Shown piece by piece: positions 1 through 64,000 of a DNA stretch of 64,000 bases. The notes beneath the pieces were generated by a model that saw only the letters and a program-made list of their open reading frames with translations, did not search any database and was not told the origin of the DNA. The position numbers were made by a program, and so were the translations under genes. Location of the stretch: contig OY969586.1 in assembly GCA_963701305.1 (NCBI GenBank), positions 3,863,937 through 3,927,936 of the forward strand, written 5' to 3'. Origin of the DNA: Candidatus Aminicenantes bacterium (lineage in GTDB: Bacteria; Acidobacteriota; Aminicenantia; Aminicenantales; CAVYOD01). Position 1 is the first letter of the stretch, and every line of letters starts with the position of its first letter.

Positions 1-262
1 AGAAAGTCTTTTCATGGCGGAAGAGAACCGTTTCCTCTCCCACCTCGAGAGGAGCGGCTCCCCCGATTTTGACCAGCCGGATCGGCGGCTCACTGGCGGC
101 CCCCAGCGCAGCCTTGGCCTCCGCCGAGGCGAAGGGACAGGCGCTGAGCTCGGCTTTTTTCTGGGCCAGTTTCATGGCGAAGGCCATGCAGGTTGGGACC
201 CCGCAATCGCCGCAATTCGTTTTCGGGAGTAGCTTAAAAATCTCAAGTCCGGATAGGGCCAT
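1..262 (-). CDS. acsC: Corrinoid iron-sulfur protein large subunit (AcsC/CdhE), N-terminal fragment running off the left edge
   Basis: Absent from the ORF track because there is no stop inside the window. My translation of the minus strand from ATG 262-260 gives MALSGLEIFKLLPKTNCGDCGVPTCMAFAMKLAQKKAELSACPFASAEAKAALGAASEPPIRLVKIGGAAPLEVGEETVLFRHEKTF. This shows the N-terminal 4Fe-4S Cys motif typical of CFeSP large subunits. It starts 1 nt after the acsD stop. Confidence 0.8.
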   Translation of the reverse strand, partial: MALSGLEIFKLLPKTNCGDCGVPTCMAFAMKLAQKKAELSACPFASAEAKAALGAASEPPIRLVKIGGAAPLEVGEETVLFRHEKTF

Positions 263-263
263 C

Positions 264-1253
264 TCAGCTCTCCTGCTTGGAATCGAACATTTCCTTGATC
301 TTTTTTTTGACCTCATCAACCGCCCGGGGATGATAGAGGATGAGGAGGTCCGCTCCGGCGACGAGCAGAGTCATGGCCGTCGCGATTTCCCAATATGCGC
401 CCCTGCGTTTTTCCTCTCCCCAGTTCGGATAATCCTTTTCCGGGGCGCGGGCCTCTTTGACTCTAGCGCTCTCGTACCCGGGAGTAATGAGCATGGGGTG
501 GCAGAGCATCTTGTCCCCGGCCAGACCGTCGTTCCGGATGCGCTCCATGATCGAATAGGTATATTCCAGCCCGTAGCCGAGGGCACCCGTCAGCGGGTCC
601 ATGACGATCCGCTCCGGCGGGAAGTTCAGGTCAGCCAGAAGAATATTGAGTTGTTTGGCCATGTTGACATCGATCGGAGTCTGGGCGACGAGGCAATGAT
701 GATAAGCCATGCAGGCCGCGGCGATGGTTTTGTAGTTGTTCGTTTCGACATAGTTGATGAGGCAGTTCTCGCCGGCCGCCACTTCGCACACTTTCTTCAT
801 CACCTCATTGACCTTCTCGAAGTGACTGTGCCCGGAGATGATCAGGGGCACCTTGACGGCTGCGAGCACTTCTTTGACCACGTCGGCGGCTTCTTCCGCG
901 CTTCGATTGCCCTTTTCGGGATGGGTCCCTTCCAGGCGAATGCTGATGAGCTCGGCATCGAACTCCTCGACGCAGCGTTTGGCCATCTCGCCGGGCCGGT
1001 CCAGGACATCCTGGAAGAATTCGCGCAGAGAATCAGGAAACTTGGCCGGCGGTTTGTCAAAGACCTCCATGGCCACAAGCGGACGACGCGGGGGAAGGCT
1101 CTCGAAGAAGAGGTAGGGAAGCCCCGTGCTCCCGCCTATGGTCACAGGATGGGAACGGCTTCCGCCTTGTTCGGCGGTCGCGCCGATCGTCACTTCGACA
1201 ATCTTTCCTGGACTTTTTTCTTTTGGTATCTCAAACGTCATCATCTCCCTCAC
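264..1253 (-). CDS. acsD: Corrinoid iron-sulfur protein small subunit (AcsD/CdhD)
   Basis: 329-aa ORF lying between cooC and acsC, recognised at family level. The listed start is GTG 1253, overlapping the cooC stop (GTGA). ATG alternatives lie at 1244 and 1241. Confidence 0.8.
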   Translation of the reverse strand: MREMMTFEIPKEKSPGKIVEVTIGATAEQGGSRSHPVTIGGSTGLPYLFFESLPPRRPLVAMEVFDKPPAKFPDSLREFFQDVLDRPGEMAKRCVEEFDAELISIRLEGTHPEKGNRSAEEAADVVKEVLAAVKVPLIISGHSHFEKVNEVMKKVCEVAAGENCLINYVETNNYKTIAAACMAYHHCLVAQTPIDVNMAKQLNILLADLNFPPERIVMDPLTGALGYGLEYTYSIMERIRNDGLAGDKMLCHPMLITPGYESARVKEARAPEKDYPNWGEEKRRGAYWEIATAMTLLVAGADLLILYHPRAVDEVKKKIKEMFDSKQES

Positions 1254-2005
1254 TTCAAATCGAGTTTGATCATCATCTGGCTTAAGGCTTGATAGGCTGT
1301 TGAGTTGGGCGAGATTGACCAGATCGGAACCCCTTCTCGATCCATCTCCAGGAGCTTCTCATCCTCTGGGATCGCGGCCAAGAGCTCAAGCCCCTCGGCC
1401 TCGATCGTCTTTTTGAGGGCGGGGGATTGGGAAGGAGCGGCCCGGTTGAGGATGAGATATTTTTTTGTCACGCGGGTATCGAGCTCGGAAAGGAGGCGGC
1501 TGATTCTTCCCGCCGTGGCTATGCCCCTCGTCGAAGGGTCGGAAACGATGAACAAAAAATCTACGGTCTGTCGGGTCCGCCGGCTGAGGTGCTCCATCCC
1601 CGCCTCGTTATCTATCACGACGTAGGCGTAGTTCGCGGCCAGTGTCTGGAGCACATCCTGGAGCAGGTTGTTCGCATAGCAATAACAGCCGGGGCCTTCG
1701 GGCCGGCCCATGGCCAAGAGATCGAAGGGTTTGGTTTCCACCAGGCTCGACTGGATTTTGTATTCCAGGAACTGCTGCTTCGTCATCCCGCCCGGCAGGC
1801 TCGAGATCTTTGTCTTCATCTCCTCGCGAATGTTGCCGATCGTCTCTTTGAGCGGGACCCCCAGCAGATCGTTGAGGTTGACGTTCGAATCAGCGTCGAC
1901 CGCCAGGATCGGACGACCTTTGGTTTCGCTGAGCCAGCGGATGATCAGAGAGGCCAGGGTAGACTTCCCGGTCCCGCCTTTTCCCGAGATGGCCAAGGTG
2001 ATCAT
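1250..2005 (-). CDS. cooC: CooC/AcsF-type Ni-insertion ATPase
   Basis: N-terminal P-loop GKGGTGKST and the CxC metal motif GPGCYCYANN. Located between acsB and acsD. Confidence 0.85.
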   Translation of the reverse strand: MITLAISGKGGTGKSTLASLIIRWLSETKGRPILAVDADSNVNLNDLLGVPLKETIGNIREEMKTKISSLPGGMTKQQFLEYKIQSSLVETKPFDLLAMGRPEGPGCYCYANNLLQDVLQTLAANYAYVVIDNEAGMEHLSRRTRQTVDFLFIVSDPSTRGIATAGRISRLLSELDTRVTKKYLILNRAAPSQSPALKKTIEAEGLELLAAIPEDEKLLEMDREGVPIWSISPNSTAYQALSQMMIKLDLK

Positions 2006-2017
2006 TTTTGTGGCACC

Positions 2018-4222
2018 TCAAAACAGGGGGGGCATCGCCAGAACGGGATGGTTCATCCGCGAGATGTAGGCCAGGACCTCCTCCTCCGTCGCGGCCACGG
2101 TCTCATCGGCGATCATCTCGACAAAATTCGGAATTCCATCCCGTTCGCCGATTTTCTTGAGCACGGGAGCCAGTTCTTCCTTCAACTCTTTGTTCATCCA
2201 GACGATTCGCTTCGCTCCTCCCTCGGCGCTGATGAACTTCCTGCTCCCGATGTAAAGTTTGCTATGGCCAATGAACCCGGGCGTCTGGACGCCACCGCCG
2301 ACCGTCCCCGCCAAGGTCGAAAATTTCATCCCGGAAGGCGTCATTCCCGGAAAATTTCTGTAGACAATCATGATTCCGTTGGTCGAAGGCAGGATGCAGG
2401 AGATGCATTCAAAGCAGCCGCAAGAGGTCATCGGGTTTTCGATCATGCTGTAGGCGTTGAAGGCCTGGAGAGTCTTGTGAGAACTGCCATAGACAAATTC
2501 ATTGATGCCCTGCCACTGTCCCTTGACCGGGTCAATCGACGGCCCTTTCTTGAGCGGCTGGTTGGCTCCTGTCGGGTTGATCTGATAGGCCGCCTTTCCG
2601 TCCAGCCAGTTGTAGGCGCCGCAGAGGCCCGAGCGCTCGGGAGTGATGACGCAGACGTGGTTCGGCGCGAAGGACTGGCAGAGCGTACAAGAATAGAAGG
2701 TGTCCACGGCCTCGTCGGTCAGGCTGCCGATCCGTTCATCTCTGTGCCTGTAGACCTGGCGCGCCTGCTCGATGTGAGCCTGGACTTCGTTCTCGCGGGT
2801 GTAGATTTTGATCTGGACTTTGTCGAAGATCTTTCCGAACTCGGCGTGGAACTTGGCATGGATGATCGAGCCGAGGTGACTGAACTTGAAGCCCTTCTCT
2901 TTGGCCTCCTTGCTGATCCGGACCCAATTGATATCCCGCTGTCCCATGTGGAAGACACCGTGAGCCATGTTGATGAAGTCATGGATCCGCCTCTCCAGGA
3001 TCGGCTCGAAATCGGGCTGCATCTGGCGTCCGGCGACCTCGACCCAGACCCCGAGGGGAAGCTGACTTCCTTCTTCGACCTCGTCGATCTCGGGGCCGAT
3101 GACCTCGATCTTACCGTCCTCCACCTCTTCCAGACTTTTTGTTGTCAAGAACTCAAAACCGGGCTTGGATGTCCCGGCCAACTCGACGAACATCTCTTCC
3201 TTCCGGATCCGCTCGCCCTGAAAAGCAGGACCGAAGGGAACCGGGATCGGAACTTTGGTGACGGTGATCTTGAGGCCGCGGACCTCGATCGCCTTGGAGA
3301 CGATCTTATCATGCGGAACAGGCGAAACGACGTGCTCGTAGGTGCAGATGCCCGTCGGCAGAATACAATCGATGTCCGTGTCGGCTATGGTCGGAAAGCC
3401 GAAATTGATCGCCCCGGCCGCCTGGGCATGCTTTTCATCATCAACCGGGCCAAAAGCCAGGACAAAAGCAAAGATCCGATTTTTGTTATAGCGCAGGACC
3501 CTCTGGAAATCCCCCGGCTGGGCCCCGCCAAAGGAGAGGGCCGCCCTGGTCGAAAAGCCCAGGGCGTGGATAGTGGCCGTGACGTCATCGCCGAAGGGGA
3601 CGAGCCGGGTTTCCCAACCCATCTCGATCCCTTCTTCGGCCAGCTGCTGGGCCATTGATTTGCCATCCGTGGCCGCCGACATGAAAACGTAGAGATTTTT
3701 CTCCTGGAGCTCACGGGCGATCTTGACCGCGATCTCATTCGTCGGGCAGTAGCCGACGCAGGCGGCGAATCCGGGCGCCGTATTGTCGACGAACTCGATT
3801 CCCCTTTCCCGCATGATCACATCGTTGGCCGCTCCCAGCCAGAGGCGGCCGTCACGCGGATTCGTCTCGGGGAGGTAGGGGAGCGGGCTTTGGGTGTACT
3901 TGATCGCTTCGATGATCTCATCTGCGAAAAGCGTCGCCATGCCCGCGTCCATCGTATGTCCCAGGTAGGGAAGCCAGAGCCTGTCATCCGGGATCGGAGG
4001 GAGGAGCCTCTTGGCTTCCTCAAGGAGCTCCCTGAGTCCTCCCAGCGTTTCGATCTTCAGGCCGAGCATTCCATAGGAGATCGGGAGGTAGTAGCCCGTG
4101 TTGGGGAATTCCACTTTCGTCTGGGGGCCTTTTTCTTCCAGAGCCTTGAGCAGCTCTCCCTCGGCCCTGGTCACGAGCTTGTGGGCCCCGCGAATGGCTT
4201 TGGTGGCGATTATTTTCGACAT
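2018..4222 (-). CDS. acsB: Acetyl-CoA synthase (CO-methylating, A-cluster subunit)
   Basis: 734-aa ORF containing the Cys-Gly-Cys A-cluster region (TSCGCFECISC). Length and context are typical of bacterial AcsB. Confidence 0.93.
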   Translation of the reverse strand: MSKIIATKAIRGAHKLVTRAEGELLKALEEKGPQTKVEFPNTGYYLPISYGMLGLKIETLGGLRELLEEAKRLLPPIPDDRLWLPYLGHTMDAGMATLFADEIIEAIKYTQSPLPYLPETNPRDGRLWLGAANDVIMRERGIEFVDNTAPGFAACVGYCPTNEIAVKIARELQEKNLYVFMSAATDGKSMAQQLAEEGIEMGWETRLVPFGDDVTATIHALGFSTRAALSFGGAQPGDFQRVLRYNKNRIFAFVLAFGPVDDEKHAQAAGAINFGFPTIADTDIDCILPTGICTYEHVVSPVPHDKIVSKAIEVRGLKITVTKVPIPVPFGPAFQGERIRKEEMFVELAGTSKPGFEFLTTKSLEEVEDGKIEVIGPEIDEVEEGSQLPLGVWVEVAGRQMQPDFEPILERRIHDFINMAHGVFHMGQRDINWVRISKEAKEKGFKFSHLGSIIHAKFHAEFGKIFDKVQIKIYTRENEVQAHIEQARQVYRHRDERIGSLTDEAVDTFYSCTLCQSFAPNHVCVITPERSGLCGAYNWLDGKAAYQINPTGANQPLKKGPSIDPVKGQWQGINEFVYGSSHKTLQAFNAYSMIENPMTSCGCFECISCILPSTNGIMIVYRNFPGMTPSGMKFSTLAGTVGGGVQTPGFIGHSKLYIGSRKFISAEGGAKRIVWMNKELKEELAPVLKKIGERDGIPNFVEMIADETVAATEEEVLAYISRMNHPVLAMPPLF

Positions 4223-4225
4223 GGT

Positions 4226-6163
4226 TTAAACTTCCAGTTGCCGGCGCATTTCCATATCAAAGAGGACTCGCTCTTTGCCCTTGCCGATGCCCAGCTTTTC
4301 CCGTTTTTGATTGATGTGGTCGATGATCATCCCGGCCATCTTATGTGTGTCCGGCTCGGCCGCCCACATCCCGCCGAAAATATCCTTGAACTCTTCAAAA
4401 ATGTGGGCGCTGAAAACGGCGCTCCCGCGGACGGGGAGACCGATCCCGAAAACGGTGAAAACGCCGGAGGCGACAAAATACTGGCCGATGGCGATGGCCT
4501 TTTCGCTCATCCATTCCGGCGCCGCGCCGGCCACCGGGAGGTCGCTGATGTCTTTGCCCAATCCGCCGACTTTGACCATCTCGGTCAGAGCCATGAGCAG
4601 TCGGCTGTTGTCCACACAGGATCCCGAATGAAGGACGGGCGGCATCCCCACGGCTTTGCAGACTTCGGCCAGACCCGGGCCTGCATATTTCTCCGCCGAC
4701 TCGGGTGTCAGGAATCCGGCCTTGGCGCAGGCGATGGCCGAGCAACCGGTTTGAACGACCAGGATATCGTTGGCGATCAGCTCCTCCACCAAACTGACAT
4801 GGCACTGGTCGGGGATGACCTTGGGGTTCGAGCAGCCGACGACGCCCGCGACGCCTTTGATCCGGCCGTTAACGATGTTGTCATTCAGCGGGACATAGGA
4901 GCCGCGGAAACTCCCGCCCAGCATATACATGATAGCCTCATGGCTGAAACCGGCGACGAGGTCCATTTTTTTGTTAGGAATGTCTACCGGGCCCCGGTTG
5001 GCGAAGTTGTCGATCGCCTCCGTGATAATCGTCTTGGCCGCTTCGTAGGCTTTTTCGGGATGGAAATCGACGTGTCGGGCCCCCTCGATCCTGCCTTTTT
5101 CAGAGGTGGTGATGAGCAGGGTATGAAAATTCTTGCACAGCTGAGAAAGGGAAGGCATGATGCACTGAACATCAACAATCATGGCCTCCACTGCACCAGT
5201 GGCCACGGCGAGTTCCTGCTGGAGGACATTGCCGGCAATCGGCAGGCCGTGGCGGAGCAGGATCTCATTGGCCGTACAACAAATTCCGACAAGGTTAATG
5301 CCGGAGGCGCCCCTCGATTTGGCGAGATCGATCAGCTCTTTATCCTTGACCGCGACCGCCAGCATCTCAGAGAGAACCGGCTCGTGGCCGTGGACGACGA
5401 TGTTGACGTCGCTCTTGGAGATGACTCCCAGGTTGACCTGGCCGCGCACCGGTGAGGGCGTGCCAAAGAGGATATCCTGGAGCTCGGTCGCGATCATCGA
5501 CCCTCCCCAGCCGTCGGCCAGGGCCGTGCGGGCGCCCTGGAGCATGAGACTTCGGTGGTCCTGATCCACTCCCATGCTCGTCCGGTGCATCATCTCCACG
5601 ACCTCGCGGTCGATGCCGCGGGGGACGATGTCGAGGGCGCGCCAGAGGGCCTGTCTTGTTTCGGGAGCCCGTTTGATGAAGGCAATCTCTCCCTCCTGCT
5701 GACCAAATGTGGCCAGGGCCCTGCGGGCGACCTCGAGGGCAAGATCCTCTTTCGATTTGTTCTCCGTCGGCAGGTCAAAAATCTGCGCCACCCGCCTGAG
5801 CTTCTGGACATCCCGGATGGCGTAGCCTGCCCCGGGGTGCTGAGCGGCCAGGGCAAGCGTCCGGGCGACCTCGCGGCCGTGGTCGGAGTGAGCCGCTGTT
5901 CCGGCCGCGATCATCCGGCAAAAATTCCGGGCGACGATCACCTCCGCCGTGGCGCCACAAACGCCTTTTTGAGGCTTCTTGCCGGTCGGATTGATCCGGC
6001 AAGGCCCCATATAACAGTGACGACAGCAGAGGCCCTGCTCGCCAAAGCCGCAATGAGGCTTCTGCTGTTCGGCCCGGTCAAAGACGGTTTCGATATTCTT
6101 CTTTTCTAAACCGTCAACAGCGGGCGTGTGCGGGCTCTCCGTTTTGATTTTGTCGCTCATCAT
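4226..6163 (-). CDS. cooS: Ni-dependent carbon monoxide dehydrogenase catalytic subunit
   Basis: 645-aa ORF with an N-terminal Cys-rich cluster region (HCGFGEQGLCCRHCYMGPCRI). Its stop lies 3 nt before the acsB start. Confidence 0.93.
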   Translation of the reverse strand: MMSDKIKTESPHTPAVDGLEKKNIETVFDRAEQQKPHCGFGEQGLCCRHCYMGPCRINPTGKKPQKGVCGATAEVIVARNFCRMIAAGTAAHSDHGREVARTLALAAQHPGAGYAIRDVQKLRRVAQIFDLPTENKSKEDLALEVARRALATFGQQEGEIAFIKRAPETRQALWRALDIVPRGIDREVVEMMHRTSMGVDQDHRSLMLQGARTALADGWGGSMIATELQDILFGTPSPVRGQVNLGVISKSDVNIVVHGHEPVLSEMLAVAVKDKELIDLAKSRGASGINLVGICCTANEILLRHGLPIAGNVLQQELAVATGAVEAMIVDVQCIMPSLSQLCKNFHTLLITTSEKGRIEGARHVDFHPEKAYEAAKTIITEAIDNFANRGPVDIPNKKMDLVAGFSHEAIMYMLGGSFRGSYVPLNDNIVNGRIKGVAGVVGCSNPKVIPDQCHVSLVEELIANDILVVQTGCSAIACAKAGFLTPESAEKYAGPGLAEVCKAVGMPPVLHSGSCVDNSRLLMALTEMVKVGGLGKDISDLPVAGAAPEWMSEKAIAIGQYFVASGVFTVFGIGLPVRGSAVFSAHIFEEFKDIFGGMWAAEPDTHKMAGMIIDHINQKREKLGIGKGKERVLFDMEMRRQLEV

Positions 6164-6211
6164 TCACTCTCTTCTTACGAATTCTAAAATATTTCCTGTC
6201 TCAGATAACAG

Positions 6212-7258
6212 TTAGACACGCAAGCGCCGGCTGACTTCGCAGAGTTCGGAAAACACTTTTTCGGACAACTCCACGGGGAGCGATCCCGTCCCGCAGCTCG
6301 GGGTGACCAGGCATTGTTCCCAGATCAAGCTTTTATCGACTCCCTTGGAGGAGAGATTGTTGACCACGGTGTTCAGCTTCAAGACAAGACTTTCCGCCGA
6401 CTCCTGGCCTATCTTGGCGGACGTGGGCACGACCCCCCAGGCCAGGATTCCGCCCCGCTTCAGATACTCCCCGACCTTGTCTGCGTAGTAGGCAATCGTC
6501 TCGCCGAATTCAAAGGCGTCGAAGCTGATAATGTCGACGCCGGCGTCTATCAGGATCGTCCATTCCGTGTTGCCGCAGCAATGGACCCCGGCCAATCCCT
6601 CTTCCTTATGGACGGCCTCGATGACCTCATGGAGGTATTGGACGACGTCGGGCCTCTGGACGCTGACATAGGTCGATGACCCGAAAGCCGAGAGGATGGG
6701 TTCATCGATGAAACAGATCTGGGGGCGGCCCAGGAATTTAAACTTGTTGAGAAGCCAGCGGGCTTTCATCTCGGTCCCCTTGACGATGACATCCCGGAGA
6801 ACCTCGTTATAATAGACGGCCCGCTTGTTCTCATCCACCCGGCCCAGACCAATGGTGATGGGGCCCGTGACCTGGTTTTTGAATAACTTCAGGCAAGAGG
6901 GCTTCTGGGTGCTCAGCTTCTTTTCCATGGCATAGAGGCCCCGGCTGAAATCCGGGGAGATCCGGAAGTGCTCCAGGTTCTCCGTCATATAATTCTCGTA
7001 GAACTTTTCTAGCTCCGAGGTCATATCTTTGCTCGTGTCAAAGTACATCCGCTGCGTGGCCCGGTCGAGAACGACGCCGGGGAGTCCTTCGCAGTATTGG
7101 ATCTCCATACTCTCCCTGAAATCCGTGTGCGGCAGCTGGGGCCAGAAGGGTATTTCGGGAATGCTGTTCAAGACGACATCGCAGGCGGCCGCGGGGTCCG
7201 TGTGGGGCAGGCTCCCGATGGCCGTCGCCAGGCATTGAGGATGAAACGTCATGGGCAT
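6212..7258 (-). CDS. Short cobalamin-independent methionine synthase catalytic-domain (MetE core) family methyltransferase
   Basis: 348-aa ORF. It carries MetE C-terminal-domain-like motifs: FIDEPILSA (compare IDEPAL), VHCCGNT (HxC zinc ligands) and TPSCGTG (distal Cys ligand). It is about half the length of full MetE. Confidence 0.65.
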   Translation of the reverse strand: MPMTFHPQCLATAIGSLPHTDPAAACDVVLNSIPEIPFWPQLPHTDFRESMEIQYCEGLPGVVLDRATQRMYFDTSKDMTSELEKFYENYMTENLEHFRISPDFSRGLYAMEKKLSTQKPSCLKLFKNQVTGPITIGLGRVDENKRAVYYNEVLRDVIVKGTEMKARWLLNKFKFLGRPQICFIDEPILSAFGSSTYVSVQRPDVVQYLHEVIEAVHKEEGLAGVHCCGNTEWTILIDAGVDIISFDAFEFGETIAYYADKVGEYLKRGGILAWGVVPTSAKIGQESAESLVLKLNTVVNNLSSKGVDKSLIWEQCLVTPSCGTGSLPVELSEKVFSELCEVSRRLRV

Positions 7259-7333
7259 ACCTCTCTTCCAGATTCTTGAGAGTCCAGTTTACTCCGGGGA
7301 GTCCCTCGGTTATAGGACCAACGCCGCGATAAT

Positions 7334-7372
7334 TTGTAAAATTATGCTAAATTTGCGGGCAAAAAATAGAGG
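7334..7372. promoter_or_regulatory. Copy 1 of a ~40-nt conserved intergenic element (upstream of the MetE-core gene)
   Basis: TTGTAAAATTATGCTAAATTTGCGGGCAAAAAATAGAGG aligns with 10649-10688 at 33 identical positions in 41 alignment columns (hand alignment). Confidence 0.45.
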
Positions 7373-7388
7373 GACCATACCAGAATAT

Positions 7389-8195
7389 CTAAACGGGGTG
7401 GCCGTTTCTTGGAGTCGCGCCGGCCCGGTCGATGAGCGCCCGGGTGATGGCCAGGAATTCGCGCCGCAGGGGCTCGTCCAAAATGTCGATGAGCGTCTGG
7501 AACTTGAGGTCGGCGTCCCTGATCATCTCGCTGTAAGGCAGGAGACCGATGATCAGTCCGGGAACGAACTGGGAGACGATCCAATCTCGCTGCTCCCTGT
7601 TCTGAATTTTGTTGCCGATGACCGCAAAGGAATGAAGGCCGATCTCATCAGCCAATCTGAAGATGGTCCGGGCCGTGGCCACGCTTCGCTCGCCCGGTTC
7701 GACCACGATGACCAGGGTGTCTATCGCCCGGGCCGTGCCGCGGCCCAGATGCTCAATCCCGGCCTCCATGTCCACGACCACGGCCTCGTCCCGGTTGAGC
7801 AGGATTTCAGAGAGAAGGCTGCGGAGGAGGACATTCTCGGGACAGGCACAACCTTGGCCTCCCTTCCTCACCGCACCCATGACCAAGAGTTTTATCCCCC
7901 GGAAACGGATCGAGAGCCCCTCCGGGATATCGTCTACCCGTGGGTTGATCTTGAAGAGCTGCCCGAACTCCTTCGGGTTGGCCCCGGTCCTATCCCTGAC
8001 AAGGTCCCGCTGTGCCGAAACGGGAATGATCCGAGATGCTTCCGCCGCTGGAATCCCGAGGGCGGAAGCCAGGTTGGCGTCGGGGTCGGCGTCCACGGCC
8101 AGAACTTTGTAGCCTGCGGCGGCCAGGTAATGGGACAGAAGACCGGCGATCGTCGATTTCCCCGTTCCGCCTTTTCCAGAGATCGCGATTTTCAT
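7389..8195 (-). CDS. cooC: CooC-family Ni-insertion ATPase (second copy)
   Basis: P-loop GKGGTGKST and CxC motif GGQGCACPEN. ATG 8195-8193 shares one nucleotide with the upstream RACo stop (TGATG). The track's start at 8198 is a TTG one codon earlier. Confidence 0.8.
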   Translation of the reverse strand: MKIAISGKGGTGKSTIAGLLSHYLAAAGYKVLAVDADPDANLASALGIPAAEASRIIPVSAQRDLVRDRTGANPKEFGQLFKINPRVDDIPEGLSIRFRGIKLLVMGAVRKGGQGCACPENVLLRSLLSEILLNRDEAVVVDMEAGIEHLGRGTARAIDTLVIVVEPGERSVATARTIFRLADEIGLHSFAVIGNKIQNREQRDWIVSQFVPGLIIGLLPYSEMIRDADLKFQTLIDILDEPLRREFLAITRALIDRAGATPRNGHPV

Positions 8196-9961
8196 CAAGG
8201 ATCCGCCTCTGGAAATTCGAGGGATTCGATAAACTTTTTCTGGAATTCCGGGTCTGAAGCCAGGGAGACGTGGGAGACCGACTTGATCATCTTTTTGAGG
8301 AACGTCCGGCTCGGAAGGGAGAGCAGCAACTCCTTGGCTCCGGACAGAGAAGCGTTCCCGATAAAGACGATTTTCTTCCGAGCGATCGCAGGCAGGAGAC
8401 CGATGGCTTGGCTGTTTCGGACATTAAGATAGTTCCCAAACGCGCCGGCGATCAATACTCCATCGAGGTCTTCTGGGCTCAGGCCGCCCTTCTCCAGCAT
8501 CATCTTGACACCGGTCTTAACCGCAGCGATGGCCAGCTGAACTTCCCTGACATCTTTCTGGGTGATGGAAACTCCTTCTGCAACCGGGAGAATCCTTGAT
8601 TCGGGGACGATCTTGCCTTGAGGAGTGATATCTCCCTTCTGTTTGAACAGGGCGAGAAGGTCGATCAGGCCCGTGCCACAAATCCCGATGGGAGCGTGGT
8701 CAGCAATTGTGAAAACTTCAAGCTCCTTTCCGAATTGCGCCTTATAAATCGCGCCGGGAAGGGCCAGCATCCCTGCGCTGATATTCATTCCTTCGAACGC
8801 CGGCCCGGCCGCGGTCGATGTCGCCCACAGGGATTTTCCTTTCTTGAGAACGATCTCGCCGTTCGTGCCCAGGTCGACAAAAATAAAATTCCCCGGCCGT
8901 CGGGCCAGGTCCGAGGCCAGGATCCCGGCAGAGATATCCCCGCCGACAAAGCTCTTTATATTGGGGACGATGAAAGCCTTGGCCTGTTCGTTAAGCTCTA
9001 GTCCCAGCTCCGCAGCCCGGAGTTCGTCCAGGTTGGAAAAAACTGCGTTAAAAGGAGCAACGGCAAGGGTTTTAACCGGAAGCCCCAAGAGAAGATGGTT
9101 CATCGTTGTGTTCCCGGCCACGACGACCTCGTAAAGGCTGCTCTCGGGGATATGGTTTCGCTCTTCCAGCTCGTGAATGAGACCGTTGAGTTGCCGGATA
9201 ATGCTCAGCCGCAAATCCTCCAAGTTCTGATCGCTCAGAAAAGCATGCGAAATCCTGGACACAACGTCCGAGCCGAACCTGGACTGGCTGTTGAGCGCTG
9301 TGGCCAGATCGGCCGTTGCGCCCGTATGAAGGTCCACAAGTTCGACCACCACGGTCGTGGTTCCCAGGTCCACGGCGATCCCATAATTTTTGTCTGTCGT
9401 ATCGCCGGCCTCGAGAGCGAGGATCTCCTTATCATCGAAAATGACCGCGGTCAGCCGGCCCTGAGTTTCTTGGAGAAGTGCCGGGAGCTTCTTGAGAAGC
9501 GGGAGAGACACCCTCAGCCCTTTTCGCTTGAGCCCCTCTTCGACCAGTTCGAGGGCGGACGCCGGATTCAATATCCGCGGCGAGGGCACCTCGAGGAAGT
9601 ATTTTTTGACCGGCGGATTCACGACGACCGACATCCGCTGGCCCGTCGTGAGGATATTCGTCTCCCTGAACAAAGACCCGCGGGGAATCTTGACGGCGAG
9701 GCTTCCATGAATCTTGTAGAGGCACGAGAGTCTTGAACGGGCCGGCAGTTTTTTCTGCCGGATCAAGAGCGCTTCTTTCTCTGTGGGGGGCGGGATCTCT
9801 CCGCTGACGATTTCGACAAAACACTTGCCGCAGACTCCCCGTTTGCGGCAGTAAGTGCTCAGCGGAATTCCGGCTTCCTCGATTTTCTCGGCGAGACTAT
9901 CTCCCTCACAAACAGGAAGCCTCAGGGCGGGTGAGACAATTTCAAGACTGAGTTTCTTCAT
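8195..9961 (-). CDS. Reductive activator of corrinoid proteins (RACo/AcsV-like; 2Fe-2S ferredoxin domain plus ASKHA ATPase domain)
   Basis: 588-aa ORF. The N-terminal plant-type ferredoxin Cys pattern is CRKRGVCGKCFVE...C. The long C-terminal region has actin-fold-like motifs (AVDLGTTTV, VDLGTNGE). Confidence 0.75.
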   Translation of the reverse strand: MKKLSLEIVSPALRLPVCEGDSLAEKIEEAGIPLSTYCRKRGVCGKCFVEIVSGEIPPPTEKEALLIRQKKLPARSRLSCLYKIHGSLAVKIPRGSLFRETNILTTGQRMSVVVNPPVKKYFLEVPSPRILNPASALELVEEGLKRKGLRVSLPLLKKLPALLQETQGRLTAVIFDDKEILALEAGDTTDKNYGIAVDLGTTTVVVELVDLHTGATADLATALNSQSRFGSDVVSRISHAFLSDQNLEDLRLSIIRQLNGLIHELEERNHIPESSLYEVVVAGNTTMNHLLLGLPVKTLAVAPFNAVFSNLDELRAAELGLELNEQAKAFIVPNIKSFVGGDISAGILASDLARRPGNFIFVDLGTNGEIVLKKGKSLWATSTAAGPAFEGMNISAGMLALPGAIYKAQFGKELEVFTIADHAPIGICGTGLIDLLALFKQKGDITPQGKIVPESRILPVAEGVSITQKDVREVQLAIAAVKTGVKMMLEKGGLSPEDLDGVLIAGAFGNYLNVRNSQAIGLLPAIARKKIVFIGNASLSGAKELLLSLPSRTFLKKMIKSVSHVSLASDPEFQKKFIESLEFPEADP

Positions 9962-10593
9962 CGGAGCAGGCTCCCGACCAGGCTCACGGCCGAGGCCGCG
10001 TCCGGGGCGTAGCCATCGGCCTTGATTTCGTCAGCATAGGATTTGGTAACAGGGGCCCCGCCGATGATAACCTTGACCTTCTTCCTCAGCCGGGCCGCCT
10101 CCAGGGCATCGATCACTTCTCTCATGTAACTCATCGTCGTGGTGAGGAGCGCCGAGAGGGCGACGACGTCGGGGTGTTCTTTTTTGGCTGAACTCAAGAC
10201 GCGCTCTTTGGAGACATCGACGCCGATGTCCAGGACCTCGTAACCCGCGCCTTCCAGCATCATTCCGACGATCTTTTTCCCGATATCATGGAGGTCTCCC
10301 TTGACTGTGGCCAGGACCACCTTGCCCTTGAATCGGAAGCCGGTCTGGGTCAAGGCCGGCCTCAATATTTCCAGGCCGGCGTTCATCGCCCGGGTGGCGA
10401 TGAGAACCTCGGGGATAAAAACCTCGTTCCTCTTGAATTTCTGGCCGATGGTGTTCATCCCCAGGACTAGGCCGACGTTTAAGACCCGATCCGGCGGGAC
10501 GGACGATACCAGAGCCCGGCGGACGAGTTCCTTGACGGCGGCCGAATCTCCATTTTCAACAGCAGAGGCGATGTCCTGGAGGAGCTTGATCAT
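9958..10593 (-). CDS. Small cobalamin-binding corrinoid protein (MtbC/MttC/MtgC-like)
   Basis: 211-aa ORF with an N-terminal helical cap domain and the B12-binding DxHxxG motif (GDLHDIGKK). Overlaps the RACo start by 4 nt (ATGA). Confidence 0.85.
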   Translation of the reverse strand: MIKLLQDIASAVENGDSAAVKELVRRALVSSVPPDRVLNVGLVLGMNTIGQKFKRNEVFIPEVLIATRAMNAGLEILRPALTQTGFRFKGKVVLATVKGDLHDIGKKIVGMMLEGAGYEVLDIGVDVSKERVLSSAKKEHPDVVALSALLTTTMSYMREVIDALEAARLRKKVKVIIGGAPVTKSYADEIKADGYAPDAASAVSLVGSLLR

Positions 10594-10648
10594 CGTGCAT
10601 ACTCTACCATATTTGCTCCGTCAAGGGGTAGCTTTTTTTACCCATCTC

Positions 10649-10688
10649 TTGTATAATTTGGCTAGATTTGCAGGGCAAAAAGAAGCGG
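10649..10688. promoter_or_regulatory. Copy 2 of the ~40-nt conserved element (divergent region between the corrinoid protein and the PocR-AraC gene)
   Basis: TTGTATAATTTGGCTAGATTTGCAGGGCAAAAAGAAGCGG. It contains TATAAT on the plus strand. On the minus strand it reads TTGCCC-N17-TATACA. Confidence 0.45.
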
Positions 10689-10693
10689 TCAAG

Positions 10694-11959
10694 ATGCAGC
10701 TCAAGACTTACATCTCCAAAGAAAAGTTCACACGGCTCGCCGGAGAATACCAGGCAAAAACAGGGCTGCCCCTGATTCTGGTCGACCCGGAGGGGAAAAT
10801 CGTGCGCAACGGAAGGAAGTGCGCTTTTTGCCGGAGATATGTTTCCGGCGGCAAAACCCAGCTTCTCCTGGCCTGCCGGGAGACCCTGGCGAAGGCGGTC
10901 CGAGAGTCCCACCGCTGGGGGGAGGGATACATCACGACCTGTCCCTTGGGTCTTATTCTCTTTGCAGTGCCGATCGTCTTCCATAAGAAGCTCATCGGCG
11001 GTTTCCTGAGCGGCTTCGCTATCTTTCCCGAGATGAGGAAGGATTTCCGGGAAGAAGTCCAGGAAAATCTGAAGAGGCTCTCGGGGTCGTCCCGGGCCCT
11101 CCAGGTTAATAGATTTGACGTCAAATCCTTCTCGCTCAAGAAAGTCAAAGGCTACGTCACCGACCTCCTAGCGCTGACCGGCTCCGCCCAGATCAACGAC
11201 CTGAGCTTTTTGAAGAAACGGAACGAACAGTATGTCCAGCAATACAAGATCGCCAATTTTCTCGAAGATCTCAAGAGAGACAACCCCGACATCTCCCGGA
11301 AGATCCTAGATAAGCAGGATGAGATCATCCGCAAGGTCAAGCTGGGAGACTCCAGCGGGGCCCGCGAGATCCTGAACGAATTCCTGGGCTCGATCTTCTT
11401 CGAGAGCGGCATGAATTTCGATGTCATCAAGGTCCGGATCATCGAACTCATCGTGATGATCTCCCGGGCGGCCATCGAAGCCGGGGCCGGAGCGGAGGAA
11501 CTGCTCGGTCTGAACTATTCTTATCTCACCGAGCTCAACAAAGTGACCGACCTCGAGGAGCTCCTTGACCAGGTCAAGTCGATCCTCGAAAATTTCATGG
11601 ACAAGGTCGCAACGATCAAGGACAAGAAGAGAAGCGTCCGACTCCAGAAAATGCGGGATTACATCAACCGGAATTTTACCCGCAAGATATCCGCCCGAGA
11701 TGTCGCCCGTGAGGCTGAGCTGAGTGTCGGACGCGCCCTCCACTTGTTCCGCGAAGGAACAGGACTCTCCCTTACGTCCTACATCAACAAGATGAAGATC
11801 GAGTACGCCCGCTACCTGCTTCTCAACACCGAGATCGCGCTGGCCGACCTGGCCGACGAGCTTGGTTATTTCGACCAGAGCCACTTCACCAAGAATTTCA
11901 AGCGACTCGAGAAGATCACCCCTTCGCATTTTCGCCTAAAGTTTAAGACGGAACTCTGA
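10694..11959 (+). CDS. AraC-family transcription regulator with N-terminal PocR sensory domain
   Basis: The protein from ATG 10694 begins MQLKTYISKEKFTRLAGEYQAKTGLPLILVDPEGK...CAFC, which is PocR-like. The C-terminus is an AraC-type HTH (DYINRNFTRKISARDVA...GYFDQSHFTKNFKR). The track ORF starting at 10301 overlaps the corrinoid gene and is an over-extension. Confidence 0.8.
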   Translation: MQLKTYISKEKFTRLAGEYQAKTGLPLILVDPEGKIVRNGRKCAFCRRYVSGGKTQLLLACRETLAKAVRESHRWGEGYITTCPLGLILFAVPIVFHKKLIGGFLSGFAIFPEMRKDFREEVQENLKRLSGSSRALQVNRFDVKSFSLKKVKGYVTDLLALTGSAQINDLSFLKKRNEQYVQQYKIANFLEDLKRDNPDISRKILDKQDEIIRKVKLGDSSGAREILNEFLGSIFFESGMNFDVIKVRIIELIVMISRAAIEAGAGAEELLGLNYSYLTELNKVTDLEELLDQVKSILENFMDKVATIKDKKRSVRLQKMRDYINRNFTRKISARDVAREAELSVGRALHLFREGTGLSLTSYINKMKIEYARYLLLNTEIALADLADELGYFDQSHFTKNFKRLEKITPSHFRLKFKTEL

Positions 11960-11988
11960 CGACGAGATGACGAGAGAGACGTCCCTGT

Positions 11989-12017
11989 TTGACAATTCAT
12001 GAAGATTGGTATAAACA
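11989..12017 (+). promoter_or_regulatory. Possible sigma70-type promoter of the D-aminoacylase operon
   Basis: TTGACA at 11989-11994 in the TTGACAATT context. TATAAA lies at 12010-12015, giving a short 15-nt spacing. Confidence 0.25.
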
Positions 12018-12098
12018 AAAATACTAACATGGAGATAAGGCCGTCCCCGGGCTCGGAAAGCGGGACGATTTTTCGAACTGCCGGAGGAGAAAAGAGAA

Positions 12099-13799
12099 AT
12101 GACCAAAGCGATGAACCGTCGGGATTTTATAAAAACTTCCGTCCAGGCCGGTGTCTTTCTGGGCGTCGGCGGAAAGGCCTTCGGGTCGGGCAAACCGAAC
12201 GCTCCGCCTGCCTTTGATATGATCATCAAGGGCGGAACGGTGGTCGATGGCCTGACCGAAAACGCCCTCAAGGTCGACCTCGGAATCATCGGAGAACAGA
12301 TTCAGGCCCTGGGCGATCTTCGCGGCGCCATCGGAAAACTTATGATCGATGCAACCGGCAGAGTCGTTTCACCCGGGTTCATCGACATCCACGCCCACTC
12401 GGACGCCGCCCAGGTCCTCCTCAACCCGAAGTGCGAAAGCAAAATTCGGCAGGGCGTGACGACCGAGCTCACCGGAAACTGCGGAGGCTCTTCATTTCCC
12501 TTGAAGCCGGAAGCCTCTGATGAAGAAAAGGAGTTCTTGGCAAAAGTCAATCTGACCAGAGATTGGCAAAACCTGGAGGGATATTTTGCCCGTGTCAAAA
12601 AGGGAGGAGTCGCTTTCAATTACGCGACTCTTGTCGGGCAGGGGACCATCCGGAGCCTGATCATGAATGAGGACCGAAGAAAGCCCACGGCCGACGAGTT
12701 GGACAGGATGAAAAAGTTTGTCGCCGAAGCCATGGAGCAGGGAGCCGTGGGCATTTCCAGTGGTTTGGAATATACCCCAAGCGGATTCGCTTCGACCGAG
12801 GAGATGGTCGAACTCTGCCGGGTGGCTGCGCCATACGGCGGATTCTATGCGACCCACGTCCGGAGTGAAGACCAGGCCGTCGTCGAAGCGATCGCCGAGT
12901 CCATCCACATCGCCGAGTCCGCCGGGCTGCCGCTCCAAATCTCCCATTTTAAATCCTGCGGGAGGACGAATTGGTGGAAAGTGCCCATGCTCATCGACCT
13001 TGTCGAGAAGGCCCAACAGAAAGGCCTGAAGGTAACCGCCGACCGCTATCCGTATACGGCCTACAGCACCGGCCTTTCTATAAATTTCCCCCGCTGGGCG
13101 ATGGACGGCGGAAGCGAAGCCCTCGTTAAGAGGCTAAAAGACCCGGAGCTGAGACGGAAGATGCGGGATGAGACCATGGAAAAGATGGAAGGGACCTCCT
13201 GGGAGGACATTCTGATCGTTGACGCCAATAACGAATCCGATAAAAAATTTATCGGCAAGCGGATCAGCGAGGCCGCGGCCGAGATGCATCAGGATCCGTA
13301 TGAATTTTCCTGCGACCTGATCGTCGAAGAGGGTGGCAATGTCGACATTGTCGGGTTCGGGATGAACGACGAGACCACGGAACTCGTCCTCCGACACCCG
13401 CTCGTCATGCTCTGTTCGGACGGGTTCGCTCTCGCCCCTTACGGCCCCCTCCATCGCGGCATGCCCCATCCTCGGAACTACGGGACCTTCCCTCGTTTTC
13501 TCAGGATGTATGTCCGGGAGAAAAAGCTCGTATCTCTCCCTGTTGCCATTAAGAAAATGACTTCTATGCCGGCGGCCAAGCTCGGGCTTAAAGACCGGGG
13601 GGCGATCAAAAAAGGCAACTTTGCCGACATCGTCGTCTTCGACCCCTTGACGATCGCGGACAAAGCGACCTACACCGAGCCAGAGCAATATCCGGTGGGG
13701 ATCGATTATGTGATCGTCAATGGCAAAGTCGTGATCGACCACGGCAACCACACCGGGGTCCTGCCGGGAAAGATCCTTTACGGCCCCGGAAAAAAATGA
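12099..13799 (+). CDS. N-acyl-D-amino-acid deacylase (D-aminoacylase) family amidohydrolase with Tat-type signal
   Basis: 566 aa. The N-terminus MTKAMNRRDFIKTSVQAGVFLGVGG is a twin-arginine motif. Metal motif GFIDIHAHSD. SD sequence GGAGGAG lies upstream. Confidence 0.8.
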   Translation: MTKAMNRRDFIKTSVQAGVFLGVGGKAFGSGKPNAPPAFDMIIKGGTVVDGLTENALKVDLGIIGEQIQALGDLRGAIGKLMIDATGRVVSPGFIDIHAHSDAAQVLLNPKCESKIRQGVTTELTGNCGGSSFPLKPEASDEEKEFLAKVNLTRDWQNLEGYFARVKKGGVAFNYATLVGQGTIRSLIMNEDRRKPTADELDRMKKFVAEAMEQGAVGISSGLEYTPSGFASTEEMVELCRVAAPYGGFYATHVRSEDQAVVEAIAESIHIAESAGLPLQISHFKSCGRTNWWKVPMLIDLVEKAQQKGLKVTADRYPYTAYSTGLSINFPRWAMDGGSEALVKRLKDPELRRKMRDETMEKMEGTSWEDILIVDANNESDKKFIGKRISEAAAEMHQDPYEFSCDLIVEEGGNVDIVGFGMNDETTELVLRHPLVMLCSDGFALAPYGPLHRGMPHPRNYGTFPRFLRMYVREKKLVSLPVAIKKMTSMPAAKLGLKDRGAIKKGNFADIVVFDPLTIADKATYTEPEQYPVGIDYVIVNGKVVIDHGNHTGVLPGKILYGPGKK

Positions 13800-14878
13800 C
13801 AGGGAAGACCCCCAGGCTGGAGATCGATCTGGCCAAGATCGGCCACAACGTACGCAAATTGATCGAGCTCTACGGCGCGAAGGGCATCAAGACCTTCATG
13901 GGGGTAACCAAGGGCGTCTGCGCCGATCCGACGATCGCAGCCGTGTTCAAGAAAAACGGCATATCCGTCCTGGCCGATTCGCGAATCCTCAATCTTCGGC
14001 GGCTGCAAGATGCAGGCCTCCCCGGCCCGTACCTTCTCCTCCGGCTGCCCGCCCTGAGCGAAGCCGAGGATGTGGTCCGGTACGCTGATCTCAGCCTCAA
14101 TTCCGAGACCGCGGTTATTCGGAGGCTGTCGGCGGCGGCGCTCGAAATCCGGCGCGTGCACAAGATTATCTTGATGGTTGAGTTGGGCGATCTGAGGGAA
14201 GGAATCATGCCCTCGGATCTGGACGCGGCGGCCCGCGAAGTCCTCCCTTTAAAAGGAGTCGAGCTCGCCGGCATCGGGACGAATCTCGGCTGTTTCGGAG
14301 GAGTCGAAGCCGATGAGAAAAACATGTCACTTCTCTCGTCTCTTGCCGAGGGATTAGAAAACAAGTTCCGCATCGAGCTCGAGTACGTTTCGATCGGCTG
14401 TTCGAACGTCTATTCCTGGCTCAAGGCCGTCCGGGAAACCAAGAGGATCGACAACGTCCGGGTGGGAGACTCACTACTTCTCGGAGGACGCGACCTCAGG
14501 GAGCACGGTATTCCCGGCCTTCATTATGACGCCTTCTCGCTCATCGCCGAAGTCATCGAAGCGAAGGTCAAGCCGTCCGTACCCTGGGGAGCGATCGGGC
14601 TGGATGCCTTCGGAAGCATCCCGAAATTTACGGACCGGGGCGAAATAAGAAGGCTCATCCTCAACGCCGGCCGGCAGGATTTCTACTTCGGCCTGCTCTA
14701 CCCACGGGTGGATATCGAGATTCTCGGCGCCAGCAGCGATCATTTGATTGCCGATGGAAAGAGCTCCGGGCTCGAAGTCGGCGATGAGGTCGCCTTCGAC
14801 CTCGATTACGGGGCCATGCTCGTGGCCGCAACCTCACCTTATGTCCAAAAAGTCTATCTCAACGGAGAGGGCAGCTAA
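13796..14878 (+). CDS. Alanine/ornithine racemase family PLP enzyme (Orr/YhfX-like TIM-barrel)
   Basis: 360 aa. Candidate PLP lysine lies in the GVTKGV context. The start overlaps the deacylase stop (ATGA). Confidence 0.65.
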   Translation: MTGKTPRLEIDLAKIGHNVRKLIELYGAKGIKTFMGVTKGVCADPTIAAVFKKNGISVLADSRILNLRRLQDAGLPGPYLLLRLPALSEAEDVVRYADLSLNSETAVIRRLSAAALEIRRVHKIILMVELGDLREGIMPSDLDAAAREVLPLKGVELAGIGTNLGCFGGVEADEKNMSLLSSLAEGLENKFRIELEYVSIGCSNVYSWLKAVRETKRIDNVRVGDSLLLGGRDLREHGIPGLHYDAFSLIAEVIEAKVKPSVPWGAIGLDAFGSIPKFTDRGEIRRLILNAGRQDFYFGLLYPRVDIEILGASSDHLIADGKSSGLEVGDEVAFDLDYGAMLVAATSPYVQKVYLNGEGS

Positions 14879-14902
14879 TAAAAATCCGAAGGGAGGCCAA
14901 TC

Positions 14903-16924
14903 ATGAGAAAATCACTCGCCCCTTTTCTCTGCTTTCTTTTGACCTACGCCTGGCTCGCGGCTGAAGGCAAAAGAAAATTCAGGGTCGACGACAATTTTAG
15001 ATTCAAGTCCATCTCCGACATCCGCATCTCGCCCCAGGGCCAGAAAATCGCCTTCGTCTTGACCGAGACCGTCCCTGTCGAGGGAAAGGAAGGCGAGCTC
15101 AAGCGGACTCATGATATCTACATGGTGACCCCGCCTGATGGCGAGGTCCATCGGCTGACGAGCCACGAAAAAGGATCGTCCAGACCGCGCTGGTCACCGG
15201 ACGGAAGATATCTCGCCTTTGTCTCGAGCCGAACCAAAGAGAGCCAGATCTGGCTCCTGGATATGGCCCTGGGCGGTGAAGCGAAGCAGCTCACCGACTG
15301 GGAGCCTGGGGTGGGCGAGTTCGCCTGGTCGCCTGATTCCAAGCGGATCGCCTTCATCTCGACCGACCCCAAGGATCCCAAGGAAGAGAAGGACAAAACC
15401 AAAAAACCGAAAAAGGACGATCCTTATGTCATCACCCGGACGAAATATCTCTATGACGGCGAAGGCTATTTTGGCGATCCCCGGGAATGGAGCCATGTCT
15501 GGGTCCTGTCCGTTGACCAGCCCAAGGCGCCCAAGAAGCTAAGCGACGGGAATTTTGATGACCAGACGATTGAGTGGTCGCCCGACGGCACCCAGATCGC
15601 TTTTGTCTCAAACCGTACCGGCGACGACGACAATAACGATGACGAAGACATCTGGGTTGTTCCCGCACAGGGCGGAGAAGTCAAGAAACTGACGATGAAC
15701 CAGGGCGCGGACAGCTCCCCGCGCTGGTCACCTGACGGAAAATTCATCGCCTATCTTTCTTCTCCTGAGCCCAATAATTTCTACAAGCTCAGGCACCTGA
15801 AGATTATGCCCGCCCAGGGCGGAGAGCCGCGCGCTCTGGGTCAGGACCTGGACCGCGAAATCACCCATTTCCTTTGGAGCCCGGACGGCCAGTTCCTCTA
15901 TGCGATCGTCCCCGACAAAGCGCGCGAGCCCATTTACAAATTCTCAGTCAAGAAAGGAGAGCGGGCCGAAGTCATCGGAGGCGAGAGGCGGTTCGCAGGA
16001 CTAACGATCTCGAAAGACGGCAAGCTTATGACCTTCACCTGCGAAGACAATGATAACCCCGAAGAGCTTTTTACCGCTTCGATTGACGGCAAGGCCCTGG
16101 TCCAGAGGACCCACCTGAACAAGCCGGTCATGGATGAGCTACTCATCGGCTCGACCGAGAAAGTCCAGTTTAAGAATCCGGACGGTCAGATAGGGGAGGG
16201 GTTTGTCATCAAACCGCCGGACTTTGACGCTCAAAAGAAGTATCCGCTCATTCTCAAGATCCACGGCGGCCCGCAGGGAACGGATGGCAACTATTTTTAC
16301 CCCGAGGGACAGTGGTATGCGGCGAACGGTTATGTTGTGCTCCTTGTTAACTACCGGGGAAGCTCGGATTATGGGGAAGATTGGCAGGCCTCGATCGCCG
16401 GCAATTGGTATTTCAAAGAGTATGATGACCTCATGGCGGCTGTGGATGTGATGTGCCAGAAGGGTTACGTCGATGCCAAGCGGCTTTTTGTGACAGGAGT
16501 CAGCTACGGGGGAATCATGACCGACTGGATCGTCGGCCACACCGACCGGTTTGCGGCGGCGGTTTCGGAGCGGAGCACGGTTGACAACGCTTCCTGCTTT
16601 GGTGTTGACGATTGCTATTTGCAGTACGAAAAAGATTTTGGCCTGCCCTATGACGAGGCGAATCTTGCCATCTATCGTAAAACGTCCCCAATCTCATATA
16701 TCAAGAATTGCCGGACTCCTATTTTGCTCATGCAATGCATCGAAGACCACCGCTGTCCCTTGCCGCAGGCGCTCCAATTTTATATGGGTTTGAAGAAGCT
16801 CAAGCAGGCAGAAGTCCAGATGGTCCTTTACCCCAGAGAATCGCACGGTATCCGCGAATTTCCCCACCTGGCCGACCGGCTGAAGAGAATCGTCACCTGG
16901 TTCGACAATTACCAGAAAAAATAG
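14903..16924 (+). CDS. S9 family serine peptidase (prolyl oligopeptidase/acylaminoacyl peptidase type) with N-terminal beta-propeller
   Basis: 673 aa with a signal peptide. Repeated RWSPDG propeller motifs and nucleophile elbow GVSYGG. Confidence 0.85.
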
Positions 16925-16971
16925 AGGAGAGACGAACCGGCTTGATGATCGCGATAAGGAGGGAAAGCGAT

Positions 16972-17481
16972 ATGAATACATCTCAAGAGTCAAAACCTGA
17001 TCCGCGGCTCTCAAAAGCGGAGTCGAGCAGCAAGCGTGGAGTTATTTTGTGGGTGCTCGGATCGCTGGCCGTCGTCGTTTTGGTCATTGCCGTCGTGGTT
17101 GCCATCAGGATAGCTCACAAGAACCCCACGACGGCAACTCCTGACTTCGCAACCACACGCTCTTCGGATCAGCGATTATACAAGGTTTCATTCAAGAGCG
17201 CGCTCGAGCCGATTCCCATCAACGAAATCCACACCTGGACGATCCATCTGGAGACCTCGGCTGGAAAGCCCCTGGAAAATGCGAAAATCCTCGTCGATGG
17301 TTTGATGCCGGAGCACGGCCACGGCTTGCCTACCGAGCCTCAGGTTACTAATTATCTTGGCAATGGCGACTACACCGTGGAAGGTATGAAGTTCCAGATG
17401 GCCGGATGGTGGCAGGTGAATTTCCACGTTGCTGCGGACGGGCAGAGCGACAAGGTAACATTCAACCTGATGCTGAAATAG
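16972..17481 (+). CDS. Membrane-anchored YtkA/FixH-like domain protein
   Basis: ATG 16972 is preceded by AAGGAGGG. One TM helix ([22 protein letters not shown]). YtkA-like pattern MPEHGHGL...[16 protein letters not shown]. The track start at 16708 overlaps the S9 gene. Confidence 0.55.
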
Positions 17482-17499
17482 GCTGATGCTCAGACAGGT

Positions 17500-18774
17500 G
17501 TGACCCTGAGAACCCGGCATCCTCTGATTTTGGTCCTAGTTCTGGGCGCATTGGCCGCCGCCTTCCCCGCTTGTGGGGCCAACCCGCATCACTGGAGCGC
17601 CGAAGAAAGGATGACCCTCCGGTCACTTTGGATCGGAAGCCTCAAACCGTTGCCGTCCGATCCATCCAACAGGCATGCCGACGATCTGAGGGCGGCCAGG
17701 CTGGGCCAGAAGCTATTCTTCGATACCCGGTTCAGCGGCAACGGCAAAGTTGCCTGTTCGACATGTCATCACCCCGATCAACTGTTCCAAGACGGCCTGC
17801 CTCTGGCCATAGGTATGGGCACGACCACGAGGCGCACGCTGACGATCATCGGCACGGCCTACAGCCCCTGGCTCTTCTGGGATGGCCGCACGGACAGTCA
17901 GTGGTCGCAGGCAACCGATCCAATGGAGAGCCCGGATGAACATGGCGGCACGCGCGGACAATATGCGCACTTAATCGCCGATTTCTATCGAACGGAATAT
18001 GAAATCATCTTCGGCCCTCTGCCTGACCTGTCCGATACGCGGCGGTTTCCGCGCGTGGCAGGTCCGGTTGATAATCAAGCGGCCAGCAAGCCATGGAACG
18101 CAATGCGGCCTGAGGATCGCATGTCTGTGTCGCGTGTCTACGCCAACATGGGCAAAGCCATTGCTGCCTATGAGCGCAAGATCATGCCCGGTCCCTCGCG
18201 CTTCGATCAATACGTTGAGGCCGTCCTCAAGGACGATCTAAGGAAAGCCAGATCCATGCTTATGCCCCATGAGGTTGCGGGGCTAAGGTTGTTCATTAGC
18301 AAAGGGGAGTGCACAAAGTGCCATAACGGCCCGCTCTTTACCAACAATGACTTTCATAACACAGGCGTGCCGGCCGCACCTGACCTGCCCGCGGACATCG
18401 GCCGAGCGAAGGGTGCAATCCAGGTGCTCAAGGATGAGTTTAACTGCCTGGGTCCGTTCAGCGACGCGAGCAGGGACGATTGCCCCGAGTTACGCTTCAT
18501 GGTGGTCGCTGAAAAGCGCTTGCTGGGTCAGTTCAAGCCGCCGTCGTTGCGAAATGTGGCCGAACGTGCGCCCTACATGCACGCCGGACAGTTTAAGATC
18601 TTGGAAGAGGTTCTGGGCCACTACAACAGGGCGCCGGCCGCGTCAGTCGGCCAAAGCGAGCTTAAACCGTTGGGTCTAATGGACACAGAAATCCCTGATC
18701 TGATCGCTTTTCTGAAAACATTGAGCGGCCCACTGGCGACCGACCCCATGTGGCTTGTGCCGCCGAAGAAATAA
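17500..18774 (+). CDS. Di-haem cytochrome c peroxidase / MauG family protein
   Basis: Two CxxCH motifs (CSTCHH, CTKCHN) plus the PSLRNVAERAPYMHAGQF signature. GTG start and an N-terminal signal sequence. Confidence 0.8.
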   Translation: MTLRTRHPLILVLVLGALAAAFPACGANPHHWSAEERMTLRSLWIGSLKPLPSDPSNRHADDLRAARLGQKLFFDTRFSGNGKVACSTCHHPDQLFQDGLPLAIGMGTTTRRTLTIIGTAYSPWLFWDGRTDSQWSQATDPMESPDEHGGTRGQYAHLIADFYRTEYEIIFGPLPDLSDTRRFPRVAGPVDNQAASKPWNAMRPEDRMSVSRVYANMGKAIAAYERKIMPGPSRFDQYVEAVLKDDLRKARSMLMPHEVAGLRLFISKGECTKCHNGPLFTNNDFHNTGVPAAPDLPADIGRAKGAIQVLKDEFNCLGPFSDASRDDCPELRFMVVAEKRLLGQFKPPSLRNVAERAPYMHAGQFKILEEVLGHYNRAPAASVGQSELKPLGLMDTEIPDLIAFLKTLSGPLATDPMWLVPPKK

Positions 18775-18835
18775 CACGTAACTTCTGCTTCAGGCGGGAA
18801 AAAAGAATCGAGAACTATATTGGGCGCGGGCCGAA

Positions 18836-19990
18836 TCAAGGTTTGCCTTCATCCAAAGCCGCGTGCACCTTTGACATCCATTCGCTGATGGCGATCTTTT
18901 GCGGGCATTTTTCCTCGCAGGCTCTGCACGCCTGGCAGGCGCCTGCCCGCTCGGCCTCGGCCACAAATCTCTTGTATAAAAACCGTGCGGTTCGCATGTC
19001 GCTATGGATGGAGCCATCACTGTACAGTTCAAAGATTGAGGGGATATTCACGCCGTGCGGGCAGGGAAGGCAATAGCCGCATTTTGTGCATGGGATCGGA
19101 ATAAATCGCCTGTATTTTTTCCGAACCCGGTCAATGAGCCTTAATTCTTCCGTACCCAGGGAATTTATCTTCGCCTTATTTGCCCAGAGGATGTTGGCTT
19201 TTGCCTGTTCCATCGAGTTCATCCCGCTTAAAACAACGGCCACCTCGGGTTGATTCCAGACCCAGCGCAGGGCCCATTCCGTGGGGGAGATATTCTTTCC
19301 GAACCTGTCAAACAGATCCTTGATCGGCTGCGGCGGATTAGCCAATCTTCCTCCCAATAACGGTTCCATGACCTCAACGGCGAGCCCTTTTGAAGCCGCG
19401 TATTTCAGCCCTCTCGTCCCAGCCTGGTTTTTCGTGTCAAGATAGTTGTATTTGATCAGGCAAAAAGTCCATCCGCCGTAGCCATCAATGATCTTTTTGA
19501 AGGAACCGTAATTATCATGAAACGAAAATCCCAGGTGGGAGAACCGGCCGCCCTGGATCGCGCGTTCCGCTCTTCGCAGCAAATCGAATTTGAGGATGAC
19601 GTTTTCCCAGCGTAGAGCGCTCAGACCATGGAGAAGATAGAAATCGATGTGGTCGGTCATGAGCTTCTTTAGCTGTTCGTCAAGATAGGTATCAAAGTCC
19701 TCTGGCTTTTGGATCAGCCAGAGAGGAGATTTCGTCGCCAGTTTGACCTTTTGCCGGTATCCGTCTCTAAGCGCCTTTCCTGTGACGATTTCGCTATTTC
19801 CGTTATGGTAGGGATAGGCGGTATCGACGTAATTGACGCCGTGGTCGACGGCATAGCGGATCATCAGGATCGACTTCTTTTCGTCGATGTTGCCGCTCAT
19901 CGGATGTCCATCGGTCGTCGGCAGACGCATACACCCAAACCCGAGCGCCGAAGCTTTCCAGTCGAGCTTTCCGAACATACGATATTGCAT
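18836..19990 (-). CDS. Aldo/keto reductase with C-terminal 4Fe-4S ferredoxin-like domain
   Basis: 384 aa with an AKR N-terminus (LGFGCMRLP...DTAYPYHNGNSE). C-terminal Cys clusters CTKCGYCLPCP and CQACRACEEKCP. Confidence 0.8.
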   Translation of the reverse strand: MQYRMFGKLDWKASALGFGCMRLPTTDGHPMSGNIDEKKSILMIRYAVDHGVNYVDTAYPYHNGNSEIVTGKALRDGYRQKVKLATKSPLWLIQKPEDFDTYLDEQLKKLMTDHIDFYLLHGLSALRWENVILKFDLLRRAERAIQGGRFSHLGFSFHDNYGSFKKIIDGYGGWTFCLIKYNYLDTKNQAGTRGLKYAASKGLAVEVMEPLLGGRLANPPQPIKDLFDRFGKNISPTEWALRWVWNQPEVAVVLSGMNSMEQAKANILWANKAKINSLGTEELRLIDRVRKKYRRFIPIPCTKCGYCLPCPHGVNIPSIFELYSDGSIHSDMRTARFLYKRFVAEAERAGACQACRACEEKCPQKIAISEWMSKVHAALDEGKP

Positions 19991-20062
19991 CGGTATTTCT
20001 CCAGATCTGCATACGGGGCAACACCAATCAAGTCCTGCCCCGAAGTCGAGGGCGAAAGCGAA

Positions 20063-20366
20063 TTATAGGCTCAGCTCCCTCAACGCAGCCGACGCCGTGT
20101 ACAGTGTCCCAACGCCGGCCAAATAATAGGCAACCCTCAGCACTTCGGCGATCTCTTCCTTTGTTGCTCCGCAATTGATGGCTGCCTGGGCCAGCGCTTT
20201 CACGCCTTGGTCCGCCCCGTGGGCCGCATCAAAAGCCAGAGCAACCAGAATCTTGAACTTCCTAGGGAGAGGCTCCGGGTGAGTAAACGAATTCGCTTAT
20301 CTCATCCAGGTGCTTCCTAATGCCAGGATCGATTTTCTCCAACGCTGATAACGGATGCTCTGCCAT
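20063..20366 (-). pseudogene. Carboxymuconolactone decarboxylase (AhpD-like) family gene interrupted by a 1-nt frameshift
   Basis: My translation from ATG 20366 (SD AAGGAGG) gives MAEHPLSALEKIDPGIRKHLDEISEFVYSPGASP and then a stop at 20264-20262. The +1 frame continues EPLPRKFKILVALAFDAAHGADQGVKALAQAAINCGATKEEIAEVLRVAYYLAGVGTLYTASAALRELSL to TAA 20065-20063. The total of 304 nt is not a multiple of 3. Confidence 0.6.
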
Positions 20367-20461
20367 TTTATGCCTCCTTGAAGATGATATGGTATTCTAT
20401 CACGCCAAACGAAATTGCGAACTACCTATTCTGAAACCGGACTCTCTCTCTTTCAGCTGAC

Positions 20462-20520
20462 TTGACAATTCCTTTTGGGGCGATTTATTATCATTCACGC
20501 TGGGAGAAAGGGAAAACACC
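20462..20520 (+). promoter_or_regulatory. Promoter (TTGACA-N18-TATTAT) plus conserved purine-rich leader upstream of the kinase gene
   Basis: -35 at 20462-20467 and -10 at 20486-20491. The block is 36/47 identical (ungapped) to 24109-24155. Confidence 0.45.
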
Positions 20521-20602
20521 TCAACGCCGGCCGTTGGGCCGCCTTGCTGAAGAAGCAGCCTCCTATCCCTCATTCTTCCCTAAAGCGGCATCCGGGGAAA
20601 AC

Positions 20603-23242
20603 ATGGAAAGTGATCCAACCAGGACGCTGAAATTGGAGACGGTCAAGCTCCAACCTGGGCAAATCCTGGCGAACAAATACCGGATCACCAGAGAAATCGG
20701 CCGGGGAGGGATGGGCGTCGTTTACGAGGCCGAGGACATAAGGCTCGGGCGCACGGTCGCCCTCAAGTTCCTGCCCCCGGAGCTGACGGCTGACCCTGAA
20801 GCCCGCAAGCGCTTCATTCAGGAGGCCCAGGCTGCTTCGACCCTTGATCACCCCCACATCTGTACCATTCACGAAGTCGACGAAGCCGAGGTCGGCGGTC
20901 TGTATATCGCGATGGCTTGCTACAAGGGGAAAAGCCTTAGGGAAAAAATAGACCATGGTCCGCTCGAACCGGCTGAGGCGGTCGAGATCGCCCTGCAGGT
21001 CGCGGAAGGTCTCGCCAAGGCCCATGAAAACGGCATCGTTCACCGCGATATCAAACCGGGGAATATCATGATCACGCCGGACGGCCAGGCAAAAATCCTC
21101 GATTTCGGACTGGCCAAATTGGCCGGTGAAGTCAAATTGACAATCCCGGGGACGACATTAGGCACGATATCGTATATGTCTCCCGAACAGGCGCGCGGGG
21201 ATCAAGTTGACGAGCGAACCGATCTCTGGTCCCTGGGGGTCGTCCTTTATGAAATGGCCTCCGGTGAGCTTCCCTTCAGCCGGGAAAAGGACCAGGCGGT
21301 CCTTTACGCGATCATGCATGAAGAGCCGCGGCCCGTCCGCAAACTGCGCCCTGGTTTCCCGGACGAGCTGGCCCAGATCATCAACAAGGCATTGGCCAAG
21401 GAGCCCGATAAACGTTTCTCTTCCGCGAGGGAGATGGCCGATACCCTCCAGGAACTCAAAACGCGGATGACAGCAGGCAGCTACCCGACCGCCCGGGGCT
21501 TGACCTTTCGCCGTTCCCGTAAAGGCCTGCTTCTGGCAGCCGCTTCGATTTCCATCGCCGTTCTTGCCCTTGCCATCTGGATGCTCAGCAGGCCAAGCCT
21601 GGCTTTTGAAAACCGGGATAAACTCATGGTGGCCGACGCCGACAATCTCACGGGTGACAAGGTCTTTGACCTGGCCCTGCGGACGGCCATCGAGGCCGGC
21701 TTACAGCAATCGCCTTATGCATCGGTTTTCGACAAACCTCAGATCGCCGAAACCCTGCGCCTGATGAGGATGGATCCGTCCGCCCGCGTCGATGAAAATG
21801 CTGCCTACGACATCTGCCGCTTCGCCGGGGTAAGGGCGTTCATCCTTCCCCGGATCCTATCCGCCGGGCAGGCTTACGAGCTCGAAGCGATCCTGATCGA
21901 CCCGGTGAAGCGGAGGCACGTGGACCGCATCCGGCTGTCGACCCGAGGCCGGGAGGAAGTCCTCCTCAGCGGCATCGATAAGCTGACCAGGCAGGTCCGC
22001 TCCCGGCTGGGCGAATCCATCAAGTCCATCGAAAAGGCTGATGTTCCCGTCGCTAAAGTCACGACGTCCTCCTGGGAAGCGCTAGACTATTTTTCCCTTG
22101 CCCAGGTCAAGCGGCAGGACGGTAGGTTCAAAGATGCTGTATCCCTTTATGAGCTGGCACTTGAAAAAGATCCGGGCTTCGTAGCGGCCCGGGCTTCGCT
22201 GGGTCTTGTGCTCATCCAGTTCATGGGACAAGGAGAGAAAGGGAAAGAGATGCTCCGCCAGGCGCTGAAGGACGCCCAAAGCCAGGGGCTCCCGCAACGT
22301 GACCAGCTGCCGCTCAAGGCTCTCCATCGGCAATTTGTCGACGGGGACCTCGAGGGAGCGCTCGCCGAATACCGAACGATTTCGCAGTTGTTCCCGGATC
22401 TCATGCCGCCTTTCAACAACGCCGGACGAGTCCTCCAGGCCCTCGGCCGATATGACGAGGCCGCGACCATGTTCGAGGAGGCCGCCAAGCGTGCCCCGCG
22501 GGCCTCCATTCCCTTGCAAAACCTCTGGTTTCTCCATATGAATTTCAGAAAAGACGCTCAGGCAGGGGCCGCGGTTGGGCGGCGTATTGTTGAACTGGCC
22601 CCGGCATTGGCGAATTCGCACAGTTTTCTCGGCTATAGCCTGGCCGTGCAGGAGAAATACGGAGAAGCAGAAAAGGAACTCCGGAAGGCCTTGGAGATCG
22701 AGCCAGACCATCCCTATGCCCTCGCCAACCTTGCCCACGTCCTCTTTGCCTCGGACAAAGCTGCAGATGCCGTTCCCTTCTACCGGAAGGTTGTTGATCG
22801 CGTCAAAAAGGCAAAGACAGGTGGAACTTTGGTCTGGGATTCCATCGCCCTGGCAATGGCGCTACGGGAAGCCGGGCAGGCGGCAGAGGCTCGCAAAGTC
22901 GTCGGCGAAATTCGAGCAGACCTGGAAAAGAAGCTGCACGGCTCGACGCCCGCACCAGGACAATGGATCGCACTCGGCGCGCTCGACGCGGTTGCCGGTG
23001 ACCTCGCCAAGGCGGATTTCTATCTAAGAAAAGCGCGGGCGGCTGAAATCATAGATGCTAACGACTTGATTGACCTGGGAGAACTCTATGCTCTCGTCGG
23101 CAGGCCCAATGCGGCGATCGAATTCCTCAAAAAATCACTGGAGGCCGGTTTCTCCGATTATTATTTTCCCGTGATCCTCCCCGAATTCCAGTCCATCAGG
23201 AAACATCCGGAATTCCGAGCCATCTACAAGCTCGGTAAATGA
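20603..23242 (+). CDS. Ser/Thr protein kinase with one TM segment and a C-terminal TPR-repeat region
   Basis: Hanks kinase motifs GRGGMGVVY, HRDIKPGNIM, DFGLAK and SPEQ. TM helix LLLAAASISIAVLALAIWML. TPR-like repeats in the C-terminal half. ATG 20603 chosen over the TTG at 20462, which coincides with a -35 box. Confidence 0.85.
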   Translation: MESDPTRTLKLETVKLQPGQILANKYRITREIGRGGMGVVYEAEDIRLGRTVALKFLPPELTADPEARKRFIQEAQAASTLDHPHICTIHEVDEAEVGGLYIAMACYKGKSLREKIDHGPLEPAEAVEIALQVAEGLAKAHENGIVHRDIKPGNIMITPDGQAKILDFGLAKLAGEVKLTIPGTTLGTISYMSPEQARGDQVDERTDLWSLGVVLYEMASGELPFSREKDQAVLYAIMHEEPRPVRKLRPGFPDELAQIINKALAKEPDKRFSSAREMADTLQELKTRMTAGSYPTARGLTFRRSRKGLLLAAASISIAVLALAIWMLSRPSLAFENRDKLMVADADNLTGDKVFDLALRTAIEAGLQQSPYASVFDKPQIAETLRLMRMDPSARVDENAAYDICRFAGVRAFILPRILSAGQAYELEAILIDPVKRRHVDRIRLSTRGREEVLLSGIDKLTRQVRSRLGESIKSIEKADVPVAKVTTSSWEALDYFSLAQVKRQDGRFKDAVSLYELALEKDPGFVAARASLGLVLIQFMGQGEKGKEMLRQALKDAQSQGLPQRDQLPLKALHRQFVDGDLEGALAEYRTISQLFPDLMPPFNNAGRVLQALGRYDEAATMFEEAAKRAPRASIPLQNLWFLHMNFRKDAQAGAAVGRRIVELAPALANSHSFLGYSLAVQEKYGEAEKELRKALEIEPDHPYALANLAHVLFASDKAADAVPFYRKVVDRVKKAKTGGTLVWDSIALAMALREAGQAAEARKVVGEIRADLEKKLHGSTPAPGQWIALGALDAVAGDLAKADFYLRKARAAEIIDANDLIDLGELYALVGRPNAAIEFLKKSLEAGFSDYYFPVILPEFQSIRKHPEFRAIYKLGK

Positions 23243-23300
23243 ATCCGTTGCCACAATCCCGGAGCATTCTAAGACACGATTGATTTGCAGTTCAGCAATC

Positions 23301-23330
23301 TTGACAACTTCTTTTGTGATATCTTAGTAT
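23301..23330 (+). promoter_or_regulatory. Promoter TTGACA-N18-TAGTAT upstream of the unknown membrane protein
   Basis: Same -35 context (TTGACAAYTYCTTTTG) and the same 18-nt spacing as the promoters at 20462 and 24109. Confidence 0.4.
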
Positions 23331-23383
23331 CCGTTGCGTTCCTCTATTGGGGGGAAATATACCTCGCAAAAAAGGAGCCACTC

Positions 23384-24112
23384 ATGAAGAATATCATGAA
23401 CAGCCATCGGATTCTGACTATTTATTCAGGAGTCCTGACTCTTGCCTTTGCGATTGCCTTGTTCATGGGAGCGGCGAAGAGCCGGAAGACAAGCTTCGAA
23501 GAAATTGACGTTCAGAGAATTAACGTCGTCGAACCGGACGGAACAGTCAAGCTGGTCCTCTCCAGCAAGGCGCTATTTCCCGGCATCCTGTACAAGGGCA
23601 AGGAATATCCGCACCCCAACAGGAAGACGGCCGGTATCCTCTTCTTTAACGACGAAGGCACCGAGAACGGCGGCCTCATCTACGGGGGCTCAAAAGACGC
23701 GAACGGAAAGGTCAGCTCCTACGGGCACCTGAGCTTCGACCAATATGACCAGGACCAGGTTTTCACGATCGATGCCTCAGAAGAAGAGGGGACCCGCAGC
23801 GCGAGGCTCTCCGTATGGGACAGGCCGAACTACTCCATTATGGAGCTCCTCGCACTCCAGGACAGGATAAAGAAATTGTCCGAGGACCAGCGGAAGGCCG
23901 AGTACTCGAAATTCTTTTCCCAGCACGAATCGGCGCATCCCCGTCTTTTCCTCGGGAGAAGCGATAACGGATCTGTCTCGCTCCGGCTCCACGATAAGCA
24001 GGGACGCGAACGACTCATCCTTGAGGTGACTCCAGACGGCTCTCCGGTCGTCCGCTTCCTTGACCAAAACGGCAAGGAAACCGGCCGGCTGCCCGTATTT
24101 CCGCTACCTTGA
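23384..24112 (+). CDS. Membrane-anchored protein of unknown function
   Basis: ATG 23384 is preceded by AAAGGAG. It has an N-terminal TM helix. I recognised no family. Confidence 0.5.
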   Translation: MKNIMNSHRILTIYSGVLTLAFAIALFMGAAKSRKTSFEEIDVQRINVVEPDGTVKLVLSSKALFPGILYKGKEYPHPNRKTAGILFFNDEGTENGGLIYGGSKDANGKVSSYGHLSFDQYDQDQVFTIDASEEEGTRSARLSVWDRPNYSIMELLALQDRIKKLSEDQRKAEYSKFFSQHESAHPRLFLGRSDNGSVSLRLHDKQGRERLILEVTPDGSPVVRFLDQNGKETGRLPVFPLP

Positions 24113-24167
24113 CAATTTCTCTTGTTGCTTTCCATTATCATAGACGCTGGGAAAAGGGAAAAATTGC
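24109..24167 (+). promoter_or_regulatory. Promoter (TTGACA-N18-CATTAT) plus conserved leader upstream of the beta-propeller gene
   Basis: The -35 at 24109-24114 overlaps the stop codon of the previous gene. The -10 is at 24133-24138. The leader ACGCTGGGAAAAGGGAAAA matches the 20.5-kb copy. Confidence 0.4.
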
Positions 24168-24183
24168 CGTTGGAGAGGAACAT

Positions 24184-25428
24184 TTGGTCGTCTCGCTAAA
24201 AAAGGTCAATTTTCGCCGCAATGTCGGAGAATGCTATGGAAGCCCAAGAAAAGAAGAATCAATTCACTCCCTCAAACAGGGCTCTCGCTTCATTGCCACC
24301 CTGATGATGCTCTGTTTGTGTCTGCCCTCTTGCTCGCGCCGGCCGACACGAATCGACAGGACATACGAAGATGGAGTGGAAGTCGTGATAAATCATGTGG
24401 AGCCCTATAGGATCAAGGGCAAGGGGATTGCGATCACGCTCGAGGAGGAATTCCGGATCGATACGGAAAGGGAAGATCTGCTGGCAAAAGGGATGGGGTC
24501 CGCCGGAGAGTTTGATGTTGATGCCGCGGGAAACATCTTTATCGTGGGGTTCAAAAACAAAGAATTCTTTGTCAACAAATTCGATAAAAGGGGCAATCTC
24601 GTCCTCTCCTTTGGTCGGAGGGGACAGGGACCCGGAGAACTCGACTGGCCTCTCGGGGCTCACGTTTTTGGCTCGGACGGGTTTGCTTTAACGGACGCTT
24701 ATAAAAAGGTCCTAGTCTACGGCAGCCGCGGAGAAGTTGTCTTTGAAGAGCGTCTGCCATCGGCCTACATGCTGGCCGAGATCCTGGAGAACGGTCGTTA
24801 CCTGACATTTGGAGATAAGGGCGTCCCCGGTCTTGACGGCTCGTCTCTTGCCGTTCTTTCCCTGTGTTCTCCGCAATGGAAAGCTATCCAGGAACTGGAC
24901 GTTTATAGGTGGCCGTCGATGGAAGCCCAAACTCGCAGCCTTGTTCCCACCTTCATGTGGAGGGTGTCCGGCAGCCGCATCTATGTTGCCAACGAGGCCC
25001 GAGGCTACGAGATATGGATCTTCGGCCTGGATGGAAAACTGCTCAGGAAAATCCGGAAGGAGTATACGCCCGTCGCGCCGTCGGATGAACTGAAGAGGGC
25101 ATGGCTCGGTTCGAACTATGAGCAGATTCTGCTGATGGGCAAAGACTATTTCCCGCCAAAGATGCCTCCCTTCAATTCCTTTTTTACGGACGAAAGAGGG
25201 CGAGTGTTCGTTATGACTTACGAACCCGGGCCTAGACCCGGGGAATATCTCTACGACGTCTTCGATCCTGATGGGGTCTTTATAAGTCGAATGAGTCTGA
25301 AGAGAGTGTGGGCTGGTATCTATTTAGGCGCCAAATATGCAACCGTCAGGAATAATCGCCTCTATTTTTATCGCGAGAAAGAAAACGGCTTCCACGAACT
25401 CGTCATTTCTACTCTAAGTATGAAATGA
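24184..25428 (+). CDS. Six-bladed beta-propeller (NHL/TolB-like) probable lipoprotein
   Basis: Lipobox-like LCLPSCS. The C-terminal body resembles the six-bladed beta-propeller lipoprotein family. The start is uncertain: TTG 24184 follows GGAGAGGAA, and the first in-frame ATG is at 24304. Confidence 0.5.
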   Translation: MVVSLKKVNFRRNVGECYGSPRKEESIHSLKQGSRFIATLMMLCLCLPSCSRRPTRIDRTYEDGVEVVINHVEPYRIKGKGIAITLEEEFRIDTEREDLLAKGMGSAGEFDVDAAGNIFIVGFKNKEFFVNKFDKRGNLVLSFGRRGQGPGELDWPLGAHVFGSDGFALTDAYKKVLVYGSRGEVVFEERLPSAYMLAEILENGRYLTFGDKGVPGLDGSSLAVLSLCSPQWKAIQELDVYRWPSMEAQTRSLVPTFMWRVSGSRIYVANEARGYEIWIFGLDGKLLRKIRKEYTPVAPSDELKRAWLGSNYEQILLMGKDYFPPKMPPFNSFFTDERGRVFVMTYEPGPRPGEYLYDVFDPDGVFISRMSLKRVWAGIYLGAKYATVRNNRLYFYREKENGFHELVISTLSMK

Positions 25429-25441
25429 TAAGTTTGAAGTT

Positions 25442-28078
25442 TTATTTAACAACCGCTAAGAAAATCGCGTTGAAGAGCAGCTTGAACGTTCCTTTTGTCT
25501 GGCCGCGGTGATGAACGCTCATTCCGAGAAGGATAATTTTTCCCTTTCCCAGCGGAATCTCGACGGCGGCCGCCTTGTTGTAAAGATATTTTTCTCCGAC
25601 CATCCAGCCGCTGAGCATGAGATTCTCGGCGGGATATCTTGCCACAACCGCCGGTGGCTCTTTTTCCGTGAACGCGGGCAGGACGTCGAAAGTCGGACTC
25701 TCGGCGAAGAAAGCGGCGGCCTCTTTAGGCATTCCATAAGCGACGGGGTTGTTTTGGTCAAAAACCGCGCTGACGAGAAGCCCCGAGGCGAAGAAATCCT
25801 CGGGCTTGAGCGATTTCAGGACGTTCCTCAGGGGAAGCTTGAATTCATCAATCGCCAGGTCACATGCTGAACCCAAGGTTATGAGCGTCCCGCCCTGTTC
25901 GACAAAGCGCTTGAGGTTGGCGACGCCGGCCTTAGTGATTCCGCCCACATAATCCGGAGGCATGGTTCCCTTCATCCGACCATTGAGGATGGAACGGGCC
26001 GACTGGCTCGGCAAGATGATGGCATCAAAGTGATTCCCCAGCTCTCCCGCTCTCATCTCAGCGTCATGGAGAAGAGAATAAGAAAAACCGTGATTTTCCA
26101 GGATAAGCTCGGTCCAGCCTTCATCCATCGCCGGCGCCCAGGACTGATAAAGACCCACCCGGGGGGATCGAAGCTTTGTGAGTTTGAGATCGGGAGGTCT
26201 ATCGATTTTTTGAATATTCAAATAAAGCTCTCGGGTCGCTTTCTCCAGAAGGGAGTCGGATGCTCCTGTGGAGGGCACCATGAAATCCCCGGCTGAAAAA
26301 TCCAACCCTCCGCTCTTGAAGGGAGCCTGAGCTCGAGAAATATCGAGTCCAGCTTTGAGAAGACGATTCACGGCCGTGAATGAAGCATTCGGCTGGCACG
26401 AGATAACAAATGAATGACCGCCATGTCCTCCGATCCTGCCTTGGGGCCATTCCATAGTCCCGACGCGCTTCATCTTAACTTCGAAGGCGGTATTCATCGT
26501 CACGGCATTGACGCCCATCTGGAGAGGAAGGGTCCAGCCTAGGACGTCATAGGTTTGGAGTGGAGGGATCTTCAGCTTGATCGGCTCGACGATGCTCTGC
26601 CAGAGAGAAGGATGAAACCTCAGGTCAGGATAATGCTGGAATTCAAAGAGGGTCTTCAGGAATCGCCCAAACGGCTGGCTGGTCGGAAGAATGTACGTTC
26701 CCACGGGATAATCGATCCCATCCGACCGGAAAGGAACTTCGCTCTTATAGACTTCGATGTCGAGTGTGATCAGGTTCTGAATAAGCTCGCCTGTGACTCC
26801 CGGATCCCTCTGCTCAAAAGGAATGATCCAGCCGTAGGGCGGCTCTTTGGAGTAGCGCTCCATGGTCTCTTTTCCCATCGCGTACTTTGCGTAGAGCAAT
26901 TCTTCGCGATGCTTGGCCGCCAAGTCGAGGACGGATTTCGACGCGGTCAGGCAGTATTCGACCGCGTCCCGGAGATGCCACCATCCGCCGCGCCATGGAT
27001 TGGTGAAGAACATCGAGCTCACGAAATCCTTGTATTCCTCGGGGAAGTCCTCGGCCGGGAAAAATTGGGGTGTTGCATAGTTGAAAAGAAACGTCTCGGA
27101 GAAAGTCGAGATGATGTTATGAAAATCGCAGACTTGCGTAACGTAGCCCGGATACCAAGTATCGAACAGAAACCGAGATACGACACCCTGTTTGCCCTCG
27201 GTTTCGAAGCCCAGGGCCATGGCCGTCCCGATCAGATTCTGCCAGCGGAGGAGCAGGGGATGGAGGTTGGGGTTCGTGGGCTCGCAATCGGGCGGAACAA
27301 AGATGAGTGTTGGATAAGGAGATTCCTGGTGATGGTTATAAAAAATATGGGGATACCATTCGTGATTGACGACCTGATTGATATTGCGCGTCTCCGAGAC
27401 GCTGAGCATAAAAGAGTCCCTGTTATTGTCGTGTCCGATATACTTCTGGTAAAGCCAGGGCAGGGGGCAAGTTTCGTAGGGCGTCCCGAGGTTCTTCTGA
27501 TACCAGCGCGCGACCATATCCATTCCGTCCGGGTTGGGGAGGACAAGCATGGCTACGACTTCGTCCCTGATCTTCTTGAATTTCGGAGATTCTTCCACGG
27601 CCAGATCATATGTCAGCTGAAGGATGTGCTGGGCCGGAGCGACTTCGGTGGCGTGGAGCCCGCCGTCGATCCAGACGATGGCTTTCCCCCGAGCCGCCAG
27701 GCTTTGGGCTTCGTTCTCGCGCACGCCCCTGACCAAGGAAAGTCGCTTGGAGAGTGCCTTGATATCCTCAAGCTTGGCGAGGTTTTCCTCAGAGGAGACG
27801 GCGGCAAAGACCATCGCCCGACCTTCTGACGACTTTCCGTACTCAAAAAGCTTCACCCTCTTGGTCGAACTTTCTAAGGCTTTCCAGTAAGCGACGGCCT
27901 GCTCGTAGTCAAGGAGATGGAAGTCCGCTCCGACTTTGAAGCCAAAAAACTCCTCCGGCGCAGGGATTTCCACGCTTTCCGCCCCCGCTAAGACCTGACC
28001 TATGCAAAGGCAAGAAAGTGCAATTACAAACAAGCAAAATTTCCGCGCTGATATTTTCATTAGTCCTTTACTCCTCAC
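25442..28078 (-). CDS. Large exported M14 family zinc carboxypeptidase (about 880 aa, paralogue of 36645-39305)
   Basis: Signal peptide and the M14 zinc motif HxxE in WIDGGLHATEVAP. A long C-terminal extension is shared with the paralogue. Confidence 0.8.
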   Translation of the reverse strand: MRSKGLMKISARKFCLFVIALSCLCIGQVLAGAESVEIPAPEEFFGFKVGADFHLLDYEQAVAYWKALESSTKRVKLFEYGKSSEGRAMVFAAVSSEENLAKLEDIKALSKRLSLVRGVRENEAQSLAARGKAIVWIDGGLHATEVAPAQHILQLTYDLAVEESPKFKKIRDEVVAMLVLPNPDGMDMVARWYQKNLGTPYETCPLPWLYQKYIGHDNNRDSFMLSVSETRNINQVVNHEWYPHIFYNHHQESPYPTLIFVPPDCEPTNPNLHPLLLRWQNLIGTAMALGFETEGKQGVVSRFLFDTWYPGYVTQVCDFHNIISTFSETFLFNYATPQFFPAEDFPEEYKDFVSSMFFTNPWRGGWWHLRDAVEYCLTASKSVLDLAAKHREELLYAKYAMGKETMERYSKEPPYGWIIPFEQRDPGVTGELIQNLITLDIEVYKSEVPFRSDGIDYPVGTYILPTSQPFGRFLKTLFEFQHYPDLRFHPSLWQSIVEPIKLKIPPLQTYDVLGWTLPLQMGVNAVTMNTAFEVKMKRVGTMEWPQGRIGGHGGHSFVISCQPNASFTAVNRLLKAGLDISRAQAPFKSGGLDFSAGDFMVPSTGASDSLLEKATRELYLNIQKIDRPPDLKLTKLRSPRVGLYQSWAPAMDEGWTELILENHGFSYSLLHDAEMRAGELGNHFDAIILPSQSARSILNGRMKGTMPPDYVGGITKAGVANLKRFVEQGGTLITLGSACDLAIDEFKLPLRNVLKSLKPEDFFASGLLVSAVFDQNNPVAYGMPKEAAAFFAESPTFDVLPAFTEKEPPAVVARYPAENLMLSGWMVGEKYLYNKAAAVEIPLGKGKIILLGMSVHHRGQTKGTFKLLFNAIFLAVVK

Positions 28079-28088
28079 CCCTTACTCC

Positions 28089-29540
28089 TTACTGTTTTTC
28101 AATTGATCGTATGATCCGCTCAAACTCAGCCTCCAATTTGGGATCGAGTGGCTCGGGCTTATGTTTCTCGAGTATGCTTTTTGCCCTATCCCGGGCCCAG
28201 CTGCGGGCGTCGTCCTTCTTCATTTCCCAGGCGCTATAAGGCCGCCGATCCATCAAGCTGTTGAGCCAGAGTTCTCTCGTATGCTTCCTGGTATGTTGGT
28301 GGGTCAGGAAGCTCCCTCCCGGCCCGACATCGCGGATGGCCTGCAGGGCGAGCCTCTCCTTGTCAACCCGGATCCCCTCCATCATCTTGGCTACGATGCC
28401 GAATATCTCGCAATCCATGATCATCTGCTCGAATGACCAGATCGTACTCCCGTTGAGCTGTCCCACGCCGGCGAGCATGTCTGCCATCACGGCCGAGGCC
28501 ATAAAAGTGGAAAGCGAGTTCTCGACACCAGCTTGCCAATTAGGCTCTTTAGCGCCGGTGGCAAACGAGCCCATGGACAGGGGAACATTGTAGAAGTCGG
28601 CCAGCTCATTGCCTGCCGCCGCGAAGAGAAAGTCCTCCGGCCCTCCTCCAGTGTAGGCGCCGCTCCGAAGGTCCATCACTGACTGAGCGGCGGCATAGAA
28701 GACGGGAGCGCCCGGATAGGCCAGCTCGATCATCGCCAAGGCGCTCAACACCTCCGCGTTGCCGACCACAAGGTTTCCTGCCATTGTCGCCGGCGCAGAG
28801 GAGGCGCAGGAGGCCATGGTCATGAATCCGACCGGGAGGCCGGCCTCGGCACCGGCCAGGGCCGCCTCCAGGCTCCCGGCGTCCTGAGCAAGTGGGGAAA
28901 CGGAGCACTCCATGATCGAGAGCAATGGCCGGAGCCGCAGGGCTTCGCGGCTGCCCGCCAGGCACACCGCCATCTCCACCGCACCCAGGGCTTCTCTTTC
29001 ATCGTAGACGCTTTCTGTTTGGACGTGTTTCGTCGAATTCTTCCAGATGGCCGAGAGCTCGTAAAGCCCACGAGTTTCGGGAGGGGCGTCCTGGGCCGAG
29101 ACCGGGACCCAATGAAGGGCCACTTCATCCAGATAGTCAGCTACTCTGGCGATGTCGGCCACATCCTTGAGACAAGAACGCCGCCTCTCGCCTGTGACGA
29201 GATCCAAAACTTCCACACCGCACCCGTCGGTTCCGACGTAGACATGATTCCCGTCCAGTGCGAGGTCGAGGCCGGGGTCACGCGCGGCGAGAACATAAGT
29301 GGGCGGAGCTTTTTTCAGCGCTTCTTCAATAAGCCGCCCAGGCACTTTGACGATCATTGAGCTCCTGTCCACCTTGGCGCCGGCCTCTTCCCAAATCTTC
29401 ATCGCTTTGATAGAGGGAAACCTCACGCCAACCGCTTCGATCGTCTCGAGCGTTGCCAGGTGGATTTTCCGGATGTCTCCGGGGCTTAGAACACTCAGCT
29501 TAAGACGAGGGTTTGAAATCGATTTTATTTTTCCTGGCAT
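28089..29540 (-). CDS. MttB-superfamily (trimethylamine methyltransferase family) protein without pyrrolysine
   Basis: Uninterrupted ORF of typical MttB length with no in-frame TAG. ATG 29540 (MPGKIKSISNPRLKLSVLSPGDIRKIH...) follows GAAGGAA. The track start at 29579 is 13 codons upstream. Confidence 0.8.
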   Translation of the reverse strand: MPGKIKSISNPRLKLSVLSPGDIRKIHLATLETIEAVGVRFPSIKAMKIWEEAGAKVDRSSMIVKVPGRLIEEALKKAPPTYVLAARDPGLDLALDGNHVYVGTDGCGVEVLDLVTGERRRSCLKDVADIARVADYLDEVALHWVPVSAQDAPPETRGLYELSAIWKNSTKHVQTESVYDEREALGAVEMAVCLAGSREALRLRPLLSIMECSVSPLAQDAGSLEAALAGAEAGLPVGFMTMASCASSAPATMAGNLVVGNAEVLSALAMIELAYPGAPVFYAAAQSVMDLRSGAYTGGGPEDFLFAAAGNELADFYNVPLSMGSFATGAKEPNWQAGVENSLSTFMASAVMADMLAGVGQLNGSTIWSFEQMIMDCEIFGIVAKMMEGIRVDKERLALQAIRDVGPGGSFLTHQHTRKHTRELWLNSLMDRRPYSAWEMKKDDARSWARDRAKSILEKHKPEPLDPKLEAEFERIIRSIEKQ

Positions 29541-29613
29541 CGTCGTTCCTTCTCTACCCCTAGATTTCTGATATATCACTTAATTCTGCATTGGAAATAA
29601 CCAGGCATCCTCG

Positions 29614-29663
29614 GGGAAGGATGGGGCCCCCGGCCCGCCCCTGTGCAGGGGCCCCATCCTTCC
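29614..29663 (-). other. GC-rich 17-bp perfect inverted repeat between the permease and MttB genes
   Basis: GGGAAGGATGGGGCCCC (29614-29630) and GGGGCCCCATCCTTCCC (29647-29663) flank a 16-nt loop. No U-run follows it on the transcribed strand. Confidence 0.5.
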
Positions 29664-29695
29664 CAGGCGCAGATTTTAATCACCATGATTTTCGC

Positions 29696-31117
29696 TCATC
29701 CTCCTTCTGCGGTGGCTCTGGATTTCGCCGCCTTCCTCCGCCAATAAAAATAGGCCGGGATGCCCAGGCAGAGAATAAAGAACCCGATCAGCGATTTCCT
29801 CGGCTGGGCGATGACCGTATTCAAGAAGATCCAGATATTGATCCCCACCCAAAAAACCGGGAGGATCGGATAACCCCAAGCTCTATAGGGCCGCGGCCTG
29901 TCCGGTTGTTTGTGCCTGAGGACAATGATGGAGAGACCGGTCGCCGCAAAAAAAATGACCAAAGCAAAAACAACGAATTCATAGAGATCCTGGTATGTTC
30001 CGGTCAAGCAGAGAAGGCTGGACCAGATGGCCTGACCGATAAGAGCAGCGGAGGGCACATGGTACTTCGGATGGATTCGGGCCATGCTCTTAAAGAAAAG
30101 GCCGTCTTCGGCCATGGCGAAATAGACCCGCGGTCCGAAAAGAATGTTAGCACTCAAACAGCCGAAGATGGAGACAAGGATGGCCGCCGAGATGACGGAA
30201 GTCGCCGCCGGTCCGAAGAGTTGAGTGGAAGCCAGCTCGCCGACCCGGGCAACGCCCTTCATCTTCTCCACAGGAAGGGCCAGGACATAGACGACGTTGA
30301 TGAGGAGATAAGTCACAGTGATCGCCAGCGTGCCCAGGATGAGGCCCAGGGGGAGGTTCCGCTCCGGCTTCTTGATCTCCTCGGCCGTACAGTTGACGGC
30401 GTACCAACCGTCATAGGTCCACAGGGCCGCCATGAGCGCCAGTCCGAAGTATTTGATCGTCCCGAGTCCAAATCCAGGGCCCCCGGAAAAAAGTTGACTC
30501 AGGCTTGTTACCCCCGCTTTCTTTCCAAGGAGGAAGCCGAAAAGCACAATGGCAAAGACCGAGCCGATCCTCAGAAAAGTGAAAACATTCTGGACCACGA
30601 CACCAGTCTTGATCCCGATATAGTTGACTGCGGTGAGGAGAATGATCGAGGCCGCGGCGACCAACTGGCCGGCCGAAAGAGAATAGGGGAGGCCGAATAA
30701 ACTCGTCTTGATCAAAACCGCCTGGTTGGAGATCGCGGGGAAGAAATATCCGAGGAATTCGGCAAACCCGACGGCTAGGGCGGCAATCCCGCCGCACATG
30801 ATGAACCAAAAGAATCCCCAGCCGTAGAAATATCCGGCGAAAGGTCCATAGGCTTCGCGGATATAGATGTATTGGCCGCCGGCTTGAGGATACATCGCTC
30901 CCAGCTCGGCGCAGGAGAGAGCCCCGCACAAGGTGATAAATCCTCCGACAATCCAGACGAGAAGGAGCAGACCCGGAGAGGGAAGTCCCTGGACCATAAA
31001 GCCAGAGGTCATGAAGATCCCGGAGCCGATAACCGAACCTATAACCAGAAAGGTTGTATCGAGAAGATTCATCTTCCTTAAGAGATGAGGCTTGCCGGCG
31101 TTTTCAGTGTTGGCCAT
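29696..31117 (-). CDS. APC superfamily amino acid permease
   Basis: 473 aa, polytopic, with an N-terminal GSVIGSGIF motif. Confidence 0.85.
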   Translation of the reverse strand: MANTENAGKPHLLRKMNLLDTTFLVIGSVIGSGIFMTSGFMVQGLPSPGLLLLVWIVGGFITLCGALSCAELGAMYPQAGGQYIYIREAYGPFAGYFYGWGFFWFIMCGGIAALAVGFAEFLGYFFPAISNQAVLIKTSLFGLPYSLSAGQLVAAASIILLTAVNYIGIKTGVVVQNVFTFLRIGSVFAIVLFGFLLGKKAGVTSLSQLFSGGPGFGLGTIKYFGLALMAALWTYDGWYAVNCTAEEIKKPERNLPLGLILGTLAITVTYLLINVVYVLALPVEKMKGVARVGELASTQLFGPAATSVISAAILVSIFGCLSANILFGPRVYFAMAEDGLFFKSMARIHPKYHVPSAALIGQAIWSSLLCLTGTYQDLYEFVVFALVIFFAATGLSIIVLRHKQPDRPRPYRAWGYPILPVFWVGINIWIFLNTVIAQPRKSLIGFFILCLGIPAYFYWRRKAAKSRATAEGG

Positions 31118-31132
31118 GATTTTATTTACCTT

Positions 31133-32095
31133 TCAAATCCTCAAGACCTTGGCCAGGACATCCTCGGGCATCGGCTTGACCGTCCGGCCTTGCCTTCCGG
31201 ATAGGGCCGTGGCCTTGGTCAGGGAATTGAGGATGGATTCCTGGACCGCCTCGGAACAGGCGGCGGAGATCCTCTCTAACCAAGAATCGTCGACCATCAG
31301 GTAATCAAAAACAAAGGGCCTTTCTCCGACCATGCTCATGGCATTCGCCGTAGAAAAGAAGATTCCGGATACAGACTCGGCCGGGTTCATCTTAACCTGC
31401 GTTGGCCCCAAGCCGGCTAGAACCGAGCGTAGGACCTGGCGAATCTGGTGAGGAAACAAGGGGACGTCCGTTCCCATGACCAGCGATAGGGAGCCCTCGG
31501 CGAAATCGCTGTTCCCGTGGTTGGACGCCGCCAGGACGCCACAGGTGAATTCTTGTCTGCCGATCAAGAGCCGGCGTGAGGATGTTCCGATTCCGCCCTT
31601 CCAATCAAAAGCACGCAGTCCGACGCCCACGCCCACCGAACCCTGCTCCACTTTTCCGTCTTTGGCGTTGGAAAGGGTCTGCAAAATTTCTTTCTCATCA
31701 AAAGAGAACTTAGTCATTTCGTTAAGATAAGAGTCATTCAGGCCAATGACCACGGGCGGCCAGACTTCGTCACGGTTCAGAGAAAAGCCGTAGGAGAGAA
31801 CTGCATTATAGGCCCGGCCGACATTGAACGAATTCGTGATCACGACGGGAGAATTCAGATAGCAAAAATCGTCCAGGACCTCGTAGCCTGTCATCTCCCC
31901 ATTTCCCTTGAGGCAAAGATTAGCGCAAAAAAGACGAAGCGGCTTCTCCATCGGATAGGGGATGACGGCCGTCAGCCCGGTCCTGATCGCGGCTGCGCCG
32001 CCGGCCGGCCCGGGGAGGTCTTTTTCGATCGTCAGATGAGCGACCTTAACGCCTTTGACATCGGTGATCGCGTTATCCATGGATCTTGGCTCCAA
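31133..32095 (-). CDS. DmpA/BapA (S58, P1) family aminopeptidase, no signal peptide
   Basis: 320 aa. Family motifs KGGIGTSS and a probable autoprocessing site EG/SLSLVMGTDVPL. Confidence 0.7.
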   Translation of the reverse strand: MEPRSMDNAITDVKGVKVAHLTIEKDLPGPAGGAAAIRTGLTAVIPYPMEKPLRLFCANLCLKGNGEMTGYEVLDDFCYLNSPVVITNSFNVGRAYNAVLSYGFSLNRDEVWPPVVIGLNDSYLNEMTKFSFDEKEILQTLSNAKDGKVEQGSVGVGVGLRAFDWKGGIGTSSRRLLIGRQEFTCGVLAASNHGNSDFAEGSLSLVMGTDVPLFPHQIRQVLRSVLAGLGPTQVKMNPAESVSGIFFSTANAMSMVGERPFVFDYLMVDDSWLERISAACSEAVQESILNSLTKATALSGRQGRTVKPMPEDVLAKVLRI

Positions 32096-33272
32096 TTCTT
32101 CCGTGCTTTTTCATGATCTCCTCGACCTGATCAACCGGCAGGCCGTAGGATGTATTGCCGTCGCGGCCGACCGTTGTTTCGGCCATGCACAAAGCATTGA
32201 GGATCGCCTCCTGGGTTGCATCGACCGTGGCCTGATAAAGGGGCGTGATCGAAAGATCGTTGATTCCCTTGAGGCTGTGGAAGTCGGTCTGCCCGGCTCT
32301 CGGAATTCGGTAGGCCGTGGAAAAGGCGAGGATGATGTCGCCGCTTCCCGTGCTCGAGATCGCTCCTGTCTGAGCTAACCCCATGGCCACTCTTTTTCCG
32401 ATCTTCCTGAGCTGAAAGGGAAGGAGGGGCGCATCCGTCGCGGCCAAAAGGATGATCGACTTTGTCTTCCCCGCCTTTTCTTTGAAACCGACGATCTCAT
32501 TTCCGACCGGGACTCCATCGATCCGGAGCTGGTTCCGGCCGGCTGTATTCGTCATGACCAGGACGCCCACCGTGTTTTGGTTCTTTGTGCGTCGCGAAGA
32601 AGTGCCGATCCCGCCTTTGAAACCGAACGACGTCATCCCGATGCCTCCGCCAACGGCGCCTTCCGCGACGGCCCCGCTTCGCGCGCTTTCGATGGCCTTC
32701 ACGACATCCGCTTCCGTAATTTGGCGGCTCTCGGTGTGGCTCAGGAAATCGTCAAAGCATTCGGCTACTACCGGATAAGCCATCGCCTCCTTGTCACCCA
32801 TCTCCGGGTTCAGCCCGCAAAGATATTTTGTCGCCGCGCTGAGGACGATGCCGACGTTATACGTCCCGGTCAAGAAAACAGGCGTCTTGAGCAACCCTGT
32901 ATTTTCGAGAGCCGCGATCCCGGTCATTTCGCCCCAGCCGTTCTGGATGAAGCAGGAGGCAAACAAATTTTCCCGGTAGACGTTGTCGGAATGAGGAAGG
33001 ATGACGGTGACCCCCGTCCTCACCGCTCCCCGGCCTTGGCCTTTGATGATTGTCGTCTGACCGACCCGGACGCCTTCAACATCGGTGATGGCGTTTAAGG
33101 GGCCGGGTTCGAGACTCCCGATCCGGATCCCCAATTCGCGAAGCCGACGTCGCTTGCCGCCAGAGGACGCGACGCGCTTTTCAGACTCTTGCAGGATCTC
33201 CTCGATCAGGTTTGTCCCGGGGAGAATGGAAAAGCTCAAAATCGAGTTCCGTAGAAAATCGCGGCGTTCCAT
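32073..33272 (-). CDS. DmpA/BapA (S58, P1) family aminopeptidase with Tat-type signal
   Basis: 399 aa. N-terminal MERRDFLRNSILSF. Family motifs KGGIGTSS and SIILLAATDAPL. SD AAGGAG lies upstream. Confidence 0.75.
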   Translation of the reverse strand: MERRDFLRNSILSFSILPGTNLIEEILQESEKRVASSGGKRRRLRELGIRIGSLEPGPLNAITDVEGVRVGQTTIIKGQGRGAVRTGVTVILPHSDNVYRENLFASCFIQNGWGEMTGIAALENTGLLKTPVFLTGTYNVGIVLSAATKYLCGLNPEMGDKEAMAYPVVAECFDDFLSHTESRQITEADVVKAIESARSGAVAEGAVGGGIGMTSFGFKGGIGTSSRRTKNQNTVGVLVMTNTAGRNQLRIDGVPVGNEIVGFKEKAGKTKSIILLAATDAPLLPFQLRKIGKRVAMGLAQTGAISSTGSGDIILAFSTAYRIPRAGQTDFHSLKGINDLSITPLYQATVDATQEAILNALCMAETTVGRDGNTSYGLPVDQVEEIMKKHGRIGAKIHG

Positions 33273-33324
33273 TTTCTATCTCCTTGAATGATACCGCTAG
33301 TTCCACATCGGCGTGATTTTTCCA

Positions 33325-33353
33325 ATTGTAGGTTTTCGCTAAAAAAAAATCAA
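33325..33353 (-). promoter_or_regulatory. Possible promoter of the DmpA-permease-MttB-M14 operon
   Basis: The minus strand reads TTGATT-N17-TACAAT, about 50 nt upstream of ATG 33272. Confidence 0.35.
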
Positions 33354-33483
33354 AACATTTTTCCCGACGTTCCGGACAAAGCCTTAGCCTGGCGCGGGCT
33401 CGTATAGACGGGGAGCGTCAATCTCTAAAAAGTCAGAGGATGCATCTCGGAGGCGATCGATCATTTAGGAAGATAAAAAAAGC

Positions 33484-33512
33484 TTGACATGATAGGACAA
33501 AAATGCAAAATT
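33484..33512 (+). promoter_or_regulatory. Possible promoter of the TonB-dependent receptor operon
   Basis: AGCTTGACATG context with TTGACA-N17-AAAATT (weak -10). It would give a leader of about 175 nt. Confidence 0.35.
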
Positions 33513-33694
33513 GTTTTCGGCTAGCAAATTAAAAAGGGGAATGACCCCATTCCTATGCGTATCCGGGATAAGAGATTGAATTTCCGTCCAGGCTATTTAT
33601 TTCTTCACTTGCTCCGGAAAGGGGGTGATGCGCTGATTCAAGCAGTCGTTAATCCATTTGGTCTCAGGCTCTATTAATATCAAAGGAGGATTCA

Positions 33695-36388
33695 TTGAAG
33701 GGTACTAAATTTTTAAACATCGTCTTATTGAGTTTTATGGTCATGCTTCTCGTCGCCGATCCAGCCTTCGCCCAGAAACGGACCGGGACGATCCGCGGCA
33801 CGGTCAAAGATGAGGCCGGGGAGCCTCTGCCCGGAGTGATGGTAGAATTGAGAGGCGAGGCCATGATGGGCATCAAGTCGGCCACAACCGATGCCGGGGG
33901 ACAGTTCATTTTTCTGGCTCTCCCCATCGGTGCAGACTACTCGATCACGTTTACGCTGCAAGGGTTTCAGCCTTTGACAAGCAAGAACCATCAAGTCACG
34001 ATCGGGGGAACGATTGTTGTCGATATCGTGCTCAAGCCAGTCAAACTTGCGGCGGAAGTGACGGTCATTGCCACATCACCCCTCGTGGATGTGGAAAAAT
34101 CCAGTTTCTCCTCTACCTATGACTCTAAGACCCTGGATACGCTGCCCACCAGGAGGTACACGTTCTTCGACATGGTCCAGGCCTCGCCTGGCATTACGAA
34201 TGCTAGCCCCGAAGATTCTCGGGCCAGTGCCTTCGGAAGCGAGCGAAAGTCGAATGCCTATTACATCAATGGAATCGACATTTCGGCTCCCTCCACAGGT
34301 GCGGCTTGGCCCTGGCCGATGCCCGATATTATCCAGGAGCTGGAGGTTACCGGAATAGGCGCTCCTGCGGAATATGGCAATTTCGAGGGAGCCGTCATCA
34401 ATGTCGTCAGCAAATCAGGTTCTAATACTTTCCACGGCGCCGTTAAGTATTTCATGCAGACGGATTCGTTAACGTCCAGCAATACGCCTAATGAGAAATG
34501 GCCCTTCCACCGCGACCACTGGCATGACGCCGTCTTCGTCCTGGGGGGACCGATCGTTAAGGACAGGCTGTGGTTTTTCGCCTCCGTCCAGCATCAAGTG
34601 GACAGCAGTTCCGGGGTTGGGGCAGATCCCCAATATCCAGTCGAGTACAGGATGGCGCCTACGGGGGATGTCAAGATCGACTACCAGCTTAACAAAAGCA
34701 ATAAGTTAAGTTTCTTTGCCCACTATGAAAATTATAAAAGCCCCTCAACGACCACGCAATTCTCACCCATTGAAACGGTCAGCTTTGAAGCGGCGCCGGC
34801 CGTTGCACCCACTCTGGAATGGCTCCATATGATAAGTGACACGACCTACTTTGAGGTCAAGTACGGCGGCTTTTACACCTACCTGAAATGGGACCCTGTC
34901 AAGGGCAACATGACAACCCCAGGGCACACCGATTGGGGAACCGGGTACGACTCAGTCAACGCGCGGACTTTTTACCATTGGAAGACAAACCGCACCCAGG
35001 CCAATGCAAACATTTCGCATTACGCCCACGATTTCTTGAAAGGCGATCACGAGTTCAAGGCCGGAGTCCAATACAGTCATGGATATTCTGATTTCATCTA
35101 TGGTTATATCGGAGGAGTGGAATACTACGACTGGATGAATGAGCCCTATGTCGCTTATTTTCGCAACCCTTCCCACTACGGCGGGATGACAGATCAGTTG
35201 GGGATTTTTGTCGACGACAGTTGGCAGATATCAGACAGGCTGACCGCTAACCTGGGGCTGCGCTTTGACTACAACCATGCTTCTATCCCCGCCTTCGATG
35301 AGCTCGACATGTTTGAAAAGCCCACCGGAAACAAGATTCCCGGGATCCCCAATGTGGCGAACTGGAAACAAATATCCCCCAGAATCGGGATAAACTACCA
35401 ACTGACATCGGACAGAAAGACCATCCTTCGGGCATCTTATGGCCGCTACACGAAGGGCCTGATCATCGGAGACATCGAGGCAGCCACGCCTGCCCAGGGG
35501 ATACTTTCCGTCTATGCCTATAACCCCGCAACTCAAGCTTACGATCAATTGATCTACACAAGGAATCCCCTGACGGATATAGGTATCGACAAAGACCTGA
35601 AGGCGCCTTATACGCACCAATTCTCCGTCGCCCTGGAGAGGGAAATCTTTCAGGACTTCTCCCTTTCGGCAACTTACGTCTACAAAATCAGCAAGAACCG
35701 GATCGATAGGCTCAATACGCTCGCCCAATACGAGCAGATACCGTTCGTCGACCCCAGCACCGGGAACACGATCATGGTCTACAACCAGCTTGAGCCTCTT
35801 CAGAATTTCTATCAGATTACCAATCCGGGAGATGAGATAACCTACAACGGCCTGATGCTCGTCGCCAACAAGCGCTTCTCCCATAATTTCCAGCTCTATT
35901 CTTCGTTCACCTGGTCGAAGGCCTGGTGGAAGCCTAAGGGCTATCGTGACAAGAACGAACTCATCAATTCCGAAGGCCCTTTAAGAATCCTGGAAGCCCG
36001 CGATAGGAGGTGGATGTTCAAGATGGGCGGCGTTTACATGGCCCCCTTCGGCATCGTCCTCGGAACGAACCTCATCTACCAGCAGGGCTCACCCTGGGAG
36101 AGGACAGTCCTTGTGCCGGGGCTCAACCAAGGTCCAAAGTTTATCAGGCCTGAGCCGCGTGGGAGCCGCCGGACGCCGGAACAACTTTATTTCGACGTTA
36201 AAATTGAGAAAATATTCAGGATAGCGAAAAAATACTCGGTGGAGCTCAGTGGCGACATCATCAACGTTTTGAATAAAGATACCAATCTGAACTATGCAAG
36301 CACGCTGATTGAGAGCCCGAGTTGGATGATTCCCACCAGCATAATAATGCCCAGAAGAGCCATGCTTGGCTTGAAACTTGTCTTTTAA
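33695..36388 (+). CDS. TonB-dependent receptor with N-terminal carboxypeptidase-regulatory-like domain
   Basis: 897 aa. TTG start after AAGGAGG. Signal peptide ending in AFAQ. CarboxypepD_reg-like segment GTIRGTVKDEAGEPLPGVMVEL. The C-terminal residue is F, as is typical of OM barrels. Confidence 0.8.
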   Translation: MKGTKFLNIVLLSFMVMLLVADPAFAQKRTGTIRGTVKDEAGEPLPGVMVELRGEAMMGIKSATTDAGGQFIFLALPIGADYSITFTLQGFQPLTSKNHQVTIGGTIVVDIVLKPVKLAAEVTVIATSPLVDVEKSSFSSTYDSKTLDTLPTRRYTFFDMVQASPGITNASPEDSRASAFGSERKSNAYYINGIDISAPSTGAAWPWPMPDIIQELEVTGIGAPAEYGNFEGAVINVVSKSGSNTFHGAVKYFMQTDSLTSSNTPNEKWPFHRDHWHDAVFVLGGPIVKDRLWFFASVQHQVDSSSGVGADPQYPVEYRMAPTGDVKIDYQLNKSNKLSFFAHYENYKSPSTTTQFSPIETVSFEAAPAVAPTLEWLHMISDTTYFEVKYGGFYTYLKWDPVKGNMTTPGHTDWGTGYDSVNARTFYHWKTNRTQANANISHYAHDFLKGDHEFKAGVQYSHGYSDFIYGYIGGVEYYDWMNEPYVAYFRNPSHYGGMTDQLGIFVDDSWQISDRLTANLGLRFDYNHASIPAFDELDMFEKPTGNKIPGIPNVANWKQISPRIGINYQLTSDRKTILRASYGRYTKGLIIGDIEAATPAQGILSVYAYNPATQAYDQLIYTRNPLTDIGIDKDLKAPYTHQFSVALEREIFQDFSLSATYVYKISKNRIDRLNTLAQYEQIPFVDPSTGNTIMVYNQLEPLQNFYQITNPGDEITYNGLMLVANKRFSHNFQLYSSFTWSKAWWKPKGYRDKNELINSEGPLRILEARDRRWMFKMGGVYMAPFGIVLGTNLIYQQGSPWERTVLVPGLNQGPKFIRPEPRGSRRTPEQLYFDVKIEKIFRIAKKYSVELSGDIINVLNKDTNLNYASTLIESPSWMIPTSIIMPRRAMLGLKLVF

Positions 36389-36404
36389 GGATTCTGCCGG
36401 ATTA

Positions 36405-36441
36405 GAAATCGAGGGAGGTTCTTATCCCCTCCCTCGATTTC
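36405..36441 (+). terminator. Stem-loop terminator after the TonB-dependent receptor gene
   Basis: GAAATCGAGGGAGG (36405-36418) pairs perfectly with CCTCCCTCGATTTC (36428-36441) across a 9-nt loop. It is followed by the palindrome CCCTCCGGAGGG and a T-rich stretch. Confidence 0.55.
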
Positions 36442-36644
36442 GTCCCTCCGGAGGGGGAGACTTCTTTTCCTGGACAAGCGAAGTATGTGTCTGATTTTTT
36501 TTATGAATTTTGGTAAAAAACTCCCGTCCCCAAGTCTTTGCAGACATTCATTCGTCCCTTAGATTCAGCCGTACAGGTCTGTCCAGGGAGTTTTCCCGAG
36601 TTCGAATTGAAGAATCGGCCTTTTAAAGCAAGGAGAAAATATCG

Positions 36645-39305
36645 ATGAAATCCCCGAGACAAGGGCAATCTGTGGCCATGGTGATTTTCATAAGGACAAT
36701 GATCTTTTTATTTTTCTTCGCCTCCATTGCTTTTTCAGAAAACATCCCAACCCCCAAGGAAGTCGTCGGGTTTGAGCCAGGCCAGGACTATCATCTGTTG
36801 ACATACGAACAATCCTTGAAATATTACCGGGCCTTAGAGAAGGCAACAGATATGGTGAAGCTCGAGTTCATCGGGAATTCGAGCCTGGGTAAGGAAATGA
36901 TGGCCGTCATCATCTCCTCGTCAAAGAACATGGCCAATCTCGAGCACTACCGCGAGATATCCCTGAAGCTGGCTCACGTCAAAGAACTGGCCCCGGAGAG
37001 CGCTTCGGCGCTGGCTCACGAGGGCAAGGCTATCGTCTACATCGACGGGGGAATGCACGCCGCCGAGGTGGCCCCCGTCCAGGCTCTTCCCAACCTTGCC
37101 TACGAGCTCTTGACATCGAACGAACCCTATATCCAGAGCATCCGAGAGAACGTGATCGTCATCCTCCTCAACGCCAACCCCGATGGTCAGAACATGGTGG
37201 CTGAATGGTACCTGCAGAACCTGGGAACTCCTTATGAGCTCAGCCCGATGCCCTGGCTCTATGACAGATACACGGGTCATGACGACAATCACGATGCCTA
37301 CATGCTCACCCAAAAAGAAGTCCTCAACAAGCACACGTTTTTGATCAAGCGGTGGCACCCGACAATCACCTACGTCAATCATCAAACCGCGCCTTTCCCC
37401 GCCCGGATCTATGTCTATCCGAGCGACGACCCCATAAACCCCAACGTCAATCCCCTCATCGTCAGCTGGAGAAACCTCATCTCGGCCCACATGGGTCTTC
37501 ACTTAGATTTTCACAACATGCCGGGAACGATCGCTATGTCCCCCCTCTACGCACCCCAAGGGACGTGGAACGGGTGGGACACATGGTATATCGGCTACAC
37601 CGATACCATCGGGGACTTTTTCAATTGTGTGACCCAGATGACCGAAACAGCCGGATCAGGTTACGCCACGCCCAGGTTTTACACCTTGCGAGATTTTCCC
37701 CCGTGGGCCAGGGATCTGCGTCCCAGTACCCTCTATCCCAACCCCTGGAAAGGGGGCTGGTGGCGCCTCAAGGATGCGGCGGATTACATCAAGATGTCCT
37801 CGCTGTCTGTACTGGAAGTTGCAGACAAGTTCAAAGACAAGCTCCTCTACAGCGTCTACACGGCGGGGAAAAACACCATCGAACGCTTCTCCCAAGAGCC
37901 CCCTTATGCTTATGTTATCCCCTCCGCCCAGAGGGATCCGCTCATGGTTTCTTATATGCTGAGTCGCTTCGAACCTTACGACATTGAGATCTTCAGGGCT
38001 CAGGATGATTTTGTCGTCAATGGGCAGAAATGCAAAAAAGGGAGTTATGTGATACCCATGAACCAGGCCTATGCCTTGTATGTCAAGGCGGTCATGGAGG
38101 TCCAGCATTATCCTGAGCTCTATCAATACCCCGGGGGTCCTCCCACCGAACCCGATGAGATCGTCGCCTGGACTTTTCCTTATATTTTCGGAGTGAACGC
38201 GGTGGCTTCCGAGCAGCCGCTTGAAGTCAGGCTGGAGAGAGTGAACAAGATTGAGCCGCCGGCCGGAGGTGTGGAAGAGAAGGGTGCGGCGGCATTGCTC
38301 CTCGGGCATGAATCGAATGTTTCTCTTCGGGCGGCGAACCGCCTGATCAAATCAGGAGCCAGGATCTCCTGGGCCAAAAAGTCTTTTTCTGCTCAAGGAC
38401 GATCTTATCCGGCCGGGACGATGGTCATCAACCCCATGGGGGTCGATTCCGGCAAGATCGGGGGCTTGGCCAAAGAGCTCTCCCTGAAATTTGTCGCCCT
38501 GGAAAACAAGCCCGAAGTTCCCGCCTTTGAGCTCAAGCCCATTCATATCGGGCTGTATAAGTCATGGGTGGCCAACATGGATGAGGGTTACACTCGTTGG
38601 CTTCTTGAGCAATATGAGTTTCCGTTCGAAAACATATATGATGCGGACATCAGAGCGGGCGGCTTGAACGGGCGCTTCAACGTCGTTATTCTCCCCAGCG
38701 AGCCAAACGCCCGTCCCATGAGCGCGAATTTTAGAGACGAGAGAGCGATCAAGAATATCCTCGAGGGCCACGCTTCCGGAACCGTGCCGCCTCAGTACAC
38801 CGGGGGCATCACCGAGGCCGGTACCGAGAATCTCCGCCGCTTCGTCGAGGACGGAGGAACCCTGGTCTGCGTCGGCACGTCCTGTCTGTTTGCCATCGAC
38901 CAATTCCGTTTGCCGGTCAAGGACGCGCTCCTCGGCCTTGAGACAAAGGATTTCTATTGTCCCGGGTCTCTCGTCAGGATCGTCAACGTAGCCGATCATC
39001 CGATATCCTACGGCATGGAAGAATCATGTGCCGGATTTTTCTGGAATAATAACGGCTTCGAGATTGAACCCGGCCGCGGCGAAAAAACAGCCCGAGTGAT
39101 CACCAGGTACGCCGATAAAGGCCTGCTCATGAGCGGAAGGCTCATCGGAGAGAACCGGATGGCGGGCAAGGCGGCAGCGGTCGAGGTTTCTTACGGCAAA
39201 GGAAAAATCATTCTCTTCGGATTCCGGGTGAACTTCAGGGCCTCGACTCCGGTGACTTTCAAGCTCTTCTTCAATGCCCTGTACTATGGACCCAGCGTGA
39301 GTTGA
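36645..39305 (+). CDS. Large exported M14 family zinc carboxypeptidase (paralogue of 25442-28078)
   Basis: 886 aa with a signal peptide and HxxE in YIDGGMHAAEVAP. Collinear similarity to the other 880-aa M14 protein. Confidence 0.8.
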   Translation: MKSPRQGQSVAMVIFIRTMIFLFFFASIAFSENIPTPKEVVGFEPGQDYHLLTYEQSLKYYRALEKATDMVKLEFIGNSSLGKEMMAVIISSSKNMANLEHYREISLKLAHVKELAPESASALAHEGKAIVYIDGGMHAAEVAPVQALPNLAYELLTSNEPYIQSIRENVIVILLNANPDGQNMVAEWYLQNLGTPYELSPMPWLYDRYTGHDDNHDAYMLTQKEVLNKHTFLIKRWHPTITYVNHQTAPFPARIYVYPSDDPINPNVNPLIVSWRNLISAHMGLHLDFHNMPGTIAMSPLYAPQGTWNGWDTWYIGYTDTIGDFFNCVTQMTETAGSGYATPRFYTLRDFPPWARDLRPSTLYPNPWKGGWWRLKDAADYIKMSSLSVLEVADKFKDKLLYSVYTAGKNTIERFSQEPPYAYVIPSAQRDPLMVSYMLSRFEPYDIEIFRAQDDFVVNGQKCKKGSYVIPMNQAYALYVKAVMEVQHYPELYQYPGGPPTEPDEIVAWTFPYIFGVNAVASEQPLEVRLERVNKIEPPAGGVEEKGAAALLLGHESNVSLRAANRLIKSGARISWAKKSFSAQGRSYPAGTMVINPMGVDSGKIGGLAKELSLKFVALENKPEVPAFELKPIHIGLYKSWVANMDEGYTRWLLEQYEFPFENIYDADIRAGGLNGRFNVVILPSEPNARPMSANFRDERAIKNILEGHASGTVPPQYTGGITEAGTENLRRFVEDGGTLVCVGTSCLFAIDQFRLPVKDALLGLETKDFYCPGSLVRIVNVADHPISYGMEESCAGFFWNNNGFEIEPGRGEKTARVITRYADKGLLMSGRLIGENRMAGKAAAVEVSYGKGKIILFGFRVNFRASTPVTFKLFFNALYYGPSVS

Positions 39306-39340
39306 GTCTTTTCCCTGTTTCTCAAACAAGGAGGGATATC

Positions 39341-40501
39341 ATGAAAGGGAAGATCGCCGGCACTTTGTCCTTTTGTTTATTGATGACTTGTTTCTTTTTA
39401 GTCTTCTCCCTGGCCAGTTCCCTCGGAGCGGCCGAACAGCAGAAAAATCAGGTAGCCCTCAAAGAGATATCAATCCCCATAATCTACGGGAAGGGAACTC
39501 ATTATGAGGTGGGATTCCAGATCGGGACACAGCTCAAGAATAATCTCGTCCAGCGCGTCGAACGGATCAAAAAGAAGGAAGAATGGAAAAGGATTAAGCC
39601 TGAGGCTGAACTGTTTCTGCAATATTCGAAAAAGTACGTGCCCGAATATGTCACCGAAATCAAAGGAGCCGCCGACGCCGCCGGCCTCGAGCTTGAAGAT
39701 CTCTTCCCCACGATCTGTGAAGAGATCGGCTCCCGGGGCTACGAATATACAGCCGGGTGCAGCGATCTGATCGCCTCGAATGACGTGACCGAGGATGGTT
39801 CGGTCCTCGCCGGCCATAACAACGATACCTCGGCCTCCTCACAGGAATCTGTGACGATCACTCATTACGAGGTCGAGGGCGAGCCCCAGATCATTGCCCT
39901 GGGCTATGGCGGCCTGACGATCAGCGTCGGCTACAATTCTGCCGGAATCAGCCTGACCGGAAACCAGGTCAACTCGAACGACATGAGGGTCGGCGTCCCG
40001 CGCATGCTCCTCGTCCGAAAGATCTTGGCCGCGAAAAGGATCGGAGAGGCGATCGATGCGGCGATTCTAAAGGAGAGGGCATCCAACTACAACCAGGTTA
40101 TTACAGACGCGAACGGAGAGATCTACAGCATCGAAGGTTCAGCCACCGATTACGAGCCCATCTACTCCACAGACGGCTATTTGGTTCATACCAACCACTA
40201 TACCTCACCGTGGATGAGGCGGTTTGAACTGGACCCGAACCGAATCATTTGGTCCATGATCCGCTACAACAGGGGCGTCAGACTGATGAAGAATAGCCGG
40301 GGAAAGATCACCGTAGACAAACTCAAGGAATTCCTTTCCGATCATGTGAACTTTCCCGAAGCCATCTGCCGGCACGGCACGGGCACCAAGACGACCTTTT
40401 CCATCATCATCAACCTGAATACGCTGAAGATGTGGCTGGCGAGAGGAAACCCCTGCGAAGTCAAATACAACGAGTACCAGCCTTTTTCTAAAGGGAGATA
40501 G
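39341..40501 (+). CDS. C45 family (acyl-CoA:6-APA acyltransferase-like) Ntn-hydrolase, exported
   Basis: ATG 39341 follows AAGGAGGG. Signal peptide. Putative autoprocessing Gly-Cys in YTAGCSDLIAS. Confidence 0.75.
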   Translation: MKGKIAGTLSFCLLMTCFFLVFSLASSLGAAEQQKNQVALKEISIPIIYGKGTHYEVGFQIGTQLKNNLVQRVERIKKKEEWKRIKPEAELFLQYSKKYVPEYVTEIKGAADAAGLELEDLFPTICEEIGSRGYEYTAGCSDLIASNDVTEDGSVLAGHNNDTSASSQESVTITHYEVEGEPQIIALGYGGLTISVGYNSAGISLTGNQVNSNDMRVGVPRMLLVRKILAAKRIGEAIDAAILKERASNYNQVITDANGEIYSIEGSATDYEPIYSTDGYLVHTNHYTSPWMRRFELDPNRIIWSMIRYNRGVRLMKNSRGKITVDKLKEFLSDHVNFPEAICRHGTGTKTTFSIIINLNTLKMWLARGNPCEVKYNEYQPFSKGR

Positions 40502-40542
40502 GGACCGGCATCAATACAAAGACCCCCAGCGAGTTTGTGTTG

Positions 40543-42696
40543 CTAGCTCTTTGAATCGCCCTTTTGACCCTTGAGGACGTTTGCCAGGGCCGCCTGAAGT
40601 GTCCCGTCGGCATTGCTGACGGCCTTATCCAAAAGGGAAATCTGCTCCTTGGCCCGAACCCAATCTTTTTCTTCCACGGCCTCGGTAATCCCGGGAATGA
40701 CTTCTGGATGGTAATTGAACTTGCAGGCATAGATGAGGTGCTTGTACCAGGGGCGTTTCGGGATCCCGCCAGGAAAGCCAAAATCTCTTTCGGTTTGCAT
40801 GAGGGCGGCGTTCAGGGACTGTAGAATTTCGGGAGAGCCCGGACTTCCATTGGAGAGCAGTCTTTCAACCTGACCATTCAGTTCGTGGGCGGTCTTTTGA
40901 AAGCTCTCGATTCGGCCGCTGAGGCGGTTGAGGTCGGAGGAAATTGGTTTTTCGGCTTGGCTTTCGATTTCTTTGACGTAGGACCCGATCTCCCTGGCAT
41001 AGGCTTCATAATCAAAAGGATAGATCTGGGCATTGGCAAGTCTCAGAGCCGTCATCCCCCAGATGGTCGCCATGGTGGCGTGATAGCCGAATTGCGGGTC
41101 ACCGAAATGGGACATCCAGTAAAAGTCGTCATACTGGGAGTGGTAGACCCCGTACGGGCCCTCAAAACCCATCCCGATGACGGGCATGCAGACGAAATTC
41201 AGAAAGGCTGTGTGGTCGCTTCCGCTCCCGACCCTTGTCTCGATGAATTCGGTTCCGCCCCTTCGATTCCTTCCCTGTCTGGTCTTGATGGCATCGTAAA
41301 TTGGCTTTCCGCTCAGGGGATCCGCGACTTCTTGAGTGATCTGCAGAATAGAATCTCTTAAGGAAGGAACGGCGGTCGCTCCAAAATTTGGTCCGGAAAC
41401 GGCGGAATCGACGTTGACATAGACCACTCCATCTTTCTTCAGCTTGTCCGCATATTGCTCTGCCCATTCTGTAGATCCAGTGAGGGTAATTTCCTCGGCA
41501 TCCCAATTGCAGAATACAATGGTCCGCTTCGGCCGATGGCCCTCCTTGGCCAACCTTCCCAAATTTTGGGCCAAACCCAGCAAGGCCGCCGTGCCGCTGC
41601 TCGGGTCGACGGCACCATAAACCCATGCATCACGATGGTTCCCCAGGACGACCCATTTTTCAGGCTCCTCGCGACCTTTGATCTTGCCCACAACATTCCA
41701 GATGGAGCCAACGGGGCTTTCCATCTCCACCTTGAGATGGACCTCGGTCGGGCCCGGTCCGACGTGGTAAGTAAAAGGCAGCCCTCCCTGCCATTCCGGC
41801 GGGACGGCGGGACCCCGCAGATTCTCCAAGAGAGGCCGGGCTTCTTTGTGCGAGAGGGGAACGGCCATGATTTTGGGAAGAATTTCCGACTCCCCGGGCT
41901 TCAGCCGCTTGGCTTCCGGGATCGAGGCCCAACCGGGGGTCAGGGGATCTCCGGGGACGATGAAATCAAACGGGATCCCGCCCCGCTGAATATGACTCGC
42001 CGGCCCCCAAGGCCCGTCCGGAAAGACATCACCCCGGGCGTAGCCATCATCCTTGGGATCGGAATAAATGAGCAGTCCGGCGGCGCCTCTATGTTGGGCC
42101 GTCAAGGCTTTGAAGCCTCTGTAGCTGTAGGGCTCCGAGTAGCGGACCAGGGCGATTTTGCCCTTTATATCTATCCCCATCTTGAGAAGCTTGTCATAAT
42201 CCTCCGGGTCGCCACCGTGGGCATAGACAACCGGCGCCGTGATTTCACCGGAGATCGAATAAGCATTAAATCCGATACTCACTTTGCTGTTAGAAGAATC
42301 TTTGTCGACCGCATAACCTTCTTCCTTGAGAGTGGCTCTAAAGCTCGTTGGTTCGACCATCTCCACGACAATATCTTTAGGATAGGAGAGGAGGACTTGG
42401 TATTCAACGAGCTCCACTTCCTCAAGGCCGAACTCTTTGAACTTATCCCTGACGTACAGGGCCAGGTCATAGTTTTCCTTAGTGCCGGCGATATGGGGCT
42501 CCTTGGTCAGGAATCTCAAATGCTCTTTATAGACCTCGGGATCAGACAGCCTGGCGAGCGCGGCTTCGGTTTGGCGCTCCTTCCTTGAGCCGTCGGTCGT
42601 AAATCCTCTGATTCTCTGCCCGGTCGATTCGCCGTTCGTCTGCAGAAATAAAAGGACGACGAAGCTCAGGAAGATTCCCCAGTTGAGATTTTTCAT
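40543..42696 (-). CDS. M28 family peptidase of the glutamate carboxypeptidase II / transferrin-receptor-like type
   Basis: 717 aa with a signal peptide. PA, M28 and C-terminal dimerisation-like regions recognised from the sequence. Confidence 0.75.
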   Translation of the reverse strand: MKNLNWGIFLSFVVLLFLQTNGESTGQRIRGFTTDGSRKERQTEAALARLSDPEVYKEHLRFLTKEPHIAGTKENYDLALYVRDKFKEFGLEEVELVEYQVLLSYPKDIVVEMVEPTSFRATLKEEGYAVDKDSSNSKVSIGFNAYSISGEITAPVVYAHGGDPEDYDKLLKMGIDIKGKIALVRYSEPYSYRGFKALTAQHRGAAGLLIYSDPKDDGYARGDVFPDGPWGPASHIQRGGIPFDFIVPGDPLTPGWASIPEAKRLKPGESEILPKIMAVPLSHKEARPLLENLRGPAVPPEWQGGLPFTYHVGPGPTEVHLKVEMESPVGSIWNVVGKIKGREEPEKWVVLGNHRDAWVYGAVDPSSGTAALLGLAQNLGRLAKEGHRPKRTIVFCNWDAEEITLTGSTEWAEQYADKLKKDGVVYVNVDSAVSGPNFGATAVPSLRDSILQITQEVADPLSGKPIYDAIKTRQGRNRRGGTEFIETRVGSGSDHTAFLNFVCMPVIGMGFEGPYGVYHSQYDDFYWMSHFGDPQFGYHATMATIWGMTALRLANAQIYPFDYEAYAREIGSYVKEIESQAEKPISSDLNRLSGRIESFQKTAHELNGQVERLLSNGSPGSPEILQSLNAALMQTERDFGFPGGIPKRPWYKHLIYACKFNYHPEVIPGITEAVEEKDWVRAKEQISLLDKAVSNADGTLQAALANVLKGQKGDSKS

Positions 42697-42709
42697 AGAC
42701 CGTCCTCCT

Positions 42710-43579
42710 TCATTTTATTTCTTTTGCCGCAGTTGCCTTTCCCCCGACTTGAACCCGTTTGATTTCTTTCTTTTCGGTGTCGAGGCGGACGAGTATTTCC
42801 GAGGGTCTTCTGAGGCAATAACCCTGTTCGAAAACGAGTCTTTGGGTATGTCCCTGAGCAATCCTTCCGTGCCTGAATAGATAGCAGGCGAGCGCGCCGG
42901 AAGAGGTGCCTGTCGCCGCCTCTTCCGGGATCCCGTACAAGGGAGCGAAATTCCGGCAATGGGCGGCGGATTTGAATTTTGTCTCCTCCGTGAAGACATG
43001 ATAGCCAACACTCCGGTGCGTCTTGCTGATTTTGGCGATTTGTTCAAAATCGGGTTTGAGGCTAAAAAGCCCCCGGAGCGTGGAGATCGGAATCATGATA
43101 TCGCGGAGTCCGGTTGAGACAATTTGAACGGGCAACTCCGGCACGAGCGAATCGACGCCCGTCCCCAGGGACAGGGCAACTTCGTTGCCAGCTATTGTTT
43201 TGTCGAACGATGGCAATGTCTGTTCCATAAAAACCGTCCCGTCCTTTTGGACTTCCACCCCCAGGATACCGGCTCGTGTTTCTTGTCTGAAGTTTCCCGC
43301 CGGAATCCGTCCGAGCTGATGGAGAAGAGAAAAAGCCGCGATTGTGGCGTGACCGCACAGGGCCACCTCTTCGGTCGGGGTAAAAAAAGAAATCTTGAAA
43401 TCCGCCAGATCAGACTTCTGGACGAATGCGGTTTCCGAATAACCAACTTTAGCAGCCAGCTTTTGCTTAAATGGTTCGCTCATCACATCCGCATCGAGGA
43501 CGACCCCCGCCGGGTTCCCACCTGTCTTCGTTTTGGCAAATGCGTTCAAAGCAAAGACTTTGATACCTTCTTGCTTCAT
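42710..43579 (-). CDS. PhzF family isomerase/epimerase-fold protein
   Basis: ATG 43579 follows AAAGGAAAGG. N-terminal VFALNAFAKTKTGGNPAGVV is typical of PhzF-like proteins. Confidence 0.8.
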   Translation of the reverse strand: MKQEGIKVFALNAFAKTKTGGNPAGVVLDADVMSEPFKQKLAAKVGYSETAFVQKSDLADFKISFFTPTEEVALCGHATIAAFSLLHQLGRIPAGNFRQETRAGILGVEVQKDGTVFMEQTLPSFDKTIAGNEVALSLGTGVDSLVPELPVQIVSTGLRDIMIPISTLRGLFSLKPDFEQIAKISKTHRSVGYHVFTEETKFKSAAHCRNFAPLYGIPEEAATGTSSGALACYLFRHGRIAQGHTQRLVFEQGYCLRRPSEILVRLDTEKKEIKRVQVGGKATAAKEIK

Positions 43580-43615
43580 GGCCTTTCCTTTTCGATCTCC
43601 AACAAGTGGCGACAA

Positions 43616-43644
43616 GGCCGCTCTTCCAGATTATTGGAGCGGCC
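43616..43644 (-). other. Second stem-loop in the phzF leader
   Basis: GGCCGCTC and GAGCGGCC form perfect 8-bp arms around a 13-nt loop, 37 nt upstream of ATG 43579. Confidence 0.4.
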
Positions 43645-43715
43645 GGCAGATTCAGAGAACCGTCTGGTCCGGAGCCCGATGATTCGATGCGCTGAGCTCC
43701 TGGGCTCCTATTTTT

Positions 43716-43747
43716 CTTCGAAAAAAGAGGGATGAAGAATCCCCTCT
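43716..43747 (-). terminator. Intrinsic terminator-like hairpin on the minus strand inside the phzF upstream region
   Basis: The minus strand reads AGAGGGGAT-TCTTC-ATCCCTCT followed by TTTTT. Confidence 0.5.
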
Positions 43748-43797
43748 GGGCTGCAGAGGCTTGGCAGGCATCTCAGGCCCGATCATGGTCCTGACAG

Positions 43798-43827
43798 ATG
43801 TTATTTCAGAGCCGGAGAAGATGTCAA
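43798..43827 (-). promoter_or_regulatory. Divergent minus-strand promoter (TTGACA-N18-TAACAT), back to back with the M14 promoter
   Basis: The reverse complement of 43822-43827 is TTGACA and that of 43798-43803 is TAACAT. The two -35 boxes form the inverted repeat ATGTCAAGC-CGGA-GCTTGACAT. Confidence 0.35.
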
Positions 43828-43835
43828 GCCGGAGC

Positions 43836-43864
43836 TTGACATGTGCACAAAGTGTGTGTCATAA
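43836..43864 (+). promoter_or_regulatory. Promoter of the third M14 gene
   Basis: AGCTTGACATG context with TTGACA-N17-TCATAA, about 45 nt upstream of ATG 43908. Confidence 0.45.
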
Positions 43865-43907
43865 ATCGATTACGTTTTTCAGCGATTCCCAAAAAAAGGA
43901 GGGCATC

Positions 43908-45677
43908 ATGCCTCGAGCCCATTTTTGTGCGGCGCGATTTGTGATTGCTTTTTTGCTCTGCGCTGGAATCTTGGGTGCAGTCCCGCCCCTGCCGCAAACC
44001 CACCCATCCCAAACGTCCCAGACAAAAACCGGATGGGATCGCTACCTGAATTCCAACGAGATATACAAGATCATGAAGGAACTGGAACAGCGCTATCCGC
44101 AGCTGGCCAAAGTCTACGTCATCGGCAAGAGCTATTTAGGGAAAGAGCTTCATCTCATGGAAATTACCAACCAGGCGACGGGACCTGCTTTGAGCAAGCC
44201 CGGGATCTACATAGACGGAAATATGCACACCGGAGAGCAAACGGGGGCCATGTTAACCCTCTATCTCATTAATTTCCTGCTAACCGAATACGGAAGAGAT
44301 GCCCAGGCCACGAGGCTCGTTGACACGCGAACATTCTATTTGCGGCCAAAATATGAGGTTGACGCCTCGGACTGGTGGCTGGCCAACTCGGGGGATACCG
44401 ACTATGGGGGCAGCGTTCATCCTCGTGACAATGACCTGGATGGGAAATTCGACGAAGACCCGACTGAAGACCTCAACGGCGACGGTTTCGTAAACACCAT
44501 GCGGATCAAATCTCCTTTTGGCGGATGGAAGATCTCCGCGACTGACCCCAGGGTCATGACCAAGAGGAAAGATAACGAGTTGGGGGGGACCTATTATATC
44601 CTTCTCCCCGAAGGTATGGACAATGATGGAGACGGCCAGTTCAACGAGGACGGAATCGGGGGAATTAACCTCAGCCACAATTTTTCTTGGGGAAACCTCA
44701 ATCGGGAACAGATTCAGAGCAGCCCCTACACCCTGTCCGAGCCCGAGACCCAGGCGACCATCAAGTTCTGGATGGAGCATCCCAACATATGCCAGGCCGT
44801 TGACCTCCATACCTCAGGTTCGCTCGAAGAGCTCCTCTATTTTCCGGGGGGCGAAGAAATGCCCGCTTCCGACCTGGAGCTTTATAAGCGCCTCGCGACC
44901 GCATATGCCCAATTTACCAACCGTGAGGAGGTTCTTCCTCTCATGAAGACTTTTCCCCAGCCGATCTGGAAACTGGGGATGGGAGACCCTGAGCCGTTCA
45001 TGTATTATAACTTGGGAATACTGGGATGGTGCGAAGAACTCTGGGGGGATGATTATGCCAATCCCTTTCTCAGAAAATATGATAAAGATAAGGATCAGAA
45101 GATATCCCAGGAGGAGTTCCTCGATTTCCTCGAAAAGGAAGCCGGAGGAAAGTGGTTCGTCCCCTGGAAGCCATTCAAACACCCCCAATTGGGAGACATT
45201 GAGATCGGAGGCTTCGTTGAAAAATTCAGTGGTCAAAACCCGCCTCCCAATTTGCTGGAGCGGGAACTCAAATTCAAAGCCTCTTGGTACCTTTATCTTG
45301 CGGAGATTTCTCCGCAGGTGAAAATATCGGAAACAAAAGTCTCTCCATTGGACGAAAACGTGAGAAGCGTAAAGGTGACGGTCGAGAATCAAGGTCTCCT
45401 CCCCACCAATATCACCGATTGGGCGATCAAAGTGGGCTTGGCTAAACCCATTGTTGTCAAAATTGACCTCACAAATGCCGTCTGCTTGGACGGAGAAAAG
45501 GAAATTCGTCTGGGTCATATCCCGGGAAACGAAATCCAGTCGGGAAGGAACTCCGTGAGCGATCACAAGCGCACGGCCTCCTGGATTCTGAAGAAGACCG
45601 GCGGCAAGAGTGAGATCGTTATCAGCCTGATTTCTGAGAAGGCCGGCCGGGATAGCAAAAAGATTTCTCTGGACTAA
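43908..45677 (+). CDS. Exported M14 family zinc carboxypeptidase with Asp-rich Ca-binding-like repeats
   Basis: ATG 43908 follows AAAGGAGGG. HxxE in YIDGNMHTGEQ. Contains DNDLDGKFDED and DNDGDGQFNEDG repeats. Confidence 0.75.
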   Translation: MPRAHFCAARFVIAFLLCAGILGAVPPLPQTHPSQTSQTKTGWDRYLNSNEIYKIMKELEQRYPQLAKVYVIGKSYLGKELHLMEITNQATGPALSKPGIYIDGNMHTGEQTGAMLTLYLINFLLTEYGRDAQATRLVDTRTFYLRPKYEVDASDWWLANSGDTDYGGSVHPRDNDLDGKFDEDPTEDLNGDGFVNTMRIKSPFGGWKISATDPRVMTKRKDNELGGTYYILLPEGMDNDGDGQFNEDGIGGINLSHNFSWGNLNREQIQSSPYTLSEPETQATIKFWMEHPNICQAVDLHTSGSLEELLYFPGGEEMPASDLELYKRLATAYAQFTNREEVLPLMKTFPQPIWKLGMGDPEPFMYYNLGILGWCEELWGDDYANPFLRKYDKDKDQKISQEEFLDFLEKEAGGKWFVPWKPFKHPQLGDIEIGGFVEKFSGQNPPPNLLERELKFKASWYLYLAEISPQVKISETKVSPLDENVRSVKVTVENQGLLPTNITDWAIKVGLAKPIVVKIDLTNAVCLDGEKEIRLGHIPGNEIQSGRNSVSDHKRTASWILKKTGGKSEIVISLISEKAGRDSKKISLD

Positions 45678-45715
45678 GAAAGAATTCTCTTTCCTGGATA
45701 AAAAGTGAAGCTGAG

Positions 45716-46408
45716 ATGAAACACAGAGATATGGCGCTCGTCTTGATTGGCTTATTGCTTCATTTGGCCTGCTCTGCACCCGAGAAGAAGGCAAAAGAGA
45801 GACTCGCTTCTAGGAATATCGACTATTCTGAAAAGAGTTTTTTGGATTCAGTGGCCAGAGGTCAGACCGAGATCGTCAGTTTGTTCCTGGCATCAGGCAT
45901 GTCGCCTAATACTCATCGGGGAGAGATGACGGCATTGTTGGAGGCGTGCAGGAGAGGGAAGACTCACAACGAGATTGCGGCCGCGTTGATTGAAGCCGGG
46001 GCAGAGATCAATTCCAGAGACCCTTACGGCGTTACTCCTCTCATGTTCGCGGCCATCAGCGGGTCTCCGAAGACCATGGAATTGCTCATGAGCAAGGGTG
46101 CAGATGTGCGTGCCAAAGATGAGGATGGTCGGACAGCTCTCGTAGAAGTCCTCACGACAGAGAACGAGATGCCTCCGGAAATAGTTGAAGAGCTTGTCCG
46201 TGCCGGCGCGGATGTCAATGTCCGAATCTATGGGGGAATGACTCCTCTTATGATCGCCGCCGGGGGGAATCCGAGAACCCTGAGGGCATTAATCGAGGCC
46301 GGGGCTGATCTGAAGGCCAGAGACGACCAAGGAGCAACACCCTTGAGATGGGCCAAAGACTCTCCGGAGAATTATCAGCTGCTCAAGAACGCCGGAGCCA
46401 AGGAATGA
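45716..46408 (+). CDS. Ankyrin-repeat protein with N-terminal signal/lipoprotein-like sequence
   Basis: 230 aa with several ANK repeats (GVTPLMFAAISGSPKTMELLMSKGADV and others). The N-terminus is hydrophobic and ends in LAC. Confidence 0.8.
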   Translation: MKHRDMALVLIGLLLHLACSAPEKKAKERLASRNIDYSEKSFLDSVARGQTEIVSLFLASGMSPNTHRGEMTALLEACRRGKTHNEIAAALIEAGAEINSRDPYGVTPLMFAAISGSPKTMELLMSKGADVRAKDEDGRTALVEVLTTENEMPPEIVEELVRAGADVNVRIYGGMTPLMIAAGGNPRTLRALIEAGADLKARDDQGATPLRWAKDSPENYQLLKNAGAKE

Positions 46409-47472
46409 GTCAAGAACCCGGCTCCGTCCATCCAGTCTTGGCCCGACGAGCGTTTCTCCGCCTGGCCGCGGGGAGCGCAGCATACACTTTTGTGATGCCT
46501 AAGAGTCTGATATCTCGAGAGAAGCTCCCGACCAACACATCTCTCGTTGAGGGCAAGATCTATCTCAAGCACCAAACCGGGGAGCTCGCCTGGGAAAATG
46601 TTCGACGCCTGAAGGCGCTCCACGACGGACTCCGGGATGCCAATCTTCTGGATTCTCTTCACCCCATCACCCCACACAAAGCGGAATCAGAATGGGTGGC
46701 TTTGGCCCACCGGAGAGAGTACATTGAAACGGTCAAAAAGGACGCCGAGAGCGGCGCCAAAGTGCTTTCGACGGGGCACACTCTCCTATCGAAAGATTCT
46801 TACGATGTTGCCCTATGGGCCGTGGGCGGAGTGCTCGCCGCCTGTGACGCGGTCATGAATGGGAAAACCCGGAACGCTTTCTGCGCCGTCCGTCCCCCGG
46901 GACACCATGCCTCCCGTGATAAGGGCATGGGATTTTGTATTTTTAATAACGCCGGCATCGCGGCCAGGTACCTGCAGAAAAAGCACCGCGTGGGAAAAGT
47001 TTTGATCATCGACTGGGATGTTCACCATGGAAACGGTACCCAGGACATCTTCTACGAGGACGGGAGCGTTTTTTACTTCAGCACCCACCAATGGCCCTGG
47101 TACCCTTTTACCGGGAGCGAACAAGAAACCGGTAAAGGGGAGGGGAGAGGGACGACTCTGAACGCCCCCCTGCCGGCCGGCTCCGGAGATACGGAGCTGA
47201 TCGAAGTCTTTGAAAAGAAGTTGCTCCCGCAGGCCCTCAAGTTCAAGCCGGATTTCGTTTTGATCTCGGCCGGGTTTGACTCGCGGACGGCCGATCCTCT
47301 GGGACGGTTCAGGGTGACAGACGATGGGTTCAAAAAACTCACCCGGATCATGCTCCACATAGCCGCCGAATGTGCGGAAGGGCGCTTGGTTTCAATCCTG
47401 GAGGGAGGTTATAGCTTAAAGGGGCTCTCGACGGCGGCGCCGGCTCATATCGAGACCCTGATCCAAGGGTAG
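46405..47472 (+). CDS. Histone deacetylase / acetylpolyamine amidohydrolase family protein with Tat-type signal
   Basis: ATG 46405 overlaps the ankyrin stop (ATGA). N-terminal ARRAFLRLAAGSAAY. HDAC motifs RPPGHHA and DWDVHHGNGTQ. Confidence 0.8.
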   Translation: MSQEPGSVHPVLARRAFLRLAAGSAAYTFVMPKSLISREKLPTNTSLVEGKIYLKHQTGELAWENVRRLKALHDGLRDANLLDSLHPITPHKAESEWVALAHRREYIETVKKDAESGAKVLSTGHTLLSKDSYDVALWAVGGVLAACDAVMNGKTRNAFCAVRPPGHHASRDKGMGFCIFNNAGIAARYLQKKHRVGKVLIIDWDVHHGNGTQDIFYEDGSVFYFSTHQWPWYPFTGSEQETGKGEGRGTTLNAPLPAGSGDTELIEVFEKKLLPQALKFKPDFVLISAGFDSRTADPLGRFRVTDDGFKKLTRIMLHIAAECAEGRLVSILEGGYSLKGLSTAAPAHIETLIQG

Positions 47473-47501
47473 ATTAGACAGGTCCCAACGGGTTCCAGAA
47501 C

Positions 47502-48662
47502 TCAGTTTTCTAGCACCGTGTGAGACAAGAATACCCCTCGTTCGGCCAGACCTTTCTTAAAGGCCGGGAACAACCCGCCGGCCAAAACCTGCTCGGGAAA
47601 CAGGATGCCTTTCTTCGCAATCTTTCCGGACACTATCATTTGGCCCACGATCGAGGCAGGGAAGGCGGTTGTTTTGGCCATCGAAGTGTATTTTTTTCCG
47701 GGATCGAAACGGTCGATCATCTCAAAGACGTGGGTCTGGGATTTCCCCGATTTTCTTCCCGTGACGATGATCCTCAACAGCGTGACATCCGTGTCCTCAC
47801 CCAACCTCAACTTGGGTTCCAACACGGCTTCAAGCAGATTTCGGGGGACGATTTCCTTCGAGCCAAAAGGCACCGCTTGGGTCGAAAAAAGCCCGCATTC
47901 CATTAACGCCTTAATCCCTTGGATATGACCTCTGTGCCGGACCGTTTTTTTCGAGAGTTCCCCTTGGATTTTCCCTTTCATGAAGAGCACAAGGGAAGAC
48001 AGCCCACGAGTATAGAAACATTCCATGTCTGGAAAATCGGGCGGAAAAGAGATGGGTTCGACGCCGGAGAGGGGCGGCAGCTCCAATTCCCGCCCATTCT
48101 TCAGGAGTTGGGCGTTTTTTTCATAAAAATTGAGGAAGCTGCTGAAGGAATAAACGATTCGGTGATTGAGAGGAGGGGCCGGATGGAGGGGAACGCCTCC
48201 CACAAAGATGCGGGCATTATCCGTTTCGTCGAGAAGACGAACGGCTTGGGCGACGCAGGCATTGGTGATTCCCGGGGAGAGACCGACGCCCGAAATGGCC
48301 GTGACCCCGTTTTTTTTGGCCTCGCTGTCGAGCTCGAGCCTTTCCAAAGGGGACTCTCCGACCAAGTCCACATAGGGGACCCCTTGCCTAACCGCAGTTT
48401 CCAGGGAGGGTAGGCTCTGTTCATGAAGAAGAGCAGAAAAAACAACATCCCGGCCCTTCATAACATGACTTCTCTCTGACCCATTCTCCATGTCGTTTTT
48501 TAGAAGAATGAGCCTCCTGCTGGCGATGAACCGCTTTGCAATATGGAGTGCGCGCGCCCCGTCATTCACCAGGGTAACGGTATTGTCTTCGCCGCTTTCG
48601 ATGAGATCCTTGGCCAGGACAGTCCCCATCCTCCCGGCCCCGAGGACAAGAAAGTGAGCCAT
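47502..48662 (-). CDS. Saccharopine dehydrogenase-fold NAD(P) oxidoreductase (lysine 6-dehydrogenase-like size class)
   Basis: 386 aa with a Rossmann N-terminus LVLGAGRMG. Sits immediately downstream of kamA. Confidence 0.65.
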   Translation of the reverse strand: MAHFLVLGAGRMGTVLAKDLIESGEDNTVTLVNDGARALHIAKRFIASRRLILLKNDMENGSERSHVMKGRDVVFSALLHEQSLPSLETAVRQGVPYVDLVGESPLERLELDSEAKKNGVTAISGVGLSPGITNACVAQAVRLLDETDNARIFVGGVPLHPAPPLNHRIVYSFSSFLNFYEKNAQLLKNGRELELPPLSGVEPISFPPDFPDMECFYTRGLSSLVLFMKGKIQGELSKKTVRHRGHIQGIKALMECGLFSTQAVPFGSKEIVPRNLLEAVLEPKLRLGEDTDVTLLRIIVTGRKSGKSQTHVFEMIDRFDPGKKYTSMAKTTAFPASIVGQMIVSGKIAKKGILFPEQVLAGGLFPAFKKGLAERGVFLSHTVLEN

Positions 48663-48694
48663 TTATTGAATGTCGGCTTGAAATGTTGGGCGTT

Positions 48695-50011
48695 TTATTC
48701 TTTGACGCCTTTTGCCTTTTTGTATTTCTTGCTCCGCTGGTGTCTCTCCAGGCCGGTCGGGCCGATGCTTATTTTCTCGCCGCGGAGCAGAACCGAAGTT
48801 CCCTCTCTATTTTCCAGATAAGGAAATTCTCGACGCAATGCATCTTCATCAGGACAGCCGCCTTCCGCCGCCTCGGGCTCTGTATAGACCGAAATAACTC
48901 CTTCATAATTGCGGAGAATCACCCGGCGATCGCTCCTTGACAAAAGATAGGTGGGCATGACGGGAGTTTTCCCTCCTCCGCCCGGGGCATCCACGACAAA
49001 GGTGGGAATGCACAGGCCCGAGGTGTAAGCCCTCAGGTTCTCCATGATTTCCAGACCCTTGCTGACGGACGTCCTGAAGTGGCCGATGCCCTGGGAAAGG
49101 TCGCACTGGTAGATGTAATAGGGGCGGACCCTTATTCTGACCAGATCGTGGACCAATTTTTTCATTACAATCGGAGAATCGTTAACCCCCCTGAGGAGAA
49201 CGGATTGGTTGCCCAGCGGGATGCCTCCGTCGGCCAACATCTCGCAGGCTCTCTTTGACTCCGGGGTGATCTCCTTGGGATGATTGAAATGGGTATTGAC
49301 GAAGAGAGGATGATACTTCCTCAGCATCGTGATCAGCTCTGGGGTTATCCGCTGAGGCATGACCACGGGTGCCGCGATCCCCAGGCGCACGATCTCCACA
49401 TGGGGAATCTTTCGCACCCGTTGGATGATATCCTCGAGGAAATCGTCGGACATGGTCAAAGGATCGCCGCCCGATATCAAGACGTCCCGCACCTGAGGTG
49501 TTGCCTTGATGTACTCGATCCCCATGTCGATATCCTTCTTGGGCATGGACTTATCGGTGTCTCCCGCTTTCCTCCGCCTCGTACAGTGGCGGCAGTACAT
49601 GGAGCACTGGTCCGTGACCAGGAAGAGCACTCGGTCGGGATACCTGTGAGTGATGCTGCGAACAGGTGATTCCAAGTCTTCATGAAGCGGATCATACATA
49701 TCTTCTTCGCTGATCTCGACTTCTTTGCCGGTGGGGATGGCCCTCTTGCGGATCGGACAGTTTCTGTCGGAGGGGTCCATAAGACTCGCGTAGTATGGTG
49801 TAATCGCCATCCGTAGGGACCTAAGGGAATTATTGACGTCCCTCTCTTCTTCTGCGGTCATTTCGACGACCTGTTTCAATACGTCGACTGAGGTAATACG
49901 GTTCCTCAGCTGCCATTTCCAGTCGTTCCATTCGTTCTGCGAAACGTCTTTCCAGAGCGGGATTTCTTTATAGTTTCTTTCCCCGGAAACCTGGCCGTTC
50001 TTTCTTATCAT
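48695..50011 (-). CDS. kamA: Lysine 2,3-aminomutase (radical SAM)
   Basis: ATG 50011 follows AAAAAAGGAG. The CxxxCxxC motif is CSMYCRHCTRR. Full-length clostridial-type protein with a C-terminal extension. Confidence 0.85.
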   Translation of the reverse strand: MIRKNGQVSGERNYKEIPLWKDVSQNEWNDWKWQLRNRITSVDVLKQVVEMTAEEERDVNNSLRSLRMAITPYYASLMDPSDRNCPIRKRAIPTGKEVEISEEDMYDPLHEDLESPVRSITHRYPDRVLFLVTDQCSMYCRHCTRRRKAGDTDKSMPKKDIDMGIEYIKATPQVRDVLISGGDPLTMSDDFLEDIIQRVRKIPHVEIVRLGIAAPVVMPQRITPELITMLRKYHPLFVNTHFNHPKEITPESKRACEMLADGGIPLGNQSVLLRGVNDSPIVMKKLVHDLVRIRVRPYYIYQCDLSQGIGHFRTSVSKGLEIMENLRAYTSGLCIPTFVVDAPGGGGKTPVMPTYLLSRSDRRVILRNYEGVISVYTEPEAAEGGCPDEDALRREFPYLENREGTSVLLRGEKISIGPTGLERHQRSKKYKKAKGVKE

Positions 50012-50176
50012 TTTTGACTCCTTTTTTGGCTCTCGGCTTCGAGATCCCTTTCCCCCGGTGACGGTCCCCGAGGAGAGACTGATTTTTAAAAATGAGCTTA
50101 ACACATATGATCAGCTACGGTCAAGAATTTGACTCCGTGCGTCGGCTGTGTTAAAAGACGGCCAGGAGGGGTGACC

Positions 50177-51826
50177 ATGAAAATCATCGCGCCTTCGAGA
50201 CAAGGAAATTTCAAGAAAACCGGTCGCTATGCGCTTTTTCTTCGGCTGACAGGCATACTGGCCACTTTGGCGATCCTGTTCATTTGGGCCGGGGAAACTG
50301 ACCGCGGAGACGAGCAACGGGGATGCACCATGATCCTGGCGGCTAAGCAGGCCACCGCAGATGGTTCCGTGCTCATGTCCTACAGCAACGATTGGGATGG
50401 GAAAGGGGCCTCCCATGTCGTGGTCGTTCCAAGAATGCAACACAAGCCAGGAGAGATGTGCAAGCTCGTAAACGGCCCCGAAATTCCCCAAACGGAAGTC
50501 ACCTTCGGCTATGTCGGAAACGAGCTCCTCTGGACCGACCACACGACGTTTGAAAACGGGATCAACGAGCACCAGGTGGCCGTATGCTTCGGCACCGCCG
50601 TGGGGGTCAACCCGAAGGCGAAAGAAGCTGACCCCTTGCTGGGAGAAAAAGATAAAGCTTCCGGCATTCTGATCCCTTGGCGCCTGGTTCTGGAAAGGGC
50701 GAAAACGGCCAGGGAAGGAGTGGATCTTGTCGAGAAACTCTTCAATCAGTACGGGCTGCGCGAAGATGGCTCCTTTGCCATCGCCGATCCGAATGAAATC
50801 TGGGTTTTTCAGATAGCAGGCGGCCATCACTGGGCGGCCACGAGGGTGCCGGACGATTGCTATGTGATCCATGACAATACCTTCCGCATGGGAGAACTCA
50901 ACTGCAGCGACGCGGCCACTTGCCGTTGCTCCCCCGGCCTGATTCAATTTTCTACCGAAAAGGGCCTCTACGACCCGGCCTCAGGCCCTTTTAACTTCAA
51001 GAAGGCCTGGGGACGCGTCTATACCAAGAATCCTCCCGCCGACCGGCGCATCTGGCGGGTGCAGAGTCTCCTGACTCCAGGATCAAGCCTTCCACCGGAC
51101 ACGCCGTACTTTGATTTTCCTCTCGCCCTTCGTCCCGAGCAAAAAATCACCAGAGAAAAACTGATGTCCATCATGCGCGATCATTATGAAGGCAGCAAAC
51201 TCGACCTCACAGACGATTACAAAAAAGGAAATCCCCATCTCACTGCCGAGAGAACCCTCTGTGTCACCAGAACCCAGTACACGGTTGTGACCCAGCTCAG
51301 AAGCTGGCTGCCTGGTGAGATCGGCGGAGTCTTTTGGCTCGCCATGGCCAATCCGGACGTCAGTACATTTATTCCCTGGTATCAGGGAGTCACCGAAACG
51401 CCCGCCGTGTTCCGTGCCGGCAGCGGCCGATCCGACCAGGAATCCGCTTATTGGTCGTTTAAAAGGATTGGTGTCCTGGTCAACTCCTTTTATGCAAAGC
51501 TGATCGACCAGGTCCGGAGCACCTGGAAGGCCCTCGAAAACGATGAATTCGCCCAGCAGGAGCCGATTGAAAAAACAGCCCTCGAGTTGTTCCGCAAAGA
51601 CGTCTCTTTGGCCAGAGGCTTCTTAACTGCCTATTCCAATTCGCTAGCCCTCAGAGCGTATCAGACAGCCCAGACAATGATCAAAGACCTTGAGACACGC
51701 TGCGTCGAGCTGCAGAATCGTCAAATCGAGAAATCGAGTTGGGTCGGCTGGCATGAGGGTGAAGAAAGACTGGGATCAAGGCAAGGATCGCGAGGAGGAG
51801 AAAGTGAAAGGATCGAGATCTTTTGA
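50177..51826 (+). CDS. C69 family dipeptidase
   Basis: ATG 50177 follows AGGAGGGG. N-terminal anchor or signal followed by the nucleophile context GCTMILAAK. Confidence 0.8.
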   Translation: MKIIAPSRQGNFKKTGRYALFLRLTGILATLAILFIWAGETDRGDEQRGCTMILAAKQATADGSVLMSYSNDWDGKGASHVVVVPRMQHKPGEMCKLVNGPEIPQTEVTFGYVGNELLWTDHTTFENGINEHQVAVCFGTAVGVNPKAKEADPLLGEKDKASGILIPWRLVLERAKTAREGVDLVEKLFNQYGLREDGSFAIADPNEIWVFQIAGGHHWAATRVPDDCYVIHDNTFRMGELNCSDAATCRCSPGLIQFSTEKGLYDPASGPFNFKKAWGRVYTKNPPADRRIWRVQSLLTPGSSLPPDTPYFDFPLALRPEQKITREKLMSIMRDHYEGSKLDLTDDYKKGNPHLTAERTLCVTRTQYTVVTQLRSWLPGEIGGVFWLAMANPDVSTFIPWYQGVTETPAVFRAGSGRSDQESAYWSFKRIGVLVNSFYAKLIDQVRSTWKALENDEFAQQEPIEKTALELFRKDVSLARGFLTAYSNSLALRAYQTAQTMIKDLETRCVELQNRQIEKSSWVGWHEGEERLGSRQGSRGGESERIEIF

Positions 51827-54800
51827 AGTGTCGAAATGGCTCTTGCCCCTTCTGGTGATTTCCGTTTTGAGCATGAGCGCGGAGGGAGTCTTATCCCAAT
51901 CGGCCGGTCCAGGGACCCCTCAAACCAGCATGGATCCCTCCCTTTACCAGGCGTTGAAATACCGTCCCATCGGTCCTTATCGCGGTGGCCGCTGTTCGGC
52001 CGTCACGGGAGTCCGCGAACAGCCGCACACATTCTACATGGGGACGGGGGGAATGTGGAAGACTGTGAATGCCGGGCTATCGTGGGAGAATATTTCGGAC
52101 GGTTTTTTCGAAACGGGTTCGATCGGCGCCATCGATGTCGCCGATTCTGATCCCTCTGTCATCTACGTCGGGACCGGCCAGTCAACCATCAGAGGAAATG
52201 TCTCGACGGGAAAAGGCGTCTACAAATCCACCGATGGGGGGAAAACCTGGGTCCATGCTGGATTGCGGAATGCGGGACAGATAGCGGCCATCATCATCCA
52301 TCCTTCAAACCCAGATTTGGTGTATGCGGGAGTGATCGGCCACGCCTTCGGCGCCAATGAAGAGCGCGGGGTTTTCCGCACCGCAGACGGCGGAAAATCC
52401 TGGCAGAAGATTCTGTTCATCAGTCCAAAAACAGGCATTGCGGATATGGCCATGGACCCGACGAATCCCCGGGTGCTCTACGCTTCTGCCTGGACCGTCG
52501 AGCGGAAGCCCTGGACGATCATTTCCGGAAGCGAAGAGTGCGGCCTTTATAAAACGATCGACAGCGGAGAGACTTGGAAAAAGATCGATCATGGCCTCCC
52601 GACCGGGTTGGTCGGGAAGATAGGAATTGCCGTTTCGCCGGCCAATCCGAACCGCCTCTGGGCACTGGTTGAGGCGGATAAAGGCGGGCTCTTCCGCTCT
52701 GATGACGGCGGAGCCAGCTGGTTGTTACTGGAAACAAATCAGAAACGCAAGCTTTACCAACGGACCTGGTACTATATGCACATCTTTGCCGACCCGAAGA
52801 ATGAAAACAGCGTCTACATCCAGAATGTCGAGTTTTTCAAGTCCATAGACGGCGGCAAGACGTTTGAAGAAATCACAACCTGGCCCCATGGAGACGGCCA
52901 TGCCATGTGGATCAATCCCGATGATCCCAGGATTATGGTTATCGGAACCGACGGCGGCGCCAGCGTATCTTTGGATGGGGCCAAAACCTGGTCGACGATC
53001 GACAATCAGCCCACCGCCGAACTTTATTACGTCTACGTCGACGAGAAGTTTCCCTACCGGCTCTATGGCCCCCAGCAGGATGACACGACGATCTCGGTCC
53101 TGAGCCGCTTTCCCCGCCAGCTCACCTGTTATGAAAACTGGTACGAGGTCGGGGGCTGTGAGGACGGTCAGATCGCCTTCGATCCCAAGGATCCCGTCAT
53201 TGTCTATGCCGGCTGCTACGGCGGCGAGATCACCCGCTACAACGTTGAAACAGGCGCGGAACGCGATATCCTGAGCTATCCCGAGATGGAGATTGGAAAG
53301 GCACCGAAGGACATGCGCTACCGGTTTAACTGGAACGCGCCCATCCGCCTCTCTCCTCATGATCCCAACACTCTTTATCACTGCTCCCAGTTCGTCCACA
53401 AATCCACCAATCAGGGACAGAGCTGGGAGATTATCAGCCCGGATCTCTCCCGAAATGAAAAAGATAAACAGGATTACGCCGGCAGTCCTATCACGATGGA
53501 AAACACGGGCGTTGAGGTCTACTCGAACATTCTCTCATTTGAGGAATCGCCGCAAACCCCCGGCCTGCTCTGGGCCGGCAGTTGCGACGGCCTTGTCCAT
53601 ATCTCAAGGGACGGAGGCAAGAGCTGGTCGGATATCACCCCAAAGGCAACACCCAGGAACGGCATCATCAACATCATCGAGCTCTCGCCCCACGACCCCG
53701 GCCGCGCCTTCATCTCCGTTCTCAACTATGTTTTCGAAGACTACCGGCCCTATCTCTTCAGAACCAATGACTACGGCCAAACCTGGGAGCTCCTGACCGA
53801 CGGGAAAAACGGCATCCCTGCGGATACCCCGACCCGGGTGGTCCGGGAAGATCCGGAGCAGAAAGGCCTTCTCTACGCAGGCACCGAGTTCGGCATGTAC
53901 ATCTCATTCGATGACGGCAAGCACTGGCGGTCCTTCCAGCTCAACCTTCCTGTTATCCCGGTCACGGATATCAAAGTCCATCATCAAGACCTGGTTCTCT
54001 CCACCCAAGGCCGGAGCTTCTGGATCCTCGACGATCTGACTCCCTTGCATCAGATCTCCAACGAGATCGCTTCCAAGCCTTATCTGTTCAAGCCACGCGA
54101 CACCTATCGGATGCAGATGGCCAGGTCGAGAGACCCGAATTCACCCTGCGGACAAAACCCGCCCAACGGAGCCCTGATTTTTTATTCATTTCCAAAACCG
54201 CCGGCCGGTGAGGTGACACTTCAGATCTATGCTCCCAATGGGCAGCTGATCCAAACCTACTCCAGTGAACGGGACCCTTTCCCGAACCCGGAGATTGTCA
54301 ACATGGGCTCTGTGGGTGAGAAGAGAGTCCCCAAGCGAGCCGGCATGAACCGTTTCGTCTGGAACCTGCGGTATCCGGTCGTCAATTCAGCCCCAGGGTC
54401 CATCGTCTGGGGCCTCACGGGCGGGCCGAGGGCAGCTCCAGGAGACTACAGCGTCAAAATCTCGGCGGGCGAGTGGAGTCAGACACAGCCCTTCTCAGTG
54501 CTCAAAGACCCGAGAGCCCAAACCACTCAGACCGAGTTCGATGAGCAGCTTGACCTGGAGTTGAAAATGCGCACCAGTCTCAACGAGATTTATGATGGGG
54601 TTCGGATTGTGCGTGAAGTGCGGCGCCAGGCCAAGGATTTGATTCAGCGGTTACACGAATGCATGCCGAGACATAGGCAACATCCAGAAAGCAGCCGATT
54701 CGCTTTCAGAGAAGCTCACGAAAATAGAAGAAGAATTGATGCAGCCCAAGAATTCGGCAGAGCAAGACACGGAAAACTTCCCCACCAAGCTGGATAACCA

Positions 54801-55014
54801 GCTCGCCTATATCTATATGAAACTGGATTCAACGGATAGCCGGCCGACCGACGGGCAGAAAGAACGGTTCCAGGATTTGGAGAGGGAAAAAGAGGCCCTT
54901 TTGGCCCAACTCCGACGCATCGTAGATACGGATCTCGCCGAGTTCAACGTCCTGATCCAGAAGCTGGGCACGCCGCCCATTATTCTTCCGGCCCCAACCA
55001 AAGCGAAGGATTGA
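51753..55014 (+). CDS. BNR/sortilin(VPS10)-like repeat protein, reading frame broken near the 3' end
   Basis: The 51690-54797 ORF carries repeated BNR-like motifs (S.DGG.TW). Its last ~45 codons read like out-of-frame sequence. The +1 frame reads DIGNIQKAADSLSEKLTKIEEELMQPKNSAEQ... and continues to 55014. The start is uncertain: ATG 51753 or GTG 51828. Confidence 0.7.
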
Positions 55015-55086
55015 TTGTTGCGCTCGAACTGACCTGTCCAGCTTGTTTGGCAATTTGCTGGTCAACTTGCTTAAGAGGAGGAAGGC

Positions 55087-56346
55087 ATGCGACCCAAGCT
55101 TCTAGCTTTATTTTTTCTCTGTGCAAGTCCGGCCTTGTTGGCCCAGACGGTAGCCATCCGGGCCGGATACCTAGTGGATCCCGCGAAAGGAACCGTGGCA
55201 AAAGACCAGGTTATCCTCATCCAGGACGGAAAAATCAGGTCGGTCGGCTCCGGAATCGCGATTCCCAAGGAGGCGCGGCTCGTAGATCTATCCAACGAAT
55301 GGGTTATGCCTGGACTCATCGACGCCCATGTTCACCTCACTCTTACGGAGATAACCGGGGGAGCTCCCTTCGAGTCTTTTTATCTAAAAGAGAGCTCGAC
55401 TTACCGCGGCCTGCGGGGCTTGCGGAACGCGCAGGCGATCTTGAAGGCTGGTTTCACGACGCTCCGCGATGTGGGCAACGCGGGTGATTACGCCATCGAA
55501 GACGTCCGCCGGGCCATCCAAGAAGGCTGGTTCGACGGCCCCACGATCCTCACTTCCGGCAAAATCATCACACCCTTCGGCGGTCAATCCAACGCGATCC
55601 CATCCGAACGGGGGACCTTCTGGCGTTACGAATACATAGACGCTGATACCCCTGACGAGATCCGCAAGGCAGTCCGCCAGAACATCTATTACGGCGCTGA
55701 CCTCATCAAGCTCGTCGTGGACAACAACCCCTACCACTATTCAATCGACGAGATTCGCGCCGCAGTTGACGAAGCCCACCGCGCCGGCCGCGCCGTGGCC
55801 GTGCATGTCTACGGTGGGGAAGCGGCCCAAAACGTCATCGAAGCCGGAGTCGATTCTCTCGAACATGGCTTCAACCTGACGGACCAGCAGCTTCAGCTCA
55901 TGAAAAAGAAAGGCATGTTCCTTGTCGGGACCGACATCCCGAGAGCCCACCTCGAGATCGTGGGCACGTCCGGCGGCATCTTTCCTCCGCCGGCTGTTCT
56001 GGGACCGCTGATCGTGGACCGCCTGCGGCGGGCCCAGCGCATCGGGGTCAAGATGGCTTTTGGGAGTGATACTGTCATTGAAATCGCGAACAGGACTCGC
56101 GCTGACCTGATGTTGGACTACCTCGCGGTCTGGCGCGAGGCCGGGATCGCGCCCGCGGCGATCCTAAAGTGCCTGACTGCGAATGCGGCTGAGCTGCTCA
56201 GGATCAATGATCAGCGCGGCGCCATTTCCTCGGGCTTAGCCGCGGATATCATCGCCATGCCCGGGAACCCGCTTGATAACATCGAGACGCTGCGCAAGGT
56301 CGACTTCGTGATGAAAAACGGCAAGATTATTCGACGTCGCCAATGA
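55087..56346 (+). CDS. Exported metal-dependent amidohydrolase (COG1228-type, Xaa-Arg/Lys or prolidase-like)
   Basis: 419 aa with a signal peptide and an HxH motif in GLIDAHVHL. Confidence 0.75.
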   Translation: MRPKLLALFFLCASPALLAQTVAIRAGYLVDPAKGTVAKDQVILIQDGKIRSVGSGIAIPKEARLVDLSNEWVMPGLIDAHVHLTLTEITGGAPFESFYLKESSTYRGLRGLRNAQAILKAGFTTLRDVGNAGDYAIEDVRRAIQEGWFDGPTILTSGKIITPFGGQSNAIPSERGTFWRYEYIDADTPDEIRKAVRQNIYYGADLIKLVVDNNPYHYSIDEIRAAVDEAHRAGRAVAVHVYGGEAAQNVIEAGVDSLEHGFNLTDQQLQLMKKKGMFLVGTDIPRAHLEIVGTSGGIFPPPAVLGPLIVDRLRRAQRIGVKMAFGSDTVIEIANRTRADLMLDYLAVWREAGIAPAAILKCLTANAAELLRINDQRGAISSGLAADIIAMPGNPLDNIETLRKVDFVMKNGKIIRRRQ

Positions 56347-56380
56347 GGTGATCAGCCAGTTTTGCAGTCAGCTCGGAAGC

Positions 56381-56409
56381 TTGACATGGCAAAGTGCTTA
56401 TGAGAGAAT
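56381..56409 (+). promoter_or_regulatory. Promoter of the LKR-SDH operon
   Basis: AGCTTGACATG context with TTGACA-N17-GAGAAT, about 28 nt upstream of ATG 56437. Confidence 0.4.
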
Positions 56410-56436
56410 TTCCCCCTGAAAGGAACCCCAAAACGT

Positions 56437-57753
56437 ATGAAAACAATCATCGGCATAAGGAAAGAGGATAAGAACAAGTGGGAGCGTCGCACGCCTTTGA
56501 TCCCTTCTCACGTCACTGAGCTGACGCGGGAGCATCATCTCGACATTCGCGTCCAATCATCTCCCCTGCGTGTCTTCCCAGACGAAGACTATCGGCGCGA
56601 GGGAGCCAAAGTGGAGGAGAACCTAGGAAACTGCGCCCTTATCCTGGCCATCAAGGAGATCCCGATCCCTATTTTAGAGAGAGGGAAGATCTACTTTTTT
56701 TTCACCCACACAACCAAGGGGCAACATCATAATATGCCGATGCTGAAGAAGCTCGTGGAGCTCGGCTGCAGCCTGGTCGACTACGAAAAGATCGTCAATG
56801 AAAAGGGTCAGAGACTGCTCTTCTTCGGCCGGCAGGCCGGCCAGGCGGGCATGATCGAAACTCTCTGGTCGCTCGGCCAGCGCCTCAAAGCCGAGGGCCT
56901 CTCGGCAAACCCCTTTCAGTCCGTCCGACAAACTTATACCTACAAGAGCCTCGTCGAAGCCAAAGAAGAGATCCAGAAGCTGGGCTGGCAGATTCATGAC
57001 CGCGGACTTCATCCTAATCTATCGCCCCTTGTCTGCGGCTTCACCGGGTACGGCCATGTGTCTCAGGGAGCCCAGGAGATCTTCGACCTTCTTCCATTCG
57101 AGGAGATCCAACCAGAGGACCTGAAATCCTTCTTCGAGTCCGGAAATCAGAGTTCCGGCCGCCTTTACAAAGTCGTTTTCAAAGAAAAGGACATGGTCCA
57201 ACCGAAAGCCCAGGGGCCTCGCTTCGACCTTCAGGACTACTATGACCATCCCGAAAAATACGAATCATTCTTTGATTCCTACCTGCCTTATCTCACAATC
57301 CTGGTCAATTGCATCTTTTGGGCCCCCAGGTACCCGCGGTTCGTCACCAAACCGGTGCTGAAGAAACTCTACGGTGGGGACAAGGCGCCTCGCCTCCGGG
57401 TCATCGGCGATATCACCTGCGATATTGATGGTTCGATCGAATCCACGATCAAATCGACGGAGCCGGACAAGCCTTCTTTTCTCTATGATCCTTTCAAGGA
57501 TGCCGCCGTTGATAGCTTTGAAGGCAGGGGACCGGTGGTCATGGCGGTTGATAATCTCCCCGCGGAGTTGCCTTTGGAGTCTTCGATATTTTTCAGCGGG
57601 GCTCTGAAAACGTTTATGCCTTCGATTGCGGCGGCAGACTTTTCCGGAGATCTCGAGCACTGCCATCTTCCAGAGCCTATCAGGAAGGCTCTGATCCTCT
57701 ACCGGGGGAGTTTCACTCCCGAGTACGAGTATATGAAAGATTTTATAAAATAA
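56437..57753 (+). CDS. Lysine-ketoglutarate reductase (saccharopine dehydrogenase, lysine-forming type; AASS N-terminal-domain homologue)
   Basis: 438 aa. Collinear with the N-terminal half of animal AASS as I recall it (IRKEDKNKWERRTPL, FFTHTTKGQ, DYEKIVNEKG). Confidence 0.75.
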   Translation: MKTIIGIRKEDKNKWERRTPLIPSHVTELTREHHLDIRVQSSPLRVFPDEDYRREGAKVEENLGNCALILAIKEIPIPILERGKIYFFFTHTTKGQHHNMPMLKKLVELGCSLVDYEKIVNEKGQRLLFFGRQAGQAGMIETLWSLGQRLKAEGLSANPFQSVRQTYTYKSLVEAKEEIQKLGWQIHDRGLHPNLSPLVCGFTGYGHVSQGAQEIFDLLPFEEIQPEDLKSFFESGNQSSGRLYKVVFKEKDMVQPKAQGPRFDLQDYYDHPEKYESFFDSYLPYLTILVNCIFWAPRYPRFVTKPVLKKLYGGDKAPRLRVIGDITCDIDGSIESTIKSTEPDKPSFLYDPFKDAAVDSFEGRGPVVMAVDNLPAELPLESSIFFSGALKTFMPSIAAADFSGDLEHCHLPEPIRKALILYRGSFTPEYEYMKDFIK

Positions 57754-57773
57754 TTTTCGAGGAGGAGTCCGTC

Positions 57774-59096
57774 ATGAAAAAAATCTTGATCTTGGGCGCA
57801 GGGCTCGTGGCCAGACCTTTGGTTCGCTATCTCTTGGATCAGCCCGATTTTCAGGTCGAAGTGGCCAGCCGGACGGTCAGCAAAGCGGAAAAGCTCATCG
57901 AGGGGCACCCGCGGGGCGTGGCCAAAGAGCTGAACCTGAAAAATGAAGATATCCTCAAAGAGGAGATCTCCAAGACCGACCTGGCCATCAGCATGGTCCC
58001 CTATGCCTTTCATCCCAAAGTCGCGGAATTCTGCATCGCCTTCAAGAAGCACATGGTCACGACTTCGTACGTCTCCGAGGCCATGAAGAAACTGGATGAC
58101 GCAGCCAAGCAAGCGGGCATCCTGATCCTCAACGAGGTCGGATTGGACCCGGGCATAGATCACATGGAAGCGATGAGGATTATCCATGAGGCGGAAGCCA
58201 AGGACGGCGTCATCGACGGCTTTATCTCGTACTGCGGCGGGCTGCCGGCGCCCGAAGCCAACACCAATCCCTTCGGCTACAAATTTTCCTGGAGCCCGAT
58301 CGGAGTCCTTCTGGCAGGCAAAAACTCGGCCGAGTTCCTGATGGACGGGAAAGACGTTTTCATCTCCTCCGAGAAGCTCTTCGAGAGCTATATTATAAAG
58401 AATATTCCCGGCCTGGGCGATTTTGAGGCATACCCAAACAGGAATTCAACGCCCTATATCGGGCTCTACGGAATTCCCAAAACGAAGACCATGCTCAGAG
58501 GGACGCTGCGCAACCTGGGATGGTGCAAGACCGTCAAAAAGATGGTCGATCTGGGCCTCCTCGATCAGACTGAGAAAGACTGGACGGGCTTGACCTACAG
58601 CGGATTCTTGCGGAGGGTCATGAATTCCCCGGCCGAAAAGGACCTGAAGAAAGCGCTGGCCGCCTCCCTCAGGCTTGAGCCCGATGATACCGTGATCAAG
58701 CGGTTTGAATGGCTCGGCCTTCTAAGCGACGAAAAACTACCCCTGGAAAAGGGTGCGGCCTTGGATGTCATCGGTGCCCGCATGATCGAAAAACTCAAGT
58801 TCGAGCCGGGAGAGCGCGACTTGATCATCCTCCAGCACCAGTTTGACGTCACCTACCCAAAATCCAAAAAAGAAAGAATTACCTCGACCCTGATCGACTA
58901 CGGGATCCCCTACGGCGATTCGGCTATGGCCAGGACCGTCGGACTTCCCGCGGCCATCGGGACCAGGCTCATCCTCCAGGGCAAGATCAAGGAGAAGGGT
59001 GTCCACATCCCGGTTCGGCCGGAGATCTACAAGCCCATTCTCAGAGAGCTCAAAACGATGGGCATTTCCTTCACCGAGAAAAAAGAGAAAATCTGA
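57774..59096 (+). CDS. Saccharopine dehydrogenase (glutamate-forming; AASS C-terminal-domain homologue)
   Basis: 440 aa. Motifs ILILGAGLVARP, GLDPGIDHM and SYCGGLPAPE..NPFGYKFSWSP. Confidence 0.85.
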   Translation: MKKILILGAGLVARPLVRYLLDQPDFQVEVASRTVSKAEKLIEGHPRGVAKELNLKNEDILKEEISKTDLAISMVPYAFHPKVAEFCIAFKKHMVTTSYVSEAMKKLDDAAKQAGILILNEVGLDPGIDHMEAMRIIHEAEAKDGVIDGFISYCGGLPAPEANTNPFGYKFSWSPIGVLLAGKNSAEFLMDGKDVFISSEKLFESYIIKNIPGLGDFEAYPNRNSTPYIGLYGIPKTKTMLRGTLRNLGWCKTVKKMVDLGLLDQTEKDWTGLTYSGFLRRVMNSPAEKDLKKALAASLRLEPDDTVIKRFEWLGLLSDEKLPLEKGAALDVIGARMIEKLKFEPGERDLIILQHQFDVTYPKSKKERITSTLIDYGIPYGDSAMARTVGLPAAIGTRLILQGKIKEKGVHIPVRPEIYKPILRELKTMGISFTEKKEKI

Positions 59097-59113
59097 TTGT
59101 CTCTTCCCCGGAC

Positions 59114-60494
59114 TCAGAAGGGCCCAAAGTGCATGGCCTGGGCGATCAGGACGGCTCCCGATCCTATGGCGAGCCAGATGAGCAAAAGGGGAAGCAGCCA
59201 GCGAACCCAGGTTGACCAAGGAATCTGTAGAATTCCCAAGGCAGCCATGAAGTAGCCCTGGGTGGGTATGAACACGTTGGTCAGCCCATTCCCAAGCTGA
59301 TAGGCAAGCACGTTCGTTTGCCGTGTGATTCCGAGAATGTCTCCGAGAGGGGCGAGAATGGGCATGGACACAGCCGCCTGCCCGCTTCCTGAGGGAACGA
59401 TGAGGTGGAGGACATTTTGCATCAGGTAGATACCGACGACGCTGACTGAGGCCGACCACCGCCCGACAAAGGCCGCCATGGCATGGGTGATCGTATCGAT
59501 GACGGATGCCTCGCGCAGAATGACAAGCGTTCCTCTCGCCAAGCCTACCACCAGTCCCGCATAGGTCATGTCGGCCGCCCCCCTGATGAAGCTTCTGGCC
59601 GTCTGGTCCAGAGACAATCCTCCGAGCGGACCGGCCACGACTGAGAGAGCAAAAAACAGCCCGGAGAGCTGAAGTATTCCCCAGTGCCAGCGCATGGCAC
59701 CGACGGCCAGGACAACCAGGGCAAGGATCGTGGCGAAAAGGACTGCCCAGTGCTTCGGCGTAAATCGGCCGACCGCTTCAGTCTTGTCAAGGGACTCCCT
59801 CTTCTGGTCAAGCTCATACATCCGGCTCAGAGTAGGCTTAGCTTTGACCCGGGCTGCATAACGGGTCATGAAGAGAATCGTCACAGATGTCATGACTCAC
59901 CCAGAGGATGAGCCTGAAATTAAGCCCTGAAAAGAGAGGAAGGCCGACGATCCCCTGAGCCACGCCGACGGTAAAGGGGTTCATGAAGGCAGAGGCAAAA
60001 CCGGCGTTGGCGCCGACGAGGGCTATTCCTCCGCCGACGAGAGAATCGTACCCCAACGAGCGTGCCAGGAGCAGAAGGGCGGGCAGAAAGACAAGGGTTT
60101 CTTCGGCGATTCCGATGCTTCCACCGCCGATGGCGAAGACGAGAGTGAGCACGGGAACGATTAAGGCCCGCTTTGAGCCGATACGATTAACCAGGCGGTT
60201 GATTCCAACTTGGATCAATCCCGTTTCATTCAAAACGCCGAACGCACCACCAATAATGAAAATATAGAAAACGATATCGGCCACTTCAGCGAGCGCCTTG
60301 GGGAAGGCCAGGAAAATGGCCGTGGGGCCCGCCGGATTGGCTTTCACCTGATGATAGGTTGTGGGGTCAATGATTTCTCGGCCATGCTGCTGCACCCGAT
60401 CGTATTTCCCTGAGGGGATGATCCAGGTGCAGAGCGCCGCGATCACGATGAGACTGATCAAAAGAACGTAGGTGTGTGGGACCCTGATTTTCAT
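59114..60494 (-). pseudogene. YfcC/DcuC-type (putative basic amino acid) transporter split by a 1-nt frameshift
   Basis: ORFs 59838-60494 (N-terminal half) and 59114-59893 (C-terminal half) overlap in different frames. Together they make about 465 aa of one polytopic YfcC-family protein. The junction reads LILWV / (V)MTSVTILFMTRYA. Confidence 0.7.
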
Positions 60495-61696
60495 GATGCT
60501 TTCGTGAAATTCACCGCTGCGGCCGCATACAACCTAGAAGCCGTGAGGACATCTTCGATGGGGATGCTCTCCTCCGGAGAGTGCGCATACTCCAACCCGC
60601 CGGGGCCCCAGATGATGGTGGGAATCAGGCCCTCACGAGAGAGAAGGGACGCGTCTGTCCAAGCCGGAAAGACTGTCAGAGGCTCGACGGGCCGTTCAAG
60701 ATCGACCAGGGCGCGCTGGGCCGCAACGACGATGGGGTGCTTCGGGTCTATCTTCACCGGTCCATGGAGCATCGTGGCCATGCCGCCCGGCATTCGGGAA
60801 ACGCTCGTCTTGAGTCCGGGCCGGGCCGCCCGAACTTTTGCCAGCAAGCCCTCGAGGTCTTCGAAGACCTGCTCGATCGTCTCAGTCGTTACCCAACGCC
60901 GGTCCAGCCTGAGCATGCAATGAGCCGCTACGGTGCTGGGTTGGTCGCCTCCGAGAATCGTACCCAGGTTGATGGCGGGCGGCCCCAGAACAGGGTCGCG
61001 ACGCTGCCTCAGGACGGGCACGAGCTCGTTTTCCACCAAGTGCACAAAATGCGCGGCCGCGCTGATCGCGTTGATCCCGGCTTCAGGGGTTCCGCCATGG
61101 GCCGCCCTTCCCTCAAAGTCAATCTGCAGCCATTCCAGCCCCTTGTGTCCAATCGCGATTCTGTTGCCGGTCGGCTCCCCGATGACCGCCGCGTCCGCCC
61201 TGAACCCTTCCAGAATCAAGGCTTCGGCGCCTAGGCTCTCCATTTCCTCATCGATGACCGCGGCCAGAGTCACCTTCCCCTGGGACAACAGTCCTGAATT
61301 TTTGAGGCAAATGAGAGCCCCGGCCATGGCCGCGATGGCTCCCTTCATATCCGTCGTGCCGCGGCCGTGAATCCGGCCCTCTTTTTGGAGAGCCCCAAAA
61401 GCGTCAAACTTGGAGAGCACGTTGGGAGGCACGGTATCGGTGTGGCCGCAAAAGACCAGATGAGGACCGGGCTGCGGGCCGTCGACGCTGGCCAACAGGT
61501 TGGGACGCCCTTCGCGGACCTCTTTGATCAAGGGCGCAAAACCATGGGCCCGGAGAAAAAGACCTAACTCCCGGACCACGGCTTCTTCTTGCCTGGGGAC
61601 CCCGGGATGGCTGGGCGCTTTGATCATCTTGGTGAGAAGATCGACGACGGAGTCGTCGGGACAATGCGTAAGAAGTTTTTTAAGATCGGCTTTCAT
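60491..61696 (-). CDS. M20 family ArgE/DapE-type deacylase/peptidase
   Basis: 401 aa with metal motif FCGHTDTVP. Its stop overlaps the YfcC start (ATGA). Confidence 0.8.
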   Translation of the reverse strand: MKADLKKLLTHCPDDSVVDLLTKMIKAPSHPGVPRQEEAVVRELGLFLRAHGFAPLIKEVREGRPNLLASVDGPQPGPHLVFCGHTDTVPPNVLSKFDAFGALQKEGRIHGRGTTDMKGAIAAMAGALICLKNSGLLSQGKVTLAAVIDEEMESLGAEALILEGFRADAAVIGEPTGNRIAIGHKGLEWLQIDFEGRAAHGGTPEAGINAISAAAHFVHLVENELVPVLRQRRDPVLGPPAINLGTILGGDQPSTVAAHCMLRLDRRWVTTETIEQVFEDLEGLLAKVRAARPGLKTSVSRMPGGMATMLHGPVKIDPKHPIVVAAQRALVDLERPVEPLTVFPAWTDASLLSREGLIPTIIWGPGGLEYAHSPEESIPIEDVLTASRLYAAAAVNFTKAS

Positions 61697-61720
61697 AACT
61701 CCTCCTTCTTGCTTCCGTGT

Positions 61721-62899
61721 TTACCTTTTCGATATGAGATTGTATTCGTTATACTTGACCTCGCAAGGATTTCCTTTGGCCGCGAGCATGGTCAAGGTGT
61801 TCAGGTTGATGATAACCGAAAAAGTGGTCTTTATTCTTTCCCCGTGGCGGCAGATCGCATCAGGATAGTTGACATGGTCCGACAGAAACTGTTTCATTTT
61901 CTCGACGGTAATTTTTCCTCGATTGTTCTTAAGGAGTCTGATCCCTCTGTTATAGCGGATGACGGAGCAGGTGATCGCATTCGGATCCAGCTCGAACTTT
62001 CTCATCCAGGGGGCGACGTAGTGGTTCGTGTGCACCAAATAGCCATCGCTTGAGTAGATGGGAGCATAGTCTGTCGCCGAGCCTTCGATGCTGTAGATTT
62101 CGCCGTTGGCATCCGTTATCACCTGGTTGTAGTTGGAGGCCCGTTCCTTGAGAATGGCCGCGTCGATGGCTTCGCCGATTCGCTTGGCCGCGAGAATTTT
62201 TCTGACCAGGAGCATGCGCGGCACGCCGACTCGCATATCGTTGGAATCAACCTGGTTGCCTGTCAGGCTGATGCCGGCGGAATTGTAGCCCACGCTGATG
62301 CCCAGCCCTCCGTATCCGACGGCAATAATCTCCGGCTCGCCGGCGACTTGATAGTGGATGATGGTCACGTCGTCCTGGGTCGAGACCCCGGTGTCGTTGT
62401 TGTGCGCCGCCAGGACCGAATGGTCTTCGGTGACGTCATCGGAAGCAATCAGATCGCTGCAGCCGACCGTAGAGGGATAGCCGTCGGATCCAATCTCCTC
62501 ACAAATCGTGGGGAAGAGATCTTCTAAAGAGAGGCCGGCGGCATCGGCGGCGCCCTGGACCTCGGTCACATAATCGGAGCAATGCCTCTTCGAATATTGC
62601 AGGAACAGCCCGGCTTCGGCCCTGGTTTTTTCCCAGCCCGGGTGTTTTTTCATATCTGCGACTTCTTTGAGAAGATTCTGTTTCAGTTGGAGGCCGATCT
62701 GGCGGCCCACTTCATAGTGGTTTCCCTTGACATGAATGACCGGGATGGTCACCTCTCTGAGCGGCGGCGGAGTCTTTTCGTGGGCAGAAACAGCCGCGGC
62801 GCAAGGGCCGAGCACGAACAGGAAGAGGAAAATCAAAGTCGCGAAAATCAACGGACTTTTTAGTTTACTTTTTAGGCTCATTTTTTTCTCTCTCCACAC
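61721..62899 (-). CDS. C45 family Ntn-hydrolase, exported (paralogue of 39341-40501)
   Basis: 392 aa with a signal peptide and Gly-Cys site in STVGCSDLIAS. Highly similar to the first C45 protein. Confidence 0.75.
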   Translation of the reverse strand: MWREKKMSLKSKLKSPLIFATLIFLFLFVLGPCAAAVSAHEKTPPPLREVTIPVIHVKGNHYEVGRQIGLQLKQNLLKEVADMKKHPGWEKTRAEAGLFLQYSKRHCSDYVTEVQGAADAAGLSLEDLFPTICEEIGSDGYPSTVGCSDLIASDDVTEDHSVLAAHNNDTGVSTQDDVTIIHYQVAGEPEIIAVGYGGLGISVGYNSAGISLTGNQVDSNDMRVGVPRMLLVRKILAAKRIGEAIDAAILKERASNYNQVITDANGEIYSIEGSATDYAPIYSSDGYLVHTNHYVAPWMRKFELDPNAITCSVIRYNRGIRLLKNNRGKITVEKMKQFLSDHVNYPDAICRHGERIKTTFSVIINLNTLTMLAAKGNPCEVKYNEYNLISKR

Positions 62900-62901
62900 T
62901 C

Positions 62902-64000
62902 CTATCTTGGAATTTTTGGCAAGATGATCCGGGACGGGTGCTGGGCGTCATGATAGATCGTTTGCGCGGCTTTGACAAAGTCTTTCACCCCATCCTCTCC
63001 AGCCGGGTGTCCCGTGTTCGGGTTGCGATCAATGTGGGGGAAATAGGAACTCGTAATCCAGGCCCTGATGCAGTGTCCGGATTTGAAGACGTGGCTCGTA
63101 TAGAGAGATCCAATTGTCAACTCATAGATTTCTCCGGGCGTCAGAAGCTCCGGTTTGGACTCCGATTTTCGGTATCTGGCCCGGAGTATTCCCGAAAGAG
63201 GCGTTGTGATGCTTTGGGAATAGCCGTTAGGGTAGACGTCGGTCACCTTGACGACGAAATCCGTGTCTCGGGCGGTTGAAGCGGCCCAGATCTTGGCCTG
63301 GATCTCTCCGGTTACTTCCATATCTGACGGAATCGGATCTGAAGTATAGACAAGGACGTCATACCTCGCTTCCAGGGGCCTTTGATCGCGGGGCCCCGTG
63401 TTTTCAAAAAAGTAATCCGTGACCGGATTGGAGGGATCATAAGTGTAGTGGTCATTTTCTTCCTTGCCGATCGCCTGTCCGCTCAGCCTTCCATCGCCGT
63501 AGAAAGAATTGGCCGAGCCTTGGCTCCTCAGATAGAGGGATGTGAGTTCGGTCCGGGCAAGGGGCCATTCTTTTTCATACCGCCATCGGTTCTCTCCCAT
63601 GACGAAAATCTTGATCGGGGGCTCGTCTCTGATCCCATCGTCTATTCCCTTCAGCCAGAGATCGCACCAGCGAAGGACAAGCTGATTGATGTCCACGGCC
63701 GCCTCCGGACCAAAGTCGAGGTCGCCTGCCTTGGATGTCGGGCTGCAGTGGGTCCACGGGCCGATGATAAGTTTCTGTCCTTCTCTGGCCTCCTTCGTTT
63801 TCCCGTTTTTCCTCATTCCCAGGAAATTGCGGATGGCTCCGGGCTGCCCGTAGCCGTCGTCAAACCATCCGGTGAAATTGTAGGCGGGAACGGTCACCTC
63901 TTTGTGATTTTTCTCGACATTGGCGAAATCCCAGAAAGGACCGTCGTCTGAATGGGCGATCCATTCATAATAATATGGGCAGAACCCTTTGAAAATCGGA
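62902..64000 (-). CDS. CocE/NonD (X-Pro dipeptidyl-peptidase S15) family hydrolase, C-terminal part; gene continues beyond the right edge
   Basis: The frame stays open upstream of the listed GTG at 63897. My translation of 63898-63999 gives PIFKGFCPYYYEWIAHSDDGPFWDFANVEKNHKE with no stop. Confidence 0.75.
   Translation of the reverse strand, partial: PIFKGFCPYYYEWIAHSDDGPFWDFANVEKNHKEVTVPAYNFTGWFDDGYGQPGAIRNFLGMRKNGKTKEAREGQKLIIGPWTHCSPTSKAGDLDFGPEAAVDINQLVLRWCDLWLKGIDDGIRDEPPIKIFVMGENRWRYEKEWPLARTELTSLYLRSQGSANSFYGDGRLSGQAIGKEENDHYTYDPSNPVTDYFFENTGPRDQRPLEARYDVLVYTSDPIPSDMEVTGEIQAKIWAASTARDTDFVVKVTDVYPNGYSQSITTPLSGILRARYRKSESKPELLTPGEIYELTIGSLYTSHVFKSGHCIRAWITSSYFPHIDRNPNTGHPAGEDGVKDFVKAAQTIYHDAQHPSRIILPKIPR

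Follow-up and report, generated by a model that had tools for sequence, protein, structure and literature searches.

A predicted MesB-type core methionine synthase encoded within a CODH/ACS operon of an uncultured Aminicenantes bacterium

MesB, or core-MetE, of Dehalococcoides mccartyi (cbdbA481 = DET0516) consists of one MetE-type barrel, about 345 aa long, and lacks a folate-binding half (PMC7005905; PMC7857596). Its zinc ligands are His215, Cys217, Asp236 and Cys312 (PMC7005905), or 214/216/235/311 in another numbering (PMC7857596). The host genome encodes AcsB, AcsC and AcsD and is without MetF, MetE and MetH, and CFeSP has been proposed as the methyl donor (PMC7005905; PMC7857596).

The stretch analysed here, termed the window, is 64,000 nucleotides in length (C1:3863937-3927936) and is part of a genome that consists of a single 4.07-Mb contig. 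The source is an uncultured Aminicenantes bacterium from sediment. A 348-aa protein encoded in its CODH/ACS operon likewise displays one MetE-type barrel, a His-x-Cys...Asp...Cys zinc site of almost the same spacing and conserved Ser and Asp residues for homocysteine contact, and the genome shows the same combination of Acs proteins present and Met enzymes absent. Judged from sequence and a structural model, this protein is rather probably a MesB-type zinc enzyme that would methylate homocysteine from a Co(III)-methyl corrinoid protein, yielding methionine with no methyl-folate intermediate. A first-pass annotation of the window had suggested transfer from a methyl-corrinoid to homocysteine; homology and context support the suggestion, which is that already published for MesB/core-MetE (PMC7005905; PMC7857596) and is not new. 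As a clear further instance, the locus fits the published idea of methionine synthesis straight from a B12-bound methyl.

Gene content of the operon and the genome

Pfam and NCBIfam confirm the minus-strand gene order read earlier from the sequence: B12 protein, RACo, cooC, 348-aa protein, cooS, acsB, cooC, acsD and acsC (Table 1). The gap, previously given as 131 nt, measures 130 nt.

Table 1. Features of the operon and its divergent regulator, in window positions
Feature	Position	Strand	Evidence
acsC, 5' part (large CFeSP subunit, N-terminal Fe-S domain)	2..319	-	PF04060, NF003195
acsD (small CFeSP subunit, CdhD family)	264..1253	-	PF03599; NF003376 396.8 bits, above cut-off
cooC/acsF-type nickel-insertion ATPase, copy 1	1250..2005	-	CbiA/MinD-type P-loop
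acsB (acetyl-CoA synthase, bacterial type with N-terminal domain)	2018..4222	-	NF040764 1052.9 bits; PF18537, PF03598, PF19436
cooS (Ni-CODH catalytic subunit)	4226..6163	-	TIGR01702 665 bits; PF03063
348-aa MesB-type core methionine synthase, predicted methylcorrinoid:homocysteine S-methyltransferase	6212..7258	-	fold, profile-profile comparison, residue conservation
Intergenic gap, 130 nt	7259..7388	-	sequence reading
cooC-type ATPase, copy 2	7389..8198	-	CbiA/NifH-like P-loop
RACo-type reductive activase of corrinoid proteins (2Fe-2S domain and ASKHA ATPase)	8195..9961	-	PF00111, PF17650, PF17651, PF14574
211-aa MtgC-like corrinoid protein (B12-binding cap and Rossmann domain)	9958..10593	-	PF02607 and PF02310; NF047996 229.9 bits
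PocR-sensor/AraC-type regulator, divergent	10301..11959	+	PF10114, PF12833, PF00165

The acsC gene crosses the left edge of the window and stops at genome position 3862861; with its continuation (locus L003) the full length is about 445-464 aa. Copy 1 of cooC, whose position between acsB and acsD is common to every related operon, shares 38% identity with copy 2. The DxHxxG motif of the 211-aa corrinoid protein is DLHDIG (residues 100-105). Paralogues of this protein encoded elsewhere in the genome are 53-57% identical, and the gene for the 57% copy directly adjoins an MttB gene. The 130-nt gap has an AT-rich stretch and a ribosome-binding site, GGAAGAGAGG, 5' of the 348-aa gene. A consensus scan of the gap found no minus-strand promoter or terminator and there is no Rfam match to it; an internal promoter may be present. 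No SAM or other methionine-linked riboswitch was found in the operon. The regulator gene probably starts downstream of 10594, since the listed open reading frame overlaps the B12 gene. At locus L090, labelled Verrucomicrobiota, the B12-protein gene likewise has a divergent regulator of this type.

The first-pass annotation saw no acsE in the operon and cautioned that the gene could sit just past the left edge. The contig was read leftwards to the operon end, and there is no acsE 3' of acsC. The genes found there, on the same strand, encode an AcsV-type RACo (30% identical to the RACo within the window) and a stand-alone PF02574 homocysteine S-methyltransferase (292-305 aa) with a Cys/Cys-Cys zinc motif; an outer-membrane protein gene on the opposite strand follows. 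The earlier reading of an operon without a pterin-binding methyltransferase holds, but the genome as a whole does have Pterin_bind genes. These number only two, folP and a gene for a 267-aa methyl-THF:corrinoid methyltransferase that is AcsE/MtgA-like (genome 3815493-3816296, some 48 kb beyond the left edge of the window), and there is therefore no MetH. Neither MTHFR nor PF01717 (MetE) was found genome-wide. Because methylene-THF reductase, MetE and MetH are all missing, the 348-aa enzyme is the main candidate for methionine synthase here, by itself or jointly with the PF02574 protein from the operon end; each is encoded by a single gene.

Fold, zinc site and relatives of the 348-aa protein

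The Meth_synt_2 search proposed earlier returned nothing: the 348-aa protein has no Pfam match, PF01717 included, and no NCBIfam match, even at E<=10, and a PDB sequence search also gave no match. Only the fold and a profile-profile comparison reveal its likeness to MetE. The AlphaFold2 model (mean pLDDT 92.6) is a MetE-type barrel, and the best 15 Foldseek matches in the PDB are all MetE. In hhalign the match to the MetE catalytic domain has a probability of 93.6% (E 2e-7), and the alignment pairs the motifs IGSLP/IGSFP, IDEP/VDEA, HCCGN/HMCYSN and PSCG/PDCG. That the family lies too far from PF01717 for Pfam, NCBIfam and PDB sequence searches to pick it up counts against the MesB assignment.

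The sequence has HCC at 226-228 and a cysteine at 322. Predicted zinc ligands are H226, C228, D247 and C322, and predicted homocysteine contacts are S16 and D185. Among 173 family sequences of roughly 34-94% identity, H226, D247 and C322 are 100% conserved, C228 is retained in 171, D185 in 166 and S16 in 161. In ligand spacing (+2, +19, +75) and in having an Asp ligand, the protein agrees with Dehalococcoides core-MetE. Spacings of MesA or MetE (+22, +61) and of MesC (+19, +89) do not fit. The protein is 40.6% identical (281 bits) to a "methionine synthase [Dehalococcoidia bacterium]" and 41% identical (307 bits) to a Thermoplasmata "methionine synthase" protein. With the characterised Dehalococcoides protein compared by its published description, these features fit a MesB-type (core-MetE-like) enzyme. 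The zinc ligands noted at first pass are accordingly kept in a proper alignment, and the protein has the MetE fold and groups with MetE-type enzymes.

The closest relatives of the protein are encoded inside CODH/ACS operons of many phyla. In a tree the ACS-embedded homologues form one clade (SH-like support 99); it stands apart from the Dehalococcoidia/Thermoplasmata group, a further point against the MesB assignment. Related loci bear database labels of more than ten bacterial phyla. At 66 of 80 of them cooS, acsB, acsC or acsD adjoins the homologue, and on the ACS side 12 of the other 14 have flanks shorter than 4 kb. Outside Aminicenantes, MetF and a full-length MetH are also encoded in most genomes that carry this operon. 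The 348-aa-type enzyme is therefore not required there as sole methionine synthase, and the authors of the MesB study caution that in genomes of this kind the homologues may have another function (PMC7857596).

Methyl donors and alternative routes

Two corrinoid proteins are possible donors to the 348-aa enzyme, as the first-pass annotation proposed. CFeSP (AcsC/AcsD) could be methylated by ACS via acetyl-CoA cleavage, with CooS oxidising CO, or else by the single AcsE/MtgA-like enzyme. The 211-aa MtgC-like protein would be loaded by some of the MttB-family methyltransferases. Delivery of methyl groups by an MttB homologue had been raised as an alternative; it is plausible only in general terms. 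The genome has 15 MttB genes, and nothing ties the one in the window (28089-29579) specifically to the operon. Each corrinoid protein has a RACo activase of its own, which would reduce Co(II) to Co(I). A RACo, the small B12 protein and the PF02574 protein would together amount to a MetH-like synthase split over separate proteins. At most Aminicenantes loci with upstream flank, a B12-protein gene lies just upstream of the 348-aa homologue in the same operon, and several adjoin it directly. In a related genome, G002, the ACS operon has decayed to fragments, and the B12-protein/348-aa bicistron is intact with all catalytic residues present. This makes the small corrinoid protein credible as a donor alongside CFeSP, and G002 favours it as at least a sufficient one.

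Methionine synthesis by the 348-aa enzyme leaves the two homocysteine-type methyltransferases of the operon looking redundant, and the lack of a methionine-linked riboswitch also speaks against it. It is unlikely that the locus is a normal CODH/ACS/CFeSP unit with methyl-THF as donor via the 267-aa enzyme. Serving as MtgA in the corrinoid-to-THF step and as AcsE in the THF-to-CFeSP step, that enzyme would carry betaine or methylamine methyls to acetyl-CoA, and the 348-aa enzyme would skim off a small methyl share for methionine or use only the small B12 protein. The PRK07535-like gene (219 bits) adjoins an MttB gene, there are about seven small corrinoid proteins besides the many MttB homologues, and G002 indicates that the 348-aa enzyme can dispense with CFeSP. 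Absence of MTHFR also fits, since methyl-THF would be without an oxidative exit and ACS would be its only sink. Against this, the pterin gene is 48 kb distant, and its counterparts in relatives map to other contigs or some 1.7 Mb from the operon; the 267-aa protein scores only 80.6 bits with the dedicated CODH/ACS methyltransferase model (cut-off 370); and the embedding of the 348-aa gene between cooC and cooS across phyla is left unexplained.

A relay replacing AcsE, with the 348-aa enzyme reversed, is improbable. The PF02574 enzyme would make methionine from methyls of small corrinoid proteins (or MetH would from methyl-THF), and methionine, as the carrier replacing methyl-THF, would methylate Co(I)-CFeSP via the 348-aa enzyme for acetyl-CoA formation by ACS. 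A pterin methyltransferase is present in none of the 80 related operons. A recurrent set comprises homocysteine-type enzymes, corrinoid proteins and activases, two of each. Moreover, G018, G023 and G024 (Verrucomicrobiota-/Kiritimatiellales-labelled) and about a dozen other genomes have pterin-binding domains only within long MetH-type open reading frames, together with MetF and MetH. A thioether can methylate Co(I), as with the methylthiol:CoM methyltransferase MtsA, and rough textbook free energies leave room for an overall route from methionine to acetyl-CoA. Methylation of Co(I) by methionine is, however, strongly uphill and is not known from MetE- or MetH-type enzymes. In addition, one AcsE/MtgA-like gene does exist in this genome, Aminicenantes and Bacillota with the operon carry stand-alone AcsE-like genes elsewhere, and a fusion of MTHFR, DUF5981 and a pterin-binding domain in Planctomycetes with the operon could act as AcsE. 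G002 retains both homocysteine enzymes after ACS loss, which fits biosynthesis better. Highly improbable is a catabolic methylthiol methyltransferase, in which the 348-aa enzyme, with or without the PF02574 protein, would take the methyl group from an S-methyl amino acid or a similar compound (methionine, S-methylcysteine or S-methylmethionine) and load it onto a corrinoid protein to gain energy or carbon. The genes lie among those for ACS and not among methionine or SAM genes, the operon's divergent regulator is a small-molecule sensor of the PocR/AraC type, and a SAM riboswitch is lacking. Yet the conserved Ser and Asp, which in MetE bind the carboxylate and amino groups of homocysteine, fit homocysteine or methionine (a point neutral as to direction), the genome has no methionine synthase candidate beyond the 348-aa and PF02574 proteins, and thermodynamics disfavour methionine as a methyl donor.

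Comparison with known systems

The Dehalococcoides core-MetE gene lies with SAM-cycle genes (PMC7005905), whereas the 348-aa gene is inside an ACS operon, between cooC and cooS. Unlike the Dehalococcoides system, the Aminicenantes operon includes CODH and adds a small MtgC-like corrinoid protein, a second RACo and the PF02574 enzyme; the genome has one AcsE-like gene elsewhere, and the ACS-embedded proteins are a clade of their own. In some methanogens a core methionine synthase is likewise encoded with both CFeSP subunits, in mesB-acsC-acsD operons (PMC7857596), but the operon described here is of the bacterial CODH/ACS type, with cooS, acsB, two cooC genes and two activases.

A split MetH-like synthase would share the stand-alone PF02574 module, the stand-alone DxHxxG B12-binding protein and a separate pterin methyltransferase in the genome. 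Here the pterin module is instead 48 kb off beside an MttB gene, no MTHFR is encoded to supply methyl-THF, and reactivation would use an ATP-dependent RACo and not a SAM-binding domain. The bacterial MttB-family/MtgC/MtgA systems for quaternary-amine demethylation are also close: the 211-aa protein scores best with MtgC models, and the genome similarly has MttB homologues, one MtgA/AcsE-like gene and a RamA/RACo-type activase. Here, in contrast, the corrinoid protein and activase neighbour a homocysteine-type methyltransferase and not a pterin-binding MT2. Compared with AcsE (MeTr) of the Wood-Ljungdahl pathway, the 348-aa gene occupies the place in the acs cluster expected for a methyltransferase serving CFeSP. 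Its product, however, is a MetE-type zinc barrel with no pterin site, and not a pterin-binding barrel, and its predicted partner substrate is homocysteine instead of THF.

Operon layout and the genes beyond its left edge

The operon is of the bacterial CODH/ACS type with CFeSP; CooS, AcsB with its N-terminal domain, AcsC, AcsD and CooC ATPases are all present. The models TIGR01702, NF040764, NF003195 and NF003376 match the operon genes strongly or above cut-off, and two CbiA-type ATPases are encoded. The ORF listing and the Pfam and NCBIfam searches confirm the gene order read from the sequence in window positions 1-10593 by the first-pass annotation, including the gene for the 348-aa protein.

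That annotation had also seen no acsE, with the caution that the gene might lie just past the left edge. The edge can be read because the window sits within a single contig of 4.07 Mb. The acsC gene ends at genome position 3862861. The same strand then carries genes for an AcsV-type RACo (NF040756, 660 bits) and, after it, a homocysteine S-methyltransferase (PF02574, ~292-305 aa); the gene that comes next, on the opposite strand, encodes an outer-membrane barrel protein. No pterin-binding barrel (PF00809; NF040758 or PRK07535) is found among the operon genes, including those past the left edge. An acsE gene in that position is therefore ruled out, and its absence from the operon holds downstream of acsC as well.

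Features of the CODH/ACS operon in the window and of its decayed counterpart in G002, a closed Aminicenantes chromosome
Feature	Position	Strand	Basis or remark
acsC, start	2-319	-	NF003195
acsD	264-1253	-	NF003376
cooC, second	1250-2005	-	CbiA-type ATPase
acsB with N-terminal domain	2018-4222	-	NF040764
cooS	4226-6163	-	TIGR01702
348-aa protein	6212-7258	-	ORF listing
Gap of 130 nt	7259-7388	-	between cooC-type ATPase and 348-aa gene
cooC-type ATPase	7389-8198	-	Pfam/NCBIfam
RACo, 588 aa	8195-9961	-	Pfam/NCBIfam
211-aa corrinoid protein	9958-10593	-	PF02607 + PF02310; best NCBIfam matches are MtgC models; DLHDIG at 100-105
PocR-sensor/AraC-type regulator	10301-11959	+	divergent, upstream of B12-protein gene
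Decayed operon, G002 locus L097 (G002:C1:4184001-4200000)	about 5500-12900		order RACo, cooC, 348-aa piece, acsB piece, cooC, acsD and acsC pieces, AcsV-type RACo, PF02574

A PocR-sensor/AraC-type regulator gene lies divergently beside the B12-protein gene both in the window and in the Verrucomicrobiota-labelled locus L090 (4114-5340, minus strand), and its presence at the two loci hints at common small-molecule control of the operon. Methionine- or B12-linked riboswitches are not found in the operon. A consensus scan of the 130-nt gap gave no promoter or terminator call on the minus strand. A search of six related loci gave only an AdoCbl-II riboswitch, beside B12-uptake genes. An AdoCbl-II riboswitch (L078:3990-4062, minus strand) is situated ~6 kb upstream of homocysteine methyltransferase genes; in L090, an annotated locus near-identical to L078, the corresponding region carries TonB-dependent receptor and DUF4465 genes.

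A predicted MetE-type barrel

The 348-aa protein has no match in Pfam (even at E<=10), NCBIfam or the PDB sequences (phmmer). The HMM search with Meth_synt_2 (PF01717) is negative: the gathering score is not reached and no match appears even at E<=10. In six-frame searches PF01717 is likewise without a match in the 29 homologue-carrying genomes and in the host genome, which has no PF01717 MetE. The likeness to MetE comes from the fold and from profile-profile alignment. Homologues number more than 6000, some named 'methionine synthase II' by JGI. In the representative library, clustered at 50% identity, 2277 clusters belong to the family.

An AlphaFold2 model built with 35 homologues has a mean pLDDT of 92.6 and a pTM of 0.92. 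In a Foldseek search of the PDB, the best 15 matches are all cobalamin-independent methionine synthases (MetE), with probability 1.0 and E values down to 2.6e-8. A 173-member family profile aligns by hhalign with the C-terminal catalytic half of MetE over 294 columns (93.6% probability), and the motifs IGSLP/IGSFP, IDEP/VDEA, HCCGN/HMCYSN and PSCG/PDCG (family/MetE) are brought into register. The HxC...C zinc ligands surmised in the first pass are kept in this alignment: of the predicted ligands, H226, D247 and C322 are invariant in the 173 sequences and C228 is found in 171. S16 (161/173) and D185 (166/173) are the counterparts of the homocysteine-binding residues Ser433 and Asp599 of MetE. 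The model depicts the protein as a single MetE-type (beta/alpha)8 barrel that lacks the N-terminal folate-binding domain.

Two other identities were considered. A match of the family profile to designed pentatricopeptide repeats in the PDB arises only from summed hits and is an artefact. A UroD/MtaA-type MT2 is ruled out, since no such structure is among the significant fold matches and the homocysteine-binding motifs of MetE are present. Fold, conserved residues and operon context support the earlier suggestion that the enzyme may transfer a methyl group from a methyl-corrinoid to homocysteine; as judged from sequence and model, it is a probable member of the known MesB/core-MetE kind.

Spread of the operon and of the AcsE-less pattern

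Related loci were collected by scanning one genome per species, and the 80 loci obtained carry homologues 48-74% identical to the 348-aa protein. Their MAG labels represent more than 10 phyla and include Aminicenantes/Acidobacteriota, Planctomycetes, Lentisphaerae/Victivallales, Kiritimatiellales, Verrucomicrobia, Bacillota, Synergistaceae, Spirochaetales, SAR324, Sumerlaeota, Zhuqueibacterota and others. The homologue is beside cooS, acsB, acsD or acsC in 66 of the 80 loci; 12 of the other 14 have less than 4 kb of flank on the ACS side. A PF02574 gene is present in 45 loci, outside the Aminicenantes mostly directly upstream of the homologue, and the small B12 protein in 22. Public gene calls for the Verrucomicrobiota-labelled and Synergistaceae loci give the same gene set, with the PocR/AraC regulator in the former. 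The ACS-embedded homologues group as a single clade in a FastTree phylogeny (support 99), apart from the group of Dehalococcoidia, Anaerolineae and Thermoplasmata proteins.

Two peculiarities of gene structure were observed. acsB and acsD are called as one product of 1148-1151 aa, with the domains CODH_A_N, CdhC, ACS_CODH_B_C and CdhD, in the Verrucomicrobiota-labelled (L090:14910-18356) and Synergistaceae (L091:10455-13910) loci. Locus L007 (CP070825.1, 1898925-1919959) has at about 8350-12230 a second, partial operon copy in which cooC and the 348-aa homologue are complete and RACo is reduced to a C-terminal, cooS to an N-terminal fragment; the full operon, L012, is in the same genome.

No pterin methyltransferase homologue is found in any of the 80 loci, even at E 1e-3. 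Consequently, metagenomic calls of a 'Wood-Ljungdahl pathway' made from cooS and acsB only may misread a module that is methionine-linked or otherwise folate-independent. To say that AcsE is absent from every operon-bearing genome is, however, too strong. When 29 other operon-carrying genomes were examined for pterin-binding, MTHFR/MetF and MetH genes, stand-alone AcsE-like ORFs, always distant from the operon, appeared in most Aminicenantes and in Bacillota- and Spirochaetales-labelled genomes. Most remaining genomes have pterin-binding domains confined to long MetH-type ORFs, and in two Planctomycetes genomes a single ORF of 817-825 aa combines a pterin domain with a weak match to MTHFR. The Planctomycetes genome GWF2_41_51, whose ACS operon is without acsE, encodes an 816-aa fusion (L098:2126-4576, minus strand) of MTHFR-like, DUF5981 (MTHFR C-terminal domain) and pterin-binding parts, which from its domains may unite a methylene-THF reductase with an AcsE-like methyltransferase.

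Methyl donor, loss of ACS and relation to MesB

The host genome has two pterin-binding genes only, folP and a 267-aa PRK07535-like gene for a methyl-THF:corrinoid methyltransferase, and therefore no MetH. The 267-aa gene adjoins an MttB gene ~48 kb left of the window. MTHFR is not found in the genome; formyl-THF synthetase is. ACS/CODH, the 348-aa gene and the PF02574 gene (223.9 bits; GANC and GGCCG motifs) are single-copy. RACo occurs twice, MttB-family genes number 15, and about seven small corrinoid proteins are encoded.

Several observations concern these families. The MttB homologue mentioned in the first pass (window 28089-29579, minus strand) shares a gene group (28089-33272, minus strand) with an amino-acid permease and two peptidases of the S58 (DmpA) type; no corrinoid protein or activase gene is found in this group. 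Two MttB-family frames outside the window (C1:3242391-3243851 and 2982333-2983799) have one in-frame TGA each, the former adjoining a small corrinoid-protein gene, and the relative G004 has one MttB with an in-frame TAG; these stops could reflect recoding, pseudogene formation or errors in sequencing. A 381-aa ORF elsewhere (C1:533422-533772) resembles in its C-terminal part the end of AcsC/CdhD that binds the corrinoid (30% identical to residues 337-460 of AcsC), with homologues in the genomes G002, G003 and G004.

Where upstream flank is available, most Aminicenantes loci have the small B12-protein gene within the operon, a short way upstream of the homologue; in some, only RACo and cooC come between the two. 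G002 shows what is retained when ACS is lost. It has no AcsB domain and only fragments of CdhD-family genes. At L097 five genes are whole, namely RACo, two cooC genes, the AcsV-type RACo and PF02574; what remains of the others is residues 3-51 of the 348-aa gene (49 residues), 677-734 of acsB (58 residues), 3-56 of acsD and 310-463 of acsC, a pattern that implies two internal deletions. Elsewhere, among unrelated flanking genes, G002 has an intact two-gene unit, in which a 216-aa B12 protein is encoded next to a 348-aa homologue that keeps every catalytic residue. A search of this genome finds no MTHFR, MetE or AcsE-like gene, and three MttB genes are present. G002 suggests that the small corrinoid protein is a sufficient partner for the 348-aa-type enzyme, and that the two homocysteine enzymes have a function which persists after ACS is lost; methionine synthesis is the most economical candidate for that function.

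In the classical Wood-Ljungdahl pathway, methyl-THF and AcsE carry the methyl group. In this widespread operon type one might instead assign the role to homocysteine/methionine, as a small-molecule carrier between methyl-corrinoid proteins and the CFeSP of acetyl-CoA synthase. Methionine would be loaded by one homocysteine-type enzyme and discharged onto Co(I)-CFeSP by the MesB-like enzyme, or vice versa. MetF is found in most of the non-Aminicenantes genomes and full-length MetH in many, so that the MesB-like enzyme is not needed there as the sole methionine synthase, which leaves room for such a carrier. The step from methionine to Co(I) is unfavourable, however, and the proposal appears quite improbable. 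With methyl transfer to homocysteine as the preferred reading, the operon is of interest in that one block the size of a transcription unit encodes the MesB-like enzyme together with acetyl-CoA synthase, the two candidate corrinoid donors and the two activases. G002 points to the small corrinoid protein as a possible donor, and the operon and its ACS-loss variant offer a defined protein set for reconstitution.

A split MetH may also be considered, with as candidate parts the PF02574 protein, the B12 protein (DLHDIG) and a pterin module that is distant and paired with MttB. The reactivation partner here would be RACo rather than a SAM domain, and the genome lacks an MTHFR to supply methyl-THF.

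The closest likeness is to MesB, a folate-independent methionine synthase family whose zinc site is His-x-Cys ... Asp (or Glu) ... Cys and whose activity transfers methyl from methylcob(III)alamin, but not from methyl-THF, to homocysteine. The zinc ligands of the Dehalococcoides core-MetE are His215, Cys217, Asp236 and Cys312 (PMC7005905), or 214/216/235/311 in PMC7857596. This gives a spacing of +2/+19/+76, compared with +2/+19/+75 in the 348-aa protein; MetE and MesA differ in having Glu at +22 and Cys at +61, and MesC in having Cys at +89. Price (2021; PMC7857596) places in MesB those proteins that reach 130 bits or more against DET0516 in phmmer; the relatives scored here are NCBI-named Dehalococcoidia, Anaerolineae and Thermoplasmata proteins taken as proxies, and DET0516 is compared through its published residue numbering. 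The 348-aa protein is 40.6% identical to a 'methionine synthase [Dehalococcoidia bacterium]' (281 bits), 41% to a Thermoplasmata protein (307 bits) and 38-39% to Methanomassiliicoccales proteins, lineages from which MesB is also described. MesB hosts encode CFeSP, as does the present genome, with acsC and acsD in the same operon as the 348-aa gene; G002, with fragments only, is an exception.

A short MetE-type enzyme that receives its methyl group from CFeSP and not from folate was proposed for Dehalococcoides (PMC7005905). The proposal was generalized to the MesB family, whose members accompany AcsC/AcsD in the genome and, in some methanogens, are encoded in one operon with acsC and acsD; the physiological methyl donor is a prediction, and the family's authors call for biochemical tests (PMC7857596). 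A complete bacterial CODH/ACS operon enclosing a mesB-type gene is described neither in these two papers nor in other literature found by full-text search, and the two papers do not report the companions (PF02574 enzyme, small corrinoid protein, second activase) or the spread over many phyla. Like Dehalococcoides, the present genome lacks MetF, MetE and MetH, so that these do not complicate the interpretation; unlike it, the genome has CODH, many MttB genes and one AcsE/MtgA-like gene. The MesB idea itself is already published, and this locus is a further clean example of it.

What the first reader, a model, noticed from the sequence alone, without database searches (positions are those of the whole stretch)
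28089..33272. Non-pyrrolysine MttB-family methyltransferase embedded in a peptidase/permease operon
Seen in the sequence: one minus-strand gene string carries a Tat-DmpA aminopeptidase, a second DmpA paralogue, an APC amino acid permease, a GC-rich hairpin, an MttB homologue with no in-frame TAG, and an 880-aa M14 carboxypeptidase.

Established knowledge: non-Pyl MttB members characterised so far demethylate quaternary amines (glycine betaine, proline betaine, carnitine, gamma-butyrobetaine) onto a cognate corrinoid protein that needs an activase.

In this window the only small corrinoid protein and activase sit in the ACS operon (8195-10593). No corrinoid protein or MT2 gene is adjacent to the MttB gene.

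Inference: the substrate could be a methylated amino acid released from peptides. Examples are an N-terminally or side-chain trimethylated residue such as trimethyl-lysine, or proline/alanine betaine. Methyl groups would then be routed to the Wood-Ljungdahl module. The lysine-centred catabolic context of the rest of the window makes trimethyl-lysine a testable guess.
Basis: partly seen in the sequence, partly recalled or inferred. Interest (0 to 1): 0.7.

Follow-up and report, generated by a model that had tools for sequence, protein, structure and literature searches.

The report
Uncharacterised MttB methyltransferase clade beside permease
A probable Aminicenantes bacterium has a methyl-removing enzyme of the trimethylamine-methyltransferase family that lacks the substrate-binding residues of every characterised relative and sits, as in many related genomes, in one operon with an amino-acid transporter and exported peptidases, so it probably harvests methyl groups from a still unknown methylated amino-acid-like compound.

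Summary
One minus-strand operon (33272-25442) encodes a Tat-signal S58/DmpA peptidase, a signal-less S58 paralogue, a LAT-type APC permease, a unique GC-rich hairpin, a 483-aa non-pyrrolysine MttB homologue (29540-28089, no in-frame TAG) and an 878-aa M14 peptidase. The MttB protein belongs to a large, tightly conserved clade (61-96% identity across Aminicenantes, Acidobacteriota, Chloroflexota, KSB1 and Desulfaltia). It is only 33% identical to glycine-betaine MtgB and 31% to Pyl-MttB. All four MtgB substrate residues are replaced by invariant C/S/(L,A)/S, including the Arg conserved in every characterised non-Pyl member. The window has no adjacent corrinoid protein, but orthologues elsewhere sit directly beside one. 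In Chloroflexota they also have RACo, a pterin-binding MT2 and MTHFR; in other Aminicenantes they sit inside the acs operon. It is therefore very probably a real substrate:corrinoid methyltransferase that uses the MtgC-like corrinoid protein and RACo at 8195-10593. The permease-MttB pair is translationally coupled in relatives, which points to an imported amino-acid-like substrate. Trimethyl-lysine stays an untested guess: lysine genes flank orthologues in some relatives, but only within one lineage. I file this as a new variant of a known kind, of moderate interest.

The parts
32073..33272 (-). S58 (DmpA/BapA-family) Ntn-hydrolase aminopeptidase, 399 aa, with a twin-arginine export signal; first gene of the operon
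   Evidence: PF03576 at 344 bits. Best solved relatives are the P. horikoshii D-aminopeptidase homologue 2drh (E 4e-84), BapA and DmpA, with the Ser nucleophile motif K-SIILLAATDAPL aligned. RRDFLR motif, conserved in orthologues.
31133..32095 (-). Second S58 paralogue, 320 aa, no signal peptide; overlaps the upstream S58 gene by 23 nt
   Evidence: PF03576 at 208 bits. DmpA 1b65 E 2e-43, with G-S nucleophile aligned. 31% identical to the first S58. Always paired with it in 16 loci, and always signal-less.
29696..31117 (-). APC-superfamily permease of the L-type amino acid transporter (LAT) kind
   Evidence: AA_permease_2 at 200 bits; TIGR00911 LAT at 216 bits, below cutoff. Closest solved structures are the bacterial LAT exchanger BasC 6f2g (E 7e-61), then y+LAT1, xCT and b0,+AT. 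Orthologues are 64-98% identical and lie immediately upstream of MttB in 14 loci, overlapping it in some.
29614..29664 (-). GC-rich palindromic hairpin in the 155-nt APC-MttB spacer
   Evidence: Sequence read. Fold -63.4 kcal/mol for the spacer, z = -3.0. No U-tract, unique in the window, no Rfam family. Present, and enlarged, only in closest relative L008.
28089..29540 (-). Non-pyrrolysine MttB-superfamily methyltransferase, 483 aa, member of an uncharacterised conserved clade
   Evidence: PF06253 at 289 bits; TIGR02369 at 431 bits, below the 525 cutoff. No in-frame TAG; Ala327 at the Pyl position. AF2 model TM 0.81 to both MtgB and MttB. Clade signature C107/S322/A327/S365 is invariant in 40 sequences.
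25442..28078 (-). M14-family peptidase, 878 aa, with N-terminal signal-like sequence; last gene of the operon, 10 nt after MttB
   Evidence: PF00246 at 57 bits over residues 63-221, N-terminal half of the profile only. Hydrophobic N-terminus. Orthologue follows MttB in L008, L010 and L019.
9958..10593 (-). Candidate cognate corrinoid protein, 211 aa, first gene of the CODH/ACS operon
   Evidence: B12-binding_2 plus B12-binding. Best NCBIfam models are MtgC-type and 'methyltransferase cognate corrinoid protein', both below cutoff. 42-48% identical to corrinoid proteins encoded directly next to MttB orthologues in Chloroflexota, KSB1 and Anaerolineae, against 37-39% to those next to the second MttB type in Aminicenantes.
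8195..9961 (-). RACo/AcsV-like reductive activase of corrinoid proteins
   Evidence: Fer2, RACo_linker, Raco_middle and RACo_C_ter. NF040756 AcsV at 381 bits, below cutoff. RACo homologues lie beside MttB orthologues in 12 loci.
6212..7258 (-). Possible methyl acceptor enzyme: 348-aa protein with HCC...SCG motifs, resembling MesB-type core methionine synthases
   Evidence: No Pfam, NCBIfam or PDB hit. Motifs read. Resemblance to MesB (PMC7857596) rests on motif pattern and acs-operon position only; not verified.

Best explanation
The gene at 29540-28089 encodes a substrate:corrinoid methyltransferase (MT1) of a distinct, uncharacterised clade of the non-pyrrolysine MttB superfamily.

Proposed mechanism, with the basis of each step:
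1. Exported exopeptidases work on peptides in the periplasm: the Tat-dependent S58 aminopeptidase, possibly carrying its signal-less paralogue, together with M14 and the nearby M28. This is inferred from family and signals.
2. The LAT-type APC permease imports an amino-acid-like compound that carries an N-methyl, most likely quaternary, group. It may exchange it for the demethylated product. This is inferred from the conserved, translationally coupled APC-MttB pair.
3. In the cytoplasm the MttB homologue transfers one methyl group to the Co(I) form of a stand-alone MtgC-like corrinoid protein. In this genome that is most likely the 211-aa protein at the head of the acs operon, kept active by the adjacent RACo. 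This is inferred from orthologous loci, where such genes are adjacent.
4. The methyl group then goes to tetrahydrofolate and acetyl-CoA synthase, and/or to homocysteine. This is inferred from the Pterin_bind/MTHFR, acs and PF02574 genes beside orthologues.

Shown directly: the family and fold; absence of pyrrolysine; absence of all known betaine-binding residues; and the conserved gene neighbourhoods. The substrate is not identified. It differs from glycine betaine and probably from the other acidic betaines handled by characterised members.
For: Family and fold: PF06253 at 289 bits; AF2 model with TM 0.81 to MtgB and to MttB.

Distinct clade: 3476 hits, the best 120 at 71-93% identity, from several phyla. 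Identity is 33% to MtgB and 31% to MttB. Invariant C/S/(L,A)/S replace MtgB Y97/R312/H348/F356, and Ala sits at the Pyl position.

Corrinoid dependence:
- A corrinoid protein is directly adjacent in 13 loci and lies within 10 kb in 19 of about 41 distinct loci.
- RACo is present in 12 loci.
- L031 has divergent RACo-MTHFR-Pterin_bind next to CoP-MttB-MttB.
- L013, L015, L026 and L027 place the orthologue at the end of ACS-CooC-AcsD-AcsC-RACo-PF02574-CoP-MttB.

Permease link: APC is immediately upstream in 14 loci, with gaps of 0-40 nt or overlap. The permease is LAT/BasC-like.

Peptidase link: S58-S58 lies upstream in 16 loci, with a conserved Tat motif.

Window partner: the corrinoid protein is MtgC-like and lies next to RACo. 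In a neighbour-joining tree it groups on the side of the corrinoid proteins adjacent to orthologues.

Literature: one corrinoid protein can serve many MttB paralogues that are not adjacent to it (PMC12478193).
Against: - No biochemical data exist for any member of this clade.
- In the window no corrinoid protein, MT2 or activase lies within 17 kb of the gene.
- The window's corrinoid protein sits on a long branch, so its cognate status is weak.
- The permease and peptidase associations are confined to the Aminicenantes/Acidobacteriota lineage and may partly reflect inherited synteny. Chloroflexota and KSB1 orthologues lack them.
- The AF2 model is poorly confident exactly in the active-site segment, residues 324-365, so the residue equivalences rest on sequence alignment.
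- Loss of the aromatic pair and the Arg could also mean the enzyme does not bind a quaternary amine at all.
Confidence: 0.6

Rival explanations
1. One reading: the substrate is N6-trimethyl-lysine, or another methyl-lysine, released from proteins. The demethylated lysine then enters the lysine catabolic genes of the window.
For: - In L016 and L024 the genes KamA-M20-DcuC-S58-S58-APC-MttB-AlaDH_PNT-saccharopine DH lie in one co-directional run with gaps of 0-316 nt.
- A Tat-signal HDAC-like amidohydrolase precedes S58-S58-MttB in L025 and L043.
- Aminotran_3, thiolase and CoA-transferase genes, compatible with the end of a lysine fermentation route, flank orthologues in L001, L010, L019, L025 and L046, and in Chloroflexia L005-7.
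- The window's KamA passes the lysine 2,3-aminomutase equivalog cutoff.
- The known acid-binding Arg and His are replaced by small residues, and invariant Asp105 and Glu110 flank Cys107. This would suit a larger substrate carrying an extra ammonium group (inference).
Against: - The context is confined to one lineage. Most Chloroflexota and KSB1 orthologues have no lysine genes nearby.
- The papers searched contain no report linking MttB proteins to trimethyl-lysine.
- Only one demethylation step is provided for, so lysine itself would not be produced.
- S58 aminopeptidases are not needed to release a side-chain-methylated residue.
Confidence: 0.12
2. It is an ordinary glycine betaine methyltransferase (MtgB), as non-Pyl MttB genes are routinely labelled in metagenome studies.
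For: This is the default annotation practice (PMC6081815). The corrinoid protein in the window scores best against MtgC-type models.
Against: - 33% identity to D. hafniense MtgB, no closer than to Pyl-MttB.
- None of the four residues shown by mutagenesis and a ligand-bound structure to bind glycine betaine is kept (PMC13080624).
- The linked transporter is a LAT-type amino acid permease. By background knowledge, betaines usually enter through BCCT or ABC carriers.
Confidence: 0.05
3. The substrate is a free methylated osmolyte or metabolite not derived from peptides. The peptidase genes are neighbours only through inherited synteny in a peptide-degrading lineage.
For: - Orthologues in Chloroflexota, KSB1 and Anaerolineae lie in CoP-MttB-MttB cassettes without S58, M28 or M14 genes.
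- The whole window is crowded with exported peptidases, so chance adjacency is likely for some of them.
Against: - The S58-S58-APC-MttB order is kept across orthologues down to 70% identity, with short or overlapping spacers.
- Some rearranged loci (L010, L019, L022) still keep S58-S58 next to MttB.
Confidence: 0.3
4. The main purpose is methionine synthesis rather than energy or carbon gain. The methyl group passes from the corrinoid protein to homocysteine through a zinc methyltransferase, as in the split MtgBCDE system of marine bacteria.
For: - A PF02574 homocysteine S-methyltransferase gene lies between RACo and the corrinoid protein in L013, L015, L022, L026 and L027.
- The window has a 348-aa protein with HCC...SCG motifs between RACo/CooC and CODH.
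- Precedents are in PMC12478193 and PMC7857596.
Against: - Chloroflexia locus L031 has Pterin_bind and MTHFR instead.
- The MesB-like identity of the window protein is unverified.
- This rival does not exclude the main explanation; both routes may operate.
Confidence: 0.25
5. The protein is not a methyltransferase: a TIM-barrel relative recruited to another reaction on an amino acid.
For: All known substrate-binding residues are lost and an invariant Cys sits in the pocket. No corrinoid gene is adjacent in the window.
Against: Corrinoid protein genes are directly adjacent in 13 loci from at least three phyla, with a complete MT2/activase set in L031.
Confidence: 0.05

Closest known systems
MtgB, glycine betaine:corrinoid methyltransferase of Desulfitobacterium hafniense (PDB 2qne, 9yce)
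   Same: Same superfamily (PF06253), same TIM-barrel fold (TM 0.81), no pyrrolysine. Expected to methylate a small B12-binding corrinoid protein that needs a RACo/RamA-type activase.
   Different: 33% identity. Y97, R312, H348 and F356 are replaced by Cys, Ser, Ala/Leu and Ser. Linked to a LAT-type amino acid permease and S58 peptidases. In this window it is not next to mtgC or mtgA.
MttB, pyrrolysine-containing trimethylamine methyltransferase of Methanosarcina barkeri (PDB 7xcl)
   Same: Same family and fold (TM 0.81). The best NCBIfam model is TIGR02369.
   Different: 31% identity and below the TIGR02369 cutoff (431 against 525 bits). Ala (GCC) sits where MttB has pyrrolysine, and there is no in-frame TAG.
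MtcB, MtpB, MtyB and MthB of Eubacterium limosum (carnitine, proline betaine, gamma-butyrobetaine, phosphocholine)
   Same: Non-Pyl MttB members that share one non-adjacent corrinoid protein (MtqC) and feed the Wood-Ljungdahl pathway. This is the same logic as proposed here.
   Different: According to PMC13080624 all of them keep the Arg equivalent to MtgB R312, which binds the acidic group. This clade has an invariant Ser there.
MtgBCDE split methyltransferase/methionine synthase of Ruegeria pomeroyi (PMC12478193)
   Same: MttB-family MT1 enzymes donate methyl groups to a shared corrinoid protein, which also serves a homocysteine methyltransferase. Relatives of this window place a PF02574 gene beside the corrinoid protein.
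   Different: That system is from aerobic Alphaproteobacteria and uses glycine betaine. There is no permease/peptidase operon and no acs operon.
DmpA and BapA aminopeptidases (peptidase family S58)
   Same: Both S58 genes keep the self-processing Ser nucleophile region and align over the full length.
   Different: Here they form a conserved pair, one Tat-exported and one signal-less, linked to a permease and an MttB gene. The papers I searched turned up no such pairing or link, but I made no search aimed at S58 family members.

Membership tests
MttB superfamily (PF06253) | Significant full-length match to the family profile | tested here: met
   289.5 bits against a cutoff of 25, covering residues 8-489.
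MttB superfamily (PF06253) | TIM-barrel fold of MttB/MtgB | tested here: met
   AF2 model with pTM 0.81. Foldseek TM 0.80-0.82 to 2qne, 9yce, 7xcl and 4yyc. Model confidence is low for residues 324-365.
Pyl-dependent trimethylamine methyltransferase MttB (TIGR02369) | In-frame UAG (pyrrolysine) at the active-site position | tested here: not met
   No in-frame TAG. The aligned residue is Ala327, codon GCC.
Pyl-dependent trimethylamine methyltransferase MttB (TIGR02369) | Score above the curated equivalog cutoff | tested here: not met
   431.5 bits against a cutoff of 525.
MtgB glycine betaine methyltransferase | Cation-pi pair Y97 and F356 | tested here: not met
   Cys107 and Ser365 at the aligned columns, invariant in the clade. 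Residue roles are from PMC13080624.
MtgB glycine betaine methyltransferase | Carboxylate-binding R312 and H348 | tested here: not met
   Ser322 (invariant) and Ala/Leu at the aligned columns.
Characterised acidic quaternary-amine MttB members (MtcB, MtpB, MtyB, MthB) | Conserved Arg equivalent to MtgB R312 (PMC13080624) | tested here: not met
   Invariant Ser322.
Characterised acidic quaternary-amine MttB members (MtcB, MtpB, MtyB, MthB) | Phylogenetic placement inside one of their clades | not tested
   Their sequences could not be obtained. There are no PDB entries, and the supplement that was read held no sequences.
Three-component corrinoid methyltransferase system (MT1 + corrinoid protein + MT2 + activase) | Cognate corrinoid protein gene next to the MT1 gene | tested here: inconclusive
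   Not adjacent in the window; the nearest is 18 kb away at 9958-10593. Directly adjacent to orthologues in 13 other loci.
Three-component corrinoid methyltransferase system (MT1 + corrinoid protein + MT2 + activase) | MT2 (methylcorrinoid:THF or thiol methyltransferase) present | tested here: inconclusive
   The window has no Pterin_bind, URO-D or PF02574 gene, only an unverified HCC...SCG protein. L031 has Pterin_bind plus MTHFR. L013, L022 and similar loci have PF02574.
Three-component corrinoid methyltransferase system (MT1 + corrinoid protein + MT2 + activase) | Methyl transfer from substrate to Co(I) | not testable with these tools
   Needs an enzyme assay.
Peptidase family S58 (DmpA/BapA) | Profile match and self-processing Ser nucleophile | tested here: met
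   344 and 208 bits. K-S and G-S align with the DmpA Gly-Ser cleavage site.
Tat-exported protein | Twin-arginine motif (S/T)RRxF(L/I)K followed by a hydrophobic stretch | tested here: met
   MERRDFLRNSILSFSILPG. The motif is found in 13 of 16 orthologues. Export itself was not tested.
APC superfamily, LAT-type amino acid transporter | Profile match and closest solved relatives | tested here: met
   AA_permease_2 at 200 bits. BasC E 7e-61, then y+LAT1, xCT and LAT1. It lies below the cutoffs of all NCBIfam equivalogs, so the substrate is unknown.

The most novel reading that the evidence does not exclude
This clade is a corrinoid-dependent demethylase for a protein-derived quaternary amino acid, with N6-trimethyl-lysine or an N-terminally trimethylated residue as the leading candidates. 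The substrate would be imported by product/precursor exchange through the LAT-type permease after release by the exported S58 pair. This would give anaerobic peptide degraders a route from methylated protein residues to acetyl-CoA or methionine. It would be the first MttB-family enzyme for an alpha-amino-acid substrate, and the first anaerobic pathway for methyl-lysine.
Probability: 0.15. Interest if true: 0.8.

Novelty: new variant of a known kind. Interest (0 to 1): 0.55.

Why it matters
Non-pyrrolysine MttB genes are very abundant in anoxic sediments, soils and guts. Metagenome studies usually label them glycine betaine methyltransferases and count them as such in methane and carbon budgets.

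This clade comprises thousands of sequence clusters across at least five phyla. It lacks every residue known to bind glycine betaine or the other acidic betaines, so that label is probably wrong for it.

Its tight coupling to an amino-acid permease and exported aminopeptidases in Aminicenantes suggests that peptide degraders also harvest methyl groups from a methylated amino-acid-like compound. They would pass those groups to the Wood-Ljungdahl pathway or to methionine synthesis.

Identifying the substrate would add a new specificity class to the family. It would also sharpen models of methyl-group flow and of competition with methylotrophic methanogens.

Tried and rejected
1. Full phylogeny against MtpB, MtcB, MtyB and MthB. 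I could not obtain their sequences: there are no PDB entries, the supplement of PMC10805028 held tables but no FASTA in the part read, and no supplement was held for PMC13080624. I used the published residue criterion instead.

2. Riboswitch or other known RNA upstream of the operon or in the hairpin. Rfam found nothing at gathering threshold, and only meaningless microRNA-like hits at E near 1.

3. The hairpin as an intrinsic terminator or conserved attenuator. Rejected: it has no U-tract and is absent from all orthologous loci except the closest relative.

4. Pocket analysis on the AlphaFold model. Coordinates are not returned, and the active-site segment 324-365 has pLDDT below 50, so only alignment-based equivalences are reported.

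5. My first crude ORF calling missed genes in GC-rich Chloroflexota loci. I replaced it with tblastn mapping.

6. A minus-strand ORF at 50111-50947 that I first listed as a gene is probably spurious. The plus strand there encodes a C69 peptidase.

7. Identification of the 348-aa acs-operon protein. Pfam, NCBIfam and PDB sequence searches all came back empty.

8. Literature searches for MttB with trimethyl-lysine, or with peptidase contexts, returned nothing relevant.

Full report
**Observation**

ORF listing and profile searches confirm a five-gene minus-strand operon:
- an S58/DmpA-family protein of 399 aa (33272-32073);
- a second S58 protein of 320 aa (32095-31133, overlapping the first by 23 nt);
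- an APC permease of 473 aa (31117-29696);
- an MttB-family protein (ORF 29579-28089);
- an M14-family protein of 878 aa (28078-25442).

The first S58 begins MERRDFLRNS, a twin-arginine motif. The second has no signal peptide.

The 155-nt spacer between permease and MttB holds a roughly 19-bp GC-rich hairpin at 29614-29664. It has no U-tract and occurs once in the window.

The likely MttB start is the ATG at 29540 behind a GAAGGA ribosome-binding site. This gives 483 aa, the length of nearly all homologues. The gene has no in-frame TAG and ends in TAA.

Profile searches of the window's larger ORFs find one small B12-binding protein (10593-9958) and one RACo activase (9961-8195). They lead an operon that continues with a CooC-like ATPase, a 348-aa unknown, CODH, ACS, CooC, AcsD and the start of AcsC.

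**What the MttB homologue is**

It matches PF06253 over its full length (289 bits). It stays below the curated cutoff of the pyrrolysine MttB equivalog (431 against 525 bits). An AlphaFold model (pTM 0.81, mean pLDDT 74.5) superposes equally well on glycine betaine MtgB and on Pyl-MttB, with TM 0.81 for each.

A database search gives 3476 hits at E <= 1e-20. The best 120 are 71-93% identical and come from Aminicenantes, Acidobacteriota, KSB1 and Chloroflexia. A genome scan adds Desulfaltia and Anaerolineae, and shows an Aminicenantes MAG (L008) as the closest relative with identical synteny. The window is therefore probably from an Aminicenantes bacterium.

Against characterised proteins the identity is only 33% (D. 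hafniense MtgB) and 31% (M. barkeri MttB).

A 2026 study defined the MtgB substrate site by mutagenesis and a ligand-bound structure. Y97 and F356 hold the quaternary nitrogen, and R312 and H348 hold the carboxylate. R312 is conserved in MtcB, MtpB, MtyB and MthB as well (PMC13080624).

In the pairwise HMMER alignment and in a MAFFT alignment of 44 family members, this clade has different residues at those positions:
- Cys107 (TDG-C-GVE);
- Ser322 (PL-S-MGS);
- Ala or Leu at the H348 position;
- Ser365 (LNG-S-xIW);
- Ala327 at the pyrrolysine position.

C107, S322, A327 and S365 are invariant in 40 clade members. The protein is therefore neither a Pyl-MttB nor an MtgB. It fails the one residue criterion shared by all characterised non-Pyl members.

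**Comparative gene neighbourhoods**

I mapped window proteins and a few extra queries onto 46 fetched loci, about 41 of them distinct. Three architectures recur.

(A) Sixteen loci, from MAGs labelled Aminicenantes or Acidobacteriota, from MAGs labelled "uncultured Eubacteriales" and from one unlabelled metagenome contig, show [M28] - S58(Tat) - S58 - APC - MttB.
- This string is followed by the M14 gene, by AlaDH_PNT plus saccharopine dehydrogenase, or by an Amidohydro_3 gene.
- The permease stop and MttB start are 0-40 nt apart or overlap.
- The Tat motif of the first S58 and the lack of a signal in the second are conserved.

(B) In Chloroflexota, KSB1 and Anaerolineae (15 loci) the orthologue lies in a cassette of corrinoid protein - MttB - second MttB type. 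The second type is 25-28% identical to the first. In L031 this cassette is divergent from RACo - MTHFR - Pterin_bind, which makes a complete MT1/corrinoid/MT2/activase set.

(C) In other Aminicenantes and in Desulfaltia (L013, L015, L026, L027) the orthologue ends an operon: ACS - CooC - AcsD - AcsC - RACo - PF02574 homocysteine methyltransferase - corrinoid protein - second MttB type - [aminotransferase - APC] - MttB. L022 combines A and C.

In total:
- a corrinoid protein gene is directly adjacent in 13 loci;
- a corrinoid protein gene lies within 10 kb in 19 loci;
- RACo is present in 12 loci.

**Partners in the window**

The 211-aa protein has the B12-binding_2 plus B12-binding architecture. 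It scores best against MtgC-type and "methyltransferase cognate corrinoid protein" models, though below their cutoffs. So it is a methyltransferase-type corrinoid protein, not part of the corrinoid iron-sulfur protein.

It is 42-48% identical to the corrinoid proteins encoded directly beside orthologues in architecture B, against 37-39% to those beside the second MttB type in architecture C. A neighbour-joining tree places it on the former side, but on a long branch.

The window has no second MttB, Pterin_bind or PF02574 gene. The 348-aa acs-operon protein has no database match. It does carry HCC and SCG motifs, reminiscent of the zinc site of MesB-type core methionine synthases, which cluster with Wood-Ljungdahl genes (PMC7857596). 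That identification is only a lead.

**Most likely mechanism**

Shown: family, fold, absence of pyrrolysine, absence of the known betaine-binding residues, and the three conserved neighbourhoods.

Inferred:
- The protein is a genuine substrate:corrinoid methyltransferase, because corrinoid, activase and MT2 genes surround its orthologues in several phyla.
- In this genome it uses the stand-alone corrinoid protein and RACo at the head of the acs operon. A non-adjacent, shared corrinoid protein is normal for this family in E. limosum and R. pomeroyi (PMC12478193).
- The substrate enters through the LAT/BasC-like permease and is therefore amino-acid-like. Exchange against the demethylated product is plausible for this transporter type (my background knowledge).
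- The exported S58 pair and the M14/M28 peptidases may release the substrate from peptides.
- The methyl group ends up in methyl-THF and acetyl-CoA and/or in methionine.

I put about 0.75 on the methyltransferase role, about 0.5 on an amino-acid-like substrate, and 0.6 on the statement as a whole.

**The trimethyl-lysine idea**

Comparative data add some support.
- In L016 and L024, KamA, M20, DcuC, S58, S58, APC, MttB, AlaDH_PNT and saccharopine dehydrogenase form one co-directional run.
- A Tat-signal HDAC-like amidohydrolase precedes S58-S58-MttB in L025 and L043.
- Aminotransferase, thiolase and CoA-transferase genes flank many orthologues, including Chloroflexia loci.
- The window's KamA passes the lysine 2,3-aminomutase cutoff.

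Against it:
- Most of this context is confined to one lineage rich in amino-acid catabolic genes.
- The Chloroflexota and KSB1 cassettes have no such genes.
- No paper in the library links MttB proteins to trimethyl-lysine.

It remains a reasonable first substrate to test. I give it about 0.12-0.15.

**Comparison with known systems**

The system works like the MtgB/MtqC-type three-component methyltransferase systems of acetogens, and like the split MtgBCDE system. As a family member it belongs to the MttB superfamily. It fails the membership tests for Pyl-MttB and MtgB, and the shared Arg criterion of the other characterised members.

Three features are unusual:
- the invariant C/S/A/S active-site signature;
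- the coupling to a LAT-type permease and a Tat/non-Tat S58 pair;
- the constant companionship, in other phyla, with a second MttB type that has His at the R312 position.

**Verdict**

This is a real, conserved and so far uncharacterised specificity class within a known enzyme family: a new variant of a known kind. Interest is moderate (0.55). The family is known to hold many orphan paralogues. This one, however, is abundant, cross-phylum, probably mis-annotated as mtgB, and its context gives a concrete, testable substrate class.

Noticed in passing
window 6212-7258 (-): A 348-aa protein lies between the CooC-like gene and CODH in the acs operon. It has no Pfam, NCBIfam or PDB match, but carries VHCCGN and TPSCGTG motifs like the zinc site of MesB-type folate-independent methionine synthases, which cluster with Wood-Ljungdahl genes.
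   Followed up: partly
L009 11462-18186: In a relative labelled 'uncultured Eubacteriales', the S58-S58-APC-MttB string is followed by another MttB paralogue (43% identical, no in-frame TAG, Ser at the Pyl position). After that come a PylS-like class II tRNA synthetase fragment, a corrinoid protein and pylB/pylC/pylD-like genes.
   Followed up: partly
L004, L013, L015, L022, L023, L026-L037, L039-L041: A second MttB-family type, 25-28% identical to the window protein, has His at the MtgB R312 position and Leu/Ala/Gly/Ser at the Pyl position. It accompanies the orthologue in about 20 loci from several phyla. This suggests the two enzymes act in one pathway or share one corrinoid protein. It is absent from the window.
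   Followed up: partly
L013 6736-7668, L022 14382-15272 (also L015, L019, L026, L027): A stand-alone PF02574 homocysteine S-methyltransferase gene sits between RACo and the corrinoid protein inside or beside the acs operon of related Aminicenantes. This looks like a split methionine synthase fed by MttB-type enzymes.
   Followed up: partly
window 59114-60494 (-): The DcuC/YfcC-type carrier gene is split into two overlapping ORFs (218 and 259 aa) by a frameshift. Relatives have a single gene of about 459 aa. This is either a pseudogene or an assembly error.
   Followed up: partly
window 50129-51826 (+): This stretch encodes a C69-family peptidase, 68% identical to the one upstream of the S58 genes in L009. 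The overlapping minus-strand ORF 50111-50947 is probably spurious.
   Followed up: partly
window 12099-13799, 46348-47472, 32073-33272: Three hydrolases carry twin-arginine motifs: the Amidohydro_3 D-aminoacylase-like protein (MNRRDFIKTS), the HDAC-like amidohydrolase (ARRAFLRL) and the first S58. This suggests a set of folded, cofactor-bearing periplasmic amidases alongside many Sec-type peptidases (M14 x3, M28, S9, AAT/C45 x2).
   Followed up: no
window 29614-29664 and L008 about 9830-9930: The palindromic GC-rich element between permease and MttB is shared only with the closest relative. There the same outer arms enclose a longer insert, which is behaviour typical of a small mobile or expanding palindromic repeat.
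   Followed up: partly
window 10301-11959 (+): A PocR-sensor/AraC-type regulator is transcribed divergently from the corrinoid protein-RACo-acs operon. Its longest ORF overlaps the corrinoid gene, so the true start is probably further downstream.
   Followed up: no
window 25442-28078, 36645-39305: Two paralogous proteins of about 880 aa match only the N-terminal half of the M14 carboxypeptidase profile. The remaining roughly 650 residues have no Pfam match.
   Followed up: no
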